Assembly: GCA_017456145.1 (NCBI GenBank) | Contig: JAFTJZ010000091.1 | Coordinates: 18,519-82,518 of the forward strand | DNA: 64,000 nt | Origin: Clostridia bacterium | GTDB taxonomy: Bacteria; Bacillota; Clostridia; Oscillospirales; CAG-272 | Direction of reading: 5' to 3' | Shown: positions 1 through 64,000 of the stretch, piece after piece | Layout of the letters: each line of letters opens with the position of its first letter | Position numbering within the stretch: position 1 is the first letter of the stretch | Notes under the pieces: model-generated | What the model was told of the DNA's origin: nothing | Databases searched by the model: none | Seen by the model: the letters and a program-made list of their open reading frames with translations, nothing else | Translations under genes and position numbers: made by a program

Positions 1-189
1 ATCCAACTCCTCATATTTTTTTGTTTTATATTCCTTACGCACTTCATCGCTGATTCCCCTCGTAGGCGTCGGAACATAATTTACAAAGGTGAATCCTGCT
101 TTTAAATACGCTTCGTTCAAATCCTTTGTCAGATGAGAACTAGAAATCTGTTCCGGATAAAAATAGCCCGGCAACTTCAATATACGCAT
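1..189 (-). CDS. Glycosyltransferase (GT4-like), N-terminal part; runs off the window edge
   Basis: Manual translation MRILKLPGYFYPEQISSSHLTKDLNEAY...VPTPTRG, typical of a GT4 N-terminus; GGAGG RBS at 196-200; lies in a polysaccharide operon. Confidence 0.7.
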   Translation of the reverse strand, partial: MRILKLPGYFYPEQISSSHLTKDLNEAYLKAGFTFVNYVPTPTRGISDEVRKEYKTKKYEELD

Positions 190-345
190 AACCATCCTCC
201 ATAATTAAGCAACCTTTTTTTGCCATGCTATTTGTAATGACATATTCTCTTCTAGAATAATTTCAATCAAAGAGACGTGGTCACTCATTCCATCACAGTT
301 AGCATTAACTTCGGAAAGTAAAATCCTATTTGAGCATTGCACATA

Positions 346-1356
346 TTAAAACTGAAATTTAGTTCCTTTCCTTTGCTCTATGCACTTATCGTAAATGTAT
401 TTTGCAAAGGAAACATCAACAAATGCTAATCCCACTGAACAGAAGTAAATGAACTCTTCATCATTTTCTCGCCCTAGTCTTCTGCCAGTCACTATCTCAT
501 CAAGATCACTATAGATCTCATCGTCTGTCAGCACTCCTTCCTTGTACATACGACTAATCGTTTGCGTTCTATGCTTGATGCATTCCCAATCATCACAGAC
601 AATTTTTGATGCTAGTTTCGGAACAGCATACTCATCTTCCCATCCAGCAACATGGATGTAAAATGCTCCCTTCTTGATCCATTTTGCTTTTAATATGGGT
701 TCCTGTCCGCTTATTGCAGTTACAACGATGTCCGCATCGATTACCGCCTTCTCATAATTGTCCTGACAATCAATAAACTCCATATCAGGATGTAGAAGTT
801 TTTCTTCTTCAATAAAGCGTTCAGTAGATCCATCAGCCAACGAAGACACATAACACGTTTTGATCTCAGGTCTGACGATCTTCACCATATCAAGATGCCG
901 CCTGGCCTGTTGTCCCGCACCGATAAATCCAATTGTCTTGGCATCTTCCCGTGCCAAATACTTTGCAGCAGTTGCACCGATAGAAGCAGTGCGTATTTCC
1001 GTCAGATACCCTGCATCCATCACAGAGAGTGTATGTCCGTGCGTCAGTTCTGACAAAATCATCGTTCCAGTTACATTTCTATATCCTTCCTTAGGGTTTT
1101 CCGGAAATACAGCAACCCACTTGACACCATAAACCTTATCTTTAAGCAAGGCACCAGGCATACAATTAATTCGATTCTGTGTTTCTTCATCAAAGATAAC
1201 AGATATCTTATCTGGAAGAAGAATCTCACCGGAAATCTTCTTTTCAAATGCAGCTTCAATTATGCCAATTGCTTCAGGTAAATTTCTGGATAAAATACTT
1301 TTTTGATCATTTGACGATATTAACAGCGTCGTGGGATTGCTTTTCATCTTTATCAT
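346..1356 (-). CDS. Ornithine cyclodeaminase / mu-crystallin family protein
   Basis: GVKWVAVFPENP, LTEIRT, GFIGAGQQA NAD-binding motif, FCSVGLAFVD. Confidence 0.9.
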   Translation of the reverse strand: MIKMKSNPTTLLISSNDQKSILSRNLPEAIGIIEAAFEKKISGEILLPDKISVIFDEETQNRINCMPGALLKDKVYGVKWVAVFPENPKEGYRNVTGTMILSELTHGHTLSVMDAGYLTEIRTASIGATAAKYLAREDAKTIGFIGAGQQARRHLDMVKIVRPEIKTCYVSSLADGSTERFIEEEKLLHPDMEFIDCQDNYEKAVIDADIVVTAISGQEPILKAKWIKKGAFYIHVAGWEDEYAVPKLASKIVCDDWECIKHRTQTISRMYKEGVLTDDEIYSDLDEIVTGRRLGRENDEEFIYFCSVGLAFVDVSFAKYIYDKCIEQRKGTKFQF

Positions 1357-2669
1357 CTCTCTCCTAAATTGTTTTTTAGTTTTAGTTGGCTTGTTTTAAG
1401 CATTCTAAGGGTTAAATCGACTCCCGTTCCATTGAAAAATTTTAGTTTTTTATGTAATTCTTCAATGGTATCCTTGAGTTCTGCTTCTGTTTCAAAAACA
1501 AAGTGAGCAAGTGCAACGACCTGTGAAAAAGAGCCAGTATCCTTTATTTGAGACCCCTCACCGTGAATAAGCGGTAGCGTAACTATATTTGTCATCTGCC
1601 GCGCTTCTTCAATCCCCTGCACCTTTTGAATTGTACCTGCACCACAGTAAAATGGATACACAGCATAAAATCGCTTTTTAGGAACAGTGTCAGGAATCAG
1701 CGAAGTAAAGCCATTTGTTTTACTCGTACCTGTTAGTGCGTAATATATATCTGCCGCTACTTGATTGATGCCATGTTTATAATCTACAAAGTAGATTGAT
1801 GCTGAACCTCCATATCGGAAACCGACTTCATTGAAATAGAAACTATCTCCATGGTGGAAAACTTCAATCCAGAATGAACCTTCCTTGATTCCGATCGACT
1901 GAATCATTCTTTCAATGCGTTCTTCATACTGCGCTCGGAAAGACTCCGATAGGTCGCTTTCGCAAATAAACAAACCGCCAACGTAGCTTCCTTGTTTCTC
2001 ATAACGAACAGGATACTTATCTTCTAGACCAGAGAATAAAAGCTTGCCTTCACTAACAGTATAGAAAACAACCACTCCATCATTAGGAACAAACTTTTCA
2101 ATAATAACACTACCTGTCGGTGACTCTTTAGCTGCTACGGCATAACCTTTCTTCAATTCATCAATGTTATGGCAGACAGAAAAACCGCTGCTCCCACAAC
2201 CATCTGTTGGTTTGGTGATGACGGGATATTCATTTTCCGGAACAGCATTTTCGATTCCCTTATCAATCATATAACGAGGAACAACTGGCAAATCATGTTG
2301 AATACACAACTCTTTAAAATTGCTCTTGTTCTGCAAATATTCCCACTGGTCATGTGTACAATAGCAGGGTAAGCCGAGTTCATTAATATACTGGCAGGCT
2401 GCAGATATGACTGCCTCGCTCCCCCCCATGTACACACCATCAATTTCGGCATCTTTAATTAACTTCTTCATTGCATCTTGATCAGTTGAGTTAACGCTAT
2501 ATTTTTCATCAGCGATCTCAAAAATACCAGCTGTCTGATCATTACCAGTTGCAATCAAAGTAATATCATTCTCGTCAGCAAAATCCTTTATTGCATTTTT
2601 CCAAAGGCTACCTCCAAGAATTAACAAACGCTTCCCACTTAATTCAGGATATTTCATCTTATACCTCAC
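1353..2669 (-). CDS. ATP-grasp domain protein
   Basis: YPVITKPTDGCGSSG, IIEKFV, FNEVGFRYGG; AT-rich coding sequence. Confidence 0.85.
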   Translation of the reverse strand: MRYKMKYPELSGKRLLILGGSLWKNAIKDFADENDITLIATGNDQTAGIFEIADEKYSVNSTDQDAMKKLIKDAEIDGVYMGGSEAVISAACQYINELGLPCYCTHDQWEYLQNKSNFKELCIQHDLPVVPRYMIDKGIENAVPENEYPVITKPTDGCGSSGFSVCHNIDELKKGYAVAAKESPTGSVIIEKFVPNDGVVVFYTVSEGKLLFSGLEDKYPVRYEKQGSYVGGLFICESDLSESFRAQYEERIERMIQSIGIKEGSFWIEVFHHGDSFYFNEVGFRYGGSASIYFVDYKHGINQVAADIYYALTGTSKTNGFTSLIPDTVPKKRFYAVYPFYCGAGTIQKVQGIEEARQMTNIVTLPLIHGEGSQIKDTGSFSQVVALAHFVFETEAELKDTIEELHKKLKFFNGTGVDLTLRMLKTSQLKLKNNLGER

Positions 2670-3841
2670 TCAACTATAATTTTCACCATCTGCAGCACTC
2701 GTTCACAAACTTTCACTGCTTCTTCAGCATTGTCCGCTTGTGCAATGACAAAACCAACTCGGTCTGTACTGCTGCCGATATCACCAACAGTATCGCCTAC
2801 TTGCTTCACAAAGGTGATCTCCTGTACACCATACAACATCTCAGCTTCTTCTACACCACTGATCTCACGGATCACACCATGCGGTGCATTAAAGTAACGA
2901 ATCGCAGAACCATTCCACAATTTCTGTTCCAGATCCGGATCTTCCCCGAGTGCAATCTTGATTGTATTACCTACCATATCAATACCGGTAGACAGAGGTA
3001 CGAGATGCGTAGTGATGCAGTCGCCACCCATACGCGCCCCAAGTTCGACCATCTTCGGCCCGTTCTTTGTGAGAATGATCTCCACATGAGCCGGTCCATT
3101 CTGGATTCCCACAGACAGTGCCGCACGGCTTGCCAGATCACGGATTGCATCCTGTGCTTCTTCCGGCAGACGTGAGGGCTGAGAATGTCCCATTTCCACA
3201 AAGTGAGGCGCACCAGTCGTCAGCTTGTCTGTAATCTGAAGGACGTGAGGTGCACCGTGAGAAACCATAACTTCTACGCTGACCTCTGGTCCCTGCATAT
3301 ACTCTTCCATGATGACATCACCGCGCCGACCGTTTTCAGAGGAATAGCTTAATGCTTCTGCCAGCTCATCTTCGTTATGCACCAGCATAACTCCGCGGCT
3401 GCCGGAATTGTCTGTAGGTTTCGTAATCAGCGGAAACGTAAAAGTACCCGGCGTAGGTTTTGTACCGCCAGGGATAATCTGATACCATGGATGTTCAACT
3501 TTCGCTGTTTCAAAAGTCTTGATCATCTCGCCCTTATCTGTCGCTTTAACAGCAGAGTCGTATGCCAAGCCTACCAGACCCAGCTTTTCACAAGCATACG
3601 CCAGTGAACGCATAGGCATATCAGTAGCAAGAGTCATAATGCCATCAGCCTTGAACTCCTTTGCTGCCCGATATACGCCTTCTTCATCGATAGTCGAGAC
3701 ATTGTAATACTCGTCAGCCAGTGGAATACCCACAGCATTCGGGTTGTAATCCGCTACCGCTACATACAGCCCCAGTTCCTTCGCTTTACGGATAGCAGGT
3801 ACCTGCAATACCGAAGCCCCAATTATAAGTAACCGCTTCAT
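2666..3841 (-). CDS. ATP-grasp domain protein (carboxylate-amine ligase-like)
   Basis: FPLITKPTDNSGSRGV, MEEYMQGPEVSVE, VELGARMGGD. Confidence 0.9.
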   Translation of the reverse strand: MKRLLIIGASVLQVPAIRKAKELGLYVAVADYNPNAVGIPLADEYYNVSTIDEEGVYRAAKEFKADGIMTLATDMPMRSLAYACEKLGLVGLAYDSAVKATDKGEMIKTFETAKVEHPWYQIIPGGTKPTPGTFTFPLITKPTDNSGSRGVMLVHNEDELAEALSYSSENGRRGDVIMEEYMQGPEVSVEVMVSHGAPHVLQITDKLTTGAPHFVEMGHSQPSRLPEEAQDAIRDLASRAALSVGIQNGPAHVEIILTKNGPKMVELGARMGGDCITTHLVPLSTGIDMVGNTIKIALGEDPDLEQKLWNGSAIRYFNAPHGVIREISGVEEAEMLYGVQEITFVKQVGDTVGDIGSSTDRVGFVIAQADNAEEAVKVCERVLQMVKIIVE

Positions 3842-4497
3842 ACCTGTACCTCATCCTTCTTTTCAGCAACAGTTTCGTTTGCTGTTCCAGCACTCTTATC
3901 AATACTTTCCTGATAGTTGATGTTCTTAGAGCCAAGAACACTCAGAACTGTCTGAATCAGAATCTTCACATCGAAAATGAAAGATACATGATCCACATAG
4001 TAGCAGTCGTTTTCAAACTTCTGCTCCTGTGGGATGGAATTGCGGAAATATGCCTGCGAATATCCAGTAATACCCGGACGAACTGTGAGACGCTTTTTGC
4101 GTTTTTCATCAAACTCTTCATAATTACCAGTCGCCAGATTCGGACGCGGTCCAACAAAACTCATGTCACCGATCAGCACATTCAGAATCTGCGGCAGCTC
4201 GTCAATGGAAAGTTTACGCATGATACGACCGATCTTTGTTACACGGGGGTCATCGTCTCCAGAATATGTAGAACCGTCTGCATTCTTCAGCACAGGTGCA
4301 TTCACCTTCATCGAACGCAGCTTAAACATTTTAAAGACCTTACCATTCATGCCCCTGCGAGTCGCATTGTAAAACACCGGACCTCTGTCTGTCAGGTAGA
4401 TAATTGGAGCGAAGATCAGAATTACAAGACCTACGAAAGGAAGTGCAATCAGGGAAATGATTATATCCAGTAATCGCTTAACAAACTTCTTATACAT
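3838..4497 (-). CDS. Bacterial sugar transferase (initiating phosphoglycosyl transferase, PglC-like)
   Basis: KRLLDII, FKLRSM, DDPRVTKIG, SIDELPQ, MSFVGPRP, RPGITG. Confidence 0.95.
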   Translation of the reverse strand: MYKKFVKRLLDIIISLIALPFVGLVILIFAPIIYLTDRGPVFYNATRRGMNGKVFKMFKLRSMKVNAPVLKNADGSTYSGDDDPRVTKIGRIMRKLSIDELPQILNVLIGDMSFVGPRPNLATGNYEEFDEKRKKRLTVRPGITGYSQAYFRNSIPQEQKFENDCYYVDHVSFIFDVKILIQTVLSVLGSKNINYQESIDKSAGTANETVAEKKDEVQV

Positions 4498-4508
4498 GCT
4501 TCAGTACC

Positions 4509-5834
4509 TCAATTGAATTCCTTCATAACTTCCTTCAGCATCTCGCAAACATACTCAATGTCTTCATCAGTCAATTTCGTATGCAGCGGCAATGTGATCA
4601 GATTCTTGTAGTAATCATAGCTATTTCCATACAGCTCAATCCCACCACTGCTTTCCCTATACGCCGTCATCATCGGCAAGGGCTTGTAGTGGACGTTCGT
4701 AGCCACACCGCGCTCAGCCATCTTCTCGATGATCACGTTACGCTGTTCCTCGTCTATTCCAAGAACACGGATCAGGTAGAGATGATTAGAACTATCCATG
4801 AAATCAGTGTGGTGAACGAGGTGCTTGATACCCAGCCCATCACAGGTCTCATCATAACGTTTCATCATCTCTACACGGCGATCCAGCATCCCCTCATAAC
4901 GGTCAAGCTGTCTGAGACCAATTGCAGCCATAATATCCGTCATGTTGCACTTATACCAGGGGCCGATGATGTCATACTCCCAAGCACCGATCTTGGTCTT
5001 CGCCAAAGCGTCCTTGTTCTGACCATGCAGAGACAACAGCTGGAAGAACTTATAGATTTCCTTATCTTCCACTCCAGAGATTTCCAGCCAAGCACTTGCA
5101 CCGCCTTCGGCGGTTGTAAAGTTCTTCACAGCGTGGAAAGAGAAAGAGGTGAAGTCAGCAATAGCACCGCAATACTTCTTCTCGCCCTTAAACATACGAC
5201 TTGCACCAAGACTGTGGGCATCATCAGCAACGACTGCTACACGACCAATAGCCTTCTGGATACGTGCGGACAGATCATTCAGCGGATTGCCATCAGAGAC
5301 CATGGGAGTGAAGAGCGCCTTCTTCTTCTCCACGATCTCAAAGATCCTCTCATAATCAGCCACGATACCGCCGAGATCAACGACAATAATCGCCTTGGTT
5401 TTCTCGGTGATTGTTTTTTCCAGCTTCGCATAGTCCATCTCAGGCATGTGCGTTACTGGATCGCCATCCTTCTGGATATCCACGAACTTGACAGTAGCAC
5501 CACAGTGGATAGCAGCAGAAGCGGAAGCGGTATATGTATAAGCCGGAACGATAACTTCGTCACCGGGGCCAACGCCAAGAATGCGAAGGTTCAGCTCCTC
5601 AGCTGCTGTTGCGGAGTTGAGGCACACAACCTTCTGGCTGTACTTAGCGATTGCTTCCTTCGTGGTGCAATCCACATCAGTTCTGCCAGTTTCAATATAA
5701 GCCGCCAGACGGCACTCCAGCATTTTCGTTCTCGGACCAGTAGTGATCCAACCAGAACGCAGAGCCTCGTTTACTTCAGCGATTTCAAGTTCTGAAATAT
5801 CCGGCGGGCTAAAACTGATAACTCTCTTCTCCAT
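4509..5834 (-). CDS. DegT/DnrJ/EryC1/StrS PLP-dependent sugar aminotransferase
   Basis: SGWITTGP, DDAHSLGA, SFHAVKNFTTAEGG, KCNMTDIMAAIG. Confidence 0.95.
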   Translation of the reverse strand: MEKRVISFSPPDISELEIAEVNEALRSGWITTGPRTKMLECRLAAYIETGRTDVDCTTKEAIAKYSQKVVCLNSATAAEELNLRILGVGPGDEVIVPAYTYTASASAAIHCGATVKFVDIQKDGDPVTHMPEMDYAKLEKTITEKTKAIIVVDLGGIVADYERIFEIVEKKKALFTPMVSDGNPLNDLSARIQKAIGRVAVVADDAHSLGASRMFKGEKKYCGAIADFTSFSFHAVKNFTTAEGGASAWLEISGVEDKEIYKFFQLLSLHGQNKDALAKTKIGAWEYDIIGPWYKCNMTDIMAAIGLRQLDRYEGMLDRRVEMMKRYDETCDGLGIKHLVHHTDFMDSSNHLYLIRVLGIDEEQRNVIIEKMAERGVATNVHYKPLPMMTAYRESSGGIELYGNSYDYYKNLITLPLHTKLTDEDIEYVCEMLKEVMKEFN

Positions 5835-5906
5835 GTTCCTCTACTCCCCAAATTGTGTAAGTAATGTGTGTTTTTTTTGAATGGTCTTGTGGTCATCTCA
5901 GTTAAT

Positions 5907-5971
5907 TGCGTTATACTGCTGCGTTATACTGCTGCGTTATACTGCTGCGTTATACTGCTGCGTCATACTAC
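5907..5971. repeat. 13-bp tandem repeat (TGCGTTATACTGC)x4 plus one degenerate copy
   Basis: Exact copies at 5907, 5920, 5933, 5946; TGCGTCATACTAC at 5959. Confidence 0.95.
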
Positions 5972-6356
5972 TTCATCATCCACTGTCCATCAAATGAGAC
6001 GAATGACGCAGAGGTTATTTTCTTTGTACATAAGTGACTCAAAGGGGTCTGGTTTTTCCTGTGTGAATCTCCCTGCGGTTTGGCACTTTTTTAGGTGTCA
6101 TTTTTATTATTACTTGCACAATGTAATGTGCGTTATACACGCGTATTTTTGTGCAGTTTACGACAAAATCCAGACTTTGTCTGTCGCCGACTCAAAGGGA
6201 TTAAAAGCGTTTTATTTCGCGGCTCAAAAGGATTTTTAACTTATAGCATTGTACCTCATGAGGATGGTGTTCACTACATCACTCAGATATAGATATCCCC
6301 GTTTCGAGGATCAGAAGGTTGTTGTTCACATTGTCCACATTGTTTTCATTTCTCAC

Positions 6357-8465
6357 TTACACTCGCGCTGCGGGATTCCGCCCCTCCCCCACCCCGATCA
6401 GTGAGAGCTTTTCTCGTCGAGCCTCGGACATGGTTGGCAGGGCGTCGCGTTGGCGGCGGATCCAGCGGCCGAGGCGGCAGCCGTCCTCGGTGATATAAGC
6501 GACGGGAATATTGAGGTCACCGTGCTTACGCTTATAGGCGCAGGCAGCGGCGTAGGAGCGCTCCCATGTGGTATCGTGCTTGTTTTTCCACGAAAACCCG
6601 AGCTCGGCGAGCAGTGTAAGCTGCACCTCGCTCAAGGGGGCGCGCTTGGAGTTGGCGTTGTTCTTTGCTGTCCGCAGGCTGGCGAGCCATGCGCCAAGAC
6701 GGATGCCGTCCTCTGTGACATAGTACAAAGGCACATCCAGATTTCCGTAGGTGCGATGATAGTCGACAGCAGCGTGGTAATTCTTCTCCCAAAGGTAGTC
6801 AGGAACGTCCCACACCATGCCGATTTCGTCCAATTTTCGGATACGCGCCTCGGTCAGATAGGCACTTTGAATTTTATTTTTACGGTAAGAGCGCAGCTGC
6901 GCGATCCAGCGACCGAGCGCCACGCCGCGGTAATTGTTATGATTGATATTGACCAGCAGGTCGCCGTGCTCGGCGCGATACGCCACAGCGGCTGCGTAGT
7001 TCTTCTCCCAAGCGAGGTCACGAACGCTCTCCCAGCGCATCCCAATGGCGTTCAGCTTTTCAATCTGCGCGTCGGTCAGAATGCCGTTGACCTTGCCCTC
7101 GTGCACCAACCGCTGTGTATTCAACCACACACCAAGGGTCAACCCATCGGCGGTGACATAACGCTTTGGCACGTCGAGATTGCCGTTTTCCTCATAAAAA
7201 TATTTGGCAGCATCATACATCAGCTCCCAGGATGCGGTGAGCGTATCATTGAGCCGATCAAACAGTGCGATACAATCCCGCACCTCGTCGATGACCTGAA
7301 AATGCTCGGTGACGATCTCGCCCTCCAGCCCCAGCGAACGATAATAAGCCGTCGCGATCTCCATCTCCTCCTCAACCGCACCAATGCTGTAAAGGTTTTC
7401 GATGTTGAGCACAATGTCGAAGATAACGGCGTTGTTCTTTTTGCTCGCGGACAACGCGCGCCCGACCTGCTGCTTATATATAATGGGAGAAATGGTCGGA
7501 CGCAGCAGAATGACGCCGCTGACGTCGTCGACATGGATGCCCTCGTTGAGCATATCGATGCAGAAGAGCAGCTTGAGATGATCGCTGTCGTCCTGCTTGA
7601 AGGAGACAAAAGCATGGCTGGTCAGCGGGTCGTCGGAGTATGCCATATAGATATGCGGCGCGGGGTCAACCTTGGTAAACCACTCTCTCGACTTCTCGAC
7701 CATCTCGCACAGATGCTCGTAGTTGGCACAGAAAACGATATACTTCCCTGCGCGCTCACTCATGTGCTTGTCGAAAATGACGTCCAGCCCGTCCGCCTTA
7801 TCCAGCGCACGGCGCAGCGCCTCAAGAATTTTCTCACCCCCGTCGCGTACAGCTTTACTCTTTGCCGAGCGTACACGGGCTTGGTATTTTTCCAGATCCT
7901 TTTGGTAGGAAAAGACCGAAAGCACGTACTTCGGTGCGGTCAGAATACCGCGGACGATAGCCTCACCCAGTGTCATTTCGGAGGCGACGTTGCCACAGAA
8001 CAGCTCGTCGGACATATCCCGTCGGTTGTCCAGATAACGCACCGCCGTCGCGGAAAGCCCCAGCACGGGCGCGTCGGGATAAGCGGTAAGCAGGGTACTC
8101 ACACCCTTCCCCCACATCTGCGCACCACAGCGATGGAACTCGTCAAGCACGATGTAATCGGGCTTGATCAGCGCGATCTCGTCCTCATTCATGTTCATCA
8201 GCTTGGCGTAGGTAAAGAATTTTATATTTTCGGGCACGAATCCATCCGACACGGCAGCCAAGTTTTCGAGCTGGGTCTTGAAAATGTACTCGGACGGCGA
8301 GAGCCAGCAGACCGATGCCTCGGGAAAATCCTCGCACAGCTTGAATGCGATGAACGATTTTCCCGTTCCCGTCGGATGCACCACCGCCGCGCGCCCCACC
8401 TCATGCAGCATCGAAAGAGCCGACGCATACGCGTCTGCATTGTGTTTGTACAACATAATGCCCAT
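6357..8465 (-). CDS. SF2 DEAD/DEAH-box helicase with C-terminal helicase-associated (HA) repeats
   Basis: HPTGTGKS, LDEFH, LSAT, EGIHVDDV, QQVGRAL; about four WExxY...GxLxV...LGxW repeats. Confidence 0.9.
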   Translation of the reverse strand: MGIMLYKHNADAYASALSMLHEVGRAAVVHPTGTGKSFIAFKLCEDFPEASVCWLSPSEYIFKTQLENLAAVSDGFVPENIKFFTYAKLMNMNEDEIALIKPDYIVLDEFHRCGAQMWGKGVSTLLTAYPDAPVLGLSATAVRYLDNRRDMSDELFCGNVASEMTLGEAIVRGILTAPKYVLSVFSYQKDLEKYQARVRSAKSKAVRDGGEKILEALRRALDKADGLDVIFDKHMSERAGKYIVFCANYEHLCEMVEKSREWFTKVDPAPHIYMAYSDDPLTSHAFVSFKQDDSDHLKLLFCIDMLNEGIHVDDVSGVILLRPTISPIIYKQQVGRALSASKKNNAVIFDIVLNIENLYSIGAVEEEMEIATAYYRSLGLEGEIVTEHFQVIDEVRDCIALFDRLNDTLTASWELMYDAAKYFYEENGNLDVPKRYVTADGLTLGVWLNTQRLVHEGKVNGILTDAQIEKLNAIGMRWESVRDLAWEKNYAAAVAYRAEHGDLLVNINHNNYRGVALGRWIAQLRSYRKNKIQSAYLTEARIRKLDEIGMVWDVPDYLWEKNYHAAVDYHRTYGNLDVPLYYVTEDGIRLGAWLASLRTAKNNANSKRAPLSEVQLTLLAELGFSWKNKHDTTWERSYAAACAYKRKHGDLNIPVAYITEDGCRLGRWIRRQRDALPTMSEARREKLSLIGVGEGRNPAARV

Positions 8466-8494
8466 TTTCGACTCCTTTCGCGCATTTTCGGGGG

Positions 8495-8519
8495 TGTAAT
8501 GAAGTATAACACTTCAAGA
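8495..8519 (+). repeat. Left 25-bp inverted repeat TGTAATGAAGTATAACACTTCAAGA (candidate recombination site)
   Basis: Exact reverse complement of 8884-8908; internal dyad TGAAG-TATAACA-CTTCA. Confidence 0.9.
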
Positions 8520-8567
8520 TTGCATAAAAATGGGTACAGAGTCCCATTCGCATACAATGACACCGTA

Positions 8568-8596
8568 ATTATAACACAAATATGCCAATTAGTCAA
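8568..8596 (-). promoter_or_regulatory. Sigma-A promoter inside the IR-flanked segment, pointing toward the helicase and the leftward polysaccharide operon
   Basis: Minus strand TTGACT-17 nt-TATAAT with extended -10 TG. Confidence 0.8.
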
Positions 8597-8883
8597 TGCT
8601 TTACGGGCAAAAAAGATAAAAAAATAGTAAAATATTTTTGTCACAGCAGGAAACATCTTGCTGAATACGCACGATATACCTCCAATCATGACAAAAAATG
8701 ACGCTTTTCGCAGTTGTCGGAGTCTATTCATGGTCTTTCATGGTCAGGCGGGAGAACAAACGCCGTAAGACTATTTACTCGCTGCGTATAATCGATTCAT
8801 AGTCAAAATATGGTCAAATATCATAATGTTGCCACCGAAAATTCTTGAAATCCAAGGAAAATTCAGTGGTTTTTGTTTATTCG

Positions 8884-8908
8884 TCTTGAAGTGTTATACT
8901 TCATTACA
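8884..8908 (-). repeat. Right 25-bp inverted repeat TCTTGAAGTGTTATACTTCATTACA
   Basis: Exact reverse complement of 8495-8519. Confidence 0.9.
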
Positions 8909-8975
8909 TTTCCCGATGGTTTTGTCGGGAATTTTTTATTTTGCACGAAAAGTACGATAAATATCAAATTGTATC

Positions 8976-9004
8976 TTGACATTTGCGTTGATTTATGTTA
9001 TAAT
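8976..9004 (+). promoter_or_regulatory. Sigma-A promoter of the kinase operon
   Basis: TTGACA-17-TATAAT with extended TG. Confidence 0.85.
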
Positions 9005-9038
9005 ACCGTGGAAAACAAAACATAAAGGAGCTTATGTC

Positions 9039-10451
9039 ATGGAATACATGGACGTCAAACGTGCGGCAGAGGTCTGGTTGTTATCCGAACGCAGGATCAC
9101 TGCCTTATGTCGCAACGGTCGGATCGTGGGTGCCAAGAAAAGCGGAAAAACATGGATGATCCCCGATGACACCAAAAAGCCCTTAGATGGACGGACACGC
9201 GAATATGCAAGCGCGAACGAGCAGGACGCATCCGTTGCGCATACAACAACGCGATACACCACCGAGGGCGCGACGGGCAAGGTAGTCGATGCTTTTGAAA
9301 ATACATATTTACGCGCCCCCGAGCACGTTGCCTTCACGCCCTACCGCATCTGCCCGATCGGTGCGCATTCCGATCACAACTTGGGCAAGATCACAGGCTT
9401 TGCCATCAATAAGGGCATCCATATCGCCTACGGTCCCAAGCAAAACGGCGTGATTGAGATCGCCTCGTTGCAGTTCCCCAAGCGGGCACAGTGGCACGTT
9501 GCCTCCACGCCCTCGGTCAAGCAGGACGACTGGGCAGACCATCTGCGCGGCGCAACCATCGCGCTCAACAAGCGTTATCCGCTGCGCACGGGGCTTTGCG
9601 CCATCGTGGACGGCGAGCTGCCCATCGGTGGCCTTTCCTCCTCGGCGGCGGTCATCATCACCTTCCTCTCCGCCCTCTCCCACATGAACGGCATCAAGTT
9701 GACCGAGCGAGAGCTGATCGACATTTCGATGGAGGCAGAAAACCAATACGTCGGCGTTTCCTGCGGCAAGCTGGATCAATCCTGCGAGGTTTACTGCCGC
9801 AAAGGACATCTGCTTTATCTTGACACCAAAGACGACACTTATGAGCTGATCCCCCAGCATCCGAGCATGAAACCCTACAAAATTGCCATTTTCTTCTCGG
9901 GTATCGAGCGCACGCTGGCGGGTTCCGCCTTCAATATGCGTGTAGATGAGGCGCGCAGCGCGGCCTACGCACTCAAGGCGTTGGCCGGCCTTCCTTACGG
10001 CAAGTTCAATGAGACCAATCTGCGCGACGTTCCCCGTGAGATCTTTGAGCAGTATAAGGACAAGTTGCCAAAAAGTTGGGCAAAGCGCGCCGAGCACTGG
10101 TACACCGAATTTGACCGCGTGCAAAAGGGGGCTGAGGCGTGGCGCAGAGGCGACATTGAGGCCTATGGTAAGCTGTCCTTTGAAAGCGGCCGTTCCTCGA
10201 TCTACAACTGGGAGACCGGCTCGCCCGAGCTCAAAAAGCTGTATGATATCATGACCGAGACCGACGGCATCTACGGCGGCCGTTTCTCTGGCGCGGGCTT
10301 TAAGGGCTGCTGCATGGCGTTGATCGATCCCGCCTATGAAGATGCGATCAAGGAGAAGGTCACCCGCGAATACCTCGCCGCCTTCCCGCATCTTGAGGGC
10401 AAATACTCCGTTCACATCTGCGAGAGCGCGGACGGCGTGAAATTGATTTGA
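9039..10451 (+). CDS. GHMP sugar kinase (galacturonokinase-like) with N-terminal HTH_17-like DNA-binding domain
   Basis: PYRICPIGAHSDH, GGLSSSAA, GKLDQ, GRFSGAGFKGC; N-terminal AAEVWLLSERRITALCRNGRI..A.K.GKTWMIP; AAGGAG RBS before ATG 9039. Confidence 0.85.
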   Translation: MEYMDVKRAAEVWLLSERRITALCRNGRIVGAKKSGKTWMIPDDTKKPLDGRTREYASANEQDASVAHTTTRYTTEGATGKVVDAFENTYLRAPEHVAFTPYRICPIGAHSDHNLGKITGFAINKGIHIAYGPKQNGVIEIASLQFPKRAQWHVASTPSVKQDDWADHLRGATIALNKRYPLRTGLCAIVDGELPIGGLSSSAAVIITFLSALSHMNGIKLTERELIDISMEAENQYVGVSCGKLDQSCEVYCRKGHLLYLDTKDDTYELIPQHPSMKPYKIAIFFSGIERTLAGSAFNMRVDEARSAAYALKALAGLPYGKFNETNLRDVPREIFEQYKDKLPKSWAKRAEHWYTEFDRVQKGAEAWRRGDIEAYGKLSFESGRSSIYNWETGSPELKKLYDIMTETDGIYGGRFSGAGFKGCCMALIDPAYEDAIKEKVTREYLAAFPHLEGKYSVHICESADGVKLI

Positions 10452-10452
10452 C

Positions 10453-10614
10453 GCAGGGCTCTGCCCTGCACCCGCCAAAGAACCTTTTGAAAAAGGTTCT
10501 TTGGAATCTCCAAAACCTTTCAAAAAGGGGTTTTGCGTTCTATGGTTTATTTGATAAAAATTTATAAAAGTTCTTGAAGGGTCAAGGGAAACTTCTTTCA
10601 AGAAGTTTCCCTTG
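10453..10614. repeat. REP/REPIN-like palindromic doublet, copy A
   Basis: GCAGGGCTCTGCCCTGC hairpin, CCAAAGAACCTTTT-GAA-AAAGGTTCTTTGG-type hairpin, CAAAACCTT...AAGTTCTTGAAGG, CAAGGGAAACTTCTT-TC-AAGAAGTTTCCCTTG hairpin. Confidence 0.85.
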
Positions 10615-10625
10615 AAAAAATAACT

Positions 10626-11363
10626 ATGAAATGTTTAATTTTAGCAGCGGGATACGCGACGCGTCTTTACCCGCTGACCGAAAATTTTCCTAAGCCCTTG
10701 CTTGAGGTTGGGGGAAAGACCATTCTGGATTGGTTGATCGACGACATTGACACGCTGGGTGCGGTCGACGAGTACGTTGTCATTTCCAATCACAAGTTCG
10801 CACATCATTTCGACGCGTGGGCTGCTAAAAAGCCCCAGAAGGTCACCGTCGTGGACGACGGCACAAGCAGCAATGAGACTCGCCTTGGCGCGGTACGCGA
10901 CATTCAGTTTGCCATCGACCGTCTGGGCTTGGATGAGGAGGTTCTGGTCATTGCGGGGGATAATCTGTTGGATTTCTCCCTGACCGAATTTATCCAATAT
11001 GCCAAGCGAAAGCAGGCATCTGCCATTATGCGATATTATGAGCCGCGCCTGCAAAAGCTGGTCAAGTGCGGTGTGGTCACAGTAGACCAAGACGATAAGA
11101 TTCTCGAAATGACCGAAAAATCTCCCACACCTGCGACCAACTGGTGCTGCACGCCCTTTTATTATTTTACCAAGGAGGATGCGCGTCTGATCAGTAAGGG
11201 GATCGAGGCAGGCTGCGGTGTGGACGCCCCCGGCAACTACATTGTCTGGCTCTGTCAGCAGACACCTGTCTACGCCATGCAGATCCCCGGGAAGAGATAC
11301 GATATCGGAGATCTCGAAAGCTATGAAAAGGTACAAAAGGAGTATAGAGGAATCATATGTTGA
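10626..11363 (+). CDS. Sugar-1-phosphate nucleotidyltransferase
   Basis: LILAAGYATRLYPLT..PKPLL, VIAGDN, RYDIG. Confidence 0.9.
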   Translation: MKCLILAAGYATRLYPLTENFPKPLLEVGGKTILDWLIDDIDTLGAVDEYVVISNHKFAHHFDAWAAKKPQKVTVVDDGTSSNETRLGAVRDIQFAIDRLGLDEEVLVIAGDNLLDFSLTEFIQYAKRKQASAIMRYYEPRLQKLVKCGVVTVDQDDKILEMTEKSPTPATNWCCTPFYYFTKEDARLISKGIEAGCGVDAPGNYIVWLCQQTPVYAMQIPGKRYDIGDLESYEKVQKEYRGIIC

Positions 11364-12430
11364 CACCCAATATTGATTTGAAAAACAAAACCGTTCTGGT
11401 CACCGGCGCGGCCGGCTTTATCGGCTCAAACTTGGTCATGGAGCTGCTGCGCACCGTGCAGAGTATCAAGATCGTCGGACTTGACAATATGAACGATTAT
11501 TACGACGTTTCGATCAAGGACTATCGCCTTGGCGAGATTGATAAGCTGGCTGCCGAGCACCCCGATTGTTCTTGGACGTTCGTCAAGGGGAACCTTGCCG
11601 ATCGCGCGCTGATCGACCGTCTGTTTGAGGAATACAGCTTTGCTGTCGTCGTCAATTTAGCAGCACAGGCGGGCGTGCGCTATTCCATTACCAATCCCGA
11701 CGTCTATATTGAGAGTAACATCATCGGCTTTTACAATATCCTTGAGGCTTGCCGTAACCACCCGGTCGAGCATCTGGTTTACGCCTCCTCCTCATCGGTT
11801 TACGGCACCAACAAGAAGATTCCCTACTCTACCGACGATAAAGTCGACAATCCTGTCAGCCTTTACGCCGCAACCAAAAAGTCCAATGAGCTGATGGCGC
11901 ACTCCTACTCCAAGCTCTATAACATTCCCTCCACGGGCTTGCGTTTCTTCACGGTCTACGGTCCCGCAGGCCGCCCCGACATGGCCTACTTCGGCTTTAC
12001 CAACAAGCTGCGCAAGGGTCAGACCATCGAGATCTTCAACTTCGGCAATTGCAAGCGCGATTTCACCTATGTGGATGATATCGTCACAGGAGTCAAGCAC
12101 GTCATGCAGAACGCCCCCGAAAAGCAGAACGGCGAGGACGGTCTGCCACTGCCTCCTTATCGCGTCTACAACATCGGCAACAACAATCCCGAAAACCTTT
12201 TGGATTTCGTAACCATTCTGCAAGAGGAGCTGATCCGCGCCGAGGTGTTGCCTGCCGACTACGACTTTGAGGCGCATAAAAAGCTGGTTCCCATGCAGCC
12301 CGGCGACGTGCCGATCACCTACGCCGACACCTCGGCGCTGGAGCGCGATTTCGGTTTTAAGCCCTCCACCTCGCTGCGCGACGGACTTCGCCGCTTTGCC
12401 GAGTGGTATAAACAATTTTATCGGGTATAA
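11357..12430 (+). CDS. NAD-dependent epimerase (UDP-glucuronate 4-epimerase-like)
   Basis: TGAAGFIG, NLAAQAGVRYS, YAATK, RFFTVYGPAGRPDMA. Confidence 0.9.
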   Translation: MLTPNIDLKNKTVLVTGAAGFIGSNLVMELLRTVQSIKIVGLDNMNDYYDVSIKDYRLGEIDKLAAEHPDCSWTFVKGNLADRALIDRLFEEYSFAVVVNLAAQAGVRYSITNPDVYIESNIIGFYNILEACRNHPVEHLVYASSSSVYGTNKKIPYSTDDKVDNPVSLYAATKKSNELMAHSYSKLYNIPSTGLRFFTVYGPAGRPDMAYFGFTNKLRKGQTIEIFNFGNCKRDFTYVDDIVTGVKHVMQNAPEKQNGEDGLPLPPYRVYNIGNNNPENLLDFVTILQEELIRAEVLPADYDFEAHKKLVPMQPGDVPITYADTSALERDFGFKPSTSLRDGLRRFAEWYKQFYRV

Positions 12431-12634
12431 CTTACCACCCCTTACACAAAACTAAATATATTGCATTACGCAGTTGCCATAGGAGACACCATAGGGACTG
12501 TCGCTTGCAACCTCATAACGCCGTGCGCGGCATCAAAGACAGATGCCGTCGCTCCGCAAACATATCAAATCATGAAAGGCACGGAGAGACGTGTTCCGAC
12601 GATGCGTCCCACGTCTCCCCATCAGGTATTATGT

Positions 12635-13819
12635 ATGAAGATTGCAGTCGCAGGAACCGGCTATGTCGGTCTTTCTATGGCAATTTTGTTATCGCAACAC
12701 CATAACGTCACCACCGTTGACATCGTCGAAGAAAAGGTAAAGATGATCAACGCAAGAAAATCCCCGATCGCAGACCGCGAAATCGAGGAATATCTTTCCA
12801 CCAAGGAATTGGATCTGAGCGCCACCACCGACGGCACTGCCGCATATCGGGATGCCGAGATGGTCATCATTTCCACCCCGACCAACTACGATCCCTCCAA
12901 GAATTATTTTGACACCTCCAGTGTAGAGAGCGTCATCGCGCAGGTCATCGAGGTCAATCCCGACGCCGTCATGATCATCAAATCCACCGTCCCCGTCGGC
13001 TTTACCGAAAAGGCACGGGCTGATTTTTGCTGCGATAACATTCTCTTCAGCCCCGAATTTCTACGCGAGGGACGAGCGCTTTATGACAATCTCTACCCCA
13101 GCCGTATCATTGTCGGCGTTCCCGTTGGCAACAAACGGCTGGAAAAGGCTGCACAGACCTTTGCCGCACTGCTCAGGGAGGGAGCCGTCAAGGAGGACAT
13201 CGAGGTCCGATATATGAACCCGACCGAGGCAGAGGCAGTCAAGCTGTTCGCCAACACCTATTTGGCACTGCGCGTTTCCTTTTTCAATGAGCTGGACACT
13301 TACGCTGCCGTGCGCGGGCTTGACACCAAGTCCATCATAGAGGGCGTCGGGCTGGATCCCCGCATCGGTACGCATTACAACAATCCCTCCTTCGGCTACG
13401 GCGGTTATTGTCTCCCCAAGGACACCAAGCAGCTGCTCGCCAATTACAACGACGTGCCGCAGAATATCATCTCCGCCATCGTAGCCGCCAACGGTACTCG
13501 CAAGGATTTTATCGCAGATCAGATCATCGCCAAGCACCCTAAAACGGTCGGCATTTATCGTCTGACCATGAAGGCGGGCAGCGATAACTTCCGCCAGTCC
13601 TCTATCCAAGGCGTTATGAAACGCATCAAAGCCAAGGGCATCGAGGTCATCATCTACGAGCCTACCATGCGTGACTCCGCCTTTTTCAACAGCCGCGTCG
13701 TCCGCGATCTTGCCGTCTTCAAGCAGAGCGCCGATGTCATCCTTGCCAACCGTTATCACGACGACCTTGCCGATGTGTTGGATAAGGTATATACCAGAGA
13801 TCTGTATTTCAGAGATTGA
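12635..13819 (+). CDS. ugd: UDP-glucose 6-dehydrogenase
   Basis: [47 protein letters not shown]. Confidence 0.95.
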
Positions 13820-13956
13820 CGCATATGCAAAGCCCACCGATATTTTGATCTGCGAACGGCGCGTGTCACGTTGCGTTGCGCAAATGTAACACGCTGGTGG
13901 TTGATTTATTCTGTCTTTTCTGATACAATAGTCTCACATCAGCTCTGAAAGGATGG

Positions 13957-14430
13957 ATGATCATGACCTTCTCCGAAAAAATTTTATCCTGTCGCAAAAA
14001 AGCAGGCTTATCTCAAGAGGCACTGGCGGAACGACTCGGCGTTTCCCGACAGGCAATCTCCCGCTGGGAAATGGGCAATACGATCCCCGATGCGGAAAAT
14101 CTTTTGCAGCTATCCCAACTGTTTGGCGTTTCGGTGGATTATCTGCTCCACGACGAACAAGGACAGGAGCCGAGCGTACCAAGTACGCTGAATCCATCGT
14201 CGTATGCCATGTCCCCCGCGCCGCCTGCCGCAGGTCGTGGGCTTTTACTCTTTGCTGTCGTAACGGCGATTCTCTTTGCGATTCTCTCGCTGATCCTCTC
14301 GCTGCGAAACAGACGGATCGCCGCCGCTCTGCACAGAAAATATTCGGCTGCCTACGCCGCGACCCTGATCGGACTCTGGAAATATATCACAGGCACGGTC
14401 GCCTTGCTGTTCTTTCTGATGCTGATCTGA
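13957..14430 (+). CDS. XRE-family HTH regulator with two C-terminal transmembrane segments
   Basis: GLSQEALAERLGVSRQAISRWE; two hydrophobic stretches. Confidence 0.85.
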   Translation: MIMTFSEKILSCRKKAGLSQEALAERLGVSRQAISRWEMGNTIPDAENLLQLSQLFGVSVDYLLHDEQGQEPSVPSTLNPSSYAMSPAPPAAGRGLLLFAVVTAILFAILSLILSLRNRRIAAALHRKYSAAYAATLIGLWKYITGTVALLFFLMLI

Positions 14431-14451
14431 CCATACTTGCCTATCATAAGC

Positions 14452-14488
14452 AAAACACCACCTCCGACACAGGAAAGTGGTGTTTTTT
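14452..14488 (+). terminator. Intrinsic terminator
   Basis: AAAACACCAC...GTGGTGTTTTTT stem-loop with U-tract. Confidence 0.65.
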
Positions 14489-14850
14489 GTATGCCGCTTT
14501 ATCCGCTTGCGGCAGTGTGTAATCGGCGCAAAGAGCGCCGATGTGGCAGCGATGACGGGCGTGCCGAGCATCCCCTCCACACCGCTTTCACCAAAAGCAT
14601 CTGCCCATGCATCGGATGCCCCGGCACAAGGCTTGAGGCTTATCCCGCTCTCGATGGAGATCCGACAGATCCGTCGCACTGCAACCGTGCCCCCAAGCAT
14701 GACCGCGCTCCATTTGGGTGATCATTTTAAGGCAAAACGAAGATTATCCTCCGCAAATGCAAAAAATACGTTAAAGCTCCCAATTATTTAACATAATAAT
14801 AGCAGATCCCAATGATGCTTGGAGCTTGGTTGCATGAAAGGATGGCAAAA

Positions 14851-15009
14851 ATGAACGAAAAAGCAAAAAAACTATCCCCCGTTCGCGTTTGTGAGGATAT
14901 TTGGTTATATTATTTCAATCAGTATCTGTTTGGCAAGGGGTTGATCACTGAACAAGAGTATAACCGCATGACCGCCATGATCGCGTCCGGCAAGAGGCCG
15001 AAGTGGTAA
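14851..15009 (+). CDS. Small SHOCT-like protein upstream of the recombinase (candidate accessory/directionality factor)
   Basis: LYYFNQYLFGKGLITEQEYNRM (GxITxxEY motif); AAAGGA RBS 8 nt before ATG 14851. Confidence 0.65.
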   Translation: MNEKAKKLSPVRVCEDIWLYYFNQYLFGKGLITEQEYNRMTAMIASGKRPKW

Positions 15010-15115
15010 CAGAAGGGCTTTATCGCATTAGCAAAGGCGCGAACGCCTGCCCTTCCTTTTCGATCCATGGGGATGATGTCAAATCCTGCTCTATTCTAAA
15101 ATATCCGTTCCCCTC

Positions 15116-15168
15116 TTGCAATATCGTTTCGTTTGTGATATAATAGAGGATATTGATCATGATATTGC
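15116..15168 (+). promoter_or_regulatory. Sigma-A promoter of the recombinase, overlapped by inverted GCAATATC/GATATTGC boxes
   Basis: TTGCAA-17-TATAAT (15116-15144); boxes at 15118-15125, 15149-15156, 15161-15168. Confidence 0.7.
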
Positions 15169-15196
15169 GAACTTATTGATGATCGGAGGTATTCAG

Positions 15197-16870
15197 ATGG
15201 ATCTTTTAAGCATTCGCGCGCTGCTGCGCACCAAGTCGATCTACGAGACACCGTTGCGGGTGACCTATTACGCGCGGGTATCGTCCGAGAGCGACGAGCA
15301 GCTCAATTCACTGAGCAATCAGGTGGCATACTACAGCAATTTCATCAAGGAAAAGAAGGCATGGGAATACGTGGAGGGCTACATCGACGAGGGCATTTCG
15401 GGCATCTCGACCAAAAAGCGCGATGCCTTCAACCGCATGATCGCCGACGCGCAGGAGGACAAATTCGACCTGATCATCACCAAGGAGATCTCACGCTTTG
15501 CCCGCAACACACTGGATTCCATCAAATTCACCCGCGACCTGCTCGCCTGCGACGTCGGGGTGCTGTTTCAGAACGACGGGCTTTGCACCTTTGACGAGGA
15601 CAGTGAGCTGCGGTTATCCATCATGTCCTCCATCGCGCAGGACGAGCTGCGCAAGCTCTCCTCGCGCGTCAAATTCGGGCATCAGCAGGCGATCAGATCC
15701 CACGTGGTGCTGGGCAACAGCCGCATCTTCGGCTATCGCAAGGACAACAAGCATTTGGTGATCGATTCGGAGGAGGCGGTCATGGTGCGCGAGCTGTACG
15801 AGCTATATGCCACCGATCAGTACAGCATGAAACAGATCGAGACCATCTTCTGGGAGCGCGGCTACCGCAATCACAACGGAAAAAGGATCGCCCACACAAC
15901 CATGTCAGGTATGATCTCCAACCCGAAATACAAGGGCTACTATGTCGGTAACAAGGTCAAGGTGGTGGATATGTTCACCAAAAAGCAAAAGTTTCTGCCA
16001 CCCGAGGAGTGGGTCATGTTCAAGGATGAGACGGGCGAGCTCGTTCCCGCCATCGTCACAGAGGAGCTGTGGGATGCGGCGAACGCCATTTTGCGCCGCA
16101 GGAGCGAGGATGTCAAGAACCGACAGGGTGTGTGCAATCACGCCAATCTTTTGACGGGTAAGATGTACTGCGCGGCGTGTGGTGCGGCCTATTATCGGCG
16201 CGAGTCCAGGAGCCGCGTGACAGGCGCGGTCAACTCCAAATGGGTCTGCTCGGGCAAGATCAAGGGCGGCGCCGATTCCTGCCCCTCCTTTCCCATCTAC
16301 GAGGACGAGATCAAGCCGATTCTTTATGAGGCATTTCGGGAAACCGAGGCAGACGTTGAGGCGATCATCCGTCAATATACTGAGATGTTCCGTGAGATCG
16401 CAAGCGCGGACGACATCGGAGAACAGATCGCGAGTGCCAAAGCACGATTGGAGATCATTCAGAAAAAGAAGAACAAGCTGCTGGAGTACAATGTGACAGG
16501 GCAGATATCCGACCGCGAATACATGGAGATGAGCCGCGCCTGTGAGCGGGAGAGAGCCGAGCAGGAGGAGACGCTGCATGAGCTTGAGGAGCAGCTGCTC
16601 TCGCAGGACGAGTTCCGCAAACGCATGAACGACATTGAAAATGCCCTCCGCACAGCGCAAGCCGAGGCGACGACGGGATTGATCACTCCCGAATTTGTCA
16701 ACAAGTATATCGACAAGATCGTTGTCACGCCCGTGGACGAGGCTACGGCACAGCTGACCATCCGCATCTTTACGGGAGAGACCACCGAAAAGTATCTGCA
16801 AAAGCTTGAAAGTCGTGCGGGACACACGTTCAAGAAGATGGTTGAGTCCTACGAGAACTCCATCAAATAA
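15197..16870 (+). CDS. Large serine recombinase (resolvase + recombinase + zinc ribbon + coiled coil) with SASP-like terminal 12 aa
   Basis: YARVSS catalytic Ser, DEGISG, KEISRFARN, FGY, CAACG...WVC...C zinc ribbon; GGAGGT RBS. Confidence 0.95.
   Translation: MDLLSIRALLRTKSIYETPLRVTYYARVSSESDEQLNSLSNQVAYYSNFIKEKKAWEYVEGYIDEGISGISTKKRDAFNRMIADAQEDKFDLIITKEISRFARNTLDSIKFTRDLLACDVGVLFQNDGLCTFDEDSELRLSIMSSIAQDELRKLSSRVKFGHQQAIRSHVVLGNSRIFGYRKDNKHLVIDSEEAVMVRELYELYATDQYSMKQIETIFWERGYRNHNGKRIAHTTMSGMISNPKYKGYYVGNKVKVVDMFTKKQKFLPPEEWVMFKDETGELVPAIVTEELWDAANAILRRRSEDVKNRQGVCNHANLLTGKMYCAACGAAYYRRESRSRVTGAVNSKWVCSGKIKGGADSCPSFPIYEDEIKPILYEAFRETEADVEAIIRQYTEMFREIASADDIGEQIASAKARLEIIQKKKNKLLEYNVTGQISDREYMEMSRACERERAEQEETLHELEEQLLSQDEFRKRMNDIENALRTAQAEATTGLITPEFVNKYIDKIVVTPVDEATAQLTIRIFTGETTEKYLQKLESRAGHTFKKMVESYENSIK
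16818..16870 (+). mobile_element. Putative att junction plus 3' half of an alpha/beta SASP (ssp) gene fused in frame to the recombinase
   Basis: Tail KKMVESYENSIK* (16832-16870) matches the clostridial SASP C-terminal pattern GGxMV-KKMIExYE. Confidence 0.65.
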
Positions 16871-16961
16871 GTTTCCCCCTCGTCATTGGCCGATCTACCC
16901 TTTGCACTGCGGCGCGTTGACAAAGCCGCGTGTCGGATGGTAATTCTGCCCACCCTCTACG

Positions 16962-16989
16962 GGAGAGAAGGACCTCCCTTCTCTCCTTT
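16962..16989 (+). terminator. Intrinsic terminator after the recombinase/SASP tail
   Basis: GGAGAGAAGG-acctc-CCTTCTCTCC-TTT. Confidence 0.75.
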
Positions 16990-17057
16990 ATGCAGACGGT
17001 GTACATAAAAGCCCGCCGGGAATGCCCAAAAGAGCGTTCCCGACGGACCTTTTTACT

Positions 17058-18599
17058 TTACAGGTAAATATACGCGCCTACCGTTTTGATGGTATTCTCA
17101 TCATAACGGAGCCAGCCGTTTTCAATTGCCTTTTCCAGAACGTAGCCACGCTCGATGGCAGGCGCCTTATCAAACAAGGCAAGGATCTCCTGCTTCAACG
17201 CGCCAAGGCGTTCGGTCAATGTGGCATTGTAGGGCTTTTCTGCATTGCGGTCAAATACAACGACGTTGGGCGTCAACACGCCATCCACCGTTTTCAGGTA
17301 GCCGTATTCCAGCAGACGATCGACGTAAGCACGCTCGCACGCCTCGCCCTTGCCTGCGCAAACCAGCCAAAGGTTGTACGCCTCCGGATAAGAGAGCAGA
17401 TCCGGTGTCAGATCATAAAGACCTTGATAACAAAACTTGAACTGCCCAAAATCAATATTCTGTTTGATCTCAGACTCATCATGCGAAATCCAACCGTGCT
17501 GCCCGACAAAGCTCGGCTTTTCCCAGTCGATGGTTTCATATCCGGTCAGCGTCCATGCGCCGTCACCTGGACGGTCGGGATACTGACAGTTCTCCGGCTC
17601 GCCGCGCTGCTCCGCAGCCGTAAACCGCATCCAGTCGAACAGGCGCATGAGTAGTGTCCACTTGGCGTTGTCATCACCGATGTAGGTGGCGTTGACCTTG
17701 GCACCGTCCTCCGCCAGATAAAGATCCAGCATCTCGCACAGCTTTTTCGTCAGTTCATCCCGCACGGCAAGGTTCGCCTCATGAACCTTTCGCTGCTCCT
17801 CGCGGCTGACGATGTCAAAATTCGTCTGGTAACGATCTCCCTCCTTGCACAAAAGCTGCTCGCGGACAAGAAATTCCAGCTCATCCTCCATGTAAGGCAG
17901 CGCGATGCCAAGCTCCAGCGCAAGCTCCTCTGCCGTTTCGGGGTTCTCATACGTTTCCAAAAAGATATTCTTATAAAGCAGGTGCGTGATGATCGACCAC
18001 GGCTGTCCGCGCTTACCGCTCTTTCCGTTCATGACGAACGCAATCTGCTCCGGTTTGTAGCTTCTGATTCCAAATTCTCTTGCCATATCCATTCCCTCTT
18101 TCAAAATTTTTCTTGCACGCTGCAAACGCTTTTTGACGGTTTCGACTTGGAGCGAAAGTGAGGCTGCGATGTCGCGCATGCTGCGGTTTTCGATGTAATA
18201 AGCGACGACGATGTTGCGATAGTCACTGCGGATGAACGCCAGCTCCCGCCGCAGGAGTGCCATCTGCTCTCCTTGTATCAGCTCATCCGTGACACTCGCT
18301 TGCTCGTCCTCAATCTCATAATCATCAATATCCGCACTGCATAGCATGGCATTATGCTTATGTTTCGCATCTGCCCACGCCGCGTAACGATTGCGCGCGA
18401 TCTGCCAGACCCACGCACCAAAGCTGGTAGGTACCGTACCGCCATGGAGCGCGGTGATGACGTTCAGCGCAATATCCTGCGTCAGGTCCTCTGCTTCACG
18501 CACCTCACCCGTCTTTTTCAGGCAAAAGTAAAACAGCTTTTCCATATAGCTCTCGGCAAATTCGGCGATCAACCGATCCTGCATACATTCCTGCGCCAT
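17058..18599 (-). CDS. ECF-type sigma-70 factor with long C-terminal extension
   Basis: AEDLTQDI, FGAWVWQIARN (region 2), IAASLSLQVETVKKRLQRARKIL (region 4); GGAGGTG RBS. Confidence 0.85.
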   Translation of the reverse strand: MAQECMQDRLIAEFAESYMEKLFYFCLKKTGEVREAEDLTQDIALNVITALHGGTVPTSFGAWVWQIARNRYAAWADAKHKHNAMLCSADIDDYEIEDEQASVTDELIQGEQMALLRRELAFIRSDYRNIVVAYYIENRSMRDIAASLSLQVETVKKRLQRARKILKEGMDMAREFGIRSYKPEQIAFVMNGKSGKRGQPWSIITHLLYKNIFLETYENPETAEELALELGIALPYMEDELEFLVREQLLCKEGDRYQTNFDIVSREEQRKVHEANLAVRDELTKKLCEMLDLYLAEDGAKVNATYIGDDNAKWTLLMRLFDWMRFTAAEQRGEPENCQYPDRPGDGAWTLTGYETIDWEKPSFVGQHGWISHDESEIKQNIDFGQFKFCYQGLYDLTPDLLSYPEAYNLWLVCAGKGEACERAYVDRLLEYGYLKTVDGVLTPNVVVFDRNAEKPYNATLTERLGALKQEILALFDKAPAIERGYVLEKAIENGWLRYDENTIKTVGAYIYL

Positions 18600-18746
18600 G
18601 CTCTCACCTCCGTCAATGCATCTTTCGCGTACACCTATATAGTGTTCATTTTTGAAATTCGGGGACAACAACTACAATATTTTAACATATTTTTTCTCCT
18701 TTGTAACCATTTTCGGGAAAATTTCAAAAAATTTCACCGCAGGGTG

Positions 18747-18775
18747 TTGACAAAAACGTCAAATTACATTATAAT
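18747..18775 (+). promoter_or_regulatory. Sigma-A promoter of the tyrS leader
   Basis: TTGACA-17-TATAAT. Confidence 0.85.
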
Positions 18776-18787
18776 ATATAAGTATAT

Positions 18788-19040
18788 CAGCGACGATGGG
18801 AAAGAGTAACCGTCATATTCCCCGACAGAAAGCAGCCGGTTGATGAGAGGCGCAGGGTGCGAGGGCGGCGAATACCTCCCGGAGCTTTGTCCCGAAACGG
18901 TTCTCCGCGTGTAGGCGACAACGGCAGCCGCCCGTTACCACGCGGTAGGGTCATGCACCCATAAAGGTCGCAGTCGCGAGGCTGTGGCGAAAAAAGGTGG
19001 TAACACGGGTCTCCCGTCCTTTTCGGACAGGGGATTTTTA
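18788..19040 (+). ncRNA. T-box riboswitch (Tyr specifier UAC)
   Basis: Stem I AG-box/GNUG elements, GAA-TAC specifier at 18870-18875, T-box AAGGTGGTAACACG at 18994-19007, then a terminator; precedes tyrS. Confidence 0.9.
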
Positions 19041-19069
19041 TTTTAATTATTATTTCGGAGGAAAATAGA

Positions 19070-20293
19070 ATGCAAATTTATGAGGAACTCGTCGCCCGCG
19101 GCCTGATCGCGCAGGTGACCAACGAACAAGAGATCAGAACCATGATCAACGAAGGCAAAGCTACCTTTTACATCGGCTTTGACTGTACTGCCGACAGCTT
19201 GACGGCGGGGCATTTTATGGCGTTGACGCTGATGAAGAGACTGCAAATGGCAGGCAACAAGCCCATCGCGCTGATCGGCGGCGGCACGACCATGATCGGC
19301 GACCCGTCCGGGCGCACCGACATGAGAAAAATGCTGACGCTGGAGGACATTCAGCACAACGCAGATTGTTTCAAGCGGCAGATGGAGAAATTTATCGACT
19401 TCTCCGAGGGCAAGGCCATGATGATCAACAATGCGGATTGGCTGCTCTCTCTTAACTACGTAGAGCTGCTTCGCGAGGTCGGCGCGTGTTTTTCGGTCAA
19501 CAACATGCTGCGCGCCGAGTGCTATAAGCAGCGCATGGAAAAAGGTCTCTCCTTCCTTGAGTTCAACTACATGATCATGCAGAGCTACGATTTCTATCAT
19601 CTTTATAAAAATTACGGCTGCAATATGCAGTTTGGCGGCGATGACCAGTGGTCGAACATGCTGGGCGGCACTGAGCTGATCCGTCGTAAGCTGGGCAAGG
19701 ATGCGCACGCCATGACCATCACGCTTTTGACCGACTCTCAGGGTAAGAAAATGGGCAAGACCGCGGGCAACGCCGTCTGGCTGGATCCCAACAAGACCAG
19801 TCCCTACGATTTCTATCAGTATTGGAGAAACGTAGGCGACGCCGACGTGCTCAAGTGCATCCGTATGCTGACCTTCCTGCCCATTGAGCAGATCAACGAG
19901 ATGGACAGCTGGGAGGGTGCACAGCTCAACACCGCCAAGGAAATTCTTGCCTTTGAGCTGACCAAAATGGTTCACGGTGAGGAGGAGGCAAGCAAGGCGC
20001 AAAGTGCTGCCAAGGCACTCTTTGGCGCGGGCGCTGTGGATGCCAATATGCCCACGGTTGAGCTTGCCGCCGCTGATTTCGCAGACGGCAGTGTGGACAT
20101 TCTGACGCTTTTGGTCAAGGCCGAGCTGGTTCCCTCCAAGTCTGAGGCGCGCCGCGCGGTTGAGCAGGGCGGTGTCACGGTGTCTGATGAAAAGATCACT
20201 GACATCAAAAAAGCATATGCTACCGCCGATTTTGCCAACGGCGTGGTGATCCGCAGAGGAAAGAAGGCATACAAGAAGGTTGTTATAAAATAA
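19070..20293 (+). CDS. tyrS: Tyrosine--tRNA ligase
   Basis: [31 protein letters not shown]-terminal S4 domain. Confidence 0.97.
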
Positions 20294-20342
20294 GGGCAGT
20301 GCCTCCGGCATCGCTCTGCGGGGTGGCGAAGACGCTCCGCGG

Positions 20343-20615
20343 GTTTAAGAACCCTTTTTGAAAAAAGGGTTCTTAAAAATCTCCCAAAAACCTTGAATCA
20401 TTGCTTAACGTACAAAAGAGTATGCAGTTAACTGCATACTCTTTTCTTCTTTTTCGCCTATTTTATTCTCACCCATAAGGCATACCTCTCATCGACAGCA
20501 GAACAGAACCGTTCGTCTCTTAATAAAAACAATTCAAGGTTTTGGAAGGTTCCAAGGAAACTTTTTCCCAAAAAGTTTCCTTGGTGGGGTTCAAGGGGCA
20601 ACGCCCCTTGGCTCC
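20343..20615. repeat. REP/REPIN-like doublet, copy B/C, with inner palindrome
   Basis: TTTAAGAACCCTTTTT..AAAAAGGGTTCTTAAA, inner AAAAGAGTATGCAGTTAACTGCATACTCTTTT, CCAAGGAAACTTTTT-CCC-AAAAAGTTTCCTTGG, AAGGGGCAACGCCCCTT. Confidence 0.85.
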
Positions 20616-20659
20616 GTAACCATTTCTACACACTTGTGGGGGAGGGGCCCCCACATGGT

Positions 20660-20793
20660 ATACCTCTCATCGACAGCAGAACAGAACCGTTTGTCTCTTA
20701 ATAAAAACGATTCAAGGTTTTTGAAGGTTCCAAGGAAACTTTTTCCCAAAAAGTTTCCTTGGTAGGGTTCAAGGGGCAACGCCCCTTGGCTCC
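20660..20793. repeat. Direct duplication of 20482-20615 (copy D)
   Basis: 134-nt copies 178 nt apart, 4 mismatches by eye. Confidence 0.9.
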
Positions 20794-20813
20794 CGGTTCA
20801 AACCCTATGATGA

Positions 20814-21317
20814 TCATCCTCGCCGCATCGCTTGCACGATTTCCGCCGCCAGCGTTGCGGGGTCATGATCGTAATACACCGCGGCATTTTTCCACGTTTT
20901 CTTGGTATGATTGATGGCGTTGATCAATTTCACCGCACGTGACGGCTGCCAGCGCAGCAGATTCTTCGTATAATCGTCCAGCAGAACGTCATCCTCGCGA
21001 ACGTCTCCGATGCAGGCGCGCTTGTCCGAGCCGTTGGGAACAAAAAGTCGATGTGACACATCCAGCTCGGGCAGATAGTTATCTACCCACGCGTTCTTTT
21101 CCGCAAGCGCATACGGGCTGTCCGTCAGATAAGCAGATAAAATGTGTACCTCAATTTCCGGATGTGCCGATAGCAGACAACGAATCGCAGCGACCACATT
21201 TTCATGCGGCGGCAGGTTGCGGAAATACCCCTTTTCATATAGAGGCGCCATGCTCTCCTGCGGTAAAAATTCCGTCAGCGTACCATCCATATCCACGAAT
21301 AACCGTTGGCGGTGCAT
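20814..21317 (-). CDS. 5'(3')-deoxyribonucleotidase (NT5C, HAD family)
   Basis: LFVDMDGTL, YFRNLPP, ILSAY, EKNAWV, LLDDYTKNL; start uncertain. Confidence 0.8.
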   Translation of the reverse strand: MHRQRLFVDMDGTLTEFLPQESMAPLYEKGYFRNLPPHENVVAAIRCLLSAHPEIEVHILSAYLTDSPYALAEKNAWVDNYLPELDVSHRLFVPNGSDKRACIGDVREDDVLLDDYTKNLLRWQPSRAVKLINAINHTKKTWKNAAVYYDHDPATLAAEIVQAMRRG

Positions 21318-21451
21318 TGTTTCTTCCGCACCAACCACAGAATCCCCGAAAAAATCATGACAGCTATGTTTCATTATCATCGTCCTCCGTGACGCAGCAT
21401 TGCGACAAGCCCCCAAGCGGTCAGGCCATCTCCGTGCCGCGCGTCACTCGG

Positions 21452-21781
21452 TCAACGAAGGCAGAATATCTCCACAAAGATCAAAAGCAGTCCGGCCACA
21501 ACACCAAGTCCCGCCGAGATCAATCCCTGCTCGATCCCCCCGACCAAGCCAAGGAAACAGAAAAAGCACAGTGCGACACCCGCATAGCGGATCACGCGAC
21601 GAACAGCAGGCTTTGCGCAAAGCTTTAACAGCATGGAAAGAAACATCCCCAGCACGTTAAACATACGATCGACAAACGCACCGACGCGATCAACCTCGGG
21701 AGTGAAATCCTCCTCGTAATCGGTGATCTCATAAAAATACTCGCGACGTACCTGATTCTTTTTCATATAACAATTATTCAT
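21452..21781 (-). CDS. Small membrane protein, unknown function
   Basis: GGAGG RBS; C-terminal hydrophobic helices. Confidence 0.7.
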   Translation of the reverse strand: MNNCYMKKNQVRREYFYEITDYEEDFTPEVDRVGAFVDRMFNVLGMFLSMLLKLCAKPAVRRVIRYAGVALCFFCFLGLVGGIEQGLISAGLGVVAGLLLIFVEIFCLR

Positions 21782-21837
21782 GACATGGTCCTCCCCGACC
21801 GTTCAACCGTTTGTCACCCGCGCTCATTTCGGGCAAC

Positions 21838-21897
21838 TTCCTGTTTCGGAATGATTTCATGTTACTTTTGATTTTCCTCAATTTTCCTGTTTCGGAA
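21838..21897. promoter_or_regulatory. Two identical dyad operators TTCCTGTTTCGGAA
   Basis: Copies at 21838-21851 and 21884-21897 in the divergent region next to a CI/LexA-like repressor gene. Confidence 0.7.
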
Positions 21898-22117
21898 TCG
21901 GTTGTGCCACTATTATACTACCATTTTTGGAATTTGTCAATAGGTTTTTTCCGATTTTTGAAATATTTTTTCAAAATCCTATTTACAAATCGGAATTTTT
22001 GTGGTATACTATAAGCGGAAAAGCAGAAAATTGTTCCGTTTTTGGCAAAGTACGGAGCCGTCAAATCGACATATGCAAGATATTATATATAATGTGACAA
22101 ACGCAAGGAGGACGAAA

Positions 22118-22951
22118 ATGAGTATCGAATCCAACGCAAAGAACACCGAAAACTACATCGACCGCATCAAGCAATTAAAAAATGAAAAGAAGATCACCAA
22201 CGAGCAGCTCTCCGAAATGACAGGGATCCCGTTGAGTACCATGAGCAAGATGCTGGCGGGGATCAGCGAGCAACCCAAGCTGATCAACGTCGTCGCTATC
22301 GCGCGCGCGCTCGGATGCTCGCTGGACTACCTTGTCAACGGCGACGGTGAATGCGACCATGAGAGCGGCAACCGCTACATCCTTTCCCCGGACGAGGCCT
22401 CCATGGTCGAGGATTTCCGCTCGCTGGACAGCCACGGCAAGGAGCTGACACTGTTGATCATCAGCAAGGAAAAAGAACGTATGTTCCCTCATACGGCCAT
22501 ACGCCCCACCCGCACCTCGCGCGTGCTGCCTACACCCGAGATCGATATGTTTGACACGGAAAAGGAAGAGCGCCCCGCCGCAAAGCGCGCAATTTTGCTT
22601 TATGATATGCCCGTCTCGGCAGGCACCGGCATTGACCTGACCGAGGAATATGCAGGTGAGCTGCTCATTCCCAACACCGAGCAGACCCGCGACGCCGACT
22701 TCGCGCTTCGCATCAAGGGCAACAGCATGGAGCCCAAGTTCCGCGACGGTGATATCCTGCTGGTCCACAGCACCGAGCGCGCCCAGCAGGGTGAGCTTGG
22801 CATCTTCGTGCTGGACGGTGCCGGATATTTCAAAAAGCACGGCGGCGACCGTCTGCTCTCGCTCAACCCGTCTTATGCCCCCATTATGCTCTCCGATTAT
22901 ACCGATGTCAAGTGCGTCGGTCGCGTAATCGGAAAAATGTACCGCCGTTGA
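22118..22951 (+). CDS. XRE HTH + peptidase S24 (LexA/CI-like autocleaving repressor)
   Basis: HTH ITNEQLSEMTGIPLSTMSK; VSAGTG cleavage site; GNSMEP catalytic Ser; FKK Lys. Confidence 0.9.
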   Translation: MSIESNAKNTENYIDRIKQLKNEKKITNEQLSEMTGIPLSTMSKMLAGISEQPKLINVVAIARALGCSLDYLVNGDGECDHESGNRYILSPDEASMVEDFRSLDSHGKELTLLIISKEKERMFPHTAIRPTRTSRVLPTPEIDMFDTEKEERPAAKRAILLYDMPVSAGTGIDLTEEYAGELLIPNTEQTRDADFALRIKGNSMEPKFRDGDILLVHSTERAQQGELGIFVLDGAGYFKKHGGDRLLSLNPSYAPIMLSDYTDVKCVGRVIGKMYRR

Positions 22952-22988
22952 TCTACCGTGACGGCAAGTCCCACCGCCGTCATCGGTC

Positions 22989-23025
22989 AAGCCCCGTCTC
23001 CTTTTGTACAATGAGACGGGGCTTT
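22989..23025 (+). terminator. Intrinsic terminator
   Basis: AAGCCCCGTCTC...GAGACGGGGCTTT. Confidence 0.75.
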
Positions 23026-23206
23026 CTCTCTGTTTGGCAGCAAAATCGTCTCTTTGATATCATTTGTTACTCTTTTTTGAACAGATTTACAAATTATTCA
23101 CATTTTATTCACACATTCAGTGCACAAGCATGATATACTGTTAATACCAATCGGCAGATATGTGCGTATATAAACTGTCGAAAATTTATACGAGAGGTAT
23201 ACCATC

Positions 23207-24709
23207 ATGAAAACTTTCACAAAGCTGCTGGCTTTGCTGTTGGCCCTTTTCATGCTCGGCACCTGCCTGATCGCTTGTGCCGATGACACGGAAGACGACG
23301 GCAAGCAAGATGACCCCACTACTCCCGGCACCGAGAATGAAGAGGGTGACGGAACAGAGCAGGAAGAGCGCATCACGCCCGACATCCCCGAGACCTACGA
23401 TTTCGGCGATGAAGACGTCAGTTTCGTATACTGGTACGTCGATAGCTGGACCAATACCGTCCGTTACTGCCGCGACATTTATTCCGAGTCAGTCACCGGC
23501 GAGCCCATCCCCGACAAGGTCTATTATCGTAACGCCGACATTGAGGAGGCGTACAATGTCAACATCACGCTGGAGATGCAGCAGTACAGCGCCATCGGTA
23601 CCACCATCACCAACCAGAACGCCAGCGGCGACAGCACCTATCTTGTCGCGGTTCCCCGTCTGGCAGAGGCAGGCGGCCTGGTTGTCAACGGCGCCTTCCA
23701 CAACCTGTATGAGGTCAACCACATCGATCTGACCAAGCCCTGGTGGGATCAGAACTCGGTCAACCAGCTTTCCTCCAACGATACGCTGTATCTGGTCTCG
23801 ACCTCTTTGATGGTCAATGACAAGGATGCGACGGCCGCCATCGCCTTCAACAAGCAGGCGGTTCTTGACAACTCGCTGGACGATCCCTATCAGTACGTCC
23901 GTGACGGCGAGTGGACGTATGACATCGTCGCCGAGATGGCAGAGGCTGCCACCAAGGAGCTGGACGGTGATGACGTTATGGATAAGAACGACTTCTGGGG
24001 TTTCCTTGGTAAGAACGACGTCTTTACTTCCTTCTTCCACGGCAGCGGCGGTTTGTTTGTTGTCAAGGATGAGGACGGTCTGTTCACCTTCAACTTCGGC
24101 TCCGAGGAGGATCACATCCTTGCAACCGAGGATCTGCTGGACTACATCATGACCGCAGACTTCTTCTTCAATCACCACACCGCAGGCATCGATGACGACG
24201 AGTATACCGAGTTGTTCACCAGCGGCGGCGGTCTGTTCTTCTGGATGCGTTTGGACGAGGTCACCAATATGCGCGGCTCCGAGACCAACTTCGGTATCCT
24301 TCCCATTCCGAAATATCTTGAGATACAGGATAATTATCATTCCACCGTCAGCCAGCACACCACGGGTCTGCTCTCCGTTCCGCTGAGCACCGCAGGTACG
24401 GATCTGGAGATGGTCGGTATGGTTCTGGAGGCGATGAGCGCACATTCTCATTACGATCTGCAGAACGAGTACATAGAGATCTCCCTGAAGGGTCGTTACG
24501 CACGCGACAACGAGTCCGAGGAGATGCTGGACATCATTCTCGGCAACCGCGTCTTTGACCCCGCACTGGTCTTTGGTTTCGGCGACTTTGCCAACGGTTA
24601 CCAGAACCTGGCAAGCGGCACCGGCAACATCACCTCCTTCCTCGCAGGTAACGAGGAGTTGACCATCAAGGCAATCGAAGAATTTAACGAGAAGATCGCA
24701 GAATATTGA
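23207..24709 (+). CDS. Extracellular solute-binding lipoprotein (sugar ABC family 1-like)
   Basis: Lipobox LIAC; KPWWD, GEWTYD, FGILPIPK; acidic composition. Confidence 0.85.
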   Translation: MKTFTKLLALLLALFMLGTCLIACADDTEDDGKQDDPTTPGTENEEGDGTEQEERITPDIPETYDFGDEDVSFVYWYVDSWTNTVRYCRDIYSESVTGEPIPDKVYYRNADIEEAYNVNITLEMQQYSAIGTTITNQNASGDSTYLVAVPRLAEAGGLVVNGAFHNLYEVNHIDLTKPWWDQNSVNQLSSNDTLYLVSTSLMVNDKDATAAIAFNKQAVLDNSLDDPYQYVRDGEWTYDIVAEMAEAATKELDGDDVMDKNDFWGFLGKNDVFTSFFHGSGGLFVVKDEDGLFTFNFGSEEDHILATEDLLDYIMTADFFFNHHTAGIDDDEYTELFTSGGGLFFWMRLDEVTNMRGSETNFGILPIPKYLEIQDNYHSTVSQHTTGLLSVPLSTAGTDLEMVGMVLEAMSAHSHYDLQNEYIEISLKGRYARDNESEEMLDIILGNRVFDPALVFGFGDFANGYQNLASGTGNITSFLAGNEELTIKAIEEFNEKIAEY

Positions 24710-24718
24710 TTTTACCCC

Positions 24719-24749
24719 GAGGGGCTGTGCCAATGGCGCAGCCCCTCTT
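24719..24749 (+). terminator. Intrinsic terminator
   Basis: GAGGGGCTGTGC-CAATG-GCGCAGCCCCTC-TT. Confidence 0.65.
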
Positions 24750-25208
24750 AAAAACCAATGATATGATTTTACGCGCGGAATTTGCGGTTTCCCCTGCAAA
24801 GCGAGCAAACGTTGCACTCTTCAGCCGCAAAGCTAAAACGATGGAGGCAGAATCCAATACATTTTGGAAGTTGCCTCTCCCTCTTTTCCGCTTTTTTCAA
24901 CATTTCAAAAAAATTTACAATTTAGACATTTTTTCGTTGCAAAAAGCACTTGCTTTTTTCGACGTTTTTTTATATGATATAAGCATGATGAATATCGAAT
25001 GATGCACGCTCGCCGTTTCATCGTTTTTCGTCCCTTTCGTATGGTCACATTGCACAAATTTTACCACTCTCTTTTGTGCAACCAGACGAAAATGAGGTAG
25101 GATGAAAAAAATGCATTGAATAAATCAAAGATTTGTGATATAATGTTATAAGTGGCACAGTATGTGTTCTATCCGATATTCAAAACCGTGAGGAGGACTT
25201 ACCAAATT

Positions 25209-27464
25209 ATGATGAAACGTCTCATTGCCCTGCTGCTCTGCCTGATTATGTGCGTGTCGGTATTCGCTGGTTGCGCGACCGATGGCACCGAAGAGGATGA
25301 CGACAAGGGCGCGTACATCACGATGTACCTGACCAACGAAATCTACAACTTCGACCCTGCTTATGCCTTCAATAATGAAGAGGCCGAGAGCATCGTCAGC
25401 CTGCTGTTTACCCGCCTGTTCACCCTGAGTGAAAAAGGAAAGCTGCAGTATGAGCTCGCTCAGAGCTACACCACCGCAGAAAATGAGAAGACCAATGAGT
25501 ACACGCTAACCATTAAGATGCGTGAGACCTGGTGGTCTGACAAAACCAGAGTAACCGCAGATGACGTGGTATACGCATGGAAGAGACTTCTCGACCCCGA
25601 GAACTCCTTCTCCGCTGCAGCACTGCTGTATGACATCAAGAATGCGCGCGCCGTCAAGGAGGGAGACTGCTCCATCGATGACCTTGGCGTTTATGCGCTG
25701 AACGACACGACGCTGGAGATCGTCTTTGAGCGTCCGATCGACTACGACGCATTCCTTCTGAACCTGACCAGCCTGGCTCTCGCTCCTCTGCGTGAGGACT
25801 ACGTCAGCAAGGGCGATGACTGGGCAAAGAAACCCGGTACCATGGTTACCAGCGGCCCCTTCAAAATTGGTAAGTTGTACTTAAACACCGAGGAAGACGC
25901 CAAAGCAAAGGCTCTTTCCGGTTATTTCACAACCTATTACGATGCGCATGCACTCTCCTATGACAATGGCGAATATTATCCCGCAGAAAACAAAAACTTC
26001 TATGAGGGTAAGTATCTGAGCTTTGCTCTGGAGCGCAACGCTTGCTACTATCGCAACCCCGATGAGGCAGACGACATCAAGCTTGATAAGCAGGTCACTC
26101 CTTACCGTATTATCGTTGATTGCTCCTACTCTCCCGAGCAGCTCAAGGCGGCATACCAGAACGGTGAGGTCTTCTACATGGGTGATATCCCCGTTTCCCT
26201 GCGCAGCGACAGCGAATTCATCGCCGACGCCAACATCAAGGACGGTCTGTCCACCGCATCCATTTACCTCAACCAGAACGCGATGATCACCAACAAGTCG
26301 ACCGGTGAGGAGGTTGCTCTCTTCGCAGACGCCAATGTCCGCAAAGCCCTCTCCCTGGCACTGGATCGTGAAACCATCGCCAAGACGCTCGTCTTTGCCA
26401 AGGCTGCTACGGGTATCGTTCCCGTCGGCATTTACGATCAGGGACTGAGCGGCTCCTTCCGCGAAGCAGTCGGCAATCTGATCGCCACCACCGCAGATAC
26501 CTCCGCAGCATCCTCTGCACTCTCGGCAGCAGGTGTCAAGGCATCCGATTACGCCTTTGAGCTGACGGTCAACCCCAACGACGATGAGATGGTCGTCATC
26601 GCGACCGCTGCCGCTGAGGCTTGGACGGCTCTGGGCTTTGAGGTCACCGTTGTCGAACGCGGCACCATCATCAACAACGACTGGTACGCGCCCACGGAGA
26701 CTTATCCTATTGATATCGCCGATGAGTTGTATCACGAAGATGTTCTCAACCGCGATTTTCAGGCAATCGTCCTTGACTTCTGCGCATACAACCAGGACGC
26801 TTACTCTATGCTCGCTCCCTTCGCAACGCTCTTCTCCGGCATCGTCGATGAGGAGATGAACCTGGTTCCCGGCTACACCGGTTACCAAAGCGAGACCTAC
26901 GATAAGCTGGTCGAGGCGATCTACTACCTGACCTACTTCGATTCGATCACCTCTGCGAATTACACATCCTTCGCAAGCTACGAAACCGCCGAGGAGTTCC
27001 AAACCATTCTGGACAATTGCAGCGCCGTCTACAGCCAGTACGGTATCAGCACCTCCAACGTTGCCGCAGGTCGCACCGCTCTGCTGCACGAGGCTGAGAA
27101 GATGCTTGTCGACGAGATGGTAATCATCCCTGTGGTCTTCAACCAGACCGCTACGCTGCAGTCCGATCTCCTTTCCAAGATCACCGCTGACTACTTTGTA
27201 GCATATGATTTCCAGAAGGTCAAGCTGAAGAATTACGAGGATTACATCGAGAATCTTGAGCAGGCATATTCCTTCAAGACCTTCTACGTCTGCGACAGCT
27301 GCGGTCATATGAACGAGGCGAATGCCTTGAGCACGAAGGAGGACGATTATCTCCTCACCGCTTGCAGCAAGTGCAGTGCCGCTTTGACGATGGATGACAT
27401 TCTGGGTCAGATCCCGTTCTACTCTCGTATCAAAGAGGCTATGGCAGCAGCAAGTGCTGATTAA
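25209..27464 (+). CDS. Peptide ABC transporter substrate-binding lipoprotein (OppA-like) with C-terminal CxxC...CxxC
   Basis: Lipobox FAGC; WSDKTRVTADDVVYAWKR family-5 signature; TSGPF; VRKALSLALDR. Confidence 0.85.
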   Translation: MMKRLIALLLCLIMCVSVFAGCATDGTEEDDDKGAYITMYLTNEIYNFDPAYAFNNEEAESIVSLLFTRLFTLSEKGKLQYELAQSYTTAENEKTNEYTLTIKMRETWWSDKTRVTADDVVYAWKRLLDPENSFSAAALLYDIKNARAVKEGDCSIDDLGVYALNDTTLEIVFERPIDYDAFLLNLTSLALAPLREDYVSKGDDWAKKPGTMVTSGPFKIGKLYLNTEEDAKAKALSGYFTTYYDAHALSYDNGEYYPAENKNFYEGKYLSFALERNACYYRNPDEADDIKLDKQVTPYRIIVDCSYSPEQLKAAYQNGEVFYMGDIPVSLRSDSEFIADANIKDGLSTASIYLNQNAMITNKSTGEEVALFADANVRKALSLALDRETIAKTLVFAKAATGIVPVGIYDQGLSGSFREAVGNLIATTADTSAASSALSAAGVKASDYAFELTVNPNDDEMVVIATAAAEAWTALGFEVTVVERGTIINNDWYAPTETYPIDIADELYHEDVLNRDFQAIVLDFCAYNQDAYSMLAPFATLFSGIVDEEMNLVPGYTGYQSETYDKLVEAIYYLTYFDSITSANYTSFASYETAEEFQTILDNCSAVYSQYGISTSNVAAGRTALLHEAEKMLVDEMVIIPVVFNQTATLQSDLLSKITADYFVAYDFQKVKLKNYEDYIENLEQAYSFKTFYVCDSCGHMNEANALSTKEDDYLLTACSKCSAALTMDDILGQIPFYSRIKEAMAAASAD

Positions 27465-27477
27465 ACTATTCCAACAA

Positions 27478-27694
27478 GGGGCTGCGTTAATAACGCAGCC
27501 CCTGCAGACTGTAAACCAAAGCATTCTCCACTCAACACGGTGGAGCGAAAGCCCATAAAATGATCCTTTTGAAAAAGCTTTTTAAGGATTCTTAAGGTGC
27601 TTTTTCTCGAAAAAGCACCTTAAGTGGGATTTGGGGCAAAGCCCCAAGTCCTTTCGACGACAAAGAGCGGGGCTGCGTTAATAACGCAGCCCCT
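27478..27694. mobile_element. MITE-like insertion between two copies of a 26-bp terminator palindrome, carrying a REP-like half element (copy E)
   Basis: GGGGCTGCGTTAATAACGCAGCCCCT at 27478-27503 and 27669-27694; inside CTTAAGGTGCTTTTT-CTCG-AAAAAGCACCTTAAG and TTGGGGCAAAGCCCCAA. Confidence 0.6.
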
Positions 27695-27840
27695 ACGTAT
27701 ATAGCCGACGGTAGGCTTTTTTTACCGCACAGAATTTGCGCTTTTCACCTGCATGGCAGGCCAAAAATGCGGTGTTTAGCCGCAAAGCAAAAATGACGGG
27801 GTGAGTTTCAAATGCTTTTTGCATTTGACTCACCCCGTTT

Positions 27841-28740
27841 TCATGATTCGTCCCGAAACATAGCGCGGATCTCATCGCCCGTGAAGATCTGCTTTCTGTC
27901 GCAGAAACGACAATTGATCTCCAATTCGTCGGGCTTTCCCTCCTGCTTTTGCTCCGCCAAGAGGCCCAGCGCCGCCTTCTCTCCGATGGCACGCACCGCG
28001 CCGAGCATACGCTCCCTTGTGCAGTTGCAGCGGTATTCCACCGTCAGCTCGTCAAAGATATCGTACGGAATATCCCGCAGTGCGATATCGGCAATTTCCT
28101 TGTCGGAAATACCGGAATCAAACAGGCGAGAAATATTGGCAAGCAGCGGAATGTTCTTCTCCAACTGAGAAATAACCGCCTCATCGGCGAAGGGCAACAG
28201 CTGCACCATGACACCGCCTGCAGCACGACAGCTACCGTCTGTGTCTACCAAGACACCCAAGGCAAGCACGGTGGGGATCTGCTCACTGGTGGCATAATAA
28301 GAGGCAATATCCTCTGCCACCTCTCCGCTGCACAGCGGGATGGAGCCCACATACGGCTCGTCTCCACCCGTGTCGCGCACGACATGCAGCAGCCCCTTGC
28401 CGACAGCGGCTCCTACGTTCAGCTTACCATCCGAGCGCAGCGGCAGATCGACATCGGGATTTTGAATATATCCGCGCACGTTGCCGTAATAATCCGCACT
28501 GGCGATCACCTTCCCCGCAGGGCCATCCCCGCCGAGCGTGACCGTAATGGCGTTTCCTTCCTCCCCCAACATACTTCCCATAACCGATGTTGCCGTTAAA
28601 AGGCGACCCAGTGTCGCCGTTGCAGTGGGGGTGGTATGATGATATCCGATCGCCCGATTGACGATCTCCGTAGAACGGATGACGTGGATGCGGGCGCTGC
28701 CGTCCTGCGTCATTCCGCGTAAAATAGTCGATTCAGACAT
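27841..28740 (-). CDS. hslO: Hsp33 redox-regulated chaperone
   Basis: [40 protein letters not shown]...CRFC. Confidence 0.95.
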
Positions 28741-28772
28741 ATTGATTTCTTCTTCGTTCCTTTCTGCGATGA

Positions 28773-29585
28773 TTACGCCGTCGGCTTTTTGGCGCGAGCG
28801 GCAATGTACCAGCGCGGCGTATCCTCCGTCGGTGTGCCGAAGTCGTAGTCGCTCCACACCCCGAGCAGCTCAAAGCCACACGCCTCCAGCAGTGACAGCA
28901 GCGTCTGACGGCTGTAGCAGCGTTCCCTTTGATGCTCGTCCGAACGGATATAACTGCCGTCGGGCATCTCCTCAAAGAGCGAGAGATCAAATTCACAAAT
29001 GCCGCTCTCCTCGTCGTAGCTGTTCTGCCAACCGCAAAAGACCGCACGGGGCTTATCGTCTTGCCCATCCGGCGCAATCTCATCCTCCAGAATGTACGCG
29101 CAATCGCCATAGATATGCTTGAATTTATACGGCGTATTCACGTCAAACAAAAACAACCCGTCGGGGTCAAGATAATTATGAACGCCGGCAAAGCAGCGTT
29201 TCACATCCTCTTCCGTCAAAAGATAATTGACACTGTCAAGGCAGCAGGTCACCGCTCCGACCGTACCATAAAGCTCAAAGGTGCGCATATCCTGCAAAAG
29301 GAACAAAATCCGCGCGGCCTCCGCCTCGTTTCCGGCGCGATCCCGTGCAACCGTGAGCATATCCACACTGCCGTCCACGCCGATCATATCATAACCGCGG
29401 CGGGCAAGCTCCAGCGTCATGCTGCCCGTTCCGCAAGCGAGATCCAACACCATTTCGGGGCGCGCGACAAGGAAACGCGCAAAGCAACGCTCCACAAAGT
29501 CAGCCCACGCCCCGTAATCGATCTCGGCGTTCAGACGGTCGTAGACGCCCGCGATGGCATCATAACCGTCACATCCCTGCATCAT
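28773..29585 (-). CDS. Class I SAM-dependent methyltransferase
   Basis: [27 protein letters not shown]. Confidence 0.9.
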
Positions 29586-29887
29586 CTTCCGCGTCGCTCC
29601 GCCTTTTCCAGACGCTCCAGAACGCTGATGTAGCCCTCGGTTCCATACTTCAGGCACCGATTCACACGGCTGATGGTCGACGTGCTGAGGCCTGTGCGGG
29701 CGGCGATCTCGGTATAGATGAAATCATCCTTGAGCAGCTTTGCTGCCTGCATACGGCGGGACATCTCCTGCAATTCAGATACAGTGCAAAGATCCTCAAA
29801 GAAGTGGTAACATTCCTCAACACTGCTCAACGTCAGAATTCCCTTGAATAAAAAGTCCAGATTCTCATCACGTGAAATTGATTTCAT
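29582..29887 (-). CDS. YerC/YecD family TrpR-related protein
   Basis: ECYHFFEDLCT, TGLSTSTISRVNRCLKYG. Confidence 0.9.
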   Translation of the reverse strand: MKSISRDENLDFLFKGILTLSSVEECYHFFEDLCTVSELQEMSRRMQAAKLLKDDFIYTEIAARTGLSTSTISRVNRCLKYGTEGYISVLERLEKAERRGR

Positions 29888-30123
29888 ACGTCATTCTTCC
29901 TTTCGATTATAGTGGGCAGTGGTCTCCCGCCTATATTTTACCACTTTTCTTTGTTAAAGTAAATAGATTTTTCGTAAATTTATCATCTTTTTTACAAATT
30001 TTTTGTCAAAACCGTCTTTCGCATAAAAAATGTGTTGACTTTCCACCAAAAATAGGATATAATGGTAGAGACAGATCGGCATGTTACGCCGATGATTTCA
30101 CACGACAAAGGAGTAAACAAATT

Positions 30124-31101
30124 ATGGTTCGTTTGGGTGTAGACCTTGGCGGCACAAATATTGCCGTCGGTATCGTAAATGAGGAATTCAAAATCATTGA
30201 TAAAGACAGCGTTCCCACCGGCGCTACCCGCCCTGCAGAGGAGATCGTCGCCGACATTGCCGCGCTGTGCAAAAAGGTGGTAGCCAATGCGGGCATGAGC
30301 CTGTCCGATGTTGCTGCGATCGGCATAGCCGCTCCCGGTTCCGTAGACAGTGCAGCAGGCACCGTTGAATATGCGAACAACCTTCCCTTCCGTCACTTCC
30401 CCATCACCGCACTGCTGCGCGAATATATGGGGCTGGATATTCCCGTCTACGTCGAGAACGACGCCAACGCTGCCGCATGGGGCGAGGCAATCGCAGGCGC
30501 AGCCAAGGGAACGAGTGATTCCGTTATGGTCACGCTTGGTACGGGCGTTGGTGGCGGTGTCATCATCGGCGGCAAGCTGTTCACCGGCTCCAACGGCGCA
30601 GGTGCAGAGCTGGGGCATATGGTTATCGTCAAGGGCGGTGCTGCTTGCTCCTGCGGACGCCGTGGCTGCTGGGAGGCCTATTCCTCTGCCACTGCTTTGA
30701 TCCGCATGACCAATGAAAAGCTTTCCGCCTGCGAGAGAGACAAGCGCGAGACAGAGATGACCGAGCTGGTACGCATCAAGGGTCGCACCACGGGCCGTAC
30801 CGCCTTTGACGGAATGCGTGCCAAGGATGCAGCCGCTACCGAGGTCGTCAAGGATTACATCGACCACCTGGCTTGCGGTATCGTCAACCTGATCAATATC
30901 TTCCAGCCTGAAATTCTGTCCATCGGCGGCGGCATTTCGGGCGAGGGGCAGGCGCTGATCGATATGCTGCAGCCCTACGTCGCGACAGAGAGTTACGGTG
31001 CGGAGACCGTTGATCCCGCAAAGACCACCAAGCTCTGCATTGCCAAGCTCGGCAACGACGCAGGCATCATCGGTGCCGCCGTCCTCGGGCTGGAGATTTA
31101 A
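30124..31101 (+). CDS. ROK family sugar kinase (glucokinase)
   Basis: GVDLGGTNI, ENDANAAA, TLGTGVGGG, ELGH, CSCGRRGCWE. Confidence 0.92.
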   Translation: MVRLGVDLGGTNIAVGIVNEEFKIIDKDSVPTGATRPAEEIVADIAALCKKVVANAGMSLSDVAAIGIAAPGSVDSAAGTVEYANNLPFRHFPITALLREYMGLDIPVYVENDANAAAWGEAIAGAAKGTSDSVMVTLGTGVGGGVIIGGKLFTGSNGAGAELGHMVIVKGGAACSCGRRGCWEAYSSATALIRMTNEKLSACERDKRETEMTELVRIKGRTTGRTAFDGMRAKDAAATEVVKDYIDHLACGIVNLINIFQPEILSIGGGISGEGQALIDMLQPYVATESYGAETVDPAKTTKLCIAKLGNDAGIIGAAVLGLEI

Positions 31102-31201
31102 CCGAATTTTAAGCGTTCAAGGACCGTGATCGGCATCATAGCTCCGATTGCGGGGGGCTGTCTTTCATCGGACAGCCCCTACATTTATAAAGGAGGCATT
31201 C

Positions 31202-32329
31202 ATGTCGGAACCGATCAAGCAAGGTGCGGCGCTGCACTCCATGGTAGAGCCGCTGCTGCAATGGTATGAGGATAACAAGCGCTCTCTGCCGTGGCGCGAC
31301 GATCCTACGCCTTATCACGTCTGGTTGTCGGAGATCATGCTACAGCAGACCCGCATTGAGGCAGTACTGCCATATTACGCCCGTTTTCTCGCCGCCTGTC
31401 CCTCCGTTGCAAACCTTGCCACCATTGACGACGAGGCCCTGATGAAACTCTGGCAGGGCTTGGGCTACTACAGCCGCGCTCGCAACCTCAAGCGGGCAGC
31501 ACAGCAGATTATGGAAAAATACGACGGCATCTTCCCCGCCGATTACAACGCTCTGCGGGCGCTCCCCGGGGTAGGACCTTACACAGCGGGTGCGATCGCC
31601 TCCATCGCCTTCGGACTCCCCGAGCCGGCGGTCGACGGCAACGTGCTGCGGGTGGTCATGCGCCTTTGCGGCGATCCGTCGGATATTATGGCAGAGAGCG
31701 TCAAGCGACAAATCACCGCCAAGCTGCGCACCATCTACCCAAAAAAGAAGGAACACGCCGCCGCACTGACACAGGCCATCATGGAGCTGGGACAGCGCGT
31801 CTGCATCCCCAACGGAGAGCCGCACTGTGAGAGCTGCCCGCTGGGGCTGCTTTGCGTCGCACGCGCCAACGGTCTGACCGACTCCATTCCTTACCGCGCA
31901 CCCAAAAAGCCGCGTCGTGTGCAGGCTCGCACCATACTCTTGCCATATTGCGCCGACACGGGAGCAGACGGGCGGCAGACTCTGCGCTTTGCGCTGCGCA
32001 AGCGCCCGCCTAAAGGGCTATTATCGGGGCTTTGGGAGTTTCCCGGGCTTGACGGCACTCTTGACCCTGCGCAGGTCTGTCGCGCGGCACAAGCGCTCTG
32101 TGGCATCTCAGAGGTACACAGCCTCACAACCGCTCCCACAGCTGTGCACATTTTCACGCACATCGAATGGCATATGACTGCATATCTTTTGCATTGCACG
32201 CCCTCCTCGGACGAGGGCGGACTGACGTGGGCATCTTTATCGCAGCTCCGTGACACTTACGCCGTCCCCAGTGCTTTTCGCGCTTATCTGCAATATCTGG
32301 AGCAGCGCTTTCCGCAAGGCGACGCCTAA
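31202..32329 (+). CDS. mutY: A/G-specific adenine glycosylase
   Basis: SEIMLQQT, WQGLGYYSRARNL, LPGVGPYTA, VDGNV, Fe-S cysteines, GLWEFP. Confidence 0.95.
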   Translation: MSEPIKQGAALHSMVEPLLQWYEDNKRSLPWRDDPTPYHVWLSEIMLQQTRIEAVLPYYARFLAACPSVANLATIDDEALMKLWQGLGYYSRARNLKRAAQQIMEKYDGIFPADYNALRALPGVGPYTAGAIASIAFGLPEPAVDGNVLRVVMRLCGDPSDIMAESVKRQITAKLRTIYPKKKEHAAALTQAIMELGQRVCIPNGEPHCESCPLGLLCVARANGLTDSIPYRAPKKPRRVQARTILLPYCADTGADGRQTLRFALRKRPPKGLLSGLWEFPGLDGTLDPAQVCRAAQALCGISEVHSLTTAPTAVHIFTHIEWHMTAYLLHCTPSSDEGGLTWASLSQLRDTYAVPSAFRAYLQYLEQRFPQGDA

Positions 32330-32456
32330 AGCGGACGACAGCAATAAAAAAAGCGGCGGATCAAGCAAAAAAAAATGCGTGTCCCCCTTTACATTGGTAA
32401 AAAAATGTGATATACTATTATGTATAAAATTTCGTTTCATTGAGGTACATCGACTT

Positions 32457-33470
32457 ATGTCTTCCACTTATACTCTCACCATTCCCGAGGGCTACCGCTC
32501 GGTTCTGACTCCTCGACAGACGCAAATCGCCATAAAAAAGGTCAAAGACTTCTTCCAGCAGAATCTTGCGGTTGAGCTTAATCTGACCCGCGTCAGCGCA
32601 CCCTTGTTTGTTGCATCGGACAGCGGTCTGAATGACAATCTCAATGGCACCGAGCGTCCCGTCAAATTTGATCTGCGCGGCGGCGAGGAGCTGGAGATCG
32701 TGCATTCTCTTGCCAAATGGAAGCGCATGGCGCTGGGCGATTATGACTTTGAGCTGCATGAGGGGCTTTACACCGACATGAACGCTATTCGCCGCGACGA
32801 GGATGTGGATAATCTCCACTCGATGTTCGTCGATCAATGGGATTGGGAAAAGATCATCACGAAAGAGGAGCGAAACGAACAGACCCTCAAGCAAGCGGTT
32901 CGCTACATTTATGAGGCGCTCAAGCACACCGAGACCTATATCGCAAACGACTACAATCTCGGCTCGCGTCTTTTACCCGAGGAGATCACCTTTGTGACGA
33001 CACAGGAGCTGGAGGATCGTTGGCCCGACGCGACGGCAAAGCAGCGTGAATACAATATCGTCAAGGAGCATGGAGCGGTATTTCTCATGCAGATCGGCGG
33101 GGCGCTGAAAAGCGGCAAGATCCACGATGGCCGCGCACCGGACTACGACGATTGGTCGCTCAACGGTGATATTCTGGTTTATTATCCCGTTTTGGACGTA
33201 GCACTGGAGCTGTCCTCGATGGGAATCCGTGTGGACGAGACCGCACTGATGCGGCAGCTGGAGATCCGTGGCTGCACCGAGCGCGTTTCCCTGCCCTTCC
33301 ACCGTGCCTTGCTCGACGGCGAGCTGCCCTACACCATGGGTGGCGGCATCGGGCAGTCACGTATGTGTATGTTCTTCTTACGCAAGGCGCACATCGGCGA
33401 GGTGCAGTCCTCCTACTGGCCCGAGCAAATGGTCAAGGAGTGCCGCGCGGCGGGCATTGATTTGTTGTAA
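32457..33470 (+). CDS. asnA: Aspartate--ammonia ligase
   Basis: HSLAKWKR, VDQWDWE, RAPDYDDW, GGGIGQSR. Confidence 0.97.
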   Translation: MSSTYTLTIPEGYRSVLTPRQTQIAIKKVKDFFQQNLAVELNLTRVSAPLFVASDSGLNDNLNGTERPVKFDLRGGEELEIVHSLAKWKRMALGDYDFELHEGLYTDMNAIRRDEDVDNLHSMFVDQWDWEKIITKEERNEQTLKQAVRYIYEALKHTETYIANDYNLGSRLLPEEITFVTTQELEDRWPDATAKQREYNIVKEHGAVFLMQIGGALKSGKIHDGRAPDYDDWSLNGDILVYYPVLDVALELSSMGIRVDETALMRQLEIRGCTERVSLPFHRALLDGELPYTMGGGIGQSRMCMFFLRKAHIGEVQSSYWPEQMVKECRAAGIDLL

Positions 33471-33482
33471 TGAGTGAGAAAT

Positions 33483-33539
33483 GCGAGGGAGACCTTTTTT
33501 GTAAAAAAGGTCTCCCTCGCGCTCCCTCTAAAAAACTTT
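33483..33539. repeat. REP-like left half element (copy F)
   Basis: GCGAGGGAGACCTTTTTT-GT-AAAAAAGGTCTCCCTCGC then CCCTCTAAAAAACTTT. Confidence 0.8.
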
Positions 33540-33635
33540 GGAGCATTGGGATGGATAAAATTTGTAGCGGCTCGATTCTTTTGAATCATTCTCGCGGGAG
33601 GCAAAATGCCTTCTTTATAGAGATACGCTGATCCG

Positions 33636-33662
33636 GTAGGGGTCGGCGCCTTCGACGACCCG
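33636..33662 (+). repeat. GTAG-family REP
   Basis: GTAG followed by GGGTCG...CGACCC hairpin. Confidence 0.6.
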
Positions 33663-33822
33663 TTAATCTAACCACCTGTTTTTGTGCCATCTTTTCTCAA
33701 CCGCCTCAACCAAACGTGGAATTCGTTCTCAAATGCGTTGCTTGCCAAGCAGCGCATTTTATGTTATAATAAAAGCACACAAGGCGCCGCTGTGAATACG
33801 CACGAAATGAGGAAAATTCAAA

Positions 33823-34815
33823 ATGATCAACCTTGGAAACAAGATCCGCGAGCTGCGGAAGAAAAAGGGCATCACGCAGGAGCAGCTGGCAAGTGCGCTG
33901 AACCTCTCCCCTCAGGCCATCTCCAAATGGGAAATGGGCGCCGGCTACCCCGATGTGGCCACGCTGCCCGTCCTTGCGGGGTACTTTGGCGTGAGTCTGG
34001 ATGCTATGTTTGATTATGATCCTGAAAAAGTAGAAGAAAAAATTCGAAACATTCTTATCAAATCTCGTGTAGAGGCGCGCAACTTTGAGGACTCTGTCAG
34101 GATCTTACGCGAAGGTATTGCCGCATATCCCGGTGGCTATATTTTGAAAAGAGAGCTGTTAGAGTGTTTTGCGGGTCACCTGAAAGACACGGGCACGGAT
34201 TACACGGAAGAAGCACTGGACATTGCCAAGCAACTGATTGTAGAATGTCAAGATACCTTTATCACATTGGGCGCAAAAGGTGATATGGCAGGAATCTATA
34301 TTCAATCCGGTCAATACGATAAAGGCAAAGAAATCATCGAATCCATGTCGTATGTCTATAATATCGACATTCAAGACAGAATGCGTTGTGCAGCATCCAT
34401 GCTGAAAGGCACCGACCGTCTGCCGTATGCGCAGGAATTAAAGATTTGGGAAACGCAGGATCTGTGGATGGCTTGCGATGCGGAAGGCGACGGATATTGG
34501 GAGATCGGCGATTATGAAAACGCACTGCTTTCCTTTCAAGAAGCCGCAGACGTCAACGAACGGTTCTGTCAGCGCAAGCCACGGGAAGGACTGTATCCTC
34601 TGTGTGGCAGGGTGAGCCAGGGGGTATTCACCGTCAAAATGGCGGCTTGCCTGTACAAATTGGGCAGACTGGAGGAATGCGACGCCGCTCTTGACAAAGC
34701 ACTTCAACTCTTGAAGGATCACGTCCGCAAAGATATTCGCCCCGACTTCTATCTCGACTTTTTCCGCGAGCCATACCACAAATACGGACTTGATGAATAT
34801 AAGCCGTGCCCATAA
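33823..34815 (+). CDS. XRE HTH regulator with TPR-like C-terminus
   Basis: GITQEQLASALNLSPQAISKWE; helical repeats GDYENALLSF, GRLEECDAAL. Confidence 0.85.
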   Translation: MINLGNKIRELRKKKGITQEQLASALNLSPQAISKWEMGAGYPDVATLPVLAGYFGVSLDAMFDYDPEKVEEKIRNILIKSRVEARNFEDSVRILREGIAAYPGGYILKRELLECFAGHLKDTGTDYTEEALDIAKQLIVECQDTFITLGAKGDMAGIYIQSGQYDKGKEIIESMSYVYNIDIQDRMRCAASMLKGTDRLPYAQELKIWETQDLWMACDAEGDGYWEIGDYENALLSFQEAADVNERFCQRKPREGLYPLCGRVSQGVFTVKMAACLYKLGRLEECDAALDKALQLLKDHVRKDIRPDFYLDFFREPYHKYGLDEYKPCP

Positions 34816-34826
34816 TTCCCTTTTTC

Positions 34827-34884
34827 AAAGTTTTTTGGAAAGGGGTGCGGGGGAAACCTTTTGTCCACAAAAGGTTTCCCCCGC
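34827..34884. repeat. REP-like right half element (copy G)
   Basis: AAAGTTTTTTGGAAAGGGGT + GCGGGGGAAACCTTTTGT-CC-ACAAAAGGTTTCCCCCGC. Confidence 0.8.
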
Positions 34885-34905
34885 TTTCTATTTACTTCTT
34901 ACTTC

Positions 34906-35517
34906 TCACTTCTCAGGATCAAGATACTTCCAGCAGCCGACGATATAGTTGACACCGGACCAGACGGTGAAAATGATGGCGGCGACCGTGGTGATATAGG
35001 TCAACGGATAGACATTCGCCAGCACGAAATCGGGCACGGCACGACCGATCAGATCATACGCCACAGGCTCGACCAGCGCTAAAATAATGCAGATCATCTG
35101 GGTGACCGTTTTGATCTTGCCAAGCATATTGGCAGCCACCACCACGTTTGCCTTGGTCGATGCGATCAAACGGATGGACGCCACGGCAAGCTCGCGGAAA
35201 ATGGTCACGATCAGCATCACCATGTAGATCCAGAACATGACGTCGTTGCCGACACGGTAACGGCAAACGATGCCAAAAATCGCAGCGATGACCATAAATT
35301 TGTCTGCCAAGGGATCCAGGAACTTGCCAAAGTCGGTGATCAGATTGTCACGGCGAGCGATCTTACCGTCAAAATAGTCGGTGATCGACGCACCCGAGAA
35401 GACGATCAGCGCGATAATGTTGTTGAGAACGGAATACGGCAGCAGCATGACCACAAGGATCACAGGCACCAAGATCAGGCGCAGCACCGTCAGCTTGTTG
35501 GGAAGATTCATTTTCAT
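34906..35517 (-). CDS. pgsA: CDP-diacylglycerol--glycerol-3-phosphate 3-phosphatidyltransferase
   Basis: NLPNKLT, DYFDGKIARR, FGKFLDPLADK, GKIKT. Confidence 0.95.
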   Translation of the reverse strand: MKMNLPNKLTVLRLILVPVILVVMLLPYSVLNNIIALIVFSGASITDYFDGKIARRDNLITDFGKFLDPLADKFMVIAAIFGIVCRYRVGNDVMFWIYMVMLIVTIFRELAVASIRLIASTKANVVVAANMLGKIKTVTQMICIILALVEPVAYDLIGRAVPDFVLANVYPLTYITTVAAIIFTVWSGVNYIVGCWKYLDPEK

Positions 35518-35529
35518 GGTTCAAATACC

Positions 35530-36891
35530 TCACTTTTCTTTATGTTCCACGCTTGCGGCAACCGCAAAGCCATACAGATCGTAATCCACCACCTCGCGCA
35601 CCTTGACGTCAAGGAAGGAGCCGGGCGCGATGCGCGCGTCACTGCGGAAGTAGACCTTGCCGTCGATCTCAGGCGCGTCCGCTGCGCTGCGACCGAAATG
35701 TGCCTCGCTGACGGGATCGTAATCCTCGCACAGAACGCGTACGGTCGAGCCGACCTTTTCTTCGTTCTGCTGCTCGTTGATATGCATCTGCATCTTCATC
35801 AGGATGTCCATGCGATCCTGCTTGATCTGCTCGTCGATCTGCCCCTCAAACGTCGCAGCGGGCGTTCCCTCCTCGGGTGAGTAGGTGAATACGCCCATGT
35901 GCTCAAAGCGCGTCTCCTTGACAAATTCACAAAGCTCCTCAAAATCCTCCTGCGTCTCGCCGGGGAACCCGACAATGAACGTCGTGCGGATGACAATGCC
36001 CGGGATCTCGCGGCGCAGCTTAGCCACCACCTCCCGTATCATGGCACTGTCGCCGTGGCGGTTCATAGCGCGCAGCATATGGTCGGAGATGTGCTGCAGC
36101 GGCAGGTCGATGTACTTGAGAATACGATCGTTGTCGCGGATCTCGGCGATCAGCTCATCGGTCACCTTGTCGGGATAACAGTAGAGCAACCGGATCCACG
36201 GAATCTGCGTTTCTTCGGTAATCCGATGCAGCAGCTCTGAGAGCGAATATTTTCCGTACAGATCAAGCCCGTAGCGGGTAATGTCCTGCGCCACAACGGT
36301 CAGCTCCCGTACGCCAAGGCTGTCAAGATTCTTTGCCTCCTTGATGATATCCTCCATCGGACGGCTGCGGAATTTACCGCGGATAGACGGAATGGCACAG
36401 TAGGCACAGCGGTTATCACACCCCTCGGCGATCTTGATGTAGGCGGCGTATTCGGGCGTGGTCAGCACGCGGTCTCCGCCCAGACGGACACAATCCTTGT
36501 CCTCAAATGAGGTGTATTTTTCGCGCTTTTTGCCCTTGCCGCGCATGACGGTCTCAATGGCCTCCACGATGTTGTGGATCGAGCCGACGCCAAGCACCGC
36601 ATCAACCTCGGGCAGCTCACGCAGAACCTCGTCGCGATAACGCTCGGCAAGGCAGCCCGTAACGATAATTGCCTTGAGATGACCGTGCTTTTTGAGCCAC
36701 GCGATATCTAAAATATTGTCAATTGCCTCTTTTTTCGCGCTCTCGATGAAGGCACAGGTGTTAATGATGACCACATCCGCCTCGGTCTCCTCGGGGGTGA
36801 TCTCATAGCCCGCCTGCAGCACCTCATGCAGCATGACCTCCGTGTCCAGCTGATTCTTGGAGCAGCCGAGCGAAACAAATCCAACTTTCAT
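35530..36891 (-). CDS. rimO: Ribosomal protein S12 methylthiotransferase
   Basis: SLGCSKN, INTCAFI, KIAEGCDNRCAYC, APEIDG (TRAM). Confidence 0.95.
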   Translation of the reverse strand: MKVGFVSLGCSKNQLDTEVMLHEVLQAGYEITPEETEADVVIINTCAFIESAKKEAIDNILDIAWLKKHGHLKAIIVTGCLAERYRDEVLRELPEVDAVLGVGSIHNIVEAIETVMRGKGKKREKYTSFEDKDCVRLGGDRVLTTPEYAAYIKIAEGCDNRCAYCAIPSIRGKFRSRPMEDIIKEAKNLDSLGVRELTVVAQDITRYGLDLYGKYSLSELLHRITEETQIPWIRLLYCYPDKVTDELIAEIRDNDRILKYIDLPLQHISDHMLRAMNRHGDSAMIREVVAKLRREIPGIVIRTTFIVGFPGETQEDFEELCEFVKETRFEHMGVFTYSPEEGTPAATFEGQIDEQIKQDRMDILMKMQMHINEQQNEEKVGSTVRVLCEDYDPVSEAHFGRSAADAPEIDGKVYFRSDARIAPGSFLDVKVREVVDYDLYGFAVAASVEHKEK

Positions 36892-37088
36892 ACCATAAAT
36901 CCTCTTTCGGGCGGTTCCCCGCCAAATATGTTTAACTATATAATGATAACACATATTCGCCAAAAAGTCAAGTAGAATATTTTGTTTTCACCTATTGACA
37001 ACTCTTATTTGGCTATGATATAATATATTGAGGAGATCTATCCCGTTAAGGGATCATATAAAGAACAAAACACAAGGAGGACAACGAC

Positions 37089-38021
37089 ATGACACGCAAA
37101 AGAACCATTCTCCTGTCTGCACTGATCGTCGGCGTACTTGCCATTGCCGTGATCTTTGTGACGATCGCCGATCACACCGCCCCAGGGACGACGGCTGACT
37201 TTTATCACACCTTCTCAACCGATAGCGCTGCTTTGCCCGATGTCATGCCGAGCGCTCCCACCGCATCCAATCCGTATGCCTCTCTGGGCGTCTCCGACGC
37301 TCTGTTTCAGGCTGCCACGGATGCTTGGTCGGTACACACACCACAGCCGATCACCGCAGACGACGGCTCTCAGATCACCTTGCCGTATCACTGTTACACC
37401 TATTCTTACGTCAAGTCCGACTCGCCACGCGTCTATACGCACGTTGTTTTGCTGGGAAGGTTGGCAAGATATCCCAACGAATATACCGAGCCTTTGTACC
37501 ATCAGCTCAACGGCCGAGACTACAAGACGATCCCTGCAATGTACAAGCTGGAGCTGTACCGCACACCGCAAGTCGTGATCTACGATCCGACGGATGGGAC
37601 GTATACACTCGATGAGAGCGATAAGCCCGCGGCGCACGTCAAGATTTCATCCTTTGAACTGCACAAAGACAGCGAGAGGGTTGCGCACGTCTTATCTGAT
37701 TTCAGCGTGACCTACAAGGCCTCTCCCGACGGTCTCTTTGGAAAAGCATCTCTGACGAATATGCAGCTGCAGCCGCTGAACCCGACCAACTACGCACTGC
37801 TTACTCCCGTTGACGCCAATGAATACGGCATAAAAACGACGGATGCTACGGCTCTGTTCGACAAAGAGGTCGGCGGCGTCGGTGTCAGCCTTGACGGGGT
37901 GCTTTGTGAGCAGGGGCAGAATCTTTCCATGCATGTGACTTTTGCTGCGCCCGCCGATTCGCCCAACGAGCAGTTGATTTCGCTTGCGGGCAGCTACACC
38001 GTCACACTGACATTGCCATGA
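37089..38021 (+). CDS. Hypothetical membrane-anchored/secreted protein
   Basis: AAGGAGG RBS, own TTGACA/TATAAT promoter (36995-37024), N-terminal TM helix. Confidence 0.75.
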   Translation: MTRKRTILLSALIVGVLAIAVIFVTIADHTAPGTTADFYHTFSTDSAALPDVMPSAPTASNPYASLGVSDALFQAATDAWSVHTPQPITADDGSQITLPYHCYTYSYVKSDSPRVYTHVVLLGRLARYPNEYTEPLYHQLNGRDYKTIPAMYKLELYRTPQVVIYDPTDGTYTLDESDKPAAHVKISSFELHKDSERVAHVLSDFSVTYKASPDGLFGKASLTNMQLQPLNPTNYALLTPVDANEYGIKTTDATALFDKEVGGVGVSLDGVLCEQGQNLSMHVTFAAPADSPNEQLISLAGSYTVTLTLP

Positions 38022-38279
38022 GCATCAACCATCGGTTGACAACAAAATCTTGACAACGCCGCGATTTTGTGGTACAATAAAGGCGTAAGGCAAGGACGAC
38101 TGCAGCGCCTGCGTCTTGCAACACAATTTTACGAAAGGAGGCGAGGAATATCATGTGGATTCACACAACCGTATCTCTCGCCGTCAGCATCCGCTGAAAT
38201 AAGCGAGAGATGTGAGGGGGGCGCGCTCCGGCGAGCCTCCCTTGCTATACCGATCATGCTTATCAACGGAGGAAAACAT

Positions 38280-38495
38280 TTGAACATACCGCTTGGAGAA
38301 AACATTCGCCGTCTTCGCCAAGAGAACGACATGACGCAGCGTGCGCTTGCTCACCATCTTCGTGTCAGCGTACAAGCCGTTTCCAAATGGGAAACGGGAC
38401 TCTCTTATCCCGACGTTGCGCTGCTTTTGAATATTGCCGACTTTTTCGCAATTTCATTGGATGCGCTGTTCGGGAGAGAAGAAAGAAATTTATAA
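38280..38495 (+). CDS. Small XRE HTH protein (TTG start)
   Basis: GGAGG RBS; LGENIRRLR..TQRALAHHLRVSVQAVSKWETG. Confidence 0.8.
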   Translation: MNIPLGENIRRLRQENDMTQRALAHHLRVSVQAVSKWETGLSYPDVALLLNIADFFAISLDALFGREERNL

Positions 38496-38500
38496 TATTT

Positions 38501-38669
38501 GCGAGGAGGGAAAATTCTTGAAAGAATTTTCCCTCCCCGCGCCCCTCCTTTCAAGAACTTGAACAAAAAAGGATAGGATGTCATGGTAACGAATACATCC
38601 TATTCCTTTTTCCAAAAGTTTTTTGAAGGGGGTGCGGGGGAAACTTTTGTACACAAAAGTTTCCCCCGC
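38501..38669. repeat. REPIN-like doublet, copy H (no insert)
   Basis: Two terminal hairpins, TTCAAGAACTT/AAGTTTTTTGAA arms, inner ATAGGATG..CATCCTAT dyad. Confidence 0.9.
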
Positions 38670-38681
38670 ATATTTCATTCA

Positions 38682-40526
38682 TTACTTATTCCCCTGCAGC
38701 GCGCGACGGATGCGCATCATTTCCTTCATGCGCAACTCGGTGTTGAGGATCTTTTTGCGCAGACGGATGCTCTTGGGTGTGACCTCGATCAGCTCATCGT
38801 CCTTGATAAACTCAATGGCCTCCTCCAAAGAGAAGATAACGGGCGGAGTCAGCAGCAGCTTTTCGTCCGCGCCCGCGGAGCGGATGGCGGTCAGCTGCTT
38901 GGTCTTGCAGGGATTGACGGCAATGTCGTCGTTCTTGGGATTCTCGCCCACGATCATGCCCTCGTAAACGGGCGTCTGGGGACCGACGAACATTCTGCCG
39001 CGATCCTGCGTGTTGAAAAGCCCGTAGCGCGTTGTCTCGCCCGCCTCGGATGCCACAAGGCAGCCCGTCAGTCTCATGGAGACCTCACCGCGGAAGGGCT
39101 GATAGCTGTCAAAAATACTGTTGAGCACGCCCTCGCCGTGCGTCACCGTCAAAAATTCGGAACGATATCCAAACAAGCAGCGCGCAGGGATCAGATATTC
39201 GATGCGGGTACGGCTGCCAACGGGCTGCATCTCCAAAAGATCACCCTTGCGCTGGCTCAGCTTTTCCACCACCGCACCGACGTAATCCATCGGCACGTCA
39301 ACCGTGACACGCTCCATCGGCTCACACTTGACGCCGTCGATCTCGCGGTAAAGCACACGGGGATTGGAGCAGGTCAGCTCAAAGCCCTCGCGACGCATAT
39401 TTTCAATCAGAATGGACAGGTGCATCTCACCGCGACCCGCCACGCGGAACTCGTCGGTCGAGTCTCCGTCGGAAACACGCAAGGATACGTCCTTGAGCAG
39501 CTCGCGGTAGAGTCTGTCGCGCAGCTGGCGGGAGGTCACATACTTGCCCTCCTTGCCCGCAAGCGGGCTGTCGTTGACCGAGAAGGTCATTTCCATGGTC
39601 GGCTCGCTCACCTTGACAAATTCCAATGGCTCGGGCGCGGTCGTGGAAGTGATGGTGTCACCGATGGTAATGCTCTCTGCACCCGAAAAACAAATGATAT
39701 CGCCCATCTGTGCGTTCTCTACAGGGGTGCGTCCCAGACCGTCGATCTGATAAAGCGAGACAATCTTGGTACGCTTGGGAGAGACATCCTTGTTGTGGTA
39801 GTTGCAGATCAGAGCCTCCTGACCAACCTTGATCGAACCGCGCTCAATGCGACCGATCCCGATGCGGCCGACGTAGTCGTTGTAGTCGATGGAGGAGATC
39901 AGCATCTGCAGCTCTCCCTCTCCGTCGCCTTCGGGCGCGGGAATGTAGTCCAGAATGGTATCAAACAACGGCTGCAGATCGACGCCGGGCACGTCGGGAG
40001 AGGTCGATGCCGTACCCGCGCGCCCCGAGCAGTAAAGCATAGGGCTGTCCAGCTGCTCGTCGCTGGCATTGAGATCGATCAATAGCTCCAAGATCTCATC
40101 CTCGACCTCGCCAAGGCGAGCGTCGGGCTTGTCAATCTTGTTGATGACGACAATGACGCGATGGTTAAGCTCCAGCGCGCGCTGAAGCACGAAACGGGTC
40201 TGCGGCATGGGACCCTCAGCCGCGTCAACCAGCAAAATGACACCGTTGACCATCTTCAGAATACGCTCCACCTCACCGCCGAAATCGGCGTGTCCGGGGG
40301 TATCGACGATATTGATCTTGATGTCCTTGTAGGTCACCGAGGTATTCTTGGCAAGAATGGTGATACCGCGCTCACGCTCCAGGGCGTTGGAATCCATGAC
40401 GCGATCGGTCGTCGCCTGGTTCTCGCGGTAAGCGCCGCCCTGCTTGAGCAATCCGTCCACCAGCGTGGTCTTTCCGTGGTCAACGTGGGCAATAATGGCA
40501 ATGTTTCTCAAATCTTCTCTGATCAC
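38682..40526 (-). CDS. typA: Translational GTPase TypA/BipA
   Basis: [41 protein letters not shown]. Confidence 0.97.
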
Positions 40527-40804
40527 AGTTTTTATCTCCTTATTTCATCGTTTTATGGGCACACTTTTTAACACTATATTATATCACAAATTTTGTCAAG
40601 AATAAATACGAAAAAAAACGGTTTTTTCCTGCTCTTGGCAAGTTTTTTTGTGTTTTTTGTTGAAAATCGATTGCGTGTGCGCACAATCGACGGGATTCCA
40701 AAGAAATCGGATTGACAACAAGCGCACTTTGTGGTATACTAAAATGGTACATCACGCTGCGCCGACCGATTTTTGGTGCGCAGATTTGAAATTAAGGAGC
40801 CCCC

Positions 40805-41461
40805 ATGAAGATACAAGCAGCAATATTTGATTTGGACGGTACACTTGCCGACACCATTGACGCCATCCGACAGAGCATCAACGACACCATGCGACAATAC
40901 GGTTATCCCGAGCGCAGCTACGACGAGGTGCGCCGCGCCATCGGCAATGGGGCGAGAAATCTCATTCGCGGTACGCTACCCGCAGAGCTTGCTCAGGACG
41001 AGGCATTGGTCAGCCGTGTCTTTTCCACATATCAGGACAACTACGACCAAAACCACCTTGCGACCGATCGCTGCTACGACGGGATTCCCCAAGTCATTTC
41101 TGATCTTCACGCGGCGGGGGTACGTCTTGCCGTCCTCTCCAACAAGCAGGATCGCCATGTCCGCGGCTTGGTCGCACAGCTGTTCCCAAACGGTGAATTT
41201 GAAATCGCCATGGGACAGACCGAGCTGCCCCGCAAGCCCGACCCGACCGTCCCGCGGATGCTCGCCGCGCGCATGGGCGTCGCGCCCGAGTGCTGCGCTT
41301 TCATCGGCGACAGTGAGGTGGACATCCGTACCGCCAAAAACGCGGGAATGCCGTCTTTCGGCTGTACGTGGGGCTACCGCGATGCGCAGCTCCTTGCGGA
41401 CGAGGGCGCGGATCACATCGCCGACACCCCCGAAGCATTGTGCATGATGCTTTTCAAATAA
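40805..41461 (+). CDS. HAD phosphatase (phosphoglycolate phosphatase-like)
   Basis: FDLDGTL, LSNK, KPDP, IGDSEVD. Confidence 0.9.
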   Translation: MKIQAAIFDLDGTLADTIDAIRQSINDTMRQYGYPERSYDEVRRAIGNGARNLIRGTLPAELAQDEALVSRVFSTYQDNYDQNHLATDRCYDGIPQVISDLHAAGVRLAVLSNKQDRHVRGLVAQLFPNGEFEIAMGQTELPRKPDPTVPRMLAARMGVAPECCAFIGDSEVDIRTAKNAGMPSFGCTWGYRDAQLLADEGADHIADTPEALCMMLFK

Positions 41462-41486
41462 ACGTCAAAGAAACGAGGTAATCACC

Positions 41487-43145
41487 ATGTTCAACCTTCA
41501 CACCCGTCTGACCTCCTCTCTGGAGAAGGGTTTCCTTGAGCAGTGGCCCGAGCAATTCCCCGCTCTGCACCGTGCGACCATACTGCGCAATCAGCATCTC
41601 GCCTTTCAATTGTTGTATCGTCTGGATGCGGACAATCACGCGCGCCGCTTTTCACTGAAGATCGAGGGCGAGCTCGCCCCCTACGTCACGCTGTACACCG
41701 TCGAGCAGGTACCCGTTCTGATGCCCTGCTTTCTTGGCAAGGTAGACGATAACTACCTGCGCACCACACCGGGGCTTTATCCCGATCTGCTGCAGCCGAT
41801 CCACTATAGCAATGCCCTGTTTTTTGTCAAGGAACAGCTGCGCAGCCTTTGGATCAACGTAGACACCAAGGGACAGGTGGAGGCGGGAATATATCCCCTT
41901 TCGCTGGTCATCCACAGTCCTGAGGGAGAGGAGCTCCGCCGCGAGACGCTGGAGATTGAAATTCTTGCGGCCGACCTCCCCGACCACGGCTTGATTTTGA
42001 CGCAATGGTTCCACTGCGATTGTCTTGCGAACTACTACGGCTACGAGGTATTCTCCGAGCGTCACTGGGAGATCATGGAGAATTTCATGCGCACGGCGGT
42101 TGAATACGGGCAGAATATGATCCTCACCCCCCTGTTCACCCCGCCGCTTGACACCGCCGTCGGCGGAGAACGCTTGACGACGCAGCTGGTTGCCGTCACC
42201 AAAAACGGCGACGAATATACCTTCGACTTTACGCTGCTTGACCGCTACATGGACACCGCCTTACGGGCGGGAATGAAGTATTTTGAAATGTCGCACCTGT
42301 TCACCCAGTGGGGTGCTGCACACGCTCCCAAGATCATGGCAACGGTGGACGGAGAATACCGCCGCATCTTCGGTTGGGAGAGTGATGCCACGGGCGAGGA
42401 ATACACCACCTTCCTGCAGGATTTCCTCCCCGCGCTGATCACTCACCTGAAGGAACGCGGCTTGGACAAAGCGTGTAAATACCATATCTCCGACGAGCCC
42501 AACGACGACTGTCTGGAGCAATACCGTCGCGCGCAGGCGGTGGTTGCCGAGGCTCTTGAGGGCTACGACATCATGGACGCGCTTTCCTCCTTTGAATTCT
42601 ACAAGCAGGACGTGACCAAGATGCCCATTCCTGCCAGCAACCACATCGAACCCTTCCTCACAGAAAATATCTCCGGCCTTTGGACCTATTACTGCTGCGC
42701 TCAGCACACCAACGTCAGCAATCGTTTCATTGCCCAGCCCTCCTGGCGTAACCGCGCGTTGGGAATGCAGTGCTTTAAGTACGATATTGCGGGATTTTTG
42801 CAATGGGGCTACAATTTCTACAACAATATGTACTCGGTGAACAGCATCAATCCCTACCTCTGCAACGACGGTGAGATGCAGGTTCCCGCGGGAGATGCCT
42901 TTGTCGTCTATCCCGGGCAGGACGGTCACCCGATGGTGTCGCTGCGCCTGGTCGTCTTCCGCGAGAGCTTGGAGGATATCGCCGCCATGAAACTCGCTGC
43001 CTCGCTGTGCGGCAAGGATGCCGTCGTCGCCGCCATCGAGAACGCTTACGGCAAGCCCGTTCGCTTTGATGACTGCCCCCACACCGCCGACGAAATGCTC
43101 CGCGTCAGAGCCGCAGTCGATGCTTTGATTAAAGAAAATGTATGA
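41487..43145 (+). CDS. DUF4091 / GH123-like glycoside hydrolase
   Basis: TQWFHCDC, HLFTQWGA, HISDEP, WTYYCC, GFLQWGYNF, GDAFVVYP. Confidence 0.8.
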   Translation: MFNLHTRLTSSLEKGFLEQWPEQFPALHRATILRNQHLAFQLLYRLDADNHARRFSLKIEGELAPYVTLYTVEQVPVLMPCFLGKVDDNYLRTTPGLYPDLLQPIHYSNALFFVKEQLRSLWINVDTKGQVEAGIYPLSLVIHSPEGEELRRETLEIEILAADLPDHGLILTQWFHCDCLANYYGYEVFSERHWEIMENFMRTAVEYGQNMILTPLFTPPLDTAVGGERLTTQLVAVTKNGDEYTFDFTLLDRYMDTALRAGMKYFEMSHLFTQWGAAHAPKIMATVDGEYRRIFGWESDATGEEYTTFLQDFLPALITHLKERGLDKACKYHISDEPNDDCLEQYRRAQAVVAEALEGYDIMDALSSFEFYKQDVTKMPIPASNHIEPFLTENISGLWTYYCCAQHTNVSNRFIAQPSWRNRALGMQCFKYDIAGFLQWGYNFYNNMYSVNSINPYLCNDGEMQVPAGDAFVVYPGQDGHPMVSLRLVVFRESLEDIAAMKLAASLCGKDAVVAAIENAYGKPVRFDDCPHTADEMLRVRAAVDALIKENV

Positions 43146-43150
43146 GTAAT

Positions 43151-43414
43151 GCGGGGGGAACTTTTTTGGAAAAAAGTTCCCCCCGCACCCCCTTCAAAAA
43201 ACTTGTAAAATAAATGGATAGGATGCTTTCGTTACAATGACATCCTATCCATTTTTTGTTCAAGTTCTTGAAGGGAGGGGTACGGGGAGGGGAACGATGT
43301 TTGTCGGTCGTGATGTTTTGCATAGCAAAACGGCACGATGACGGCGTTCAGCCGTCAAGGCAAACTCGAAGATCGCTTGCGATCATCTTCTTATCAAGAA
43401 TTTTCCCTCCCCGC
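43151..43414. repeat. REPIN-like doublet, copy I (inverted homolog of H) with a 92-nt insert at 43296-43387
   Basis: Its reverse complement aligns with 38501-38669 apart from the insert. Confidence 0.9.
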
Positions 43415-43426
43415 AAAAAACATCTC

Positions 43427-44197
43427 TCAAATCGCCTCGATAAACGCCAATCCACGCAGCACGTCTGCTTCGGGGCGCTTTTGCTCCAATGTTTTTATGA
43501 CATCCAGACGCTTGATCGCGCGATGAAAGTCTAACGGCAGGTCTCCCTCACCGGGAATAAGATGCATATCGCACATAAACGCCTCTCGATTGGTCAACTT
43601 AGCATCCGACCAGTGCACCCGTCCAATCCATTCGGGATGCTTGAGATATTCGTACAAATAGGCAAACCGCTCCTGAGCACTCTCCTTGGTTGCCGCACCT
43701 GTAGCCGCGTGACTAGTATCCAGCGTCAGCATGACGTTATCTCGGCAAACATCCGTATAGATTTGAAACCATTCTTCCGCCATAGAACCATACGCCTTGC
43801 GATGCGCCATGTGCAGCGCTTGATTTTCAAGACAAAGTATGATTTTTTTCGTTGCCGCATAATCGGCAACGGCACGAATCCCCTCAATCATGCGCTCGTA
43901 ATTGCCCACTACCTCGCCGTGCAGTGCCTCAATGCCCATCAGATGCATGACCATACGATCTACGGGATAGCAGCATCCGGTATCAATGGCGGTCTTGAGC
44001 GTTTCAATTGAGCGTTGCCGCCATGCATCGTCTAATGCGGCAAGATTCAGATTGGCATACGGCAGATGAACACCGTAGACAAAAGGAACGTACTGCTCCC
44101 AATTCGGCAAAACGTCATAACGACCAATGTGCGCCTCTACGCCAAGATGCTGCTCGGTCAGAAATTTCGGGGTATGTACGGGACAGATCAATAACAT
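43427..44197 (-). CDS. Xylose isomerase-like / AP endonuclease family 2 TIM barrel
   Basis: GVHLP, LCLENQ, TLDTSH, VHWSD, HLIPGEG. Confidence 0.8.
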   Translation of the reverse strand: MLLICPVHTPKFLTEQHLGVEAHIGRYDVLPNWEQYVPFVYGVHLPYANLNLAALDDAWRQRSIETLKTAIDTGCCYPVDRMVMHLMGIEALHGEVVGNYERMIEGIRAVADYAATKKIILCLENQALHMAHRKAYGSMAEEWFQIYTDVCRDNVMLTLDTSHAATGAATKESAQERFAYLYEYLKHPEWIGRVHWSDAKLTNREAFMCDMHLIPGEGDLPLDFHRAIKRLDVIKTLEQKRPEADVLRGLAFIEAI

Positions 44198-44206
44198 ACG
44201 ATCACC

Positions 44207-45226
44207 TCACAAGAATACGGGATTCAATACAAACTGCGGAATATATTCCCCCTCGGAATATTTGCGCGGCATCGGCTTTCCCTTCCCTCGTACACGGAAA
44301 TAGCCCTTGCCGGGAAGTGTAGCACGGTATGAAAAATTCTTTGAAACGTCGGTAAGAGAAGTCACCAACTCTCCGTTTGAAATAATGTCTACCTGTTCCA
44401 TCTCCACGTTTGCCTCAAAGGATAGCGTCACGTCATAATAGCCCTCCCGGTCGGTCGGCTCGGCGGTAAAGACAGGATTCTGAATACAATTGCCCACGGT
44501 GCAGAAGAATCTGCCCTCACGGTAGGCGCGGATGATCTCATCGTACGTGTTTTCTTCGACCCAAAGTACATCCTGCACAAATTCGCCGGGATAATAATCG
44601 TCGCCTCCGTCATCAAAATGCTTATGGAAATCGGAGCCGTTACGGGCATACAGACGGTAGCCGGCACAAAGCAGACGATCCCATTCTTCCCCGATCCGCC
44701 AGGTCTGCTTGGCACGTCGTTCCCTGCGGTCAACGCAAGCGATGACCTTGAATACATCATTCTCTGCAGCCAACGCCTCTAAATCCTCATAAGAAACGTC
44801 GGGAGAGTTCGGATGATTGAAGATCATAAACGTTTGATCCTCTCCCCACCCGTCTTTGACATAGCGCATCTCCTGCAATGCTTCTTCAATTCCCTCGTGA
44901 CCGCTTTGACGGTGGAAATGGCGCACCAGCTCCCGCTGCAGCGCAAACTCACGATTATCCGGCACGGTCACAAACATGGTGTGACGCTGGATGGGGAAAT
45001 TCTGCTCGGCTGTGTGAAAAATCGGCAGCTCCGGATAACGTTCTCTTGCCTCCAGCACCTCGCGATACTGCGCCTCAAAGCAATCGGGCGTATCATAGGA
45101 ATGTCCGGAAATTCCGATAAAATCAATATAAGGGCGGCTACGCTTGATAATCTCCAAAACAGACAACGTACCGTCGTTACAATTTTGCGTGTGAACGTGA
45201 AGATCGCCTTTGATCCATTTTCCCAT
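44207..45226 (-). CDS. PHP-domain metallophosphoesterase-like protein
   Basis: KGDLHVHT..NDG, FNHP, GSDFH. Confidence 0.8.
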   Translation of the reverse strand: MGKWIKGDLHVHTQNCNDGTLSVLEIIKRSRPYIDFIGISGHSYDTPDCFEAQYREVLEARERYPELPIFHTAEQNFPIQRHTMFVTVPDNREFALQRELVRHFHRQSGHEGIEEALQEMRYVKDGWGEDQTFMIFNHPNSPDVSYEDLEALAAENDVFKVIACVDRRERRAKQTWRIGEEWDRLLCAGYRLYARNGSDFHKHFDDGGDDYYPGEFVQDVLWVEENTYDEIIRAYREGRFFCTVGNCIQNPVFTAEPTDREGYYDVTLSFEANVEMEQVDIISNGELVTSLTDVSKNFSYRATLPGKGYFRVRGKGKPMPRKYSEGEYIPQFVLNPVFL

Positions 45227-45337
45227 TTTTTGACCTCACCTTTTCCATTTTGATCTGAAAAACACGCGTTTTTCAGACTTTCTTCCCTGCTAAAAAGCGA
45301 AAAAAGTCCACTTGGGACTTTTTTCGCGTATCAATCA

Positions 45338-46495
45338 TTAAATGAAACGAACGCGGATCATACCGTCGATGGTACGGATCAGCTCTTCCGTCTCGGCGCT
45401 GACCGAGCCGGTGATATCCACGATGGTGTAAGCGACCTCACCGCGCGACTTGTTGGTCATATTCTCGATATTGGCGCCGTCGTTGGCAACGACCATGGTG
45501 ATCTTGCGCAGCACCTCGGGAACATTCTTATGCAGGCAGCAGATACGCAGATCGCCGCTGCGAGGCATGGTCACGGTGGGGTAATTGACGCTGTTCTGGA
45601 TATTACCGTTGGTCAGATACTCATCCAGCTCACGCGCTGCCATGATGGCGCAGTTATCCTCGGACTCCTCGGTGGAGGCGCCCAGATGAGGGATGGCAAC
45701 GATCCCCTTGACACCGACCGTCTCGGGCGTGGGGAAATCGGTCACATAAGACGCGATCTTTCCCGATGCAAGTGCCGCCTTGACATCCTCGGCGTTGACC
45801 AGATCGGCACGTGCGAGGTTGACGATGCGAACACCGTCCTTCATGGTCGCGATGGTGGAGGCATTGATCATGCCCTTTGTGTCCTTGGTTGCGGGGACGT
45901 GCAGTGTGATATAATCGGCCTTCTCGAAGATCTCCTCGTAGGCGGCCGCCTTGACAACATGATGATTGAGGTTCCAAGCCGCCTCTACCGACAGGAAGGG
46001 GTCACAGCCGATGACCTTCATCCCAAGGTGGACCGCGACGTTGGCGACCATACCGCCGATGGCACCCAGACCAATGACACCCAGCGTCTTGCCCTTAAGC
46101 TCCACGCCTGCGAATGCGGACTTGCCCTTTTCGACCTGCTTTGCGACATCGTCGCCGGCAAGGCCGTTCGCCCAATCGACACCGCCGACCACGTTACGGG
46201 ATGCCAGCAGCAGTGCGCACAGCGTCAGCTCCTTGACACCGTTGGCATTGGCGCCGGGGGTATTGAATACCACGATGCCCTCCTCAGCACAGCGCTCGAC
46301 GGGAATGTTATTGACACCCGCACCTGCGCGGGCAATGGCGAGCAGATTGTCACCGAAGGTCATGTCGTGCATGGCAGCGGAACGAACCATGATGCCTGTG
46401 GGATTTTCGGCAGCATCGGTCAGCATATATTTGTCGGCAGGCAGCATATCCGTGCCGACCTTGGCAATTTTATTGAGCAACAGAATTTCTTGCAT
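45338..46495 (-). CDS. serA: D-3-phosphoglycerate dehydrogenase
   Basis: ARAGAGVNNI, GVIGLGAIG, PHLGASTEESE, C-terminal ACT; follows serC. Confidence 0.93.
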   Translation of the reverse strand: MQEILLLNKIAKVGTDMLPADKYMLTDAAENPTGIMVRSAAMHDMTFGDNLLAIARAGAGVNNIPVERCAEEGIVVFNTPGANANGVKELTLCALLLASRNVVGGVDWANGLAGDDVAKQVEKGKSAFAGVELKGKTLGVIGLGAIGGMVANVAVHLGMKVIGCDPFLSVEAAWNLNHHVVKAAAYEEIFEKADYITLHVPATKDTKGMINASTIATMKDGVRIVNLARADLVNAEDVKAALASGKIASYVTDFPTPETVGVKGIVAIPHLGASTEESEDNCAIMAARELDEYLTNGNIQNSVNYPTVTMPRSGDLRICCLHKNVPEVLRKITMVVANDGANIENMTNKSRGEVAYTIVDITGSVSAETEELIRTIDGMIRVRFI

Positions 46496-46517
46496 GATTT
46501 GTCTCCTTGTGATTGAC

Positions 46518-47609
46518 TTATGCCTTGGGATTCTCGGCAGCAAACTTCTTCATGAAGGCTACCAGCGCCTGAACGCCCTCGTAGGGCATGGCGTTATAAA
46601 TGGAGGCGCGCATACCGCCAACGGAGCGGTGACCCTTGAGGTTCTTCAGCCCCGCAGCCGCTGCATCGGACGCAAACTTCTTATCCAGATCTGCATCTCC
46701 TGTGACAAAGGTGACGTTCATCATGGAACGGCTGTCCTTTTTGACGGGAGCGATATAATAGTCCTGACTATCCAGATAATCGTACAGCAGCGTAGCCTTC
46801 TTGACGTTCATTTCCTTCATCACGTCAAGACCGCCAAGGGAAAGGATCCAATCGTAGACCAGCTTTGCAACGTAGATCGTGTAGCAGGGGGGCGTGTTGT
46901 ACATTGAGCCGTTCTCTGCCATGGTCTTCCACTCCAGCATGGTGGGCATCTTCTCCTCAGCATACTCCAGAAGATCCTCACGGACGATGACCAGCGTCAT
47001 ACCTGCAGGAGCCATATTCTTCTGCGCACCTGCGTAGATCACGCCGAACTTGGAGACATCCACAGGCTCGGAAATGATGCAGGAGGACATATCGGCAACC
47101 AGAGGAATATCGCCCGTATCGGGGATGTAGGAATACTTGGTGCCGTAGATGGTGTTGTTAAAACAAATATGCACGTATGCCGCGTCGGGGCGGATCATAT
47201 CGGGCGTCACGGTGGGGATGTGATCGAAGTTATCATCCTTGGTGGTGGCAATGCACTTGACGTCATACCCAAGCTTTTGCGCCTCCTTGAATGCCTTGCC
47301 TGAGAACTGACCGGAAACGACGTAATCTGCCTTCCCCGTGCGGCCGATCAGATTCATGGGAACGGCTGCAAACTGGGTGGACGCACCGCCCTGCAGGAAA
47401 AGCACCTTATAGTTGTCGGGAATGTTCATCAGCTGACGCAGCTGTGCCTCGGCAGCCTCAATGATGGGCTCATAGTCCTTGGAGCGGTGGGACATCTCCA
47501 TGACGGACATACCGCTCTCACCATAGCAAAGCATCTCTGCCGCTGCTCTCTCCAGCACAGGCACGGGGAGCATCGAAGGACCTGCGGAAAAGTTGTAAAC
47601 TCTGTTCAT
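46518..47609 (-). CDS. serC: Phosphoserine aminotransferase
   Basis: NFSAGP, EMSHRS, AGAQKN, YNTPP, GHRSVGGMRAS. Confidence 0.97.
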   Translation of the reverse strand: MNRVYNFSAGPSMLPVPVLERAAAEMLCYGESGMSVMEMSHRSKDYEPIIEAAEAQLRQLMNIPDNYKVLFLQGGASTQFAAVPMNLIGRTGKADYVVSGQFSGKAFKEAQKLGYDVKCIATTKDDNFDHIPTVTPDMIRPDAAYVHICFNNTIYGTKYSYIPDTGDIPLVADMSSCIISEPVDVSKFGVIYAGAQKNMAPAGMTLVIVREDLLEYAEEKMPTMLEWKTMAENGSMYNTPPCYTIYVAKLVYDWILSLGGLDVMKEMNVKKATLLYDYLDSQDYYIAPVKKDSRSMMNVTFVTGDADLDKKFASDAAAAGLKNLKGHRSVGGMRASIYNAMPYEGVQALVAFMKKFAAENPKA

Positions 47610-47637
47610 TTTTTATGTATCTCCTTTGTTAAATAAA

Positions 47638-48282
47638 TCAATGTTGATCGGGCGCGCTCTCGCCCTTGACGGTGATCCATTCTTTGGCGTATGGCAAAGA
47701 CATGATCCACTCACACAGTGTATGCCACTCGGCGAGCTTATGATTACGACGCGCGTAATAAATATTGATCAGATTTTCGTAATTCATGGTCACGGTACGC
47801 AGCTGGTTATAGCTCGTGGGAAGGATCTGAATGATGTTGTGCCATGGGGTACGATCCTCCTTGTTCTCAAGAAAACGCAATCTCTCGCCCTCCAGATAGG
47901 CAATGATGGCATCCAGCATACAGAGACCACCCGCATCCAATCGGTCACAGGAAAAATCCTCGCGACAAAAGGGCTTGGTATGGATCTTATGCATGGTCGA
48001 GGTGGAGTTGGCAACGGTACCCACCTTATAAGTGTCAAATTCCTTCCACCAGTACAGCGGCGCGGTGATATCCACACTGACGAAAATCTGACGCAGGAAT
48101 TTTCTGTGGTCGCTCCCTGCGGTCGCCAGTCGACGGCCGAAATCCAGATCGATGGGGCCGAGAACAAAATTCCCCGCCTCGTCGTAGTAGCTGTCGGATT
48201 TTGCCCAACTGTTCATGGGATTTCTTGCACCGCGAATCGCATGATCCAGATTCATAACGGCGGTGTTTTTTACGCTTAACAT
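47638..48282 (-). CDS. Conserved hypothetical protein, distantly ThyX-like
   Basis: AIRGARNPMNSW, DHRKFLRQ, APLYWWKEFDTY, LPTSYNQ, RRNHKLAEW. Confidence 0.7.
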   Translation of the reverse strand: MLSVKNTAVMNLDHAIRGARNPMNSWAKSDSYYDEAGNFVLGPIDLDFGRRLATAGSDHRKFLRQIFVSVDITAPLYWWKEFDTYKVGTVANSTSTMHKIHTKPFCREDFSCDRLDAGGLCMLDAIIAYLEGERLRFLENKEDRTPWHNIIQILPTSYNQLRTVTMNYENLINIYYARRNHKLAEWHTLCEWIMSLPYAKEWITVKGESAPDQH

Positions 48283-48455
48283 ACCCAGACCTCCCGTTGA
48301 AAAATCTTATAACATTATATCACAAAAACGTACGTTTGTAAAGACTTTTTTCGTTTTTTTATGATTTCGACACTCGGCTGCATTTTTTTCACGGCAAGGC
48401 TGTTTTTTTATGCAAAAAAGTCGTAGGAACTTCGGAAGAGGTCGCGTTTTTCGGA

Positions 48456-49337
48456 TCACCCTATCGCAATGGCCCCCAGCGCGGCGATCAGGCTGAGCGC
48501 AGCCAGGCATAAGCATACCTGCCGCTGTCCCAGCCCTGCGTCGCAAAGGCGATGATGCAAATGTCCCCGATCCGCACGGAAGGGATTTTTCCCGTGCAGC
48601 AGCCGCCGCACGACAGCAAAGGTCAGGTCTGCCATTGGTATAAAGCACAAAAGCAAGGGAATCGCGCCCGCCCCCGTGACGTCATAAGCGCGCAAGGACA
48701 GCCAGCCGATCAAAAAGCCGAGGAACAGAGCACCTTCGTCCCCCATAAATACACGGGCAGGATGCATATTATACGGCAAATATCCGAGACAACAGCCAAG
48801 ACACCCCAGAGAAAGCACACCGCCAAGGGCATCTCCCCCCAAAAGCAGCAGCACCGCTGTACCCGCGCTCTCGGCGGCGATCACGGAGCCCGCCAGCCCA
48901 TCAATGCCGTCGATCATGTTGTGTGCATTGGTCACAAGGCACAGCCAGAGCAGCGCAAGCAACCAAGGCATCAGCATACTGCGCGTCGGCACCCCGATCA
49001 CGATCCCCCCTGCAACCAGCTGTGCGAGCAATTTGCCCCCCGCCGGCAAGCCGAACACATCATCGGCAAGCCCCAGCACCGTCAGCAACGCCGTAGCAAG
49101 CAGCAATGGCAACAGGCTGTTTTTGAGCTGTCCCAGCACCGCAAGAATGCTCCAGAAGGCACCGAACAATGCGATCCCTCCGCAGCGCGGGATGGGTCTT
49201 TTGTGCATCCGCCGCGCCTCCCGTGGGACGTCCACTGCGCCGATATAGGGGGCGATTGCCATGGACGACGGCAAGAGCGCCGCACTCATCAGTGCAACCC
49301 CGCCGCCGCACAGCACCCAAAGCAGTCTATCGCTCAT
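48456..49337 (-). CDS. Undecaprenyl-phosphate GlcNAc-1-P transferase (MraY/WecA/TagO family)
   Basis: PRCGG, GLADD, NMIDGIDGL, VFMGDEG, DRGHLHHRL. Confidence 0.9.
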   Translation of the reverse strand: MSDRLLWVLCGGGVALMSAALLPSSMAIAPYIGAVDVPREARRMHKRPIPRCGGIALFGAFWSILAVLGQLKNSLLPLLLATALLTVLGLADDVFGLPAGGKLLAQLVAGGIVIGVPTRSMLMPWLLALLWLCLVTNAHNMIDGIDGLAGSVIAAESAGTAVLLLLGGDALGGVLSLGCLGCCLGYLPYNMHPARVFMGDEGALFLGFLIGWLSLRAYDVTGAGAIPLLLCFIPMADLTFAVVRRLLHGKNPFRADRGHLHHRLCDAGLGQRQVCLCLAALSLIAALGAIAIG

Positions 49338-49430
49338 AAAAAACGCCCCCCTTCACCTCTTAACGCTCGCCGCTCGCATCGGCAAGTGCACGGATATGTA
49401 AGGGGGGTATTTATACAAGCTCTCGCGCGA

Positions 49431-50432
49431 TCAGCGCAGAGAGACAAAGCCCAGCTTTTTATGGACCTTGGAGAGCGTCTTGCGGGCATAATAGGAGGCC
49501 TCCTCGGCACCCTTTTTCATGACCGATTCCAAATATGCCTTGTCGCTCATATACGCAGCAAATTTTTGCTGCACGGGTTGCATGGCATCGGCGCAAACCT
49601 CGCCGACCGCCAGCTTGAACTCGCCATAACCCTTTCCGTCGAACTCGCGCTCGATCTCCTCGTGGGTCTTGCCCGTAAAGGTGGCGTAGATGTTCATCAG
49701 ATTATTGATGCCATCCTTTCCCTCGGCGTAGCGCACGCAGGTATCACTGTCGGTCACAGCGCGCTTGAATTTACGAATTATTGTATCCCGATCATCCAGA
49801 ATATATACCACCGCATTGGTGTTTTCATCCGATTTGCTCATCTTCTTGGTCGGCTCGACAAGAGACATGATCTTCATACCGGTCTTGGGAATGATGGGCT
49901 CGGGGATGGTAAAGGTATCAGGGAACACATTATTGAAACGGGTTGCAATATCGCGGCACAGCTCGACGTGCTGCTTTTGATCAATGCCCACAGGCACAAC
50001 GTCGGTCTGATATAGCAGGATATCCGCTGCCATCAGCACAGGATAGGTAAACAGGCCTGCATTGATATTATCGGAATGCTTGGCGCTTTTATCCTTAAAT
50101 TGCGTCATACGGGACAGCTCGCCGAACATGGTAAAGCAGTTGAGAGCCCAGGCAAGCTCCGCGTGTGCCGGAACGTGCGACTGCACGTACAGAGTGTTCT
50201 TCTCGGGATCAAGCCCGCACGCCATATACAAAGAAAGTGTTTCGTAAGTGCGGCGACGCAGATCGGCGGGGACTTGACGTACCGTAATGGCGTGCGCATC
50301 CACCACACAGTAAAAGCACTTATATTGCTCGGAAAACGCGGAAAAATTACGGATCGCACCCAGATAGTTGCCAATCGACAAATTGCCGCTGGGCTGCACA
50401 CCCGAAAACGAAACTTTTTTATCTTGGATCAT
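49431..50432 (-). CDS. trpS: Tryptophan--tRNA ligase
   Basis: SGVQPSG..SIGNY, YPVLMAADIL, DQKQH, KMSKS. Confidence 0.97.
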   Translation of the reverse strand: MIQDKKVSFSGVQPSGNLSIGNYLGAIRNFSAFSEQYKCFYCVVDAHAITVRQVPADLRRRTYETLSLYMACGLDPEKNTLYVQSHVPAHAELAWALNCFTMFGELSRMTQFKDKSAKHSDNINAGLFTYPVLMAADILLYQTDVVPVGIDQKQHVELCRDIATRFNNVFPDTFTIPEPIIPKTGMKIMSLVEPTKKMSKSDENTNAVVYILDDRDTIIRKFKRAVTDSDTCVRYAEGKDGINNLMNIYATFTGKTHEEIEREFDGKGYGEFKLAVGEVCADAMQPVQQKFAAYMSDKAYLESVMKKGAEEASYYARKTLSKVHKKLGFVSLR

Positions 50433-50459
50433 GGAATAACCTCCTTGGAGTGCGGGAGG

Positions 50460-50710
50460 TCAGGGCTCCGCCCTGAAACCCGCCAAAGAACCTTTTTGCA
50501 AAAAGGTTCTTTGGAAACTCTAAAAACCTTTCAAGAAAGGAGCTTTGTGATTTTTATTAAAGTTTTTGAGGGATCAAAGGGAACGATGTTTGGCGTTTTC
50601 GGACTTGTCCGAAACGGCGGTGTCGAGCCGCCGAGACAAACTCTGTGGTCATTGGCGACCGTCTTTTTCTTCAAAAAGTTCCCTTTGTGGGGTTCGGGGC
50701 AACGCCCCGA
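50460..50710. repeat. REP/REPIN-like doublet, copy J, with a 79-nt insert at 50585-50663
   Basis: Left half nearly identical to copy A; removing the insert restores CAAAGGGAACTTTTT-CTTC-AAAAAGTTCCCTTTG. Confidence 0.9.
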
Positions 50711-50723
50711 CTTCTCATCGTTC

Positions 50724-53363
50724 TTATTTCAGCATTGCGCCAAGCGTTGCCTCGGCAGATGCCAGCGCGGCATCGATCTTATCGGCATCGCGTCCGCCCG
50801 CCATGGCATTATCGGGACGACCGCCGCCCTTACCGCCGGTAATGGCAGCAACGGCACCGACCAGCTTACCTGCGTGTGCGCCTGCAGCTACGGCAGCCTT
50901 GCCTGCACCGGCAAGGAAGTTGAGCTTGCCCTGGGCAGCGACAGCCAGCACGATCACCGCATTATCGTACTTCGCCTTGATCTCATCGACCAGCGTACGG
51001 GCGACCTCGATGGTCATACCGTCGGCACGGGATGCAACCAGCAGCACACCGCCGACCTGTTTTGCCGCACCCATGATGGCATCCAGCTTGCCCGACGCCA
51101 GCTTGGCGTTGAGCTGCTCGATCTCCTTTTTCTGTGCAGCAAGCTCGCCTTGCAGCGCACTTGCCTTCTTGGTAACATCATTGACATTCGGTGCCTTCAG
51201 CTCATGCGCGACTTCATGCAAAAGAGCATCCTTATCAGCAATCAGAGCAAGCACACCCTCACCCGTGACCGCCTCGATACGGCGAACACCGGCAGCAACG
51301 GACGACTCGGAGATGATCTTGAACAGACCGATCTTACCCGTGTTGTCCACGTGCGTACCGCCGCACAGCTCGATGGACTTACTACCCATACGAACGACGC
51401 GAACGGTCTTGCCGTACTTCTCACCGAACAGTGCCATCGCGCCCAGTTTCTTCGCCTCGTCAATGGGCATCTCGGTCATAGAGCCCTCACCTGCGGCAAG
51501 GATTTCCTCGTTAACCAGCCACTCGACCTTTGCGATTTCCTCGGGCGTCAGTGCAGCGAAGTGCGTAAAGTCAAAGCGGCAGACCTTGTCGGATACGTAG
51601 GAGCCTGCCTGCTCCACGTGCGTACCCAGCACCTCACGCAGCGCGTTCTGAAGCAGGTGCGCTGCGGAGTGGTTGCGCATGATGGCCCGGCGGTGGAGAA
51701 CGTCCAGGACGACCCTGACGTCGTCACCTACCTTGAGACTACCGTTCATAACGCTTGCCAGATGGATGTATACGCCATCCGACTTTTGTGTGTCATTGAT
51801 TCTGGCATACATGCCAAAAACAGTTCCATCGTTGATAGCACCCATATCACCGATCTGACCGCCGCCCTCGCCATAGCAGGGGGTCTTGTCCAAAATCACG
51901 CTGACATCGCCCTCAGTGACCTCGTCCACGGACTGATCGTCCACGATCAGGGCAATCACCTTGGCATGGGCATCGAAACTGTCGTAACCGACGAACTCGG
52001 TCTTGGGCAAATCAGCCAAGAGGGTCTTGGAAGCGTTGCTCCAACCGCTGATGTTGGCGCGGGCAGCACGTGCACGCACCTTCTGCTCCTGCATCAGTAT
52101 TGCAAAGCGGTCGTTATCAATCGTAAGACCTGCCTCCTCTGCGATCTCGCGGGTGAGATCGATCGGAAAACCGTAGGTATCGTACAGCTTGAAGGCATCG
52201 TCGCCGCTGATGAGGGACGCGCCGGCAGCCTTGGTATCGATAATCATAGTATTAAGAATGTTCAGACCGGAGTCGATGGTCGCATCAAAGCGCTCCTCCT
52301 CCATGGAGATGACCTTGAGGATATAGTCGCGCTTTTCATCCAGCTCGGGATATGCACCGCAGCTTTCGTTGATCGAAACGGTGACGGTATCCACAAGGAA
52401 GGGATGATCGATGCCAAGCAGCTTACCGTGACGGCAAGCGCGGCGGATGATGCGGCGAAGAACATAGCCACGCCCCTCGTTGGAGGGAATAACACCGTCC
52501 GAAATCATAAACATCGCACTTCTGGAGTGGTCGGTCACGACACGGATGGAAATGTCATGGTTTGCATCGTCGCCGTACTTCTTGCCTGCGATCTCGCAGG
52601 TCTTGTCGATGACGCGGCGGATGGTATCGACCTCAAACATATTGTCAACGCCCTGCATGACGCAAGCCAATCTCTCAAGACCCATACCGGTGTCGATATT
52701 CTTCTGCGCCAGCTCGGTGTAGTTGCCGTTGCCGTCGTTGTTGAACTGGGAGAACACGTTGTTCCAGATCTCCATAAAGCGGTCGCAATCACAGCCGGGC
52801 TTACAGTCGGGGCTGCCGCAGCCGTACTTCAGACCACGGTCAAAATAAATCTCGGAGCAGGGGCCGCAGGGACCGGTGCCGTGCTCCCAGAAGTTATCTT
52901 CCTTGCCCAGACGGACAACGTGCTCTGCGGGAACACCGATACGGTTGACCCAGATGTCATAGGCCTCCTCGTCGTTTTCATAGATGGAGGGCCAGAGCAG
53001 ATCGGTGGGGATCTCCAGTGTCTCGGTCAGAAATTCCCAAGCCCACGGAATTGCCTCGTATTTGAAGTAATCGCCAAAGGAGAAGTTACCCAGCATCTCA
53101 AAGAAGGTACCGTGACGCGCGGTGTGACCGACGCGCTCAAGGTCGGGGGTACGGATGCACTTCTGACAGGTACAGACGCGGCGGCGGGGAGGCTCCTCCT
53201 CACCCGTGAAGAACTTCTTCATGGGTGCCATACCCGAGTTGATCAGCAGCAGCGAGGGATCGTTTTGCGGCACCAGAGGGTAAGAGGGCAGACGCAAATG
53301 ATCCTTGCTCTCAAAGAAAGAGAGGTACTTTTCACGCAAATCGTTGAGTGATGTCCATTTCAT
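50724..53363 (-). CDS. alaS: Alanine--tRNA ligase
   Basis: QKCIRT, TFFEMLGNFSFGDYFK, IDTGMGLER, HSAAH, ELCGGTH, GGGRP. Confidence 0.97.
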   Translation of the reverse strand: MKWTSLNDLREKYLSFFESKDHLRLPSYPLVPQNDPSLLLINSGMAPMKKFFTGEEEPPRRRVCTCQKCIRTPDLERVGHTARHGTFFEMLGNFSFGDYFKYEAIPWAWEFLTETLEIPTDLLWPSIYENDEEAYDIWVNRIGVPAEHVVRLGKEDNFWEHGTGPCGPCSEIYFDRGLKYGCGSPDCKPGCDCDRFMEIWNNVFSQFNNDGNGNYTELAQKNIDTGMGLERLACVMQGVDNMFEVDTIRRVIDKTCEIAGKKYGDDANHDISIRVVTDHSRSAMFMISDGVIPSNEGRGYVLRRIIRRACRHGKLLGIDHPFLVDTVTVSINESCGAYPELDEKRDYILKVISMEEERFDATIDSGLNILNTMIIDTKAAGASLISGDDAFKLYDTYGFPIDLTREIAEEAGLTIDNDRFAILMQEQKVRARAARANISGWSNASKTLLADLPKTEFVGYDSFDAHAKVIALIVDDQSVDEVTEGDVSVILDKTPCYGEGGGQIGDMGAINDGTVFGMYARINDTQKSDGVYIHLASVMNGSLKVGDDVRVVLDVLHRRAIMRNHSAAHLLQNALREVLGTHVEQAGSYVSDKVCRFDFTHFAALTPEEIAKVEWLVNEEILAAGEGSMTEMPIDEAKKLGAMALFGEKYGKTVRVVRMGSKSIELCGGTHVDNTGKIGLFKIISESSVAAGVRRIEAVTGEGVLALIADKDALLHEVAHELKAPNVNDVTKKASALQGELAAQKKEIEQLNAKLASGKLDAIMGAAKQVGGVLLVASRADGMTIEVARTLVDEIKAKYDNAVIVLAVAAQGKLNFLAGAGKAAVAAGAHAGKLVGAVAAITGGKGGGRPDNAMAGGRDADKIDAALASAEATLGAMLK

Positions 53364-53553
53364 GGTCGTATATCCTTTCACAGTTGTCCGTTCATGTCAA
53401 GGCAAAACGGCACAATTTCACATTATAACACTTAATTATAACACTTTTTTTCCCGTCTGTCAAGGAAATTTGCCGCCTATGTTGTAAACTTCCGAGAAAA
53501 AATCCCGAATTTCAGCGGCAAACACCGAAATTCGGGAAAACAAAAGATAAAAA

Positions 53554-54855
53554 TCAATAATTCCAGTTGGCGCCAATCTCCTTCATGCTCGCCGCCTCGG
53601 AAAGAACCTCATTGTCAATGACGACCTGATCGGCATATTCCTCGCACAGCTTGAGAATGATGGATTCCGTCACCTCATCCTCAAAGGTGCCGAACCAATC
53701 GGCGTTGTCGTCCTGATCCCACGCGCCCTCGGTCAAGGGATATTTCATCACCAGATGAAACGCGCTGTCCGATTGAAACAAAATGACATCTCCCACCGCA
53801 GCATCGGCAAGCTCGGTCGAGAGCTGATTGAGGTATTCCAGAGAGTAGCTCTGTGCCTCATTCAAAAAAATGCCGTTGGGATATGCATCCCAGATTCCAT
53901 CATCGCCCGCATACTCGGCGCCGTACGCCTCAAACACGGTAAAATCCCCCGCCTCGATCAACGCAGAAAGCGCTTGTGCATTTTCGGTAATATTGGCGAT
54001 CTCCTCTTCAGAGAGCTCCTGATAATCCACGTAGCCGTCATTATCCGCATCCAGACCGACAAGCTCTCCACCCTCGGTGTCGTAGGCGATGGAGCCGTCC
54101 GCGTGAAAATACATGGTATCACCGTTTTCATCGGTGCGCAGCGTTCCGTCCGTTGCCGTGACGGTTGTCCCGTTCTTGGTATCGTAGGCGATGTAGTTGG
54201 TTCCCGTGCGATAATAGATCAGATCTCCGTTTTCGTCCGTTTCATACAGATATTCATATAGAGGGAACAGGATCTGGCGGAAACAAACGTAGTTGGCGTT
54301 ATAATATTCCTCTCTTGCGCTGTCTGCGGTCATGGAGGAAAGATACGTGGAAAGATATTCCACCTTATCTTCCATAATATAATTTTCGCGCAGCATATTC
54401 ATGTTGATGCCGTATTCAGCCATGGCGTTGTTGAAGGCAGTTTTGGAGCCGCCGAAATCGTTCTCCAGAAGATCGCTCATATAGACGTCAATCTCGTCGT
54501 AATAGCTTTGAGGCAACGTCAGCTGATACACCTCGTCAAACAGATACAGGCGAAGGAGCATATCCTGCGCCGCATTCAGGATCTCTGCACTGAAGTAATC
54601 GCCGTAGGTTGCCCCCTCGGCGCTCCAGATGTAATCCCAGAAGGAGTCATTTTCGACCTCGTACCCGTTATAGGCAAGCGTCCCCTTCATACGGGAGAGC
54701 AGCAGCTCATAGGTGTTCAGTGTCAGCTCGGTCTTGCCGATATGCATAAGCACCTTTCCCGAGGACGCGCAGGAGCAAAGCAGCAAAGCGCAAAGCACAA
54801 GCGCGAGCATTGCCGTCAGCAGACGTCGGATGTTGTTGTGATGATTGTGTTTCAT
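53554..54855 (-). CDS. Lipoprotein, PrsA/SurA-like foldase
   Basis: Lipobox LCSC; VCFRQILF and SAFHLV parvulin-like remnants; position downstream of mfd. Confidence 0.6.
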   Translation of the reverse strand: MKHNHHNNIRRLLTAMLALVLCALLLCSCASSGKVLMHIGKTELTLNTYELLLSRMKGTLAYNGYEVENDSFWDYIWSAEGATYGDYFSAEILNAAQDMLLRLYLFDEVYQLTLPQSYYDEIDVYMSDLLENDFGGSKTAFNNAMAEYGINMNMLRENYIMEDKVEYLSTYLSSMTADSAREEYYNANYVCFRQILFPLYEYLYETDENGDLIYYRTGTNYIAYDTKNGTTVTATDGTLRTDENGDTMYFHADGSIAYDTEGGELVGLDADNDGYVDYQELSEEEIANITENAQALSALIEAGDFTVFEAYGAEYAGDDGIWDAYPNGIFLNEAQSYSLEYLNQLSTELADAAVGDVILFQSDSAFHLVMKYPLTEGAWDQDDNADWFGTFEDEVTESIILKLCEEYADQVVIDNEVLSEAASMKEIGANWNY

Positions 54856-54933
54856 AATGTTTCTTCCTTTTTGGCTTTGGAATCTTTATTTTACCAATGT
54901 TTTGACGCTTTTAATTCTGACACTTCTGTTATT

Positions 54934-57900
54934 CTAACAGCTCTGTGCGTCGGATTGTTGTGCGATTTCTGTATATTTTCCAAACATTTTGTGAAGAAAA
55001 TCGAGAATATCTTCACCCTTTTTCATTTTGACGTTGAGATGCGGCTCCCCCGTCAGTGCCATGCGCAGCCGTCCGGGCAAAGCGGCGGAGAGCGCCGACC
55101 AGATCTCAAAATCGATCTTTACGGGATAGATCTGAATTTCCGCCGCCTCCTGCCGCAGCTGTCTGATCCCGCAGCGGATGGCATCGGCACGAAGAAGCGC
55201 GATGCCGAGAAGATTTTTCGTCGCGCGCGGGATATCACCGTAACGGTCAAGAAATTCATCCAAAATGTCGTCTCTGTCCTGCTCGTCGGTGATCAGCGCA
55301 ATTTTTTTATACATCTCCATACGTTGTGAGGTAAAGGGCACGTAGTGATCGGGGATATAGGCATCCATCACGATCGATACCGTACACTCGGGGGCGACCG
55401 TCTCGGGAGTTCCCCGCTCCTGCAGCACCGCGCGGTTGAGCAGCTTGATATACAGATCGTAGCCCACCGCATCCAGATGACCGTGCTGCTGTGAGCCGAG
55501 CAGATTTCCCGCACCGCGGATCTCCATATCGCGCAGCGCGATCTTAAAGCCCGCGCCAAACTCGGCATAATCACGGATGGCCTCCAGCCTCTTTTGCGAG
55601 ATCTCGGAGATGGCGCGGAGCTTGGGGTAGGTAAAATAGGCGTATGCACGGCGGGAGGAGCGCCCCACGCGTCCGCGCAGCTGATGCAGCTGAGATAACC
55701 CCAGCCTGTGCGCGTTGTCTACGATCAGTGTATTGGCATTGGGAACGTCGACGCCCGTTTCGATGATGGTGGTGCAGACCAGAATATCGATCGCTCCCGT
55801 CAGCATATTCTCCCAGATGCGCTCCAGCGTCTCTTTATCCATTTTGCCGTGGGCAACGGTAATGCGGGCTTCAGGCAGCTCACGCGCAAGCCTTGCCGCC
55901 AGCTCGTCAATGGTCTCCACAACGTTGTGCAAATAGAACACCTGCCCGCCGCGGCGCAGCTCCCGACGAATAGCCTCAAGAATGATCAGATCGTCCTCCT
56001 CGAGCACGTAGGTCTGTACGGGCAAGCGGTCGCCGGGGGCCTCATCCAGCACCGAAATATCGCGCAATCCTCCCATTGCCATATTGAGCGTACGGGGAAT
56101 GGGCGTTGCCGAGAGTGTCAACACATCGACGTTGCCGCACAGCTGCTTGAGCTTTTCCTTCTGCACGACACCAAAGCGCTGCTCCTCGTCGACGATCAGA
56201 AGTCCGAGATCATGAAATTCGATATCCTTGGAAATCAACCGATGGGTTCCGATAATGACGTCGACCTCACCCCGCTTGAGCCGCCGCAGTGTTGCGGTCT
56301 GCTCCTTAGGGGTGCGGAAACGGGAGATCATATCCACGTTGACGCCAAAGGCGCGCATACGGCTGGTGAAGGTCTGGTAGTGCTGCAGCGCCAGAATGGT
56401 CGTCGGCACCAGCACCGCCACCTGCTTTCCGCCCATGACCGCCTTATATGCTGCCCGCATGGCGACCTCGGTCTTACCAAAGCCGACATCTCCGCAAAGC
56501 AGGCGATCCATCGGAGCGGAAGCACACATATCCTCCTTGACCTCGTCAGCCGCCCGCAGCTGACACTCGGTTTCCTCATAATCAAACGCCGCCTCAAAGC
56601 TGCGCTGGAAATCATCATCCTTCGGGAAGGCATATCCCGGGCGGCGAGTTCTCTCGGCATAAAGACGGATCAGATCCTTGGCAATATCCTTGACAGATGC
56701 CTTGGCGCGCGCCTTGGCCTTTCCCCAAGTATCACCGCCAAGACGGGAGAGCTTGACCAACCCGTCGTCTGCGTGTGCACCGATATATTTGGACACCTTA
56801 TCCATCTTCTCGGTGGGGATGAACAGCTTATCGCTCCCCGCGTACTGAATCCCGATATAATCCCTTGTCGATCCTCCCGTGGTCAGAGTTTCGATCCCCG
56901 TATAACGACCGATACCATGATCCTCATGGACCACCAGATCTCCGACCTCCAGCTCCGCATAGGATAAGATCGCCTTGGTCGCGGTGTCCTTTTTTCTCTT
57001 TTTGCTTTTGAGCTTGCCGCTGCCGACCACGTTGCCCGCACGGGTCTCGGGATTAGTGGAAAGAACGGCGATCCGTGCGCTGACCAGCTCATAGCCCTGC
57101 AGGTATTCTCGCCAGAGCACCAGGACCTCTCCCGCCCGGCCTGTGCCGTCGCCTTCCAGCCTTGCGCGCACACCGCGGTCGCAAAGCAACCCGCACAGAT
57201 TCTTTGCCGCGGTCTCGTTCTCCGCCAGAAGATACACGCGATAACCGCGCTCAAGATAACTGTCCATATCTTCAAAAAGCAGCGCATAATTGTCTCCGAA
57301 GGAGACCATCTGCTTGGAACGGAATCCAAACATTCCCGCCAGCTTTTGCCCCGAAAGGCCGTAAGACATAGAATCCACGTGCAGCGTCACATTCTGCTCC
57401 AGAAACGCATCCAGTACTGCACTGCGGTGGGTATATTCCGCATATTTCGGAGCGATCGAGCCGCCCTCAAGCAGATCCTTGACGGTTTGATCGGCATGCC
57501 AGAGTGCGCCCTTGAGCCGCTCCCGCATCGCTGCCGTTCCGACGATCATCACCGAGGTGCGATCGGGGAAATAATGCAAAAGACAGCTCTTTTCGGGATA
57601 GATCAGAGAAACGTACTTATCGGCGTACGGAAGGTCGCCGCTGCCCGCGATGGCGATCTCCAGCGTGGCCGCCTCGCCGCGCAGCAGCGCCACGGCGCTG
57701 TCATCCGGCTTGGTCTTCATTTGCGCCGCCAGTGCCTTTTTGAGCGACTGCAGTGCCGCGGCATCGGGTAAGATTTCCTTGGCGGGGGGGATGGTCACCT
57801 GCAGCACCGCCGTATGGATGCGCTGTGTTTCAACATCAAACAGCCCCATGCGATCGATCTCATCGTCAAATAGCTCAATGCGGACAGGACTTGCTCCTTC

Positions 57901-58530
57901 GCGGGCCTCACCGTCTCCGTCTACGTAAAACCCGCCCGTGGGATAAATATCGATGATCCCGCCGCGCAGCGCGAATTGTCCTTTTCCATCCACCATATCC
58001 ACCCGCGTATAGCCCGCTGCGACCAGACGCGACGCCAGCGACGAAGGCTCCACGCGGCTGCTGAAATCCAGATGCAGCACTGCGCTGTCCAGCCGCTCCA
58101 TGGGGATGGTATAGCCAAGGGCGGCATCGGGCGTGGTCAGAACAACGTCCAGTGTTCCCTGCTGCAGCCCAAACAAAACCTCAAGCCTCTCATGCTCATA
58201 GTCATGGGAGGCAGTAATATTATGAAAATTATAGTCGCGTCCGACAAAGAACGCAGCCCGCAGCCCAAAGCGACGGAACATGGCGCGCAGACGGACACAA
58301 TCGCGCTCCTCGGCGCAAAGCAACAAAGCACAGGCAGATCTTTGCTCCATGGTGTCCCGCATCAGAGTGACCAGCATGGCATCCTGCGCCCCCTCGCAAA
58401 GGCCGTTGACAAGAATGGGACGGGGCTTTGCAGCGCGATATTCGCGCTGAACGGTCTCAAGCAGCTGTGTATATTCTCCATCCGCACGGATCGTGGCGGG
58501 GAGAACGTGAAAAGGCGTGGAAGTTGTCAT
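54934..58530 (-). CDS. mfd: Transcription-repair coupling factor
   Basis: FALRGGIIDI, VVHEDHGIG (CarD), GDVGFGKT, DEEQRFGV, QLRGRVGRS, TRCF domain. Confidence 0.97.
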   Translation of the reverse strand: MTTSTPFHVLPATIRADGEYTQLLETVQREYRAAKPRPILVNGLCEGAQDAMLVTLMRDTMEQRSACALLLCAEERDCVRLRAMFRRFGLRAAFFVGRDYNFHNITASHDYEHERLEVLFGLQQGTLDVVLTTPDAALGYTIPMERLDSAVLHLDFSSRVEPSSLASRLVAAGYTRVDMVDGKGQFALRGGIIDIYPTGGFYVDGDGEAREGASPVRIELFDDEIDRMGLFDVETQRIHTAVLQVTIPPAKEILPDAAALQSLKKALAAQMKTKPDDSAVALLRGEAATLEIAIAGSGDLPYADKYVSLIYPEKSCLLHYFPDRTSVMIVGTAAMRERLKGALWHADQTVKDLLEGGSIAPKYAEYTHRSAVLDAFLEQNVTLHVDSMSYGLSGQKLAGMFGFRSKQMVSFGDNYALLFEDMDSYLERGYRVYLLAENETAAKNLCGLLCDRGVRARLEGDGTGRAGEVLVLWREYLQGYELVSARIAVLSTNPETRAGNVVGSGKLKSKKRKKDTATKAILSYAELEVGDLVVHEDHGIGRYTGIETLTTGGSTRDYIGIQYAGSDKLFIPTEKMDKVSKYIGAHADDGLVKLSRLGGDTWGKAKARAKASVKDIAKDLIRLYAERTRRPGYAFPKDDDFQRSFEAAFDYEETECQLRAADEVKEDMCASAPMDRLLCGDVGFGKTEVAMRAAYKAVMGGKQVAVLVPTTILALQHYQTFTSRMRAFGVNVDMISRFRTPKEQTATLRRLKRGEVDVIIGTHRLISKDIEFHDLGLLIVDEEQRFGVVQKEKLKQLCGNVDVLTLSATPIPRTLNMAMGGLRDISVLDEAPGDRLPVQTYVLEEDDLIILEAIRRELRRGGQVFYLHNVVETIDELAARLARELPEARITVAHGKMDKETLERIWENMLTGAIDILVCTTIIETGVDVPNANTLIVDNAHRLGLSQLHQLRGRVGRSSRRAYAYFTYPKLRAISEISQKRLEAIRDYAEFGAGFKIALRDMEIRGAGNLLGSQQHGHLDAVGYDLYIKLLNRAVLQERGTPETVAPECTVSIVMDAYIPDHYVPFTSQRMEMYKKIALITDEQDRDDILDEFLDRYGDIPRATKNLLGIALLRADAIRCGIRQLRQEAAEIQIYPVKIDFEIWSALSAALPGRLRMALTGEPHLNVKMKKGEDILDFLHKMFGKYTEIAQQSDAQSC

Positions 58531-59168
58531 ATGCCTCCTTTGCCATTGCAATGCTGCATGGCACCATCAAGATCGTCCGACAAGAGCTTTTCCACGCCGT
58601 CGCAGACCAAGGGAAAGGTATTCTTTTGCAGGTGCTCGCGTTGCTCGGGCGTGAATACGGAGAGCACCCAATCGGCAAGATCATAATCGGGCGATGGCTT
58701 TTGCCCCACGCCGATGCGGATACGGGGAAACTCCTGTGTCCCCAGCGCCTCGATAATGCTGTTCAGCCCCTTCTGTCCGCCCGCACTGCCGCTCTTGCGT
58801 ACGCGCAGCTTGCCGACGTCCAGCGAGATATCATCCGAGAGGACCAGCAGACGGGAGGGCGCAAGCTTATAAAACTTCATCGCCGCCTCAACGGCATCCC
58901 CCGAGGCATTCATAAAGGTTTGGGGTTTCATGAGCAGCACCCGCTTTCCCGCGATGGTGGTTTCTCCGACCAGTGCATCGAACTTGGCGCGATCGGGATT
59001 GCCGCCGTGGCGGGCTACCAGCGCGTCCATGGCGAGAAAGCCGGCGTTGTGCCGCGTCCATTGATACCGCACACCGGGATTGCCAAGCCCCACGATCAGC
59101 CACGAGATGGGGGTTGCCGCAGGTGTTTCTTTGGATATTTTACGAAACAGGTCAAAAATGTCTGCCAT
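58527..59168 (-). CDS. pth: Peptidyl-tRNA hydrolase
   Basis: IVGLGNPG, TRHNAGF, KPQTFMN, GSAGGQKG, RIRIGVG. Confidence 0.95.
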   Translation of the reverse strand: MADIFDLFRKISKETPAATPISWLIVGLGNPGVRYQWTRHNAGFLAMDALVARHGGNPDRAKFDALVGETTIAGKRVLLMKPQTFMNASGDAVEAAMKFYKLAPSRLLVLSDDISLDVGKLRVRKSGSAGGQKGLNSIIEALGTQEFPRIRIGVGQKPSPDYDLADWVLSVFTPEQREHLQKNTFPLVCDGVEKLLSDDLDGAMQHCNGKGGI

Positions 59169-59563
59169 TGCGCACTCCTTCAGCATTTCAGATCGCCCGC
59201 CGGGGTGGCGGACATGACGAAATCCCCATGCAAAAGCGTTGCACGGGTATCTATTCATATTATATACCATTTTCACCCGCTTGTCAAGTCACCGACGTAT
59301 TTTTCTGCAATGTCCTTTTGCATCGCGCGGATTTTATCCTTTTTTTGGTAAATTGTCCACAACATTTACATTTTATGATAAAATCGGCGTTTTGTTCACA
59401 ATAAATTTACAATCTGCCAAAAAAAATAGAGCAAAGCCCTTTTCAAAAGAGGAAAAATATGTTATAATAAGAAACGTGGTCTGCCTACGGACAAGTTGTG
59501 TCCCGATGCGGCCACCGCAGCAATTAGTTTCCAAATAAATTTTCTATACGGAGGAACCCCTAA

Positions 59564-62185
59564 ATGGCAAAGAAGTATTGCTATCTGTTCAAAGAAGGTA
59601 ACGCCAATATGCGTGAACTTCTCGGCGGTAAGGGCGCAAACCTGGCTGAGATGACCAACATCGGTCTTCCCGTTCCCCAGGGTTTCACCATCACCACCGA
59701 AGCCTGCACCCAGTACTATGAGGACGGTCGTCAGATCAACCCTGACATCATGGCTGAAATCAATGAGTACATCGTAAAGATGGAAGAGATCACCGGTAAG
59801 AAGTTCGGTGACCACGAGAACCCCTTGCTGGTTTCCGTTCGTTCCGGCGCACGTGCATCCATGCCCGGTATGATGGATACCATCCTGAACCTCGGTCTGA
59901 ACGAGGAAGTTGTTGAAGTTATGGCTGAAAAGTCCGGCAATGCACGTTGGGCTTACGACTGCTATCGCCGTTTCATCCAGATGTACTCCGACGTCGTCAT
60001 GGAGGTCGGTAAGAAGTACTTCGAGGAGCTCATCGATAAGATGAAGGAAGAAAAGGGCGTCAAGCTCGACGTCGAGCTGACCGCTGACGATCTCAAGGAG
60101 CTGGCTTGCCAGTTCAAGGCTGAGTACAAGGCTAAGATCGGTACGGACTTCCCCTCCGATCCCAAGGAGCAGCTCATGGGCGCTGTCAAGGCAGTGTTCC
60201 GCTCTTGGGACAACCCCCGTGCAAACGTTTACCGCCGCGACAACGACATTCCCTACTCTTGGGGTACTGCCGTAAACGTCCAGGCTATGGCATTCGGTAA
60301 CATGGGTGACGATTGCGGTACCGGCGTTGCATTTACCCGCGACCCCGCTACCGGTGAGAAGAAGCTCATGGGTGAGTTCTTGACCAACGCACAGGGTGAG
60401 GACGTCGTTGCCGGCGTTCGTACGCCTATGCCCATCGCACAGATGGCTGAGAAGTTCCCCGAGGCATACAAGCAGTTCGTTGAGGTTTGCCAGATCTTGG
60501 AGAACCACTATCACGATATGCAGGATATGGAGTTCACCGTTGAGCACGGCAAGCTCTATATGCTCCAGACCCGTAACGGTAAGAGAACCGCTCCCGCAGC
60601 TCTGCAGATCGCTGTTGATCTGGTTGCAGAGGGTCATAAGACCGAGCAGGAGGCAGTGCTCATGATCGATCCCAGAAACCTGGATACGCTGCTCCATCCC
60701 CAGTTTGACGCAAAGGCTCTGAAGGCTGCTACTCCCATGGGTCGCGGTCTGGGCGCATCTCCCGGTGCTGCTTGCGGTCAGGTCGTCTTCTCCGCCGAGG
60801 ACGCCGAGGCTTGGAACGCAGCCGGCAAGAAGGTCGTTCTGGTTCGCCTTGAGACCTCTCCCGAGGACATCACCGGTATGAAGGCCGCTCAGGGTATTTT
60901 GACCGTTCGCGGTGGTATGACCTCTCACGCAGCCGTCGTTGCCCGCGGTATGGGTAAGTGCTGCGTTTCCGGTTGCGGCGACATCGCTATGGACGAGGAG
61001 AACAAGAAGTTCACGCTCGCAGGCAAGACCTACGTTGAGGGTGACTATATCTCCATCGACGGTTCCACCGGTAACATCTACGACGGTATCATCAAGACCG
61101 TTGACGCCGAAATCTCCGGCAACTTCGGCACCATCATGGGCTGGGCAGACAAGTTCCGCAAGCTCAAGGTCCGCACCAATGCCGACACGCCTGCTGACGC
61201 AAAGAAGGCTCGCGAGCTGGGCGCTGAGGGTATCGGTCTGTGCCGTACCGAGCATATGTTCTTCGAGGCAGAGAGAATCGCTGCATTCCGCGAGATGATC
61301 TGCGCAGACACCGCCGCTGAGCGTGAGGCTGCTCTGGAGAAGATCCTGCCTTACCAGCAGGGTGACTTTGAGAAGCTGTATGAGGCTCTTGAGGGTACGC
61401 CCGTTTGCATCCGTTTCCTGGATCCCCCTCTGCACGAGTTCGTTCCCACCACGGAGGAGGATATCGCCGCTCTGGCACAGGCACAGGGCAAGTCCGTTGA
61501 GGATATCAAGACCATCATCGCATCTCTGCATGAGTTCAACCCCATGATGGGTCACCGTGGCTGCCGTCTGGCTGTCACCTACCCCGAGATCGCCGCTATG
61601 CAGACCAAGGCTGTCATCCGCGCTGCCATCAACGTCCAGAAGGCTCATCCCGATTGGAAGATGGTTCCCGAGATCATGATTCCTCTGGTTGGCGACGTCA
61701 AGGAGCTGAAGTACGTCAAGGCTGTCGTGGTTGCTACCGCTGACGCCGAGATCGCTGCTGCAGGTGTTGAGCTTGACTACGAGGTCGGTACCATGATCGA
61801 GATTCCTCGTGCCTGCCTGACCGCTGACGAGATCGCAAAGAACGCTGACTTCTTCTGCTTTGGTACCAACGACCTGACGCAGATGACCTTCGGTTTCTCC
61901 CGCGATGACGCAGGTAAGTTCCTCTCCGCTTACTACGACACCAAGATCTTCGAGAACGATCCCTTCGCAAAGCTCGACAAGACCGGTGTTGGTAAGCTGA
62001 TGGGCTTGGCTTGCAAGGATGGTCGCGCCAACAACGCAAAGCTGCACATCGGTATCTGCGGTGAGCACGGTGGTGACCCCACATCCGTCGAGTTCTGCCA
62101 CGCTCTGGGTCTGGACTATGTGTCCTGCTCTCCTTTCCGTGTGCCGATCGCAAGACTGGCTGCTGCACAGGCTGCTCTGAAGTAA
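59564..62185 (+). CDS. ppdK: Pyruvate, phosphate dikinase
   Basis: GGKGANLAEM, SVRSG, GGMTSHAAVVAR, LCRTEHMF, GTNDLTQ, CGEHGGD. Confidence 0.98.
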   Translation: MAKKYCYLFKEGNANMRELLGGKGANLAEMTNIGLPVPQGFTITTEACTQYYEDGRQINPDIMAEINEYIVKMEEITGKKFGDHENPLLVSVRSGARASMPGMMDTILNLGLNEEVVEVMAEKSGNARWAYDCYRRFIQMYSDVVMEVGKKYFEELIDKMKEEKGVKLDVELTADDLKELACQFKAEYKAKIGTDFPSDPKEQLMGAVKAVFRSWDNPRANVYRRDNDIPYSWGTAVNVQAMAFGNMGDDCGTGVAFTRDPATGEKKLMGEFLTNAQGEDVVAGVRTPMPIAQMAEKFPEAYKQFVEVCQILENHYHDMQDMEFTVEHGKLYMLQTRNGKRTAPAALQIAVDLVAEGHKTEQEAVLMIDPRNLDTLLHPQFDAKALKAATPMGRGLGASPGAACGQVVFSAEDAEAWNAAGKKVVLVRLETSPEDITGMKAAQGILTVRGGMTSHAAVVARGMGKCCVSGCGDIAMDEENKKFTLAGKTYVEGDYISIDGSTGNIYDGIIKTVDAEISGNFGTIMGWADKFRKLKVRTNADTPADAKKARELGAEGIGLCRTEHMFFEAERIAAFREMICADTAAEREAALEKILPYQQGDFEKLYEALEGTPVCIRFLDPPLHEFVPTTEEDIAALAQAQGKSVEDIKTIIASLHEFNPMMGHRGCRLAVTYPEIAAMQTKAVIRAAINVQKAHPDWKMVPEIMIPLVGDVKELKYVKAVVVATADAEIAAAGVELDYEVGTMIEIPRACLTADEIAKNADFFCFGTNDLTQMTFGFSRDDAGKFLSAYYDTKIFENDPFAKLDKTGVGKLMGLACKDGRANNAKLHIGICGEHGGDPTSVEFCHALGLDYVSCSPFRVPIARLAAAQAALK

Positions 62186-62213
62186 TTTTCGGATCAACCT
62201 TGCTATATACACT

Positions 62214-62251
62214 CGCCCCGAGAGAGGATTTCCTCTCCCGGGGCGTTTTTT
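62214..62251 (+). terminator. Intrinsic terminator of ppdK
   Basis: CGCCCCG-AGAGAGG..CCTCTC-CCGGGGCG-TTTTTT. Confidence 0.8.
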
Positions 62252-62391
62252 CTGCTTGGTGGCAGCAAAGGGATCGGCTGCACGAAATGAAGTTTAAGAT
62301 TTCCTTAACAATTCCCCTCATGTGTTTACAAAGAGCAGAATTTGTGCTATACTGCTATAAGTAATTAACAAAGTAAAGCGGAGGTGAGAAT

Positions 62392-62793
62392 ATGAAGATC
62401 AATGGCACAAAAATACGCGCTTGGCTGCGCAAGCTGCTGCAGTTTGTCTTCAACCCCCGTTTTCTGCTTTGCTTTGGTATCGCATGGATGATCACTAACG
62501 GTTGGTCCTATATCCTGCTCGGACTCGGAACGTATTTTGAAATCGCTTGGATGGCCGGTATCGCAGGGGCTTATGTGGCGTTTCTCTGGCTGCCCATTTC
62601 CCCTGAGAAGATCGTCACCGTCTCCATCGCCATGGTGTTGCTCAAATTCATGTTCCCCAAGGACGAAAAAACGCTGGGTGTGCTTGAGGATCTTTACGCT
62701 GACATCAAAATCCGCCACGCAGAGAAAAAGGAGCGCCGTCGCGCCCGCAAAGCCCAAAAGTGCCCCTCGGATCAGCAAAATAAAGAGAGCTGA
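62392..62793 (+). CDS. Hypothetical membrane protein
   Basis: GGAGGTG RBS; several TM segments, basic tail. Confidence 0.75.
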   Translation: MKINGTKIRAWLRKLLQFVFNPRFLLCFGIAWMITNGWSYILLGLGTYFEIAWMAGIAGAYVAFLWLPISPEKIVTVSIAMVLLKFMFPKDEKTLGVLEDLYADIKIRHAEKKERRRARKAQKCPSDQQNKES

Positions 62794-62873
62794 TAACACC
62801 TTCGATCAAAAACCACGCGAAAGTCTTTTGCCGATGCAAGCGACTGTCGCGTGGATTTTATGTTTTATACAGT

Positions 62874-63998
62874 TTATTCGGTCACAACACGCAACGCGGG
62901 AACGTCGGGGAACAGCCCACCGCCTATAGCGCCCCGGCGGAAGTCGACCGAGACATTTTTCAGTGTGACCGTCAGCGGAACCTTTTCGCTCGGGCGGATA
63001 TCGGCAGGGTGCGCCAAATTGGTGATCTTGACGTTCTCCAGCGTCAGATCCCCAAGGTACGCGCCGCTCTCCAGCGAACCGAAATCGGCGTAGTAATGCA
63101 GCAGACAATCGGCATAATCGATGGTACAATTACGGAAAACGAAATTGCCGTACGGCTGCTCTGCCGGGAAGGGCTTACTGGCAAAATGGCAGATGACGCT
63201 GATCAGATTGTGCCGTCCGGCCTCGCGCGGGAGCACATCATTCTTACCGCGCACCACGGTCATGCGGTGCGGATAATATCCGGGGCCGTACATACGGCAA
63301 TTCTCTACCAGAATATCGTTGCCGCCGATACGGAAGACCTGACAGGAGGTATTCATCTCGCAGTCGCGCACGACCAGATCCTTGACGTTGATGCCAGCGA
63401 TGCAATCGTCGCCCGTGATAAAGCGGCAACGGGTCAAGCGGGTATGGACGCAATGGTGCAGGTGGATGCCGTCATGTCCCGCAAGACAGGTAACGTCTTC
63501 CATGGTAACGCTTTGGCAGTTGTCCAGTTGATGCATGAAATTGCCGTTGTTGGCAATGGTGTAACCACGCATGGTGACGTTCTCACAGTTGGTGATAAAC
63601 AGCCCGTGGGGACCGCGGAACCCTTCCTCGCCGTTCGGGTCGTAGCAATCGCGCCCGTCGATCAAGGAGCCTTCCTCTCCGATGATGCTGATATTTTTTT
63701 CTCCGTACGCAGAGATCATGGCACGGCGATATTCCGCCCACGGCTCTTGATTATAATAATCCACGATCAGCTCCATATCGGTGCGCAGCTGCACCCCCTC
63801 GGGAACCTCGAACACCTCATAATCGCCGCACTCCTCGCTGCCGAGCAGCTTGGCACCGGCGCACAGATACAAAGTGGTATCCGACCACATTCTCAAGCTC
63901 GATACCACAAAGCTGCCCGCGGGCACAACGACCGTACCGCCACCCTCGCGACACATATCCAGAACCCTCTGCACCGCCGCAGTCTGTAATGCATCGCT
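62874..63998 (-). CDS. Glycoside hydrolase family 28-like beta-helix protein (5' end outside the window)
   Basis: QTAAVQRVLD..GGGTVVVPAG, HDGIH, TGDDCIA; frame open to the window edge. Confidence 0.8.
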   Translation of the reverse strand, partial: SDALQTAAVQRVLDMCREGGGTVVVPAGSFVVSSLRMWSDTTLYLCAGAKLLGSEECGDYEVFEVPEGVQLRTDMELIVDYYNQEPWAEYRRAMISAYGEKNISIIGEEGSLIDGRDCYDPNGEEGFRGPHGLFITNCENVTMRGYTIANNGNFMHQLDNCQSVTMEDVTCLAGHDGIHLHHCVHTRLTRCRFITGDDCIAGINVKDLVVRDCEMNTSCQVFRIGGNDILVENCRMYGPGYYPHRMTVVRGKNDVLPREAGRHNLISVICHFASKPFPAEQPYGNFVFRNCTIDYADCLLHYYADFGSLESGAYLGDLTLENVKITNLAHPADIRPSEKVPLTVTLKNVSVDFRRGAIGGGLFPDVPALRVVTE

Positions 63999-64000
63999 GT

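Follow-up and report, generated by a model that had tools for sequence, protein, structure and literature searches.

A Clostridia integrase that very likely carries the 3' end of a spore SASP gene as its C-terminal tail

Within a stretch of 64,000 nucleotides of Clostridia bacterium DNA (GenBank assembly GCA_017456145.1, contig JAFTJZ010000091.1, positions 18,519 to 82,518; hereafter the window), we describe a recombinase gene, Int, which is very likely the integrase of an island family that targets one site inside the alpha/beta SASP gene, the window holding the attR junction of such an island. In the mechanism that we propose, attP lies inside the 3' end of int, and integration would make Int and SASP trade their C-terminal tails. 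Int would shed its native 33 residues and acquire the last 12 of the SASP, which is the form found in the window, and the integrated 5' part of the SASP (profile positions 1 to about 51 of 59) would acquire the native 33-residue tail of Int. Excision between the directly repeated junctions would make the SASP gene whole again and return Int, on the freed element, to its native-tailed form. The window itself shows the chimeric Int and attR; relatives show the AA core, complete attL/attR pairs and, in one genome, a natural attP together with an intact attB. That the attL of the window copy persists outside the assembly is inferred.

The recombinase gene and its tail

Int is read from an ATG at 15197 on the forward strand to a stop codon at 16868-16870 and encodes 557 amino acids. 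The product matches the Pfam families Resolvase (E 2e-26, residues 24-166), Recombinase (E 1e-19) and Zn_ribbon_recom (E 9e-11), as well as the integrase family PHROG 95 (E 3e-109). The catalytic-region columns R27-V28-S29-S30 are invariant across 52 sequences, and long helices are predicted at residues 368-491 in the AlphaFold model of a homologue (locus L112). Int is a large serine recombinase, composed of a resolvase catalytic domain with the conserved Ser region, a Recombinase domain and a zinc ribbon with an inserted coiled coil. A preliminary description, made from the sequence alone, had called it a complete large serine recombinase with no phage or conjugation genes nearby. The 557-aa ORF and the three Pfam domains bear out the first statement; the second holds for the neighbours scanned with Pfam and PHROGs, which are sugar-nucleotide and polysaccharide genes, a helicase, an XRE regulator and a sigma-like gene.

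The product ends in ...SRAGHTFKKMVESYENSIK, its last 12 codons occupying 16832-16867. The single SASP of same-genus relatives ends in ...GSVGGQMVKKMIESYENSLKK and is identical to the Int tail at 10 of 12 residues. At the DNA level, four same-genus SASP loci share 89% identity over 37 nt, starting at about window position 16830, a fifth matches over 47 nt (85%) and a same-family locus over 40 nt (90%). When a relative's SASP was used as tblastn query against the whole assembly, the Int tail was the best match (E 0.004), and the tyrS synteny downstream of the tail is the arrangement found beside the intact ssp in two relatives (G006 and G010). The PF00269 profile left the 12-residue tail unmatched at E values up to 10; because 12 residues are too few for a profile, the assignment rests on alignment to relatives' SASP ends and on synteny. 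Residues 1-545 of Int thus very likely come from the element, and the final 12 codons with the stop are the 3' end of a host alpha/beta SASP gene. The earlier reading of the C-terminus as half of a SASP gene held in protein and DNA likeness and in tyrS synteny. Its claim that a terminator follows held only in part: an 11-bp, G+C-rich hairpin followed by UUUAU folds at 16961-16987 (z -4.2 across a 133-nt stretch), yet a terminator consensus scan made no call there. In G005, a genome of the same genus, a G+C-rich inverted repeat and a T run come after the corresponding junction and look by eye like a terminator.

Directly upstream of Int lies a gene for a 65-aa protein which belongs to no Pfam or PHROG family and has tblastn homologues in 57 of 80 Int loci, with the conserved motif WLxYFN...G.I[ST]E. 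A complex of Int with this protein was predicted with a score of 0.76, against 0.00 for the best control; the 0.76 mark is reached by 58 of 80 solved complexes and by 2 of 110 mismatched pairs. Prediction runs agreed in at least 89% of contacts, with a partner pLDDT of at least 70, and the predicted contacts (Int 380-402 and 479-504) lie at the base of the coiled coil. Verified recombination directionality factors (RDFs) bind at the DBD2/coiled-coil junction (PMC12286644), where the 65-aa partner is likewise predicted to sit, although it belongs to no described family. It may be a directionality factor; its binding is a model prediction and its RDF activity is inferred. Upstream of Int, the site at 15116-15144 is the best in a promoter scan (10 of 12 matches), and most of about 75 distinct Int upstream regions show the same promoter architecture, as judged by eye and without a count. 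Between the -10 hexamer and the ribosome-binding site sits a putative leader motif, also read by eye and without statistics (Table 1).

Table 1. Features of the window around the recombinase gene
Feature	Position	Strand	Basis
Probable element interior or cargo: polysaccharide and sugar-nucleotide genes, helicase, XRE regulator	1..14811	.	extent inferred
Conserved 65-aa protein, candidate recombination directionality factor	14812..15009	+	homologues, complex prediction
Sigma-70-type promoter-like site for Int (TTGCAA, 17 nt, TATAAT, with TG)	15116..15144	+	promoter scan
Conserved leader motif CATGATATTGCGAACTT (family consensus about ATGATAnAACGAACTT), putative	15158..15174	+	read by eye
Int, chimeric large serine recombinase gene	15197..16870	+	ORF, Pfam, PHROG 95, homologue tails
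P half-site of attR (CGTGCGGGACACACGTTC), element-side arm inside the Int ORF	16814..16831	+	alignment to relatives' P arms
Central AA dinucleotide, inferred crossover	16832..16833	+	att pair comparison
Alpha/beta SASP 3' end (KKMVESYENSIK and stop), very likely host DNA	16832..16870	+	SASP C-terminus match, DNA identity, tyrS synteny
G+C-rich hairpin then UUUAU, possible ssp terminator	16961..16987	+	fold

Split SASP genes and the crossover in relatives

The survey of homologous recombinase tails that the preliminary description had proposed found a SASP-type tail in all 120 listed best homologues of Int and in 79 of 80 genome loci. Searches of curated plasmid and phage collections gave no close homologue; the best, in a phage-collection record, is 52% identical and has a SASP-type tail too. 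These tails differ between lineages, as SASP C-termini do.

The SASP genes of Int carriers give the complementary picture. A SASP profile match was obtained in 27 of 35 Int-carrying genomes (5 of 5 and 22 of 30), none of them intact, and all matches in carriers stop at profile position 52 or earlier. The remaining eight of the 30 assemblies had no SASP profile match, and all of these assemblies are fragmentary. Hardly any carrier searched has a SASP profile match besides the split gene. Among 30 relatives, two hold a close Int (65-67% identity); the SASP match is truncated in one (G014) and absent from the other (G005). A third, G019, has a recombinase only 44% identical and a SASP match to profile 1-57. 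Of the other 27, G016 has a match to profile 1-50 that starts 44 bases from the end of its contig; in the rest the match is complete or nearly so, or there is none.

At 29 of 30 loci the SASP 5' half runs on in frame into a conserved tail; the thirtieth (L155) retains only a SASP fragment, profile 2-26. This tail measures exactly 33 codons in 25 of 26 non-redundant cases, and its pN/pS is 0.54 in frame as against 0.84 and 1.19 out of frame. In locus L112 the 33-residue tail forms one uninterrupted piece with Int, and the genome concerned (G066) also has a complete SASP match (profile 1-59). This is the natural unintegrated form, with a native-tailed Int, attP and an intact attB, although the excision event itself is unobserved; a check of the L112 contig (15,410 bp) for circularity found no terminal repeat. 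The Int of a viral contig (L131) ends in the same tail type, judged by eye from a PIRT motif and an equal length after it. A word-based search with the L112 tail yielded no further native-tailed Int, its five matches, all of 556 aa, being confined to the half of the query region that precedes the crossover. Nor was a confident structure of the native tail obtained in AlphaFold models for 52 full-length rows (pLDDT below 30 at residues 535-577).

The P arm of attR in the window can be aligned both to the P arms of 25 relatives (consensus GTCGTACGGGTCACACGTTC) and to the naturally occurring attP in L112. The dinucleotide AA is common to all 25 attL/attR pairs at the same position and is the sole shared sequence in six of them. 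When attP of G014 was rebuilt on paper, AA proved to be its symmetry centre, and the attP arms, whether rebuilt (G014) or natural (L112), form an inverted repeat; attB takes the form ...ATGGTy-AA-GAAGATGG.... Exchange thus very likely occurs at a 2-bp AA between short, imperfectly symmetric att sites, on evidence that is comparative and not biochemical. The AA falls in the first Lys codon of the SASP stretch ...QMV-KKM..., where the Int and SASP ORFs share one frame. Since the crossover lies in both ORFs in the same frame, a single exchange would rebuild the SASP and swap the C-terminus of Int. Three earlier predictions fared well here. The crossover had been placed near TCAA (16830-16833), which contains the AA at 16832-16833; it had been placed inside both the integrase ORF and ssp, which held, in the same frame, mostly through relatives; and the mirror motif expected after the junction is present, as TGTCCCG or variants, in relatives' 5' halves. 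Partner orientation had been named as the means to separate excision from inversion. In relatives the partner half lies 10-30 kb off in direct orientation on the same strand and therefore points to excision, not inversion.

Int very likely belongs to a widespread family of mobile islands in gut Clostridia; 418 stretches encoding Int relatives were confirmed when one genome of each species was scanned. One carrier (L120) is recorded as an isolate and titled Clostridiales bacterium NK3B98, and one Int homologue (P0069) is labelled in its source as a Firmicutes bacterium ASF500 protein.

The source assembly and the extent of the element

The source assembly (95% complete, 7.5% contamination, 117 contigs) has not yielded the other half of the gene. 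A PF00269 profile search of it gave no SASP match, tblastn with a relative's SASP did not find the 5' half, and neither attL nor the B arm, as predicted, was recovered by a fuzzy DNA search. No native Int tail turned up when the six reading frames were searched by pattern, and attL is absent from contig C79, which reaches 33.7 kb to the left of Int. A two-mismatch match to attL and the B arm on contig C38 was rejected for want of SASP context, and C38 and C58, considered as ssp sites through synteny, carry ABC-transporter and flavodoxin-like genes and no ssp. Genes that lie upstream of ssp in relatives have their counterparts on other contigs of the source genome, again without ssp. The genome has Spo0A and SpoIVA, so that the organism is likely a spore-former.

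Contigs of runs X1, X2 and X3 were also consulted. One contig bridges attR (X2 record 13). No excised junction was found in X1 and X2, the runs that hold the window, where contigs drop rare forms, and no loose end at 16832 appeared among the rows examined. In contigs of run X3, GGCGGTCAGATGGTT directly precedes 16832; this is a relative's intact ssp, and the X3 loose end was rejected as an excision product.

The preliminary description was to be refuted if no truncated or chimeric ssp 5' half existed in the genome and if homologues kept the tail as ordinary sequence without recombined junctions. The genome-wide search for a 5' half found none and meets the first half; the second is unmet, recombined and unrecombined junctions both occurring in homologues.

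In nine elements both junctions fall on a single contig and strand, giving lengths of 10,271-17,761 bp; the element of G014 measures 30,438 bp, its halves direct. In all ten verified elements the halves are in direct orientation and the cargo is unrelated from one to another; elements of 45-47 kb follow from coordinates alone. Relatives' elements carry Wadjet-like defence, a sortase pilus, a MobA relaxase and glycosyltransferases. The G014 element holds a glycosyltransferase cluster and homologues of the helicase (66% identity) and a sugar transferase (41.5%) of the window. By this parallel the idea that the element extends beyond base 1 with polysaccharide cargo is plausible and no more, its left end not having been found; that the polysaccharide region left of Int is cargo is likely, on inference. 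In a genus-wide DNA search, window 9039-13823 proved syntenic (73-80% identity) with a G008 contig that looks chromosomal and runs on into housekeeping-type genes (PTS, GAPDH); ssp of G008 is intact. GC content falls to 35-43% at C79 10.5-21.5 kb without a clear edge, and a tRNA scan of window 1-20000 found none.

Alternative readings and known elements

The strongest alternative, which the evidence neither favours nor disfavours, treats ssp as a mere landing site: either the chimeric SASP is functional or the cell can do without it, and excision serves horizontal transfer only, without a link to sporulation. In its favour, the crossover near the C-terminus spares the conserved GSVGGQMV region, and the residues that are replaced correspond in alignment to KRLVRLAQQNM of SspC (PDB 2Z3X). 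The Int promoter looks sigma-70-like and, by eye, unlike the general consensus of sporulation sigma factors, and the cargo is typical accessory material. Nothing speaks directly against it, but the split gene is the sole SASP match in nearly every carrier, which suggests that its loss would be costly for spores; this inference leans on the known role of alpha/beta SASP in Bacillus.

A second alternative, possible and no more, is that the window holds a remnant. An element once in ssp would have lost the 5' half, attL and perhaps most of itself, leaving the small gene, Int and the ssp 3' end beside ordinary chromosomal polysaccharide genes in an organism without alpha/beta SASP. For this reading speak the lack of a 5' half, attL or native tail in the assembly, the chromosomal-looking context of the G008 counterpart of 9039-13823, and the mapping of relatives' upstream ssp neighbours to other, ssp-free contigs. 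Against it, the same absence of SASP in eight of 30 other Int-carrying assemblies, which are fragmentary, means that absence says little; neither the Int ORF nor its promoter nor the small gene is damaged; the G014 element has homologous helicase and sugar-transferase cargo; and elements of at least 30 kb are verified, with 45-47 kb from coordinates alone.

A bolder reading, which we consider unlikely, is a germline or forespore switch. Excision during sporulation, in the forespore or the predivisional cell, would rebuild the only alpha/beta SASP and let spore DNA be protected, and the excised circle would wait in the non-dividing spore. At germination a native-tailed Int, expressed from its strong sigma-70-type promoter, would reinsert the circle. 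The Int tail would serve as a memory of state, SASP-tailed when integrated and native-tailed when free, and would help to set direction together with the small partner.

That the KKMxExYE tail is ordinary conserved recombinase sequence, its SASP likeness due to chance or convergence, has only its retention by nearly all homologues in its favour and is all but excluded, because the tail varies by lineage like SASP C-termini, carriers' SASP genes are cut at exactly the tail point, one genome has a natural Int with another, uninterrupted tail alongside an intact SASP, and DNA identity to ssp begins at AA.

The preferred reading, an integrase of ssp-targeting islands, has partial precedents. In skin/sigK (SpoIVCA), SPbeta/spsM (SprA/SprB) and gin/gerE, a large serine recombinase element likewise interrupts a sporulation gene, with direct halves and precise excision that rebuilds the ORF, which for the SASP family is supported by comparative evidence only. 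The gin element (28.6 kb, in gerE) has no phage genes, so that non-phage, cargo-carrying elements exist (PMC5595907, PMC4191935). In these three elements the interrupted gene is a mother-cell one, and excision takes place only in the mother cell, which differentiates terminally (PMC5595907, PMC4191935); SASP differs. SASPs are forespore, that is germline, products. With a forespore gene as target, we infer that excision in the mother cell alone would not restore SASP function. Unlike those elements, the SASP islands also have their crossover inside the recombinase ORF, and Int itself is remodelled. The main texts of PMC5595907 and PMC4191935 do not contain 'ssp', and the literature searched, supplements excluded, held no description of an ssp-splitting element or of a serine integrase with a swapped tail.

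Closer parallels for the internal attP come from elsewhere. SSV-type archaeal integrases, which are tyrosine enzymes, likewise have attP inside int, and integration partitions int (PMC8371274). They belong to archaeal viruses, have tRNA targets, and the split disrupts int. Int of the SASP islands, unlike these, trades a short tail in frame with its target gene. Integration-dependent immunity in mycobacteriophages also has attP in a coding region, with C-termini that differ between integrated and excised states and are used as a switch (PMC3694055). There the repressor is truncated and loses a degradation tag, without a reciprocal swap with a host protein gene. The Bxb1 gp47, phiC31 gp3 and SPbeta SprB systems share with Int the domain set, a 2-bp crossover and imperfect inverted-repeat att sites.

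The intervening elements of sporulation genes described above hit mother-cell targets, and their excision is costless to the lineage, whereas the SASP islands occupy a forespore gene. A target of this kind would imply spores without normal alpha/beta SASP, a working chimera, or excision in the germline followed by re-insertion. The in-frame swap of C-termini would make Int a compact natural protein that differs between integrated and free states, and would be relevant to directional control in serine integrases and to the application of these enzymes as tools. SASP islands are common and carry defence systems, pili and polysaccharide clusters from one gut bacterium to another.

The recombinase C-terminus and the SASP gene

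The C-terminus of the recombinase (hereafter Int) is the end of a gene for an alpha/beta SASP (ssp). Translated from its ATG, Int has 557 residues ending in SRAGHTFKKMVESYENSIK and combines the Resolvase, Recombinase and Zn_ribbon_recom domains typical of large serine recombinases (Pfam); PHROGs classifies it as an integrase. The SASP profile PF00269 is matched in 23 of 30 relatives and in 9 of the 12 same-genus genomes. Because SASPs of same-genus relatives end in GSVGGQMVKKMIESYENSLKK, 10 of the 12 residues of the Int tail are identical to the genus SASP end. At the DNA level the tail is 89% identical to relatives' ssp over 37 nt, starting at about 16830, and tyrS follows intact ssp in two relatives (G006 and G010), as it follows the Int tail here. 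At E up to 10, PF00269 finds nothing in the window's own genome (2.92 Mb, 117 contigs, 95% complete, 7.5% contamination). With a relative's SASP as tblastn query, its best match was the Int tail (E 0.004), all remaining matches being weaker and unrelated.

Coordinates of features discussed in the text (window positions unless a genome is named)
Feature	Position	Strand	Remark
Sugar-nucleotide/polysaccharide genes			left of Int; UDP-glucose dehydrogenase, epimerase, nucleotidyl transferase, GHMP kinase, DegT aminotransferase, sugar transferase
Helicase with HA domains			left of Int
XRE-type regulator			left of Int
Intergenic repeat	10450-10526		about 70 nt, internal hairpins
65-aa ORF	14812-15009		left of Int
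Promoter-like site of Int	15116-15144		strong, sigma-70-type
Int	15197-16870	+	stop at 16870
Central AA (inferred crossover)	16832-16833		position common to attL/attR pairs
Sigma-70-like gene	17058-18671	-	right of Int
T-box leader	18784-19024		upstream of tyrS; 95.4 bits, E 2e-20; ordinary
tyrS	19070-20293		right of Int
G014 element	G014:C32 ~87.0-117.7 kb		L022 10018-11830; L033 ~1480-1545
G035 truncated SASP matches	C2:10548-10694, C2:14243-14323, C13:9509-9604, C13:454-537		

A leader motif follows the promoter-like site of Int, and both recur in most of the family's upstream regions inspected (judged by eye). In many int loci (L049, L053, L057, L069 and others) TTCGAC or TTCGAT stands just 5' of the -35 hexamer, which we take to resemble a reversed Spo0A box; only a likeness is meant. 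The window's own Int promoter is without it. Spo0A and SpoIVA are encoded in the genome.

Two other features were observed. The sigma-70-like gene (513-537 aa, with sigma-70 regions 2 and 4 N-terminal and a long unassigned C-terminal part) is flanked by the ssp 3' end and tyrS; no counterpart was detected between ssp and tyrS in G006. The intergenic repeat is multicopy in the window's genome (contigs C18, C22, C35 twice, C57, C75 twice, C110, C114 and again C79, the window's own) and occurs in same-genus relatives at 82-94% identity; it has no Rfam match, and a tRNA scan rejected it as a tRNA.

Split SASP genes and the inferred exchange of tails

The best 120 homologues listed all have a terminal R-x-G-x-x-x-KKM[IV]-x-x-[YA]E motif, and their ends vary by lineage (ESYENSLKK, EAYEQGMQ, EKYENDLKSQG and others). 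In a scan that took one genome from each species, 418 stretches were confirmed to encode Int relatives, and 79 of the 80 Int loci kept from that scan bear a SASP-type tail. The SASP profile search covered 35 Int-carrying genomes: 27 gave a match, each ending at or before profile position 52, 8 gave none, and no intact SASP was found in any. Among the 30 relatives searched, a close Int occurs only in G005 (same genus), which lacks a SASP match and whose Int ends exactly as the genus SASP does, and in G014 (same family, other genus), whose SASP match is truncated. In G035, the genome of locus L090, all four SASP profile matches are truncated (1-49, 1-27, 1-32 and 1-28), possibly reflecting several ssp copies cut at other positions. 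On the viral contig of L133 (int from 10001), the frame of a 60%-identical Int stops after 188 residues while the tblastn match spans Int residues 1-556, probably a frameshifted copy.

A complete element is visible in G014. The SASP 5' part (profile 1-51) reads GGQMVKKM and then foreign sequence, and 30.4 kb further downstream the same strand carries the ssp 3' end (KKMIEKYERDLASK). An Int 64% identical to ours converges on the 5' part from the opposite strand, its C-terminus (RTGDIFLTI) encoded antisense to the ssp 5' half. The two ends of the element are imperfect inverted repeats of each other, with AA at the centre. The same ssp site is used as in the window's type, in the opposite orientation, and the central dinucleotide along the int strand is TT, not AA.

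In the 25 genomes where attL and attR are both present, the two have AA in common at an identical position; in 6 of these genomes it is the sole shared sequence. In one sequencing run (X3), contigs matching the 3' end of ssp read GGCGGTCAGATGGTT immediately before 16832; we conclude that they represent the intact ssp of a relative. A preliminary description, made from the sequence alone, had noted the SASP-like Int tail, placed the crossover inside both the Int frame and ssp, and predicted a mirror motif past the junction. The first is confirmed, the structural interpretation is supported, and the mirror motif is present in the P' arm.

In 29 of 30 loci, the SASP 5' half is joined without a break in frame to a conserved tail, with the motif K[KN]M-x-P[VI]R[TS]-..F.R..R....GH....[VI].Y...... 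before the stop; the thirtieth, L155, is a fragment only (profile 2-26) and lacks the motif. The tail is exactly 33 codons long in 25 of 26 non-redundant cases, and its pN/pS is 0.54 in frame vs 0.84 and 1.19 when the frame is shifted, with the caveat that synonymous sites are near saturation. The Int and SASP frames coincide across the junction. One Int among the 80 loci, that of L112, carries such a tail contiguously (GHISKKMCPTRT...GH.V.LSYIAAVCV at its end), which is a natural attP, and a full-length SASP (profile 1-59) is encoded in the same genome, G066. By eye, the Int of L131, on a viral-collection contig, has a tail of the same type, with the PIRT motif and equal length after it. From the fused tails, the coinciding frames and the L112 form, we infer by comparison that C-termini are exchanged on integration and both proteins restored on excision: Int and SASP would trade tails when the element integrates, and its excision would return an intact SASP and a native-tailed Int.

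The small protein and the cargo

Nine elements verified on single contigs measure 10,271-17,761 bp, that of G014 measures 30,438 bp, and for others lengths of up to 45-47 kb are suggested by coordinates only. No more than two genes are recurrent: Int, in all 11 of the elements compared, and the small protein known from the window's 65-aa ORF (6 of 11 by blastp; 57 of 80 Int loci by tblastn). The cargo differs from one element to the next: a Wadjet-like cluster in L120, a sortase pilus in L069, a MobA/MobL relaxase and a Fic protein in L112, and in G014 a glycosyltransferase cluster with genes homologous to the helicase (66% identity) and the sugar transferase (41.5%) of the window. Since only these two genes recur and the cargo varies, the family is a small integration module bearing variable cargo, and the view that it is a prophage is rejected.

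The 65-aa protein beside Int belongs to no Pfam or PHROG family and has a conserved core, WLxYFN...G.I[ST]E. Its predicted complex with Int scored 0.76 vs 0.00 for the best control, with contact agreement of at least 89% across runs and partner pLDDT of at least 70. Among solved complexes 58 of 80 met that mark, among mismatched pairs 2 of 110; these counts are only approximate here because our own alignments were used. The predicted contacts fall on Int 380-402 and 479-504, the coiled-coil part beside the zinc-ribbon domain, a region reported as the binding site of verified directionality factors (PMC12286644). A role as directionality factor is supported by the model, not shown; the activity is inferred.

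The window's own copy and related systems

No attL was found along contig C79, which extends 33.7 kb leftward of Int. On one reading the element is whole and attL lies outside the assembly: Int and the small gene are intact, as is the Int promoter, related cargo occurs in G014, and 8 of 30 other carriers likewise lack a SASP match. The competing reading, that the copy is a remnant, is less likely but possible: there is no trace of attL anywhere in the assembly, and in G008, whose ssp is intact, a chromosomal-looking contig shows synteny with window 9039-13823. Separately, part of the polysaccharide cluster (C79 10.5-21.5 kb; L162 10501-18000, window 1-3000) has a G+C content of 35-43%, compared with about 50-54% in its surroundings, a contrast that points to a foreign origin.

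The nearest known kind is the intervening elements of sporulation genes (skin, SPbeta, gin), whose targets, as named in the relevant sections of PMC5595907 and PMC4191935, are all mother-cell genes; 'ssp' appears nowhere in the main text of either. Neither an ssp-splitting element nor a serine integrase that exchanges its C-terminus with its target was found in the full-text literature searched (supplements not covered). Two systems offer partial analogues: integrases of the archaeal SSV type (PMC8371274) and the integration-dependent immunity of mycobacteriophages (PMC3694055). The ssp-splitting Int family is widespread and apparently undescribed, and it raises a testable question: what becomes of the sole SASP gene when Int carriers sporulate.

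Follow-up and report, generated by a model that had tools for sequence, protein, structure and literature searches.

Two inserts of 92 and 79 nt (I and J) interrupt hairpin repeats in the genome of an uncultured gut Clostridia bacterium, and the evidence below supports the conclusion that they are discrete non-coding structured units that entered hairpin repeats already present. They belong to a multi-copy family that has a covarying fold, occupies precise sites with empty counterparts, prefers one position within the hairpin, keeps a constant orientation and does not encode protein. We consider, with a probability of about one half, that this element is a non-autonomous mobile DNA module of the REP/BIME kind that is defined by its fold and sits inside other hairpin repeats. 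The source genome (G000) consists of 117 contigs totaling 2.92 Mb, with 95% completeness and 7.5% contamination, and the window, which means the whole 64,000-nucleotide stretch of DNA that was analyzed, corresponds to C79:18519-82518.

According to the original prediction, a hairpin arm is interrupted after GGAAC and before the T-run by both inserts, and the sequence is as claimed (Table 1). Their shared layout, GAT-GTTTG-P2-P3-CAAAC-TC-linker-P4-RTC, with P3 being GACGGC..GCCGTC in I and GGCGGT..GCCGCC in J, was likewise borne out on reading the sequence, as was the CTTG loop in each, which insert I has in P4 and insert J in P2. In insert I, the linker GAAG and the tail CATC extend the P4 hairpin to the 3' end of the element, and the T-rich run of the host comes next. 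Copy H, described earlier as an empty homolog of I, is an uninterrupted paralogue of its host hairpin; it aligns with the region left of I at 85% identity, with the alignment stopping at the insertion point, and a junction-spanning alignment was also obtained.

Table 1 Coordinates of the inserts, their host hairpins and selected related loci (window positions unless a locus is named)
Feature	Position	Strand	Basis or remark
Insert I, 92 nt, complete, long-P2 subfamily	43296..43387	+	Covariance model match C79:61814-61905, 89.2 bits
Insert I, three-way junction	43299..43365	+	Minimum-energy folds and covariation
Insert I, P1	43299-43305 with 43359-43365	+	
Insert I, P2	43307-43321 with 43325-43339	+	
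Insert I, P3	43340-43345 with 43351-43356	+	Loop GTTCA
Insert I, P4 hairpin GATCG CTTG CGATC	43371..43384	+	Fold; terminator-like consensus match
Insert J, 79 nt, complete, short-P2 subfamily	50585..50663	+	Covariance model match C79:69103-69181, 87 bits
Insert J, P1	50588-50592 with 50637-50641	+	
Insert J, P2	50597-50603 with 50608-50614	+	
Insert J, P3	50615-50621 with 50627-50633	+	
Insert J, P4	50647-50660	+	
Host hairpin of I, left arm ggggaggggaac	43284..43295	+	Stops at insertion point
Host hairpin of I, apex ttcttatcaagaa and right arm ttttccctcccc	43388..43412	+	
Host hairpin of J, left arm caaagggaac	50575..50584	+	
Host hairpin of J, apex tttttcttcaaaaa and right arm gttccctttg	50664..50687	+	
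Copy H, ggggagggaaaattctttcaagaattttccctcc	38505..38537	-	Uninterrupted paralogue of host hairpin of I
tRNA-Tyr array, 4 units	L020 130-830 (G012:C19)		Two alternating unit types
tRNA-Tyr array, 2 units	L022 1500-1830 (G009:C53)	-	
75-nt version of the element	L132-L135, L141, L142 (G011, G012); L147 (G003)		Left neighbors differ

Filled and empty sites in hairpin repeats

The element lies inside a REP-like hairpin at 19 loci of the source genome, in the arrangement arm-AAC/ACC-T-run-loop-A-run-GTT-arm'. When the flanks were joined in silico, a junction-centered hairpin was the minimum-energy fold in 15 of the 19 and other folds were obtained in four, in agreement with the claim that removal of the insert restores the hairpin. 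An uninterrupted paralogue spanning the junction with 84-97% identity was found for 15 of the 19 filled sites. In addition, we inspected the orthologous sites in a sister species (G001), whose flanking genes are 79-82% identical to those of the source genome. At the site of J, the sister species has an empty, intact hairpin (CCAAGGAAAC^TTTTTTTCAAAAAAGTTTCCTTGG), from which exactly 79 nt are absent, and the site of I is also empty and intact (GGGGGGAAAAC^TTCTTTTAAGAAGTTTTCCC), up to the end of the G001 contig. The host hairpin is thus common to both species at both window loci and the insert alone differs, and these orthologous empty sites show a recent entry of the element. Both filled/empty pairs also agree with the earlier statement that there is no target duplication beyond one ambiguous C. 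At two further G000/G001 loci, the entire repeat or spacer differs, and the remaining orthologous comparisons were uninformative as well, the repeat being missing altogether from G001, the spacers non-homologous or the contig broken off at the element. The filled alleles are present in the contigs of two DNA runs, with no read or joint skipping the inserts, and no head-to-tail (circle-junction-like) sequence was found in the genome.

The insertion point falls on the boundary between the stem and the T-run in 19/19 copies in G000, in the 3/3 read in G001 and in 11/11 hairpin-borne copies of a metagenome assembly, the latter all having the same orientation as well. The occupied arm is the one after an AAGTTYTTG-like box, which is readable in 17 of the 19 G000 copies. 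The triplet before the insertion point is AAC in about 8 of these 19 copies, ACC in 4, GAC in 2 and others in 5. As the genome contains ~295-350 such host hairpins, the 19 filled ones correspond to an occupancy of roughly 5%. At C24:907, a copy separates the two arms of a GTAG-tagged REP, 17 sister copies of which have loops of 3-4 nt; therefore, the target seems to be the apex side of hairpins in general. The idea that the P3 loop serves as a target guide was rejected, with the base after the loop GTT complementing the base before AAC in just 4 of 14 copies.

The inserts fall into two subfamilies, one with a short P2 and a GGCGGT P3, and the other with a CGCG P2 and a GACGGC P3. By reading, both subfamilies were found in hosts with G-rich arms and in hosts with CCAAG arms, which argues for several independent entries. 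Insert I and the copies on C107 and at C110:15962 are 78-81% identical over ~280 nt, flanks included.

Fold, covariation and distribution of the element

The element, which is ~60-100 nt long and has no coding capacity, folds into a three-way junction (P1 GTTTG/CAAAC, P2 and P3) followed by a terminal hairpin, P4. Folded as RNA, insert I adopts this shared structure at -40.1 kcal/mol (z -4.70; 0/200 shuffles as good), and the minimum-energy fold of insert J is a different structure (z -1.56; 13/200 shuffles). With DNA parameters, the shared fold was obtained for both inserts (I, z -5.80, 0/200; J, z -3.42, 2/200). The reverse strands of both fold nearly equally well, with RNA as well as DNA parameters.

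Compensatory changes were found in 14 of the 21 predicted pairs among 25 copies from the source genome. The large alignment, in which 73 matches were reduced to 50 distinct sequences from several species, confirmed the compensatory changes in the stems that had been proposed from the two inserts: paired cells amounted to 95.8%, double-sided changes occurred in 20 of the 21 pairs and none of 500 shuffles reached any of the five measures, and controls with slid positions were 38.5-52% paired. This alignment was fitted to the model, which favors the structure; nonetheless, the margin is very large. The further proposal that G-T wobbles favor the plus strand held only in part. Cells of the G.U type outnumber those of the A.C type (39 versus 14), but the preference is weak because 21 of the 39 stem from one pair atop P3, and this pair may simply belong to the conserved 7-nt loop YGTTNAG.

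Comparison of the copies delimited the parts of the fold. P1 mostly has 5-7 bp but is longer in some copies (such as CGAGTTTG/CAAACTCG), P2 varies from 0 to ~30 nt, P3 has 6-7 bp and the conserved loop YGTTNAG, and the junctions measure just 0-2 nt. P4 depends on the subfamily, being GRTCG-CTTG-CGAYC in the hairpin-borne copies. The linker pairs with the 3' tail in other copies (GAAG/CTTC, GGTG/CATC and GATG/CATT, by reading), so that the P4 stem runs on into the linker and the tail, and the foot of P4 is accordingly where the unit ends. Both P2 and P4 repeatedly carry G(CTTG)C and GNRA loops. The 5' ends of the hairpin-borne copies are GATG, GACG, GAGG or CGAG. Pairing of the 5' GATG with the 3' CATC was rejected, because the tail instead covaries with the linker and so prolongs P4; a small ORF from the ATG of GATG was also rejected, since copies starting with GACG, GAGG or CGAG lack this ATG and the stop shows no conservation.

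Genome-wide, a strict scan for the end motifs located the element in 15 places, with 11 distinct sequences. We then used nhmmer and a covariance model built from the 25 own-genome copies, and the covariance model gave 37 matches at E <= 0.001. These correspond to ~32 loci, because five match pairs lie on redundant contigs with identical flanks. The pairs concerned (C101/C110, C8/C96, C95/C110, C10/C86 and C45/C88) show no difference across the element and 45 nt to either side; such redundant contigs fit the contamination of 7.5%, and copy counts therefore need correction. The covariance model had matches in 14 of 41 related genomes: the element occurs in 10/12 other genomes of the genus and in 3/12 from other genera of the family, all of them uncultured gut Clostridia, and in 0/16 genomes from other families of the order. 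The covariance search that had been proposed as a check thus revealed a multi-copy family.

Among species-representative genomes, a degenerate P3/P1' pattern found 37 loci, all in MAGs of uncultured gut Clostridia; an exact 25-nt pattern taken from P1'/P4 had no hit there. A metagenome scan with a P4-end pattern returned 40 loci, with full elements at 11 and P4 alone at one; of the remainder, the 8 read were unrelated coding-like DNA and the other 20 had no covariance model match. The locus with P4 alone (L165 ~1418-1436, minus strand) is a host hairpin with just GATG..GGTAAG and P4, the three-way junction being absent, and is either an internal-deletion derivative or a minimal form retaining both ends. 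Only G000, G001 and one metagenome assembly yielded the hairpin-borne form (P4 GRTCGCTTGCGAYC), which looks like a branch that was amplified recently.

BLAST searches of insert I against phage and plasmid collections yielded no match. No Rfam match that would remove the novelty of the family emerged either: with Rfam 15, whose families include hammerhead, twister, pistol, hatchet, HEARO, RtT and tRNA, nothing in the window matched either insert at the gathering threshold, nothing credible overlapped either insert at E <= 10, and the related loci matched true tRNAs only. The only Rfam match in the window above the gathering score was a T-box leader at 18784-19024 (+), with 95.4 bits.

Candidate enzymes, tRNA-linked copies and competing explanations

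In the reading that we favor, a mobile DNA module, the identity of the module would be set by its fold and not by its sequence, that is, by the three-way junction, the P3 loop YGTTNAG and then P4 as the 3' end. The module would enter hairpin repeats on the apex side, at the point, usually AAC^TT, where the G/C-rich stem gives way to the T-run, in one orientation and without target duplication, which would make it a second-order parasite of REP-like repeats, nearest to REP/BIME/REPIN. It would have moved in trans, and both the moving and the target forms would be folded single strands, with hairpins extruded during replication or transcription. The reaction would probably involve a structure-specific nuclease-ligase, and a RAYT-like Y1 HUH protein is the only candidate visible in the genome. 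Action at the DNA level is favored by the antisense orientation of 9 of the 10 copies between co-directional genes, by the equally good fold with DNA parameters and by the failure to find a reverse transcriptase. The spread could partly be due to gene conversion between paralogous hairpin repeats, or to composite hitch-hiking.

The genome contains two RAYT-like Y1 ORFs, on C66 and C44, of which the former, with 46.9 bits on NF047646, stays under the cut-off of 80; its GTAG-tagged hairpins number at least 28. RAYT-like genes occur in 9/13 genomes bearing the element and in 9/27 without it, the genomes being related and incomplete. None was found in G001, which is 90% complete and bears clear hairpin-borne copies, and a copy lies within 1.5 kb at just 1 of 6 RAYT-like loci. 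The link between the element and the RAYT-like genes is thus weak. The RAYT-like frame on C66 (L073 1327-1995) has no ATG near its start and contains, in frame, two inverted GTAG-tagged hairpins ~180 nt apart (GTAGGGGTCGGCGCC... and ...GGCGCCGACCCCTAC), which look like REPs inserted inside the gene.

The original prediction of a hyper-parasitic miniature element stands as far as a nested multi-copy unit with empty sister-species sites is concerned; its IS200/IS605-like mechanism found no support. The single, apparently intact IS200 copy (L072 1300-2070, G000:C6), which encodes a TnpA of 153 aa (160.6 bits on NF033573), is flanked on both sides by CCACCCG-type hairpins (CCACCCGC..GCGGGTGG) unlike P2-P4 of the element. 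The ends of the resident IS200 are unrelated to those of the element, the triplet before the insertion point is variable, and no strand bias is apparent, the GC skew on the element strand being positive for 8 and negative for 11 of the 19 copies in this fragmented assembly. With respect to neighboring genes, 9 of the 19 are antisense to both, 1 is sense, 5 lie between convergent genes and 4 between divergent genes. Searches detected no IS110-type DEDD transposase in the genome, no TnpB in 5 genomes and no reverse transcriptase (RVT_1) in the 95%-complete genome, the control genomes for the last being positive; a Y2/IS91 search was uninformative, as no control genome gave a match. Longer versions encoding TnpA/TnpB or a reverse transcriptase had also been envisaged, and the metagenome scan found no longer, gene-carrying version.

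The core of the element also occurs in settings that the original prediction had not noticed: downstream of tRNA genes, in tandem arrays and as one component of larger mosaic repeats. Where a called tRNA accompanies a copy, the two are co-oriented at 8 of 9 loci. Directly behind tRNA-Tyr, two species have tandem arrays with a period of ~175-177 nt (Table 1), in which each unit contains a terminator copy, the three-way junction, a hairpin, a decayed tRNA T-arm copy and a trailer, and the two alternating unit types differ by compensatory changes. Partial tRNA 3' duplications are also present behind tRNA-Ser and tRNA-Arg. Upstream of a methyltransferase-like gene, there are two tandem units that repeat every 116 nt (L002 2967-3173, minus, G000:C36). 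The last part of an array at a contig start (L005 1-310, G000:C6) resembles the variable arm, T-arm and acceptor 3' end of a tRNA, together with a terminator, and ARAGORN called no tRNA there. In another genome (L028 1475-1625, G015:C70), a tRNA-like gene is apparently split at the anticodon-loop position by the element and ~40 nt; its parts are the D-arm and 5' anticodon stem, then the T-arm, acceptor and CCA, again with no ARAGORN tRNA.

Mosaic repeats of several hairpins that contain the core were found in G000, G003, G011, G012 and another MAG species. In G011 and G012, which are two species, 8 loci share an identical 75-nt version of the element, and G003 has it with one mismatch. Some other copies adjoin, just behind, a GTAG-tagged half-hairpin. 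An intergenic mosaic in the source genome (L001 7300-8080, G000:C110) contains a ~95-nt structured module twice and two divergent copies of the element, as well as TATAAGGGGG..CCCCTTATA and GTTCACTTCTTTG..CAAAGAAGTGAAC hairpins and a promoter-like TTAGAA-17-CTTAAT box in three repeats. In one MAG species, the core lies on many contigs (L074-L109) within a composite repeat of >250 nt, several copies of which are at contig ends; therefore, nested repeats break metagenome assemblies.

These placements bear on a different explanation, possible if doubtful, namely that the element is a functional plus-strand RNA module, such as a small RNA, a processing or stability element or a terminator cassette, whose spread was passive, through gene conversion or through microhomology that led to template switching at the apices of hairpins, without dedicated transposition. 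The co-orientation of tRNA-adjacent copies would fit such an RNA, as would the recurrence in P2 and P4 of the thermostable RNA-type loops G(CUUG)C and GNRA while the stems covary, the identity of the 75-nt version across 8 loci of two species and the conserved P3 loop, which suggests a specific partner. P4 and the following T-run agree with the consensus of an intrinsic terminator (a G+C-rich hairpin, then a T-run), making putative terminators of 43371-43384 in the window and of L001 7808-7832, and the T-run of the copy in the GTAG-tagged REP cannot derive from the host loop. Microhomology is possible at both junctions, given the right-hand T-run and the left-hand C. Against an RNA function, no promoter-like site is present upstream of the window copy, the wobble asymmetry comes mostly from one pair and there is no Rfam relative; moreover, 9 of the 10 copies between co-directional genes are antisense, so that host transcripts would carry the opposite strand. 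The occurrence of both subfamilies in unrelated host families is also unexplained by simple paralogue conversion. The RNA module and the mobile module are not mutually exclusive.

Still more tentatively, the element may represent a new class of structure-guided 'hairpin invader', and the smallest self-contained mobile unit known in bacteria. An enzyme so far unrecognized as a transposase would cut the element at the feet of its fold and insert it at the single-stranded apex of extruded hairpins of any kind, whether in REP-like repeats, GTAG-tagged REPs or tRNA-derived inverted repeats. The plus strand may also act as a small RNA that brings its own terminator and is linked to the tRNA operons of uncultured gut Oscillospirales.

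It is quite unlikely that the family consists of miniature integrative units that recombine at tRNA 3' ends via a tyrosine recombinase, with the hairpin-borne copies as a side branch and the apices as secondary sites. The tRNA-Tyr arrays, each unit of which repeats the T-arm, trailer and terminator beside the element, would be accounted for, together with the partial 3' duplications behind tRNA-Ser and tRNA-Arg and the split tRNA-like gene. However, no integrase was evident beside the arrays read, the units are too small for any coding, covariation of a single-strand fold is unexpected for double-stranded att sites, and the hairpin targets share one ambiguous base with the element and no more. 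It is highly improbable that the element is an RNA that excises itself from host transcripts by self-cleavage or self-splicing, a reading raised by the original prediction and suggested by the compact conserved fold with its ends close together inside a structured host RNA element, since it has no match among the self-cleaving, ribozyme and intron families of Rfam 15 up to E <= 10, is with 60-97 nt far below the size of group I or II introns and lies mostly antisense to the flanking genes, and a reverse transcriptase for retromobility was not found.

Relation to known systems

For a mobile DNA module nested in hairpin repeats, the nearest relatives would be the REPs, and REPIN/RAYT biology is already known. 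Like REP/BIME/REPIN-RAYT systems, the element is short, non-coding, extragenic, multi-copy and defined by a single-strand fold, and it forms mosaic clusters with other hairpins. It differs from them in being a three-way junction with a hairpin and not a simple palindrome, in its 5' end, which is GATG and not a GTAG (or CGTC) tag, and in having no inverted-doublet (REPIN) form. The RAYT-like genes here, in contrast to those of REP-RAYT systems, are not flanked by the element (1/6 loci), and none was found in G001.

The tyrT-linked 178-bp repeats of E. coli, with the RtT RNA (Rfam RF00391), offer an analogy, and only an analogy, to the ~175-nt tandem repeats behind tRNA-Tyr, each with a piece of a tRNA 3' end. 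The element has no sequence or structure match to RtT, comes from a different phylum and has a core that is also dispersed and nested in hairpins. Both rttR and REPIN/RAYT biology are treated in 10.1101/2024.07.17.603846.

With IS200/IS605 elements and PATEs, the element shares the lack of target duplication and of terminal inverted repeats, a 3' hairpin and a single-strand fold. On the other hand, its ends are unlike those of the resident IS200, its triplet is variable, it shows, unlike IS608-type elements, no apparent replication-strand bias when judged against GC skew, and TnpB was not found. The T-shaped terminal hairpins of parvoviruses (AAV ITR), a replication origin of eukaryotic viruses, are nicked by the HUH protein Rep. 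There, a three-way-junction single-strand fold serves as an HUH platform, which is an analogy only, without homology to the element. Integron attC sites have R'' RYYYAAC ... R' GTTRRRY in that order, with the crossover in G^TT; an attC identity was rejected, as the element has GTTTG first and CAAAC last on either strand. We also rejected a classical MITE, as the ends GATG../..CATC have no inverted repeats beyond 4 nt and the filled/empty pairs show no duplication, and a group II intron or retroelement, as the element has only 60-97 nt and the genome has no RVT_1 match.

Insertion into REP hairpins in itself has precedents. IS1397, ISKpn1 and members of the IS110 family (IS621) are autonomous elements of 1-1.5 kb that insert site-specifically and in one orientation into REP hairpins, and IS110-family elements make little or no target duplication. 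The element is likewise site-specific and inserted in one orientation, but has 60-97 nt and no gene. Insertion sequences that target REP hairpins are covered by Tobes and Pareja 2006, as cited in PMC3733652. That article (Di Nocera et al. 2013, PMC3733652) describes GTAG/CGTC REPs inserted within palindromic targets; the nested REPs presented there are ordinary tagged REPs or REP dimers, and in one species the genome that carries them also has hundreds of empty targets. These REPs resemble the element in being small palindromic repeats inside other palindromes, whereas the element is an untagged three-way junction at the stem/T-run boundary of one arm. In the literature, nothing was found on repetitive extragenic palindromic sequences together with Oscillospiraceae, and no description was found of a three-way-junction unit nested in REP arms.

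REP-type repeats are abundant in bacteria, but little is understood of how they spread. In the present case, they were entered by a second small element, precisely and, by the sister-species comparison, recently, with clean filled and empty sites and strong covariation. As a practical matter, such nested repeats break metagenome assemblies, with several copies lying at contig ends. The case offers a natural system whose moving unit and target are both short hairpins accessible to synthesis and assay. If the mover is a RAYT-like or another HUH protein, its substrate would be quite unlike the known GTAG hairpins; if the unit acts as RNA, it would be an undescribed, widespread non-coding RNA of an uncultured gut lineage.
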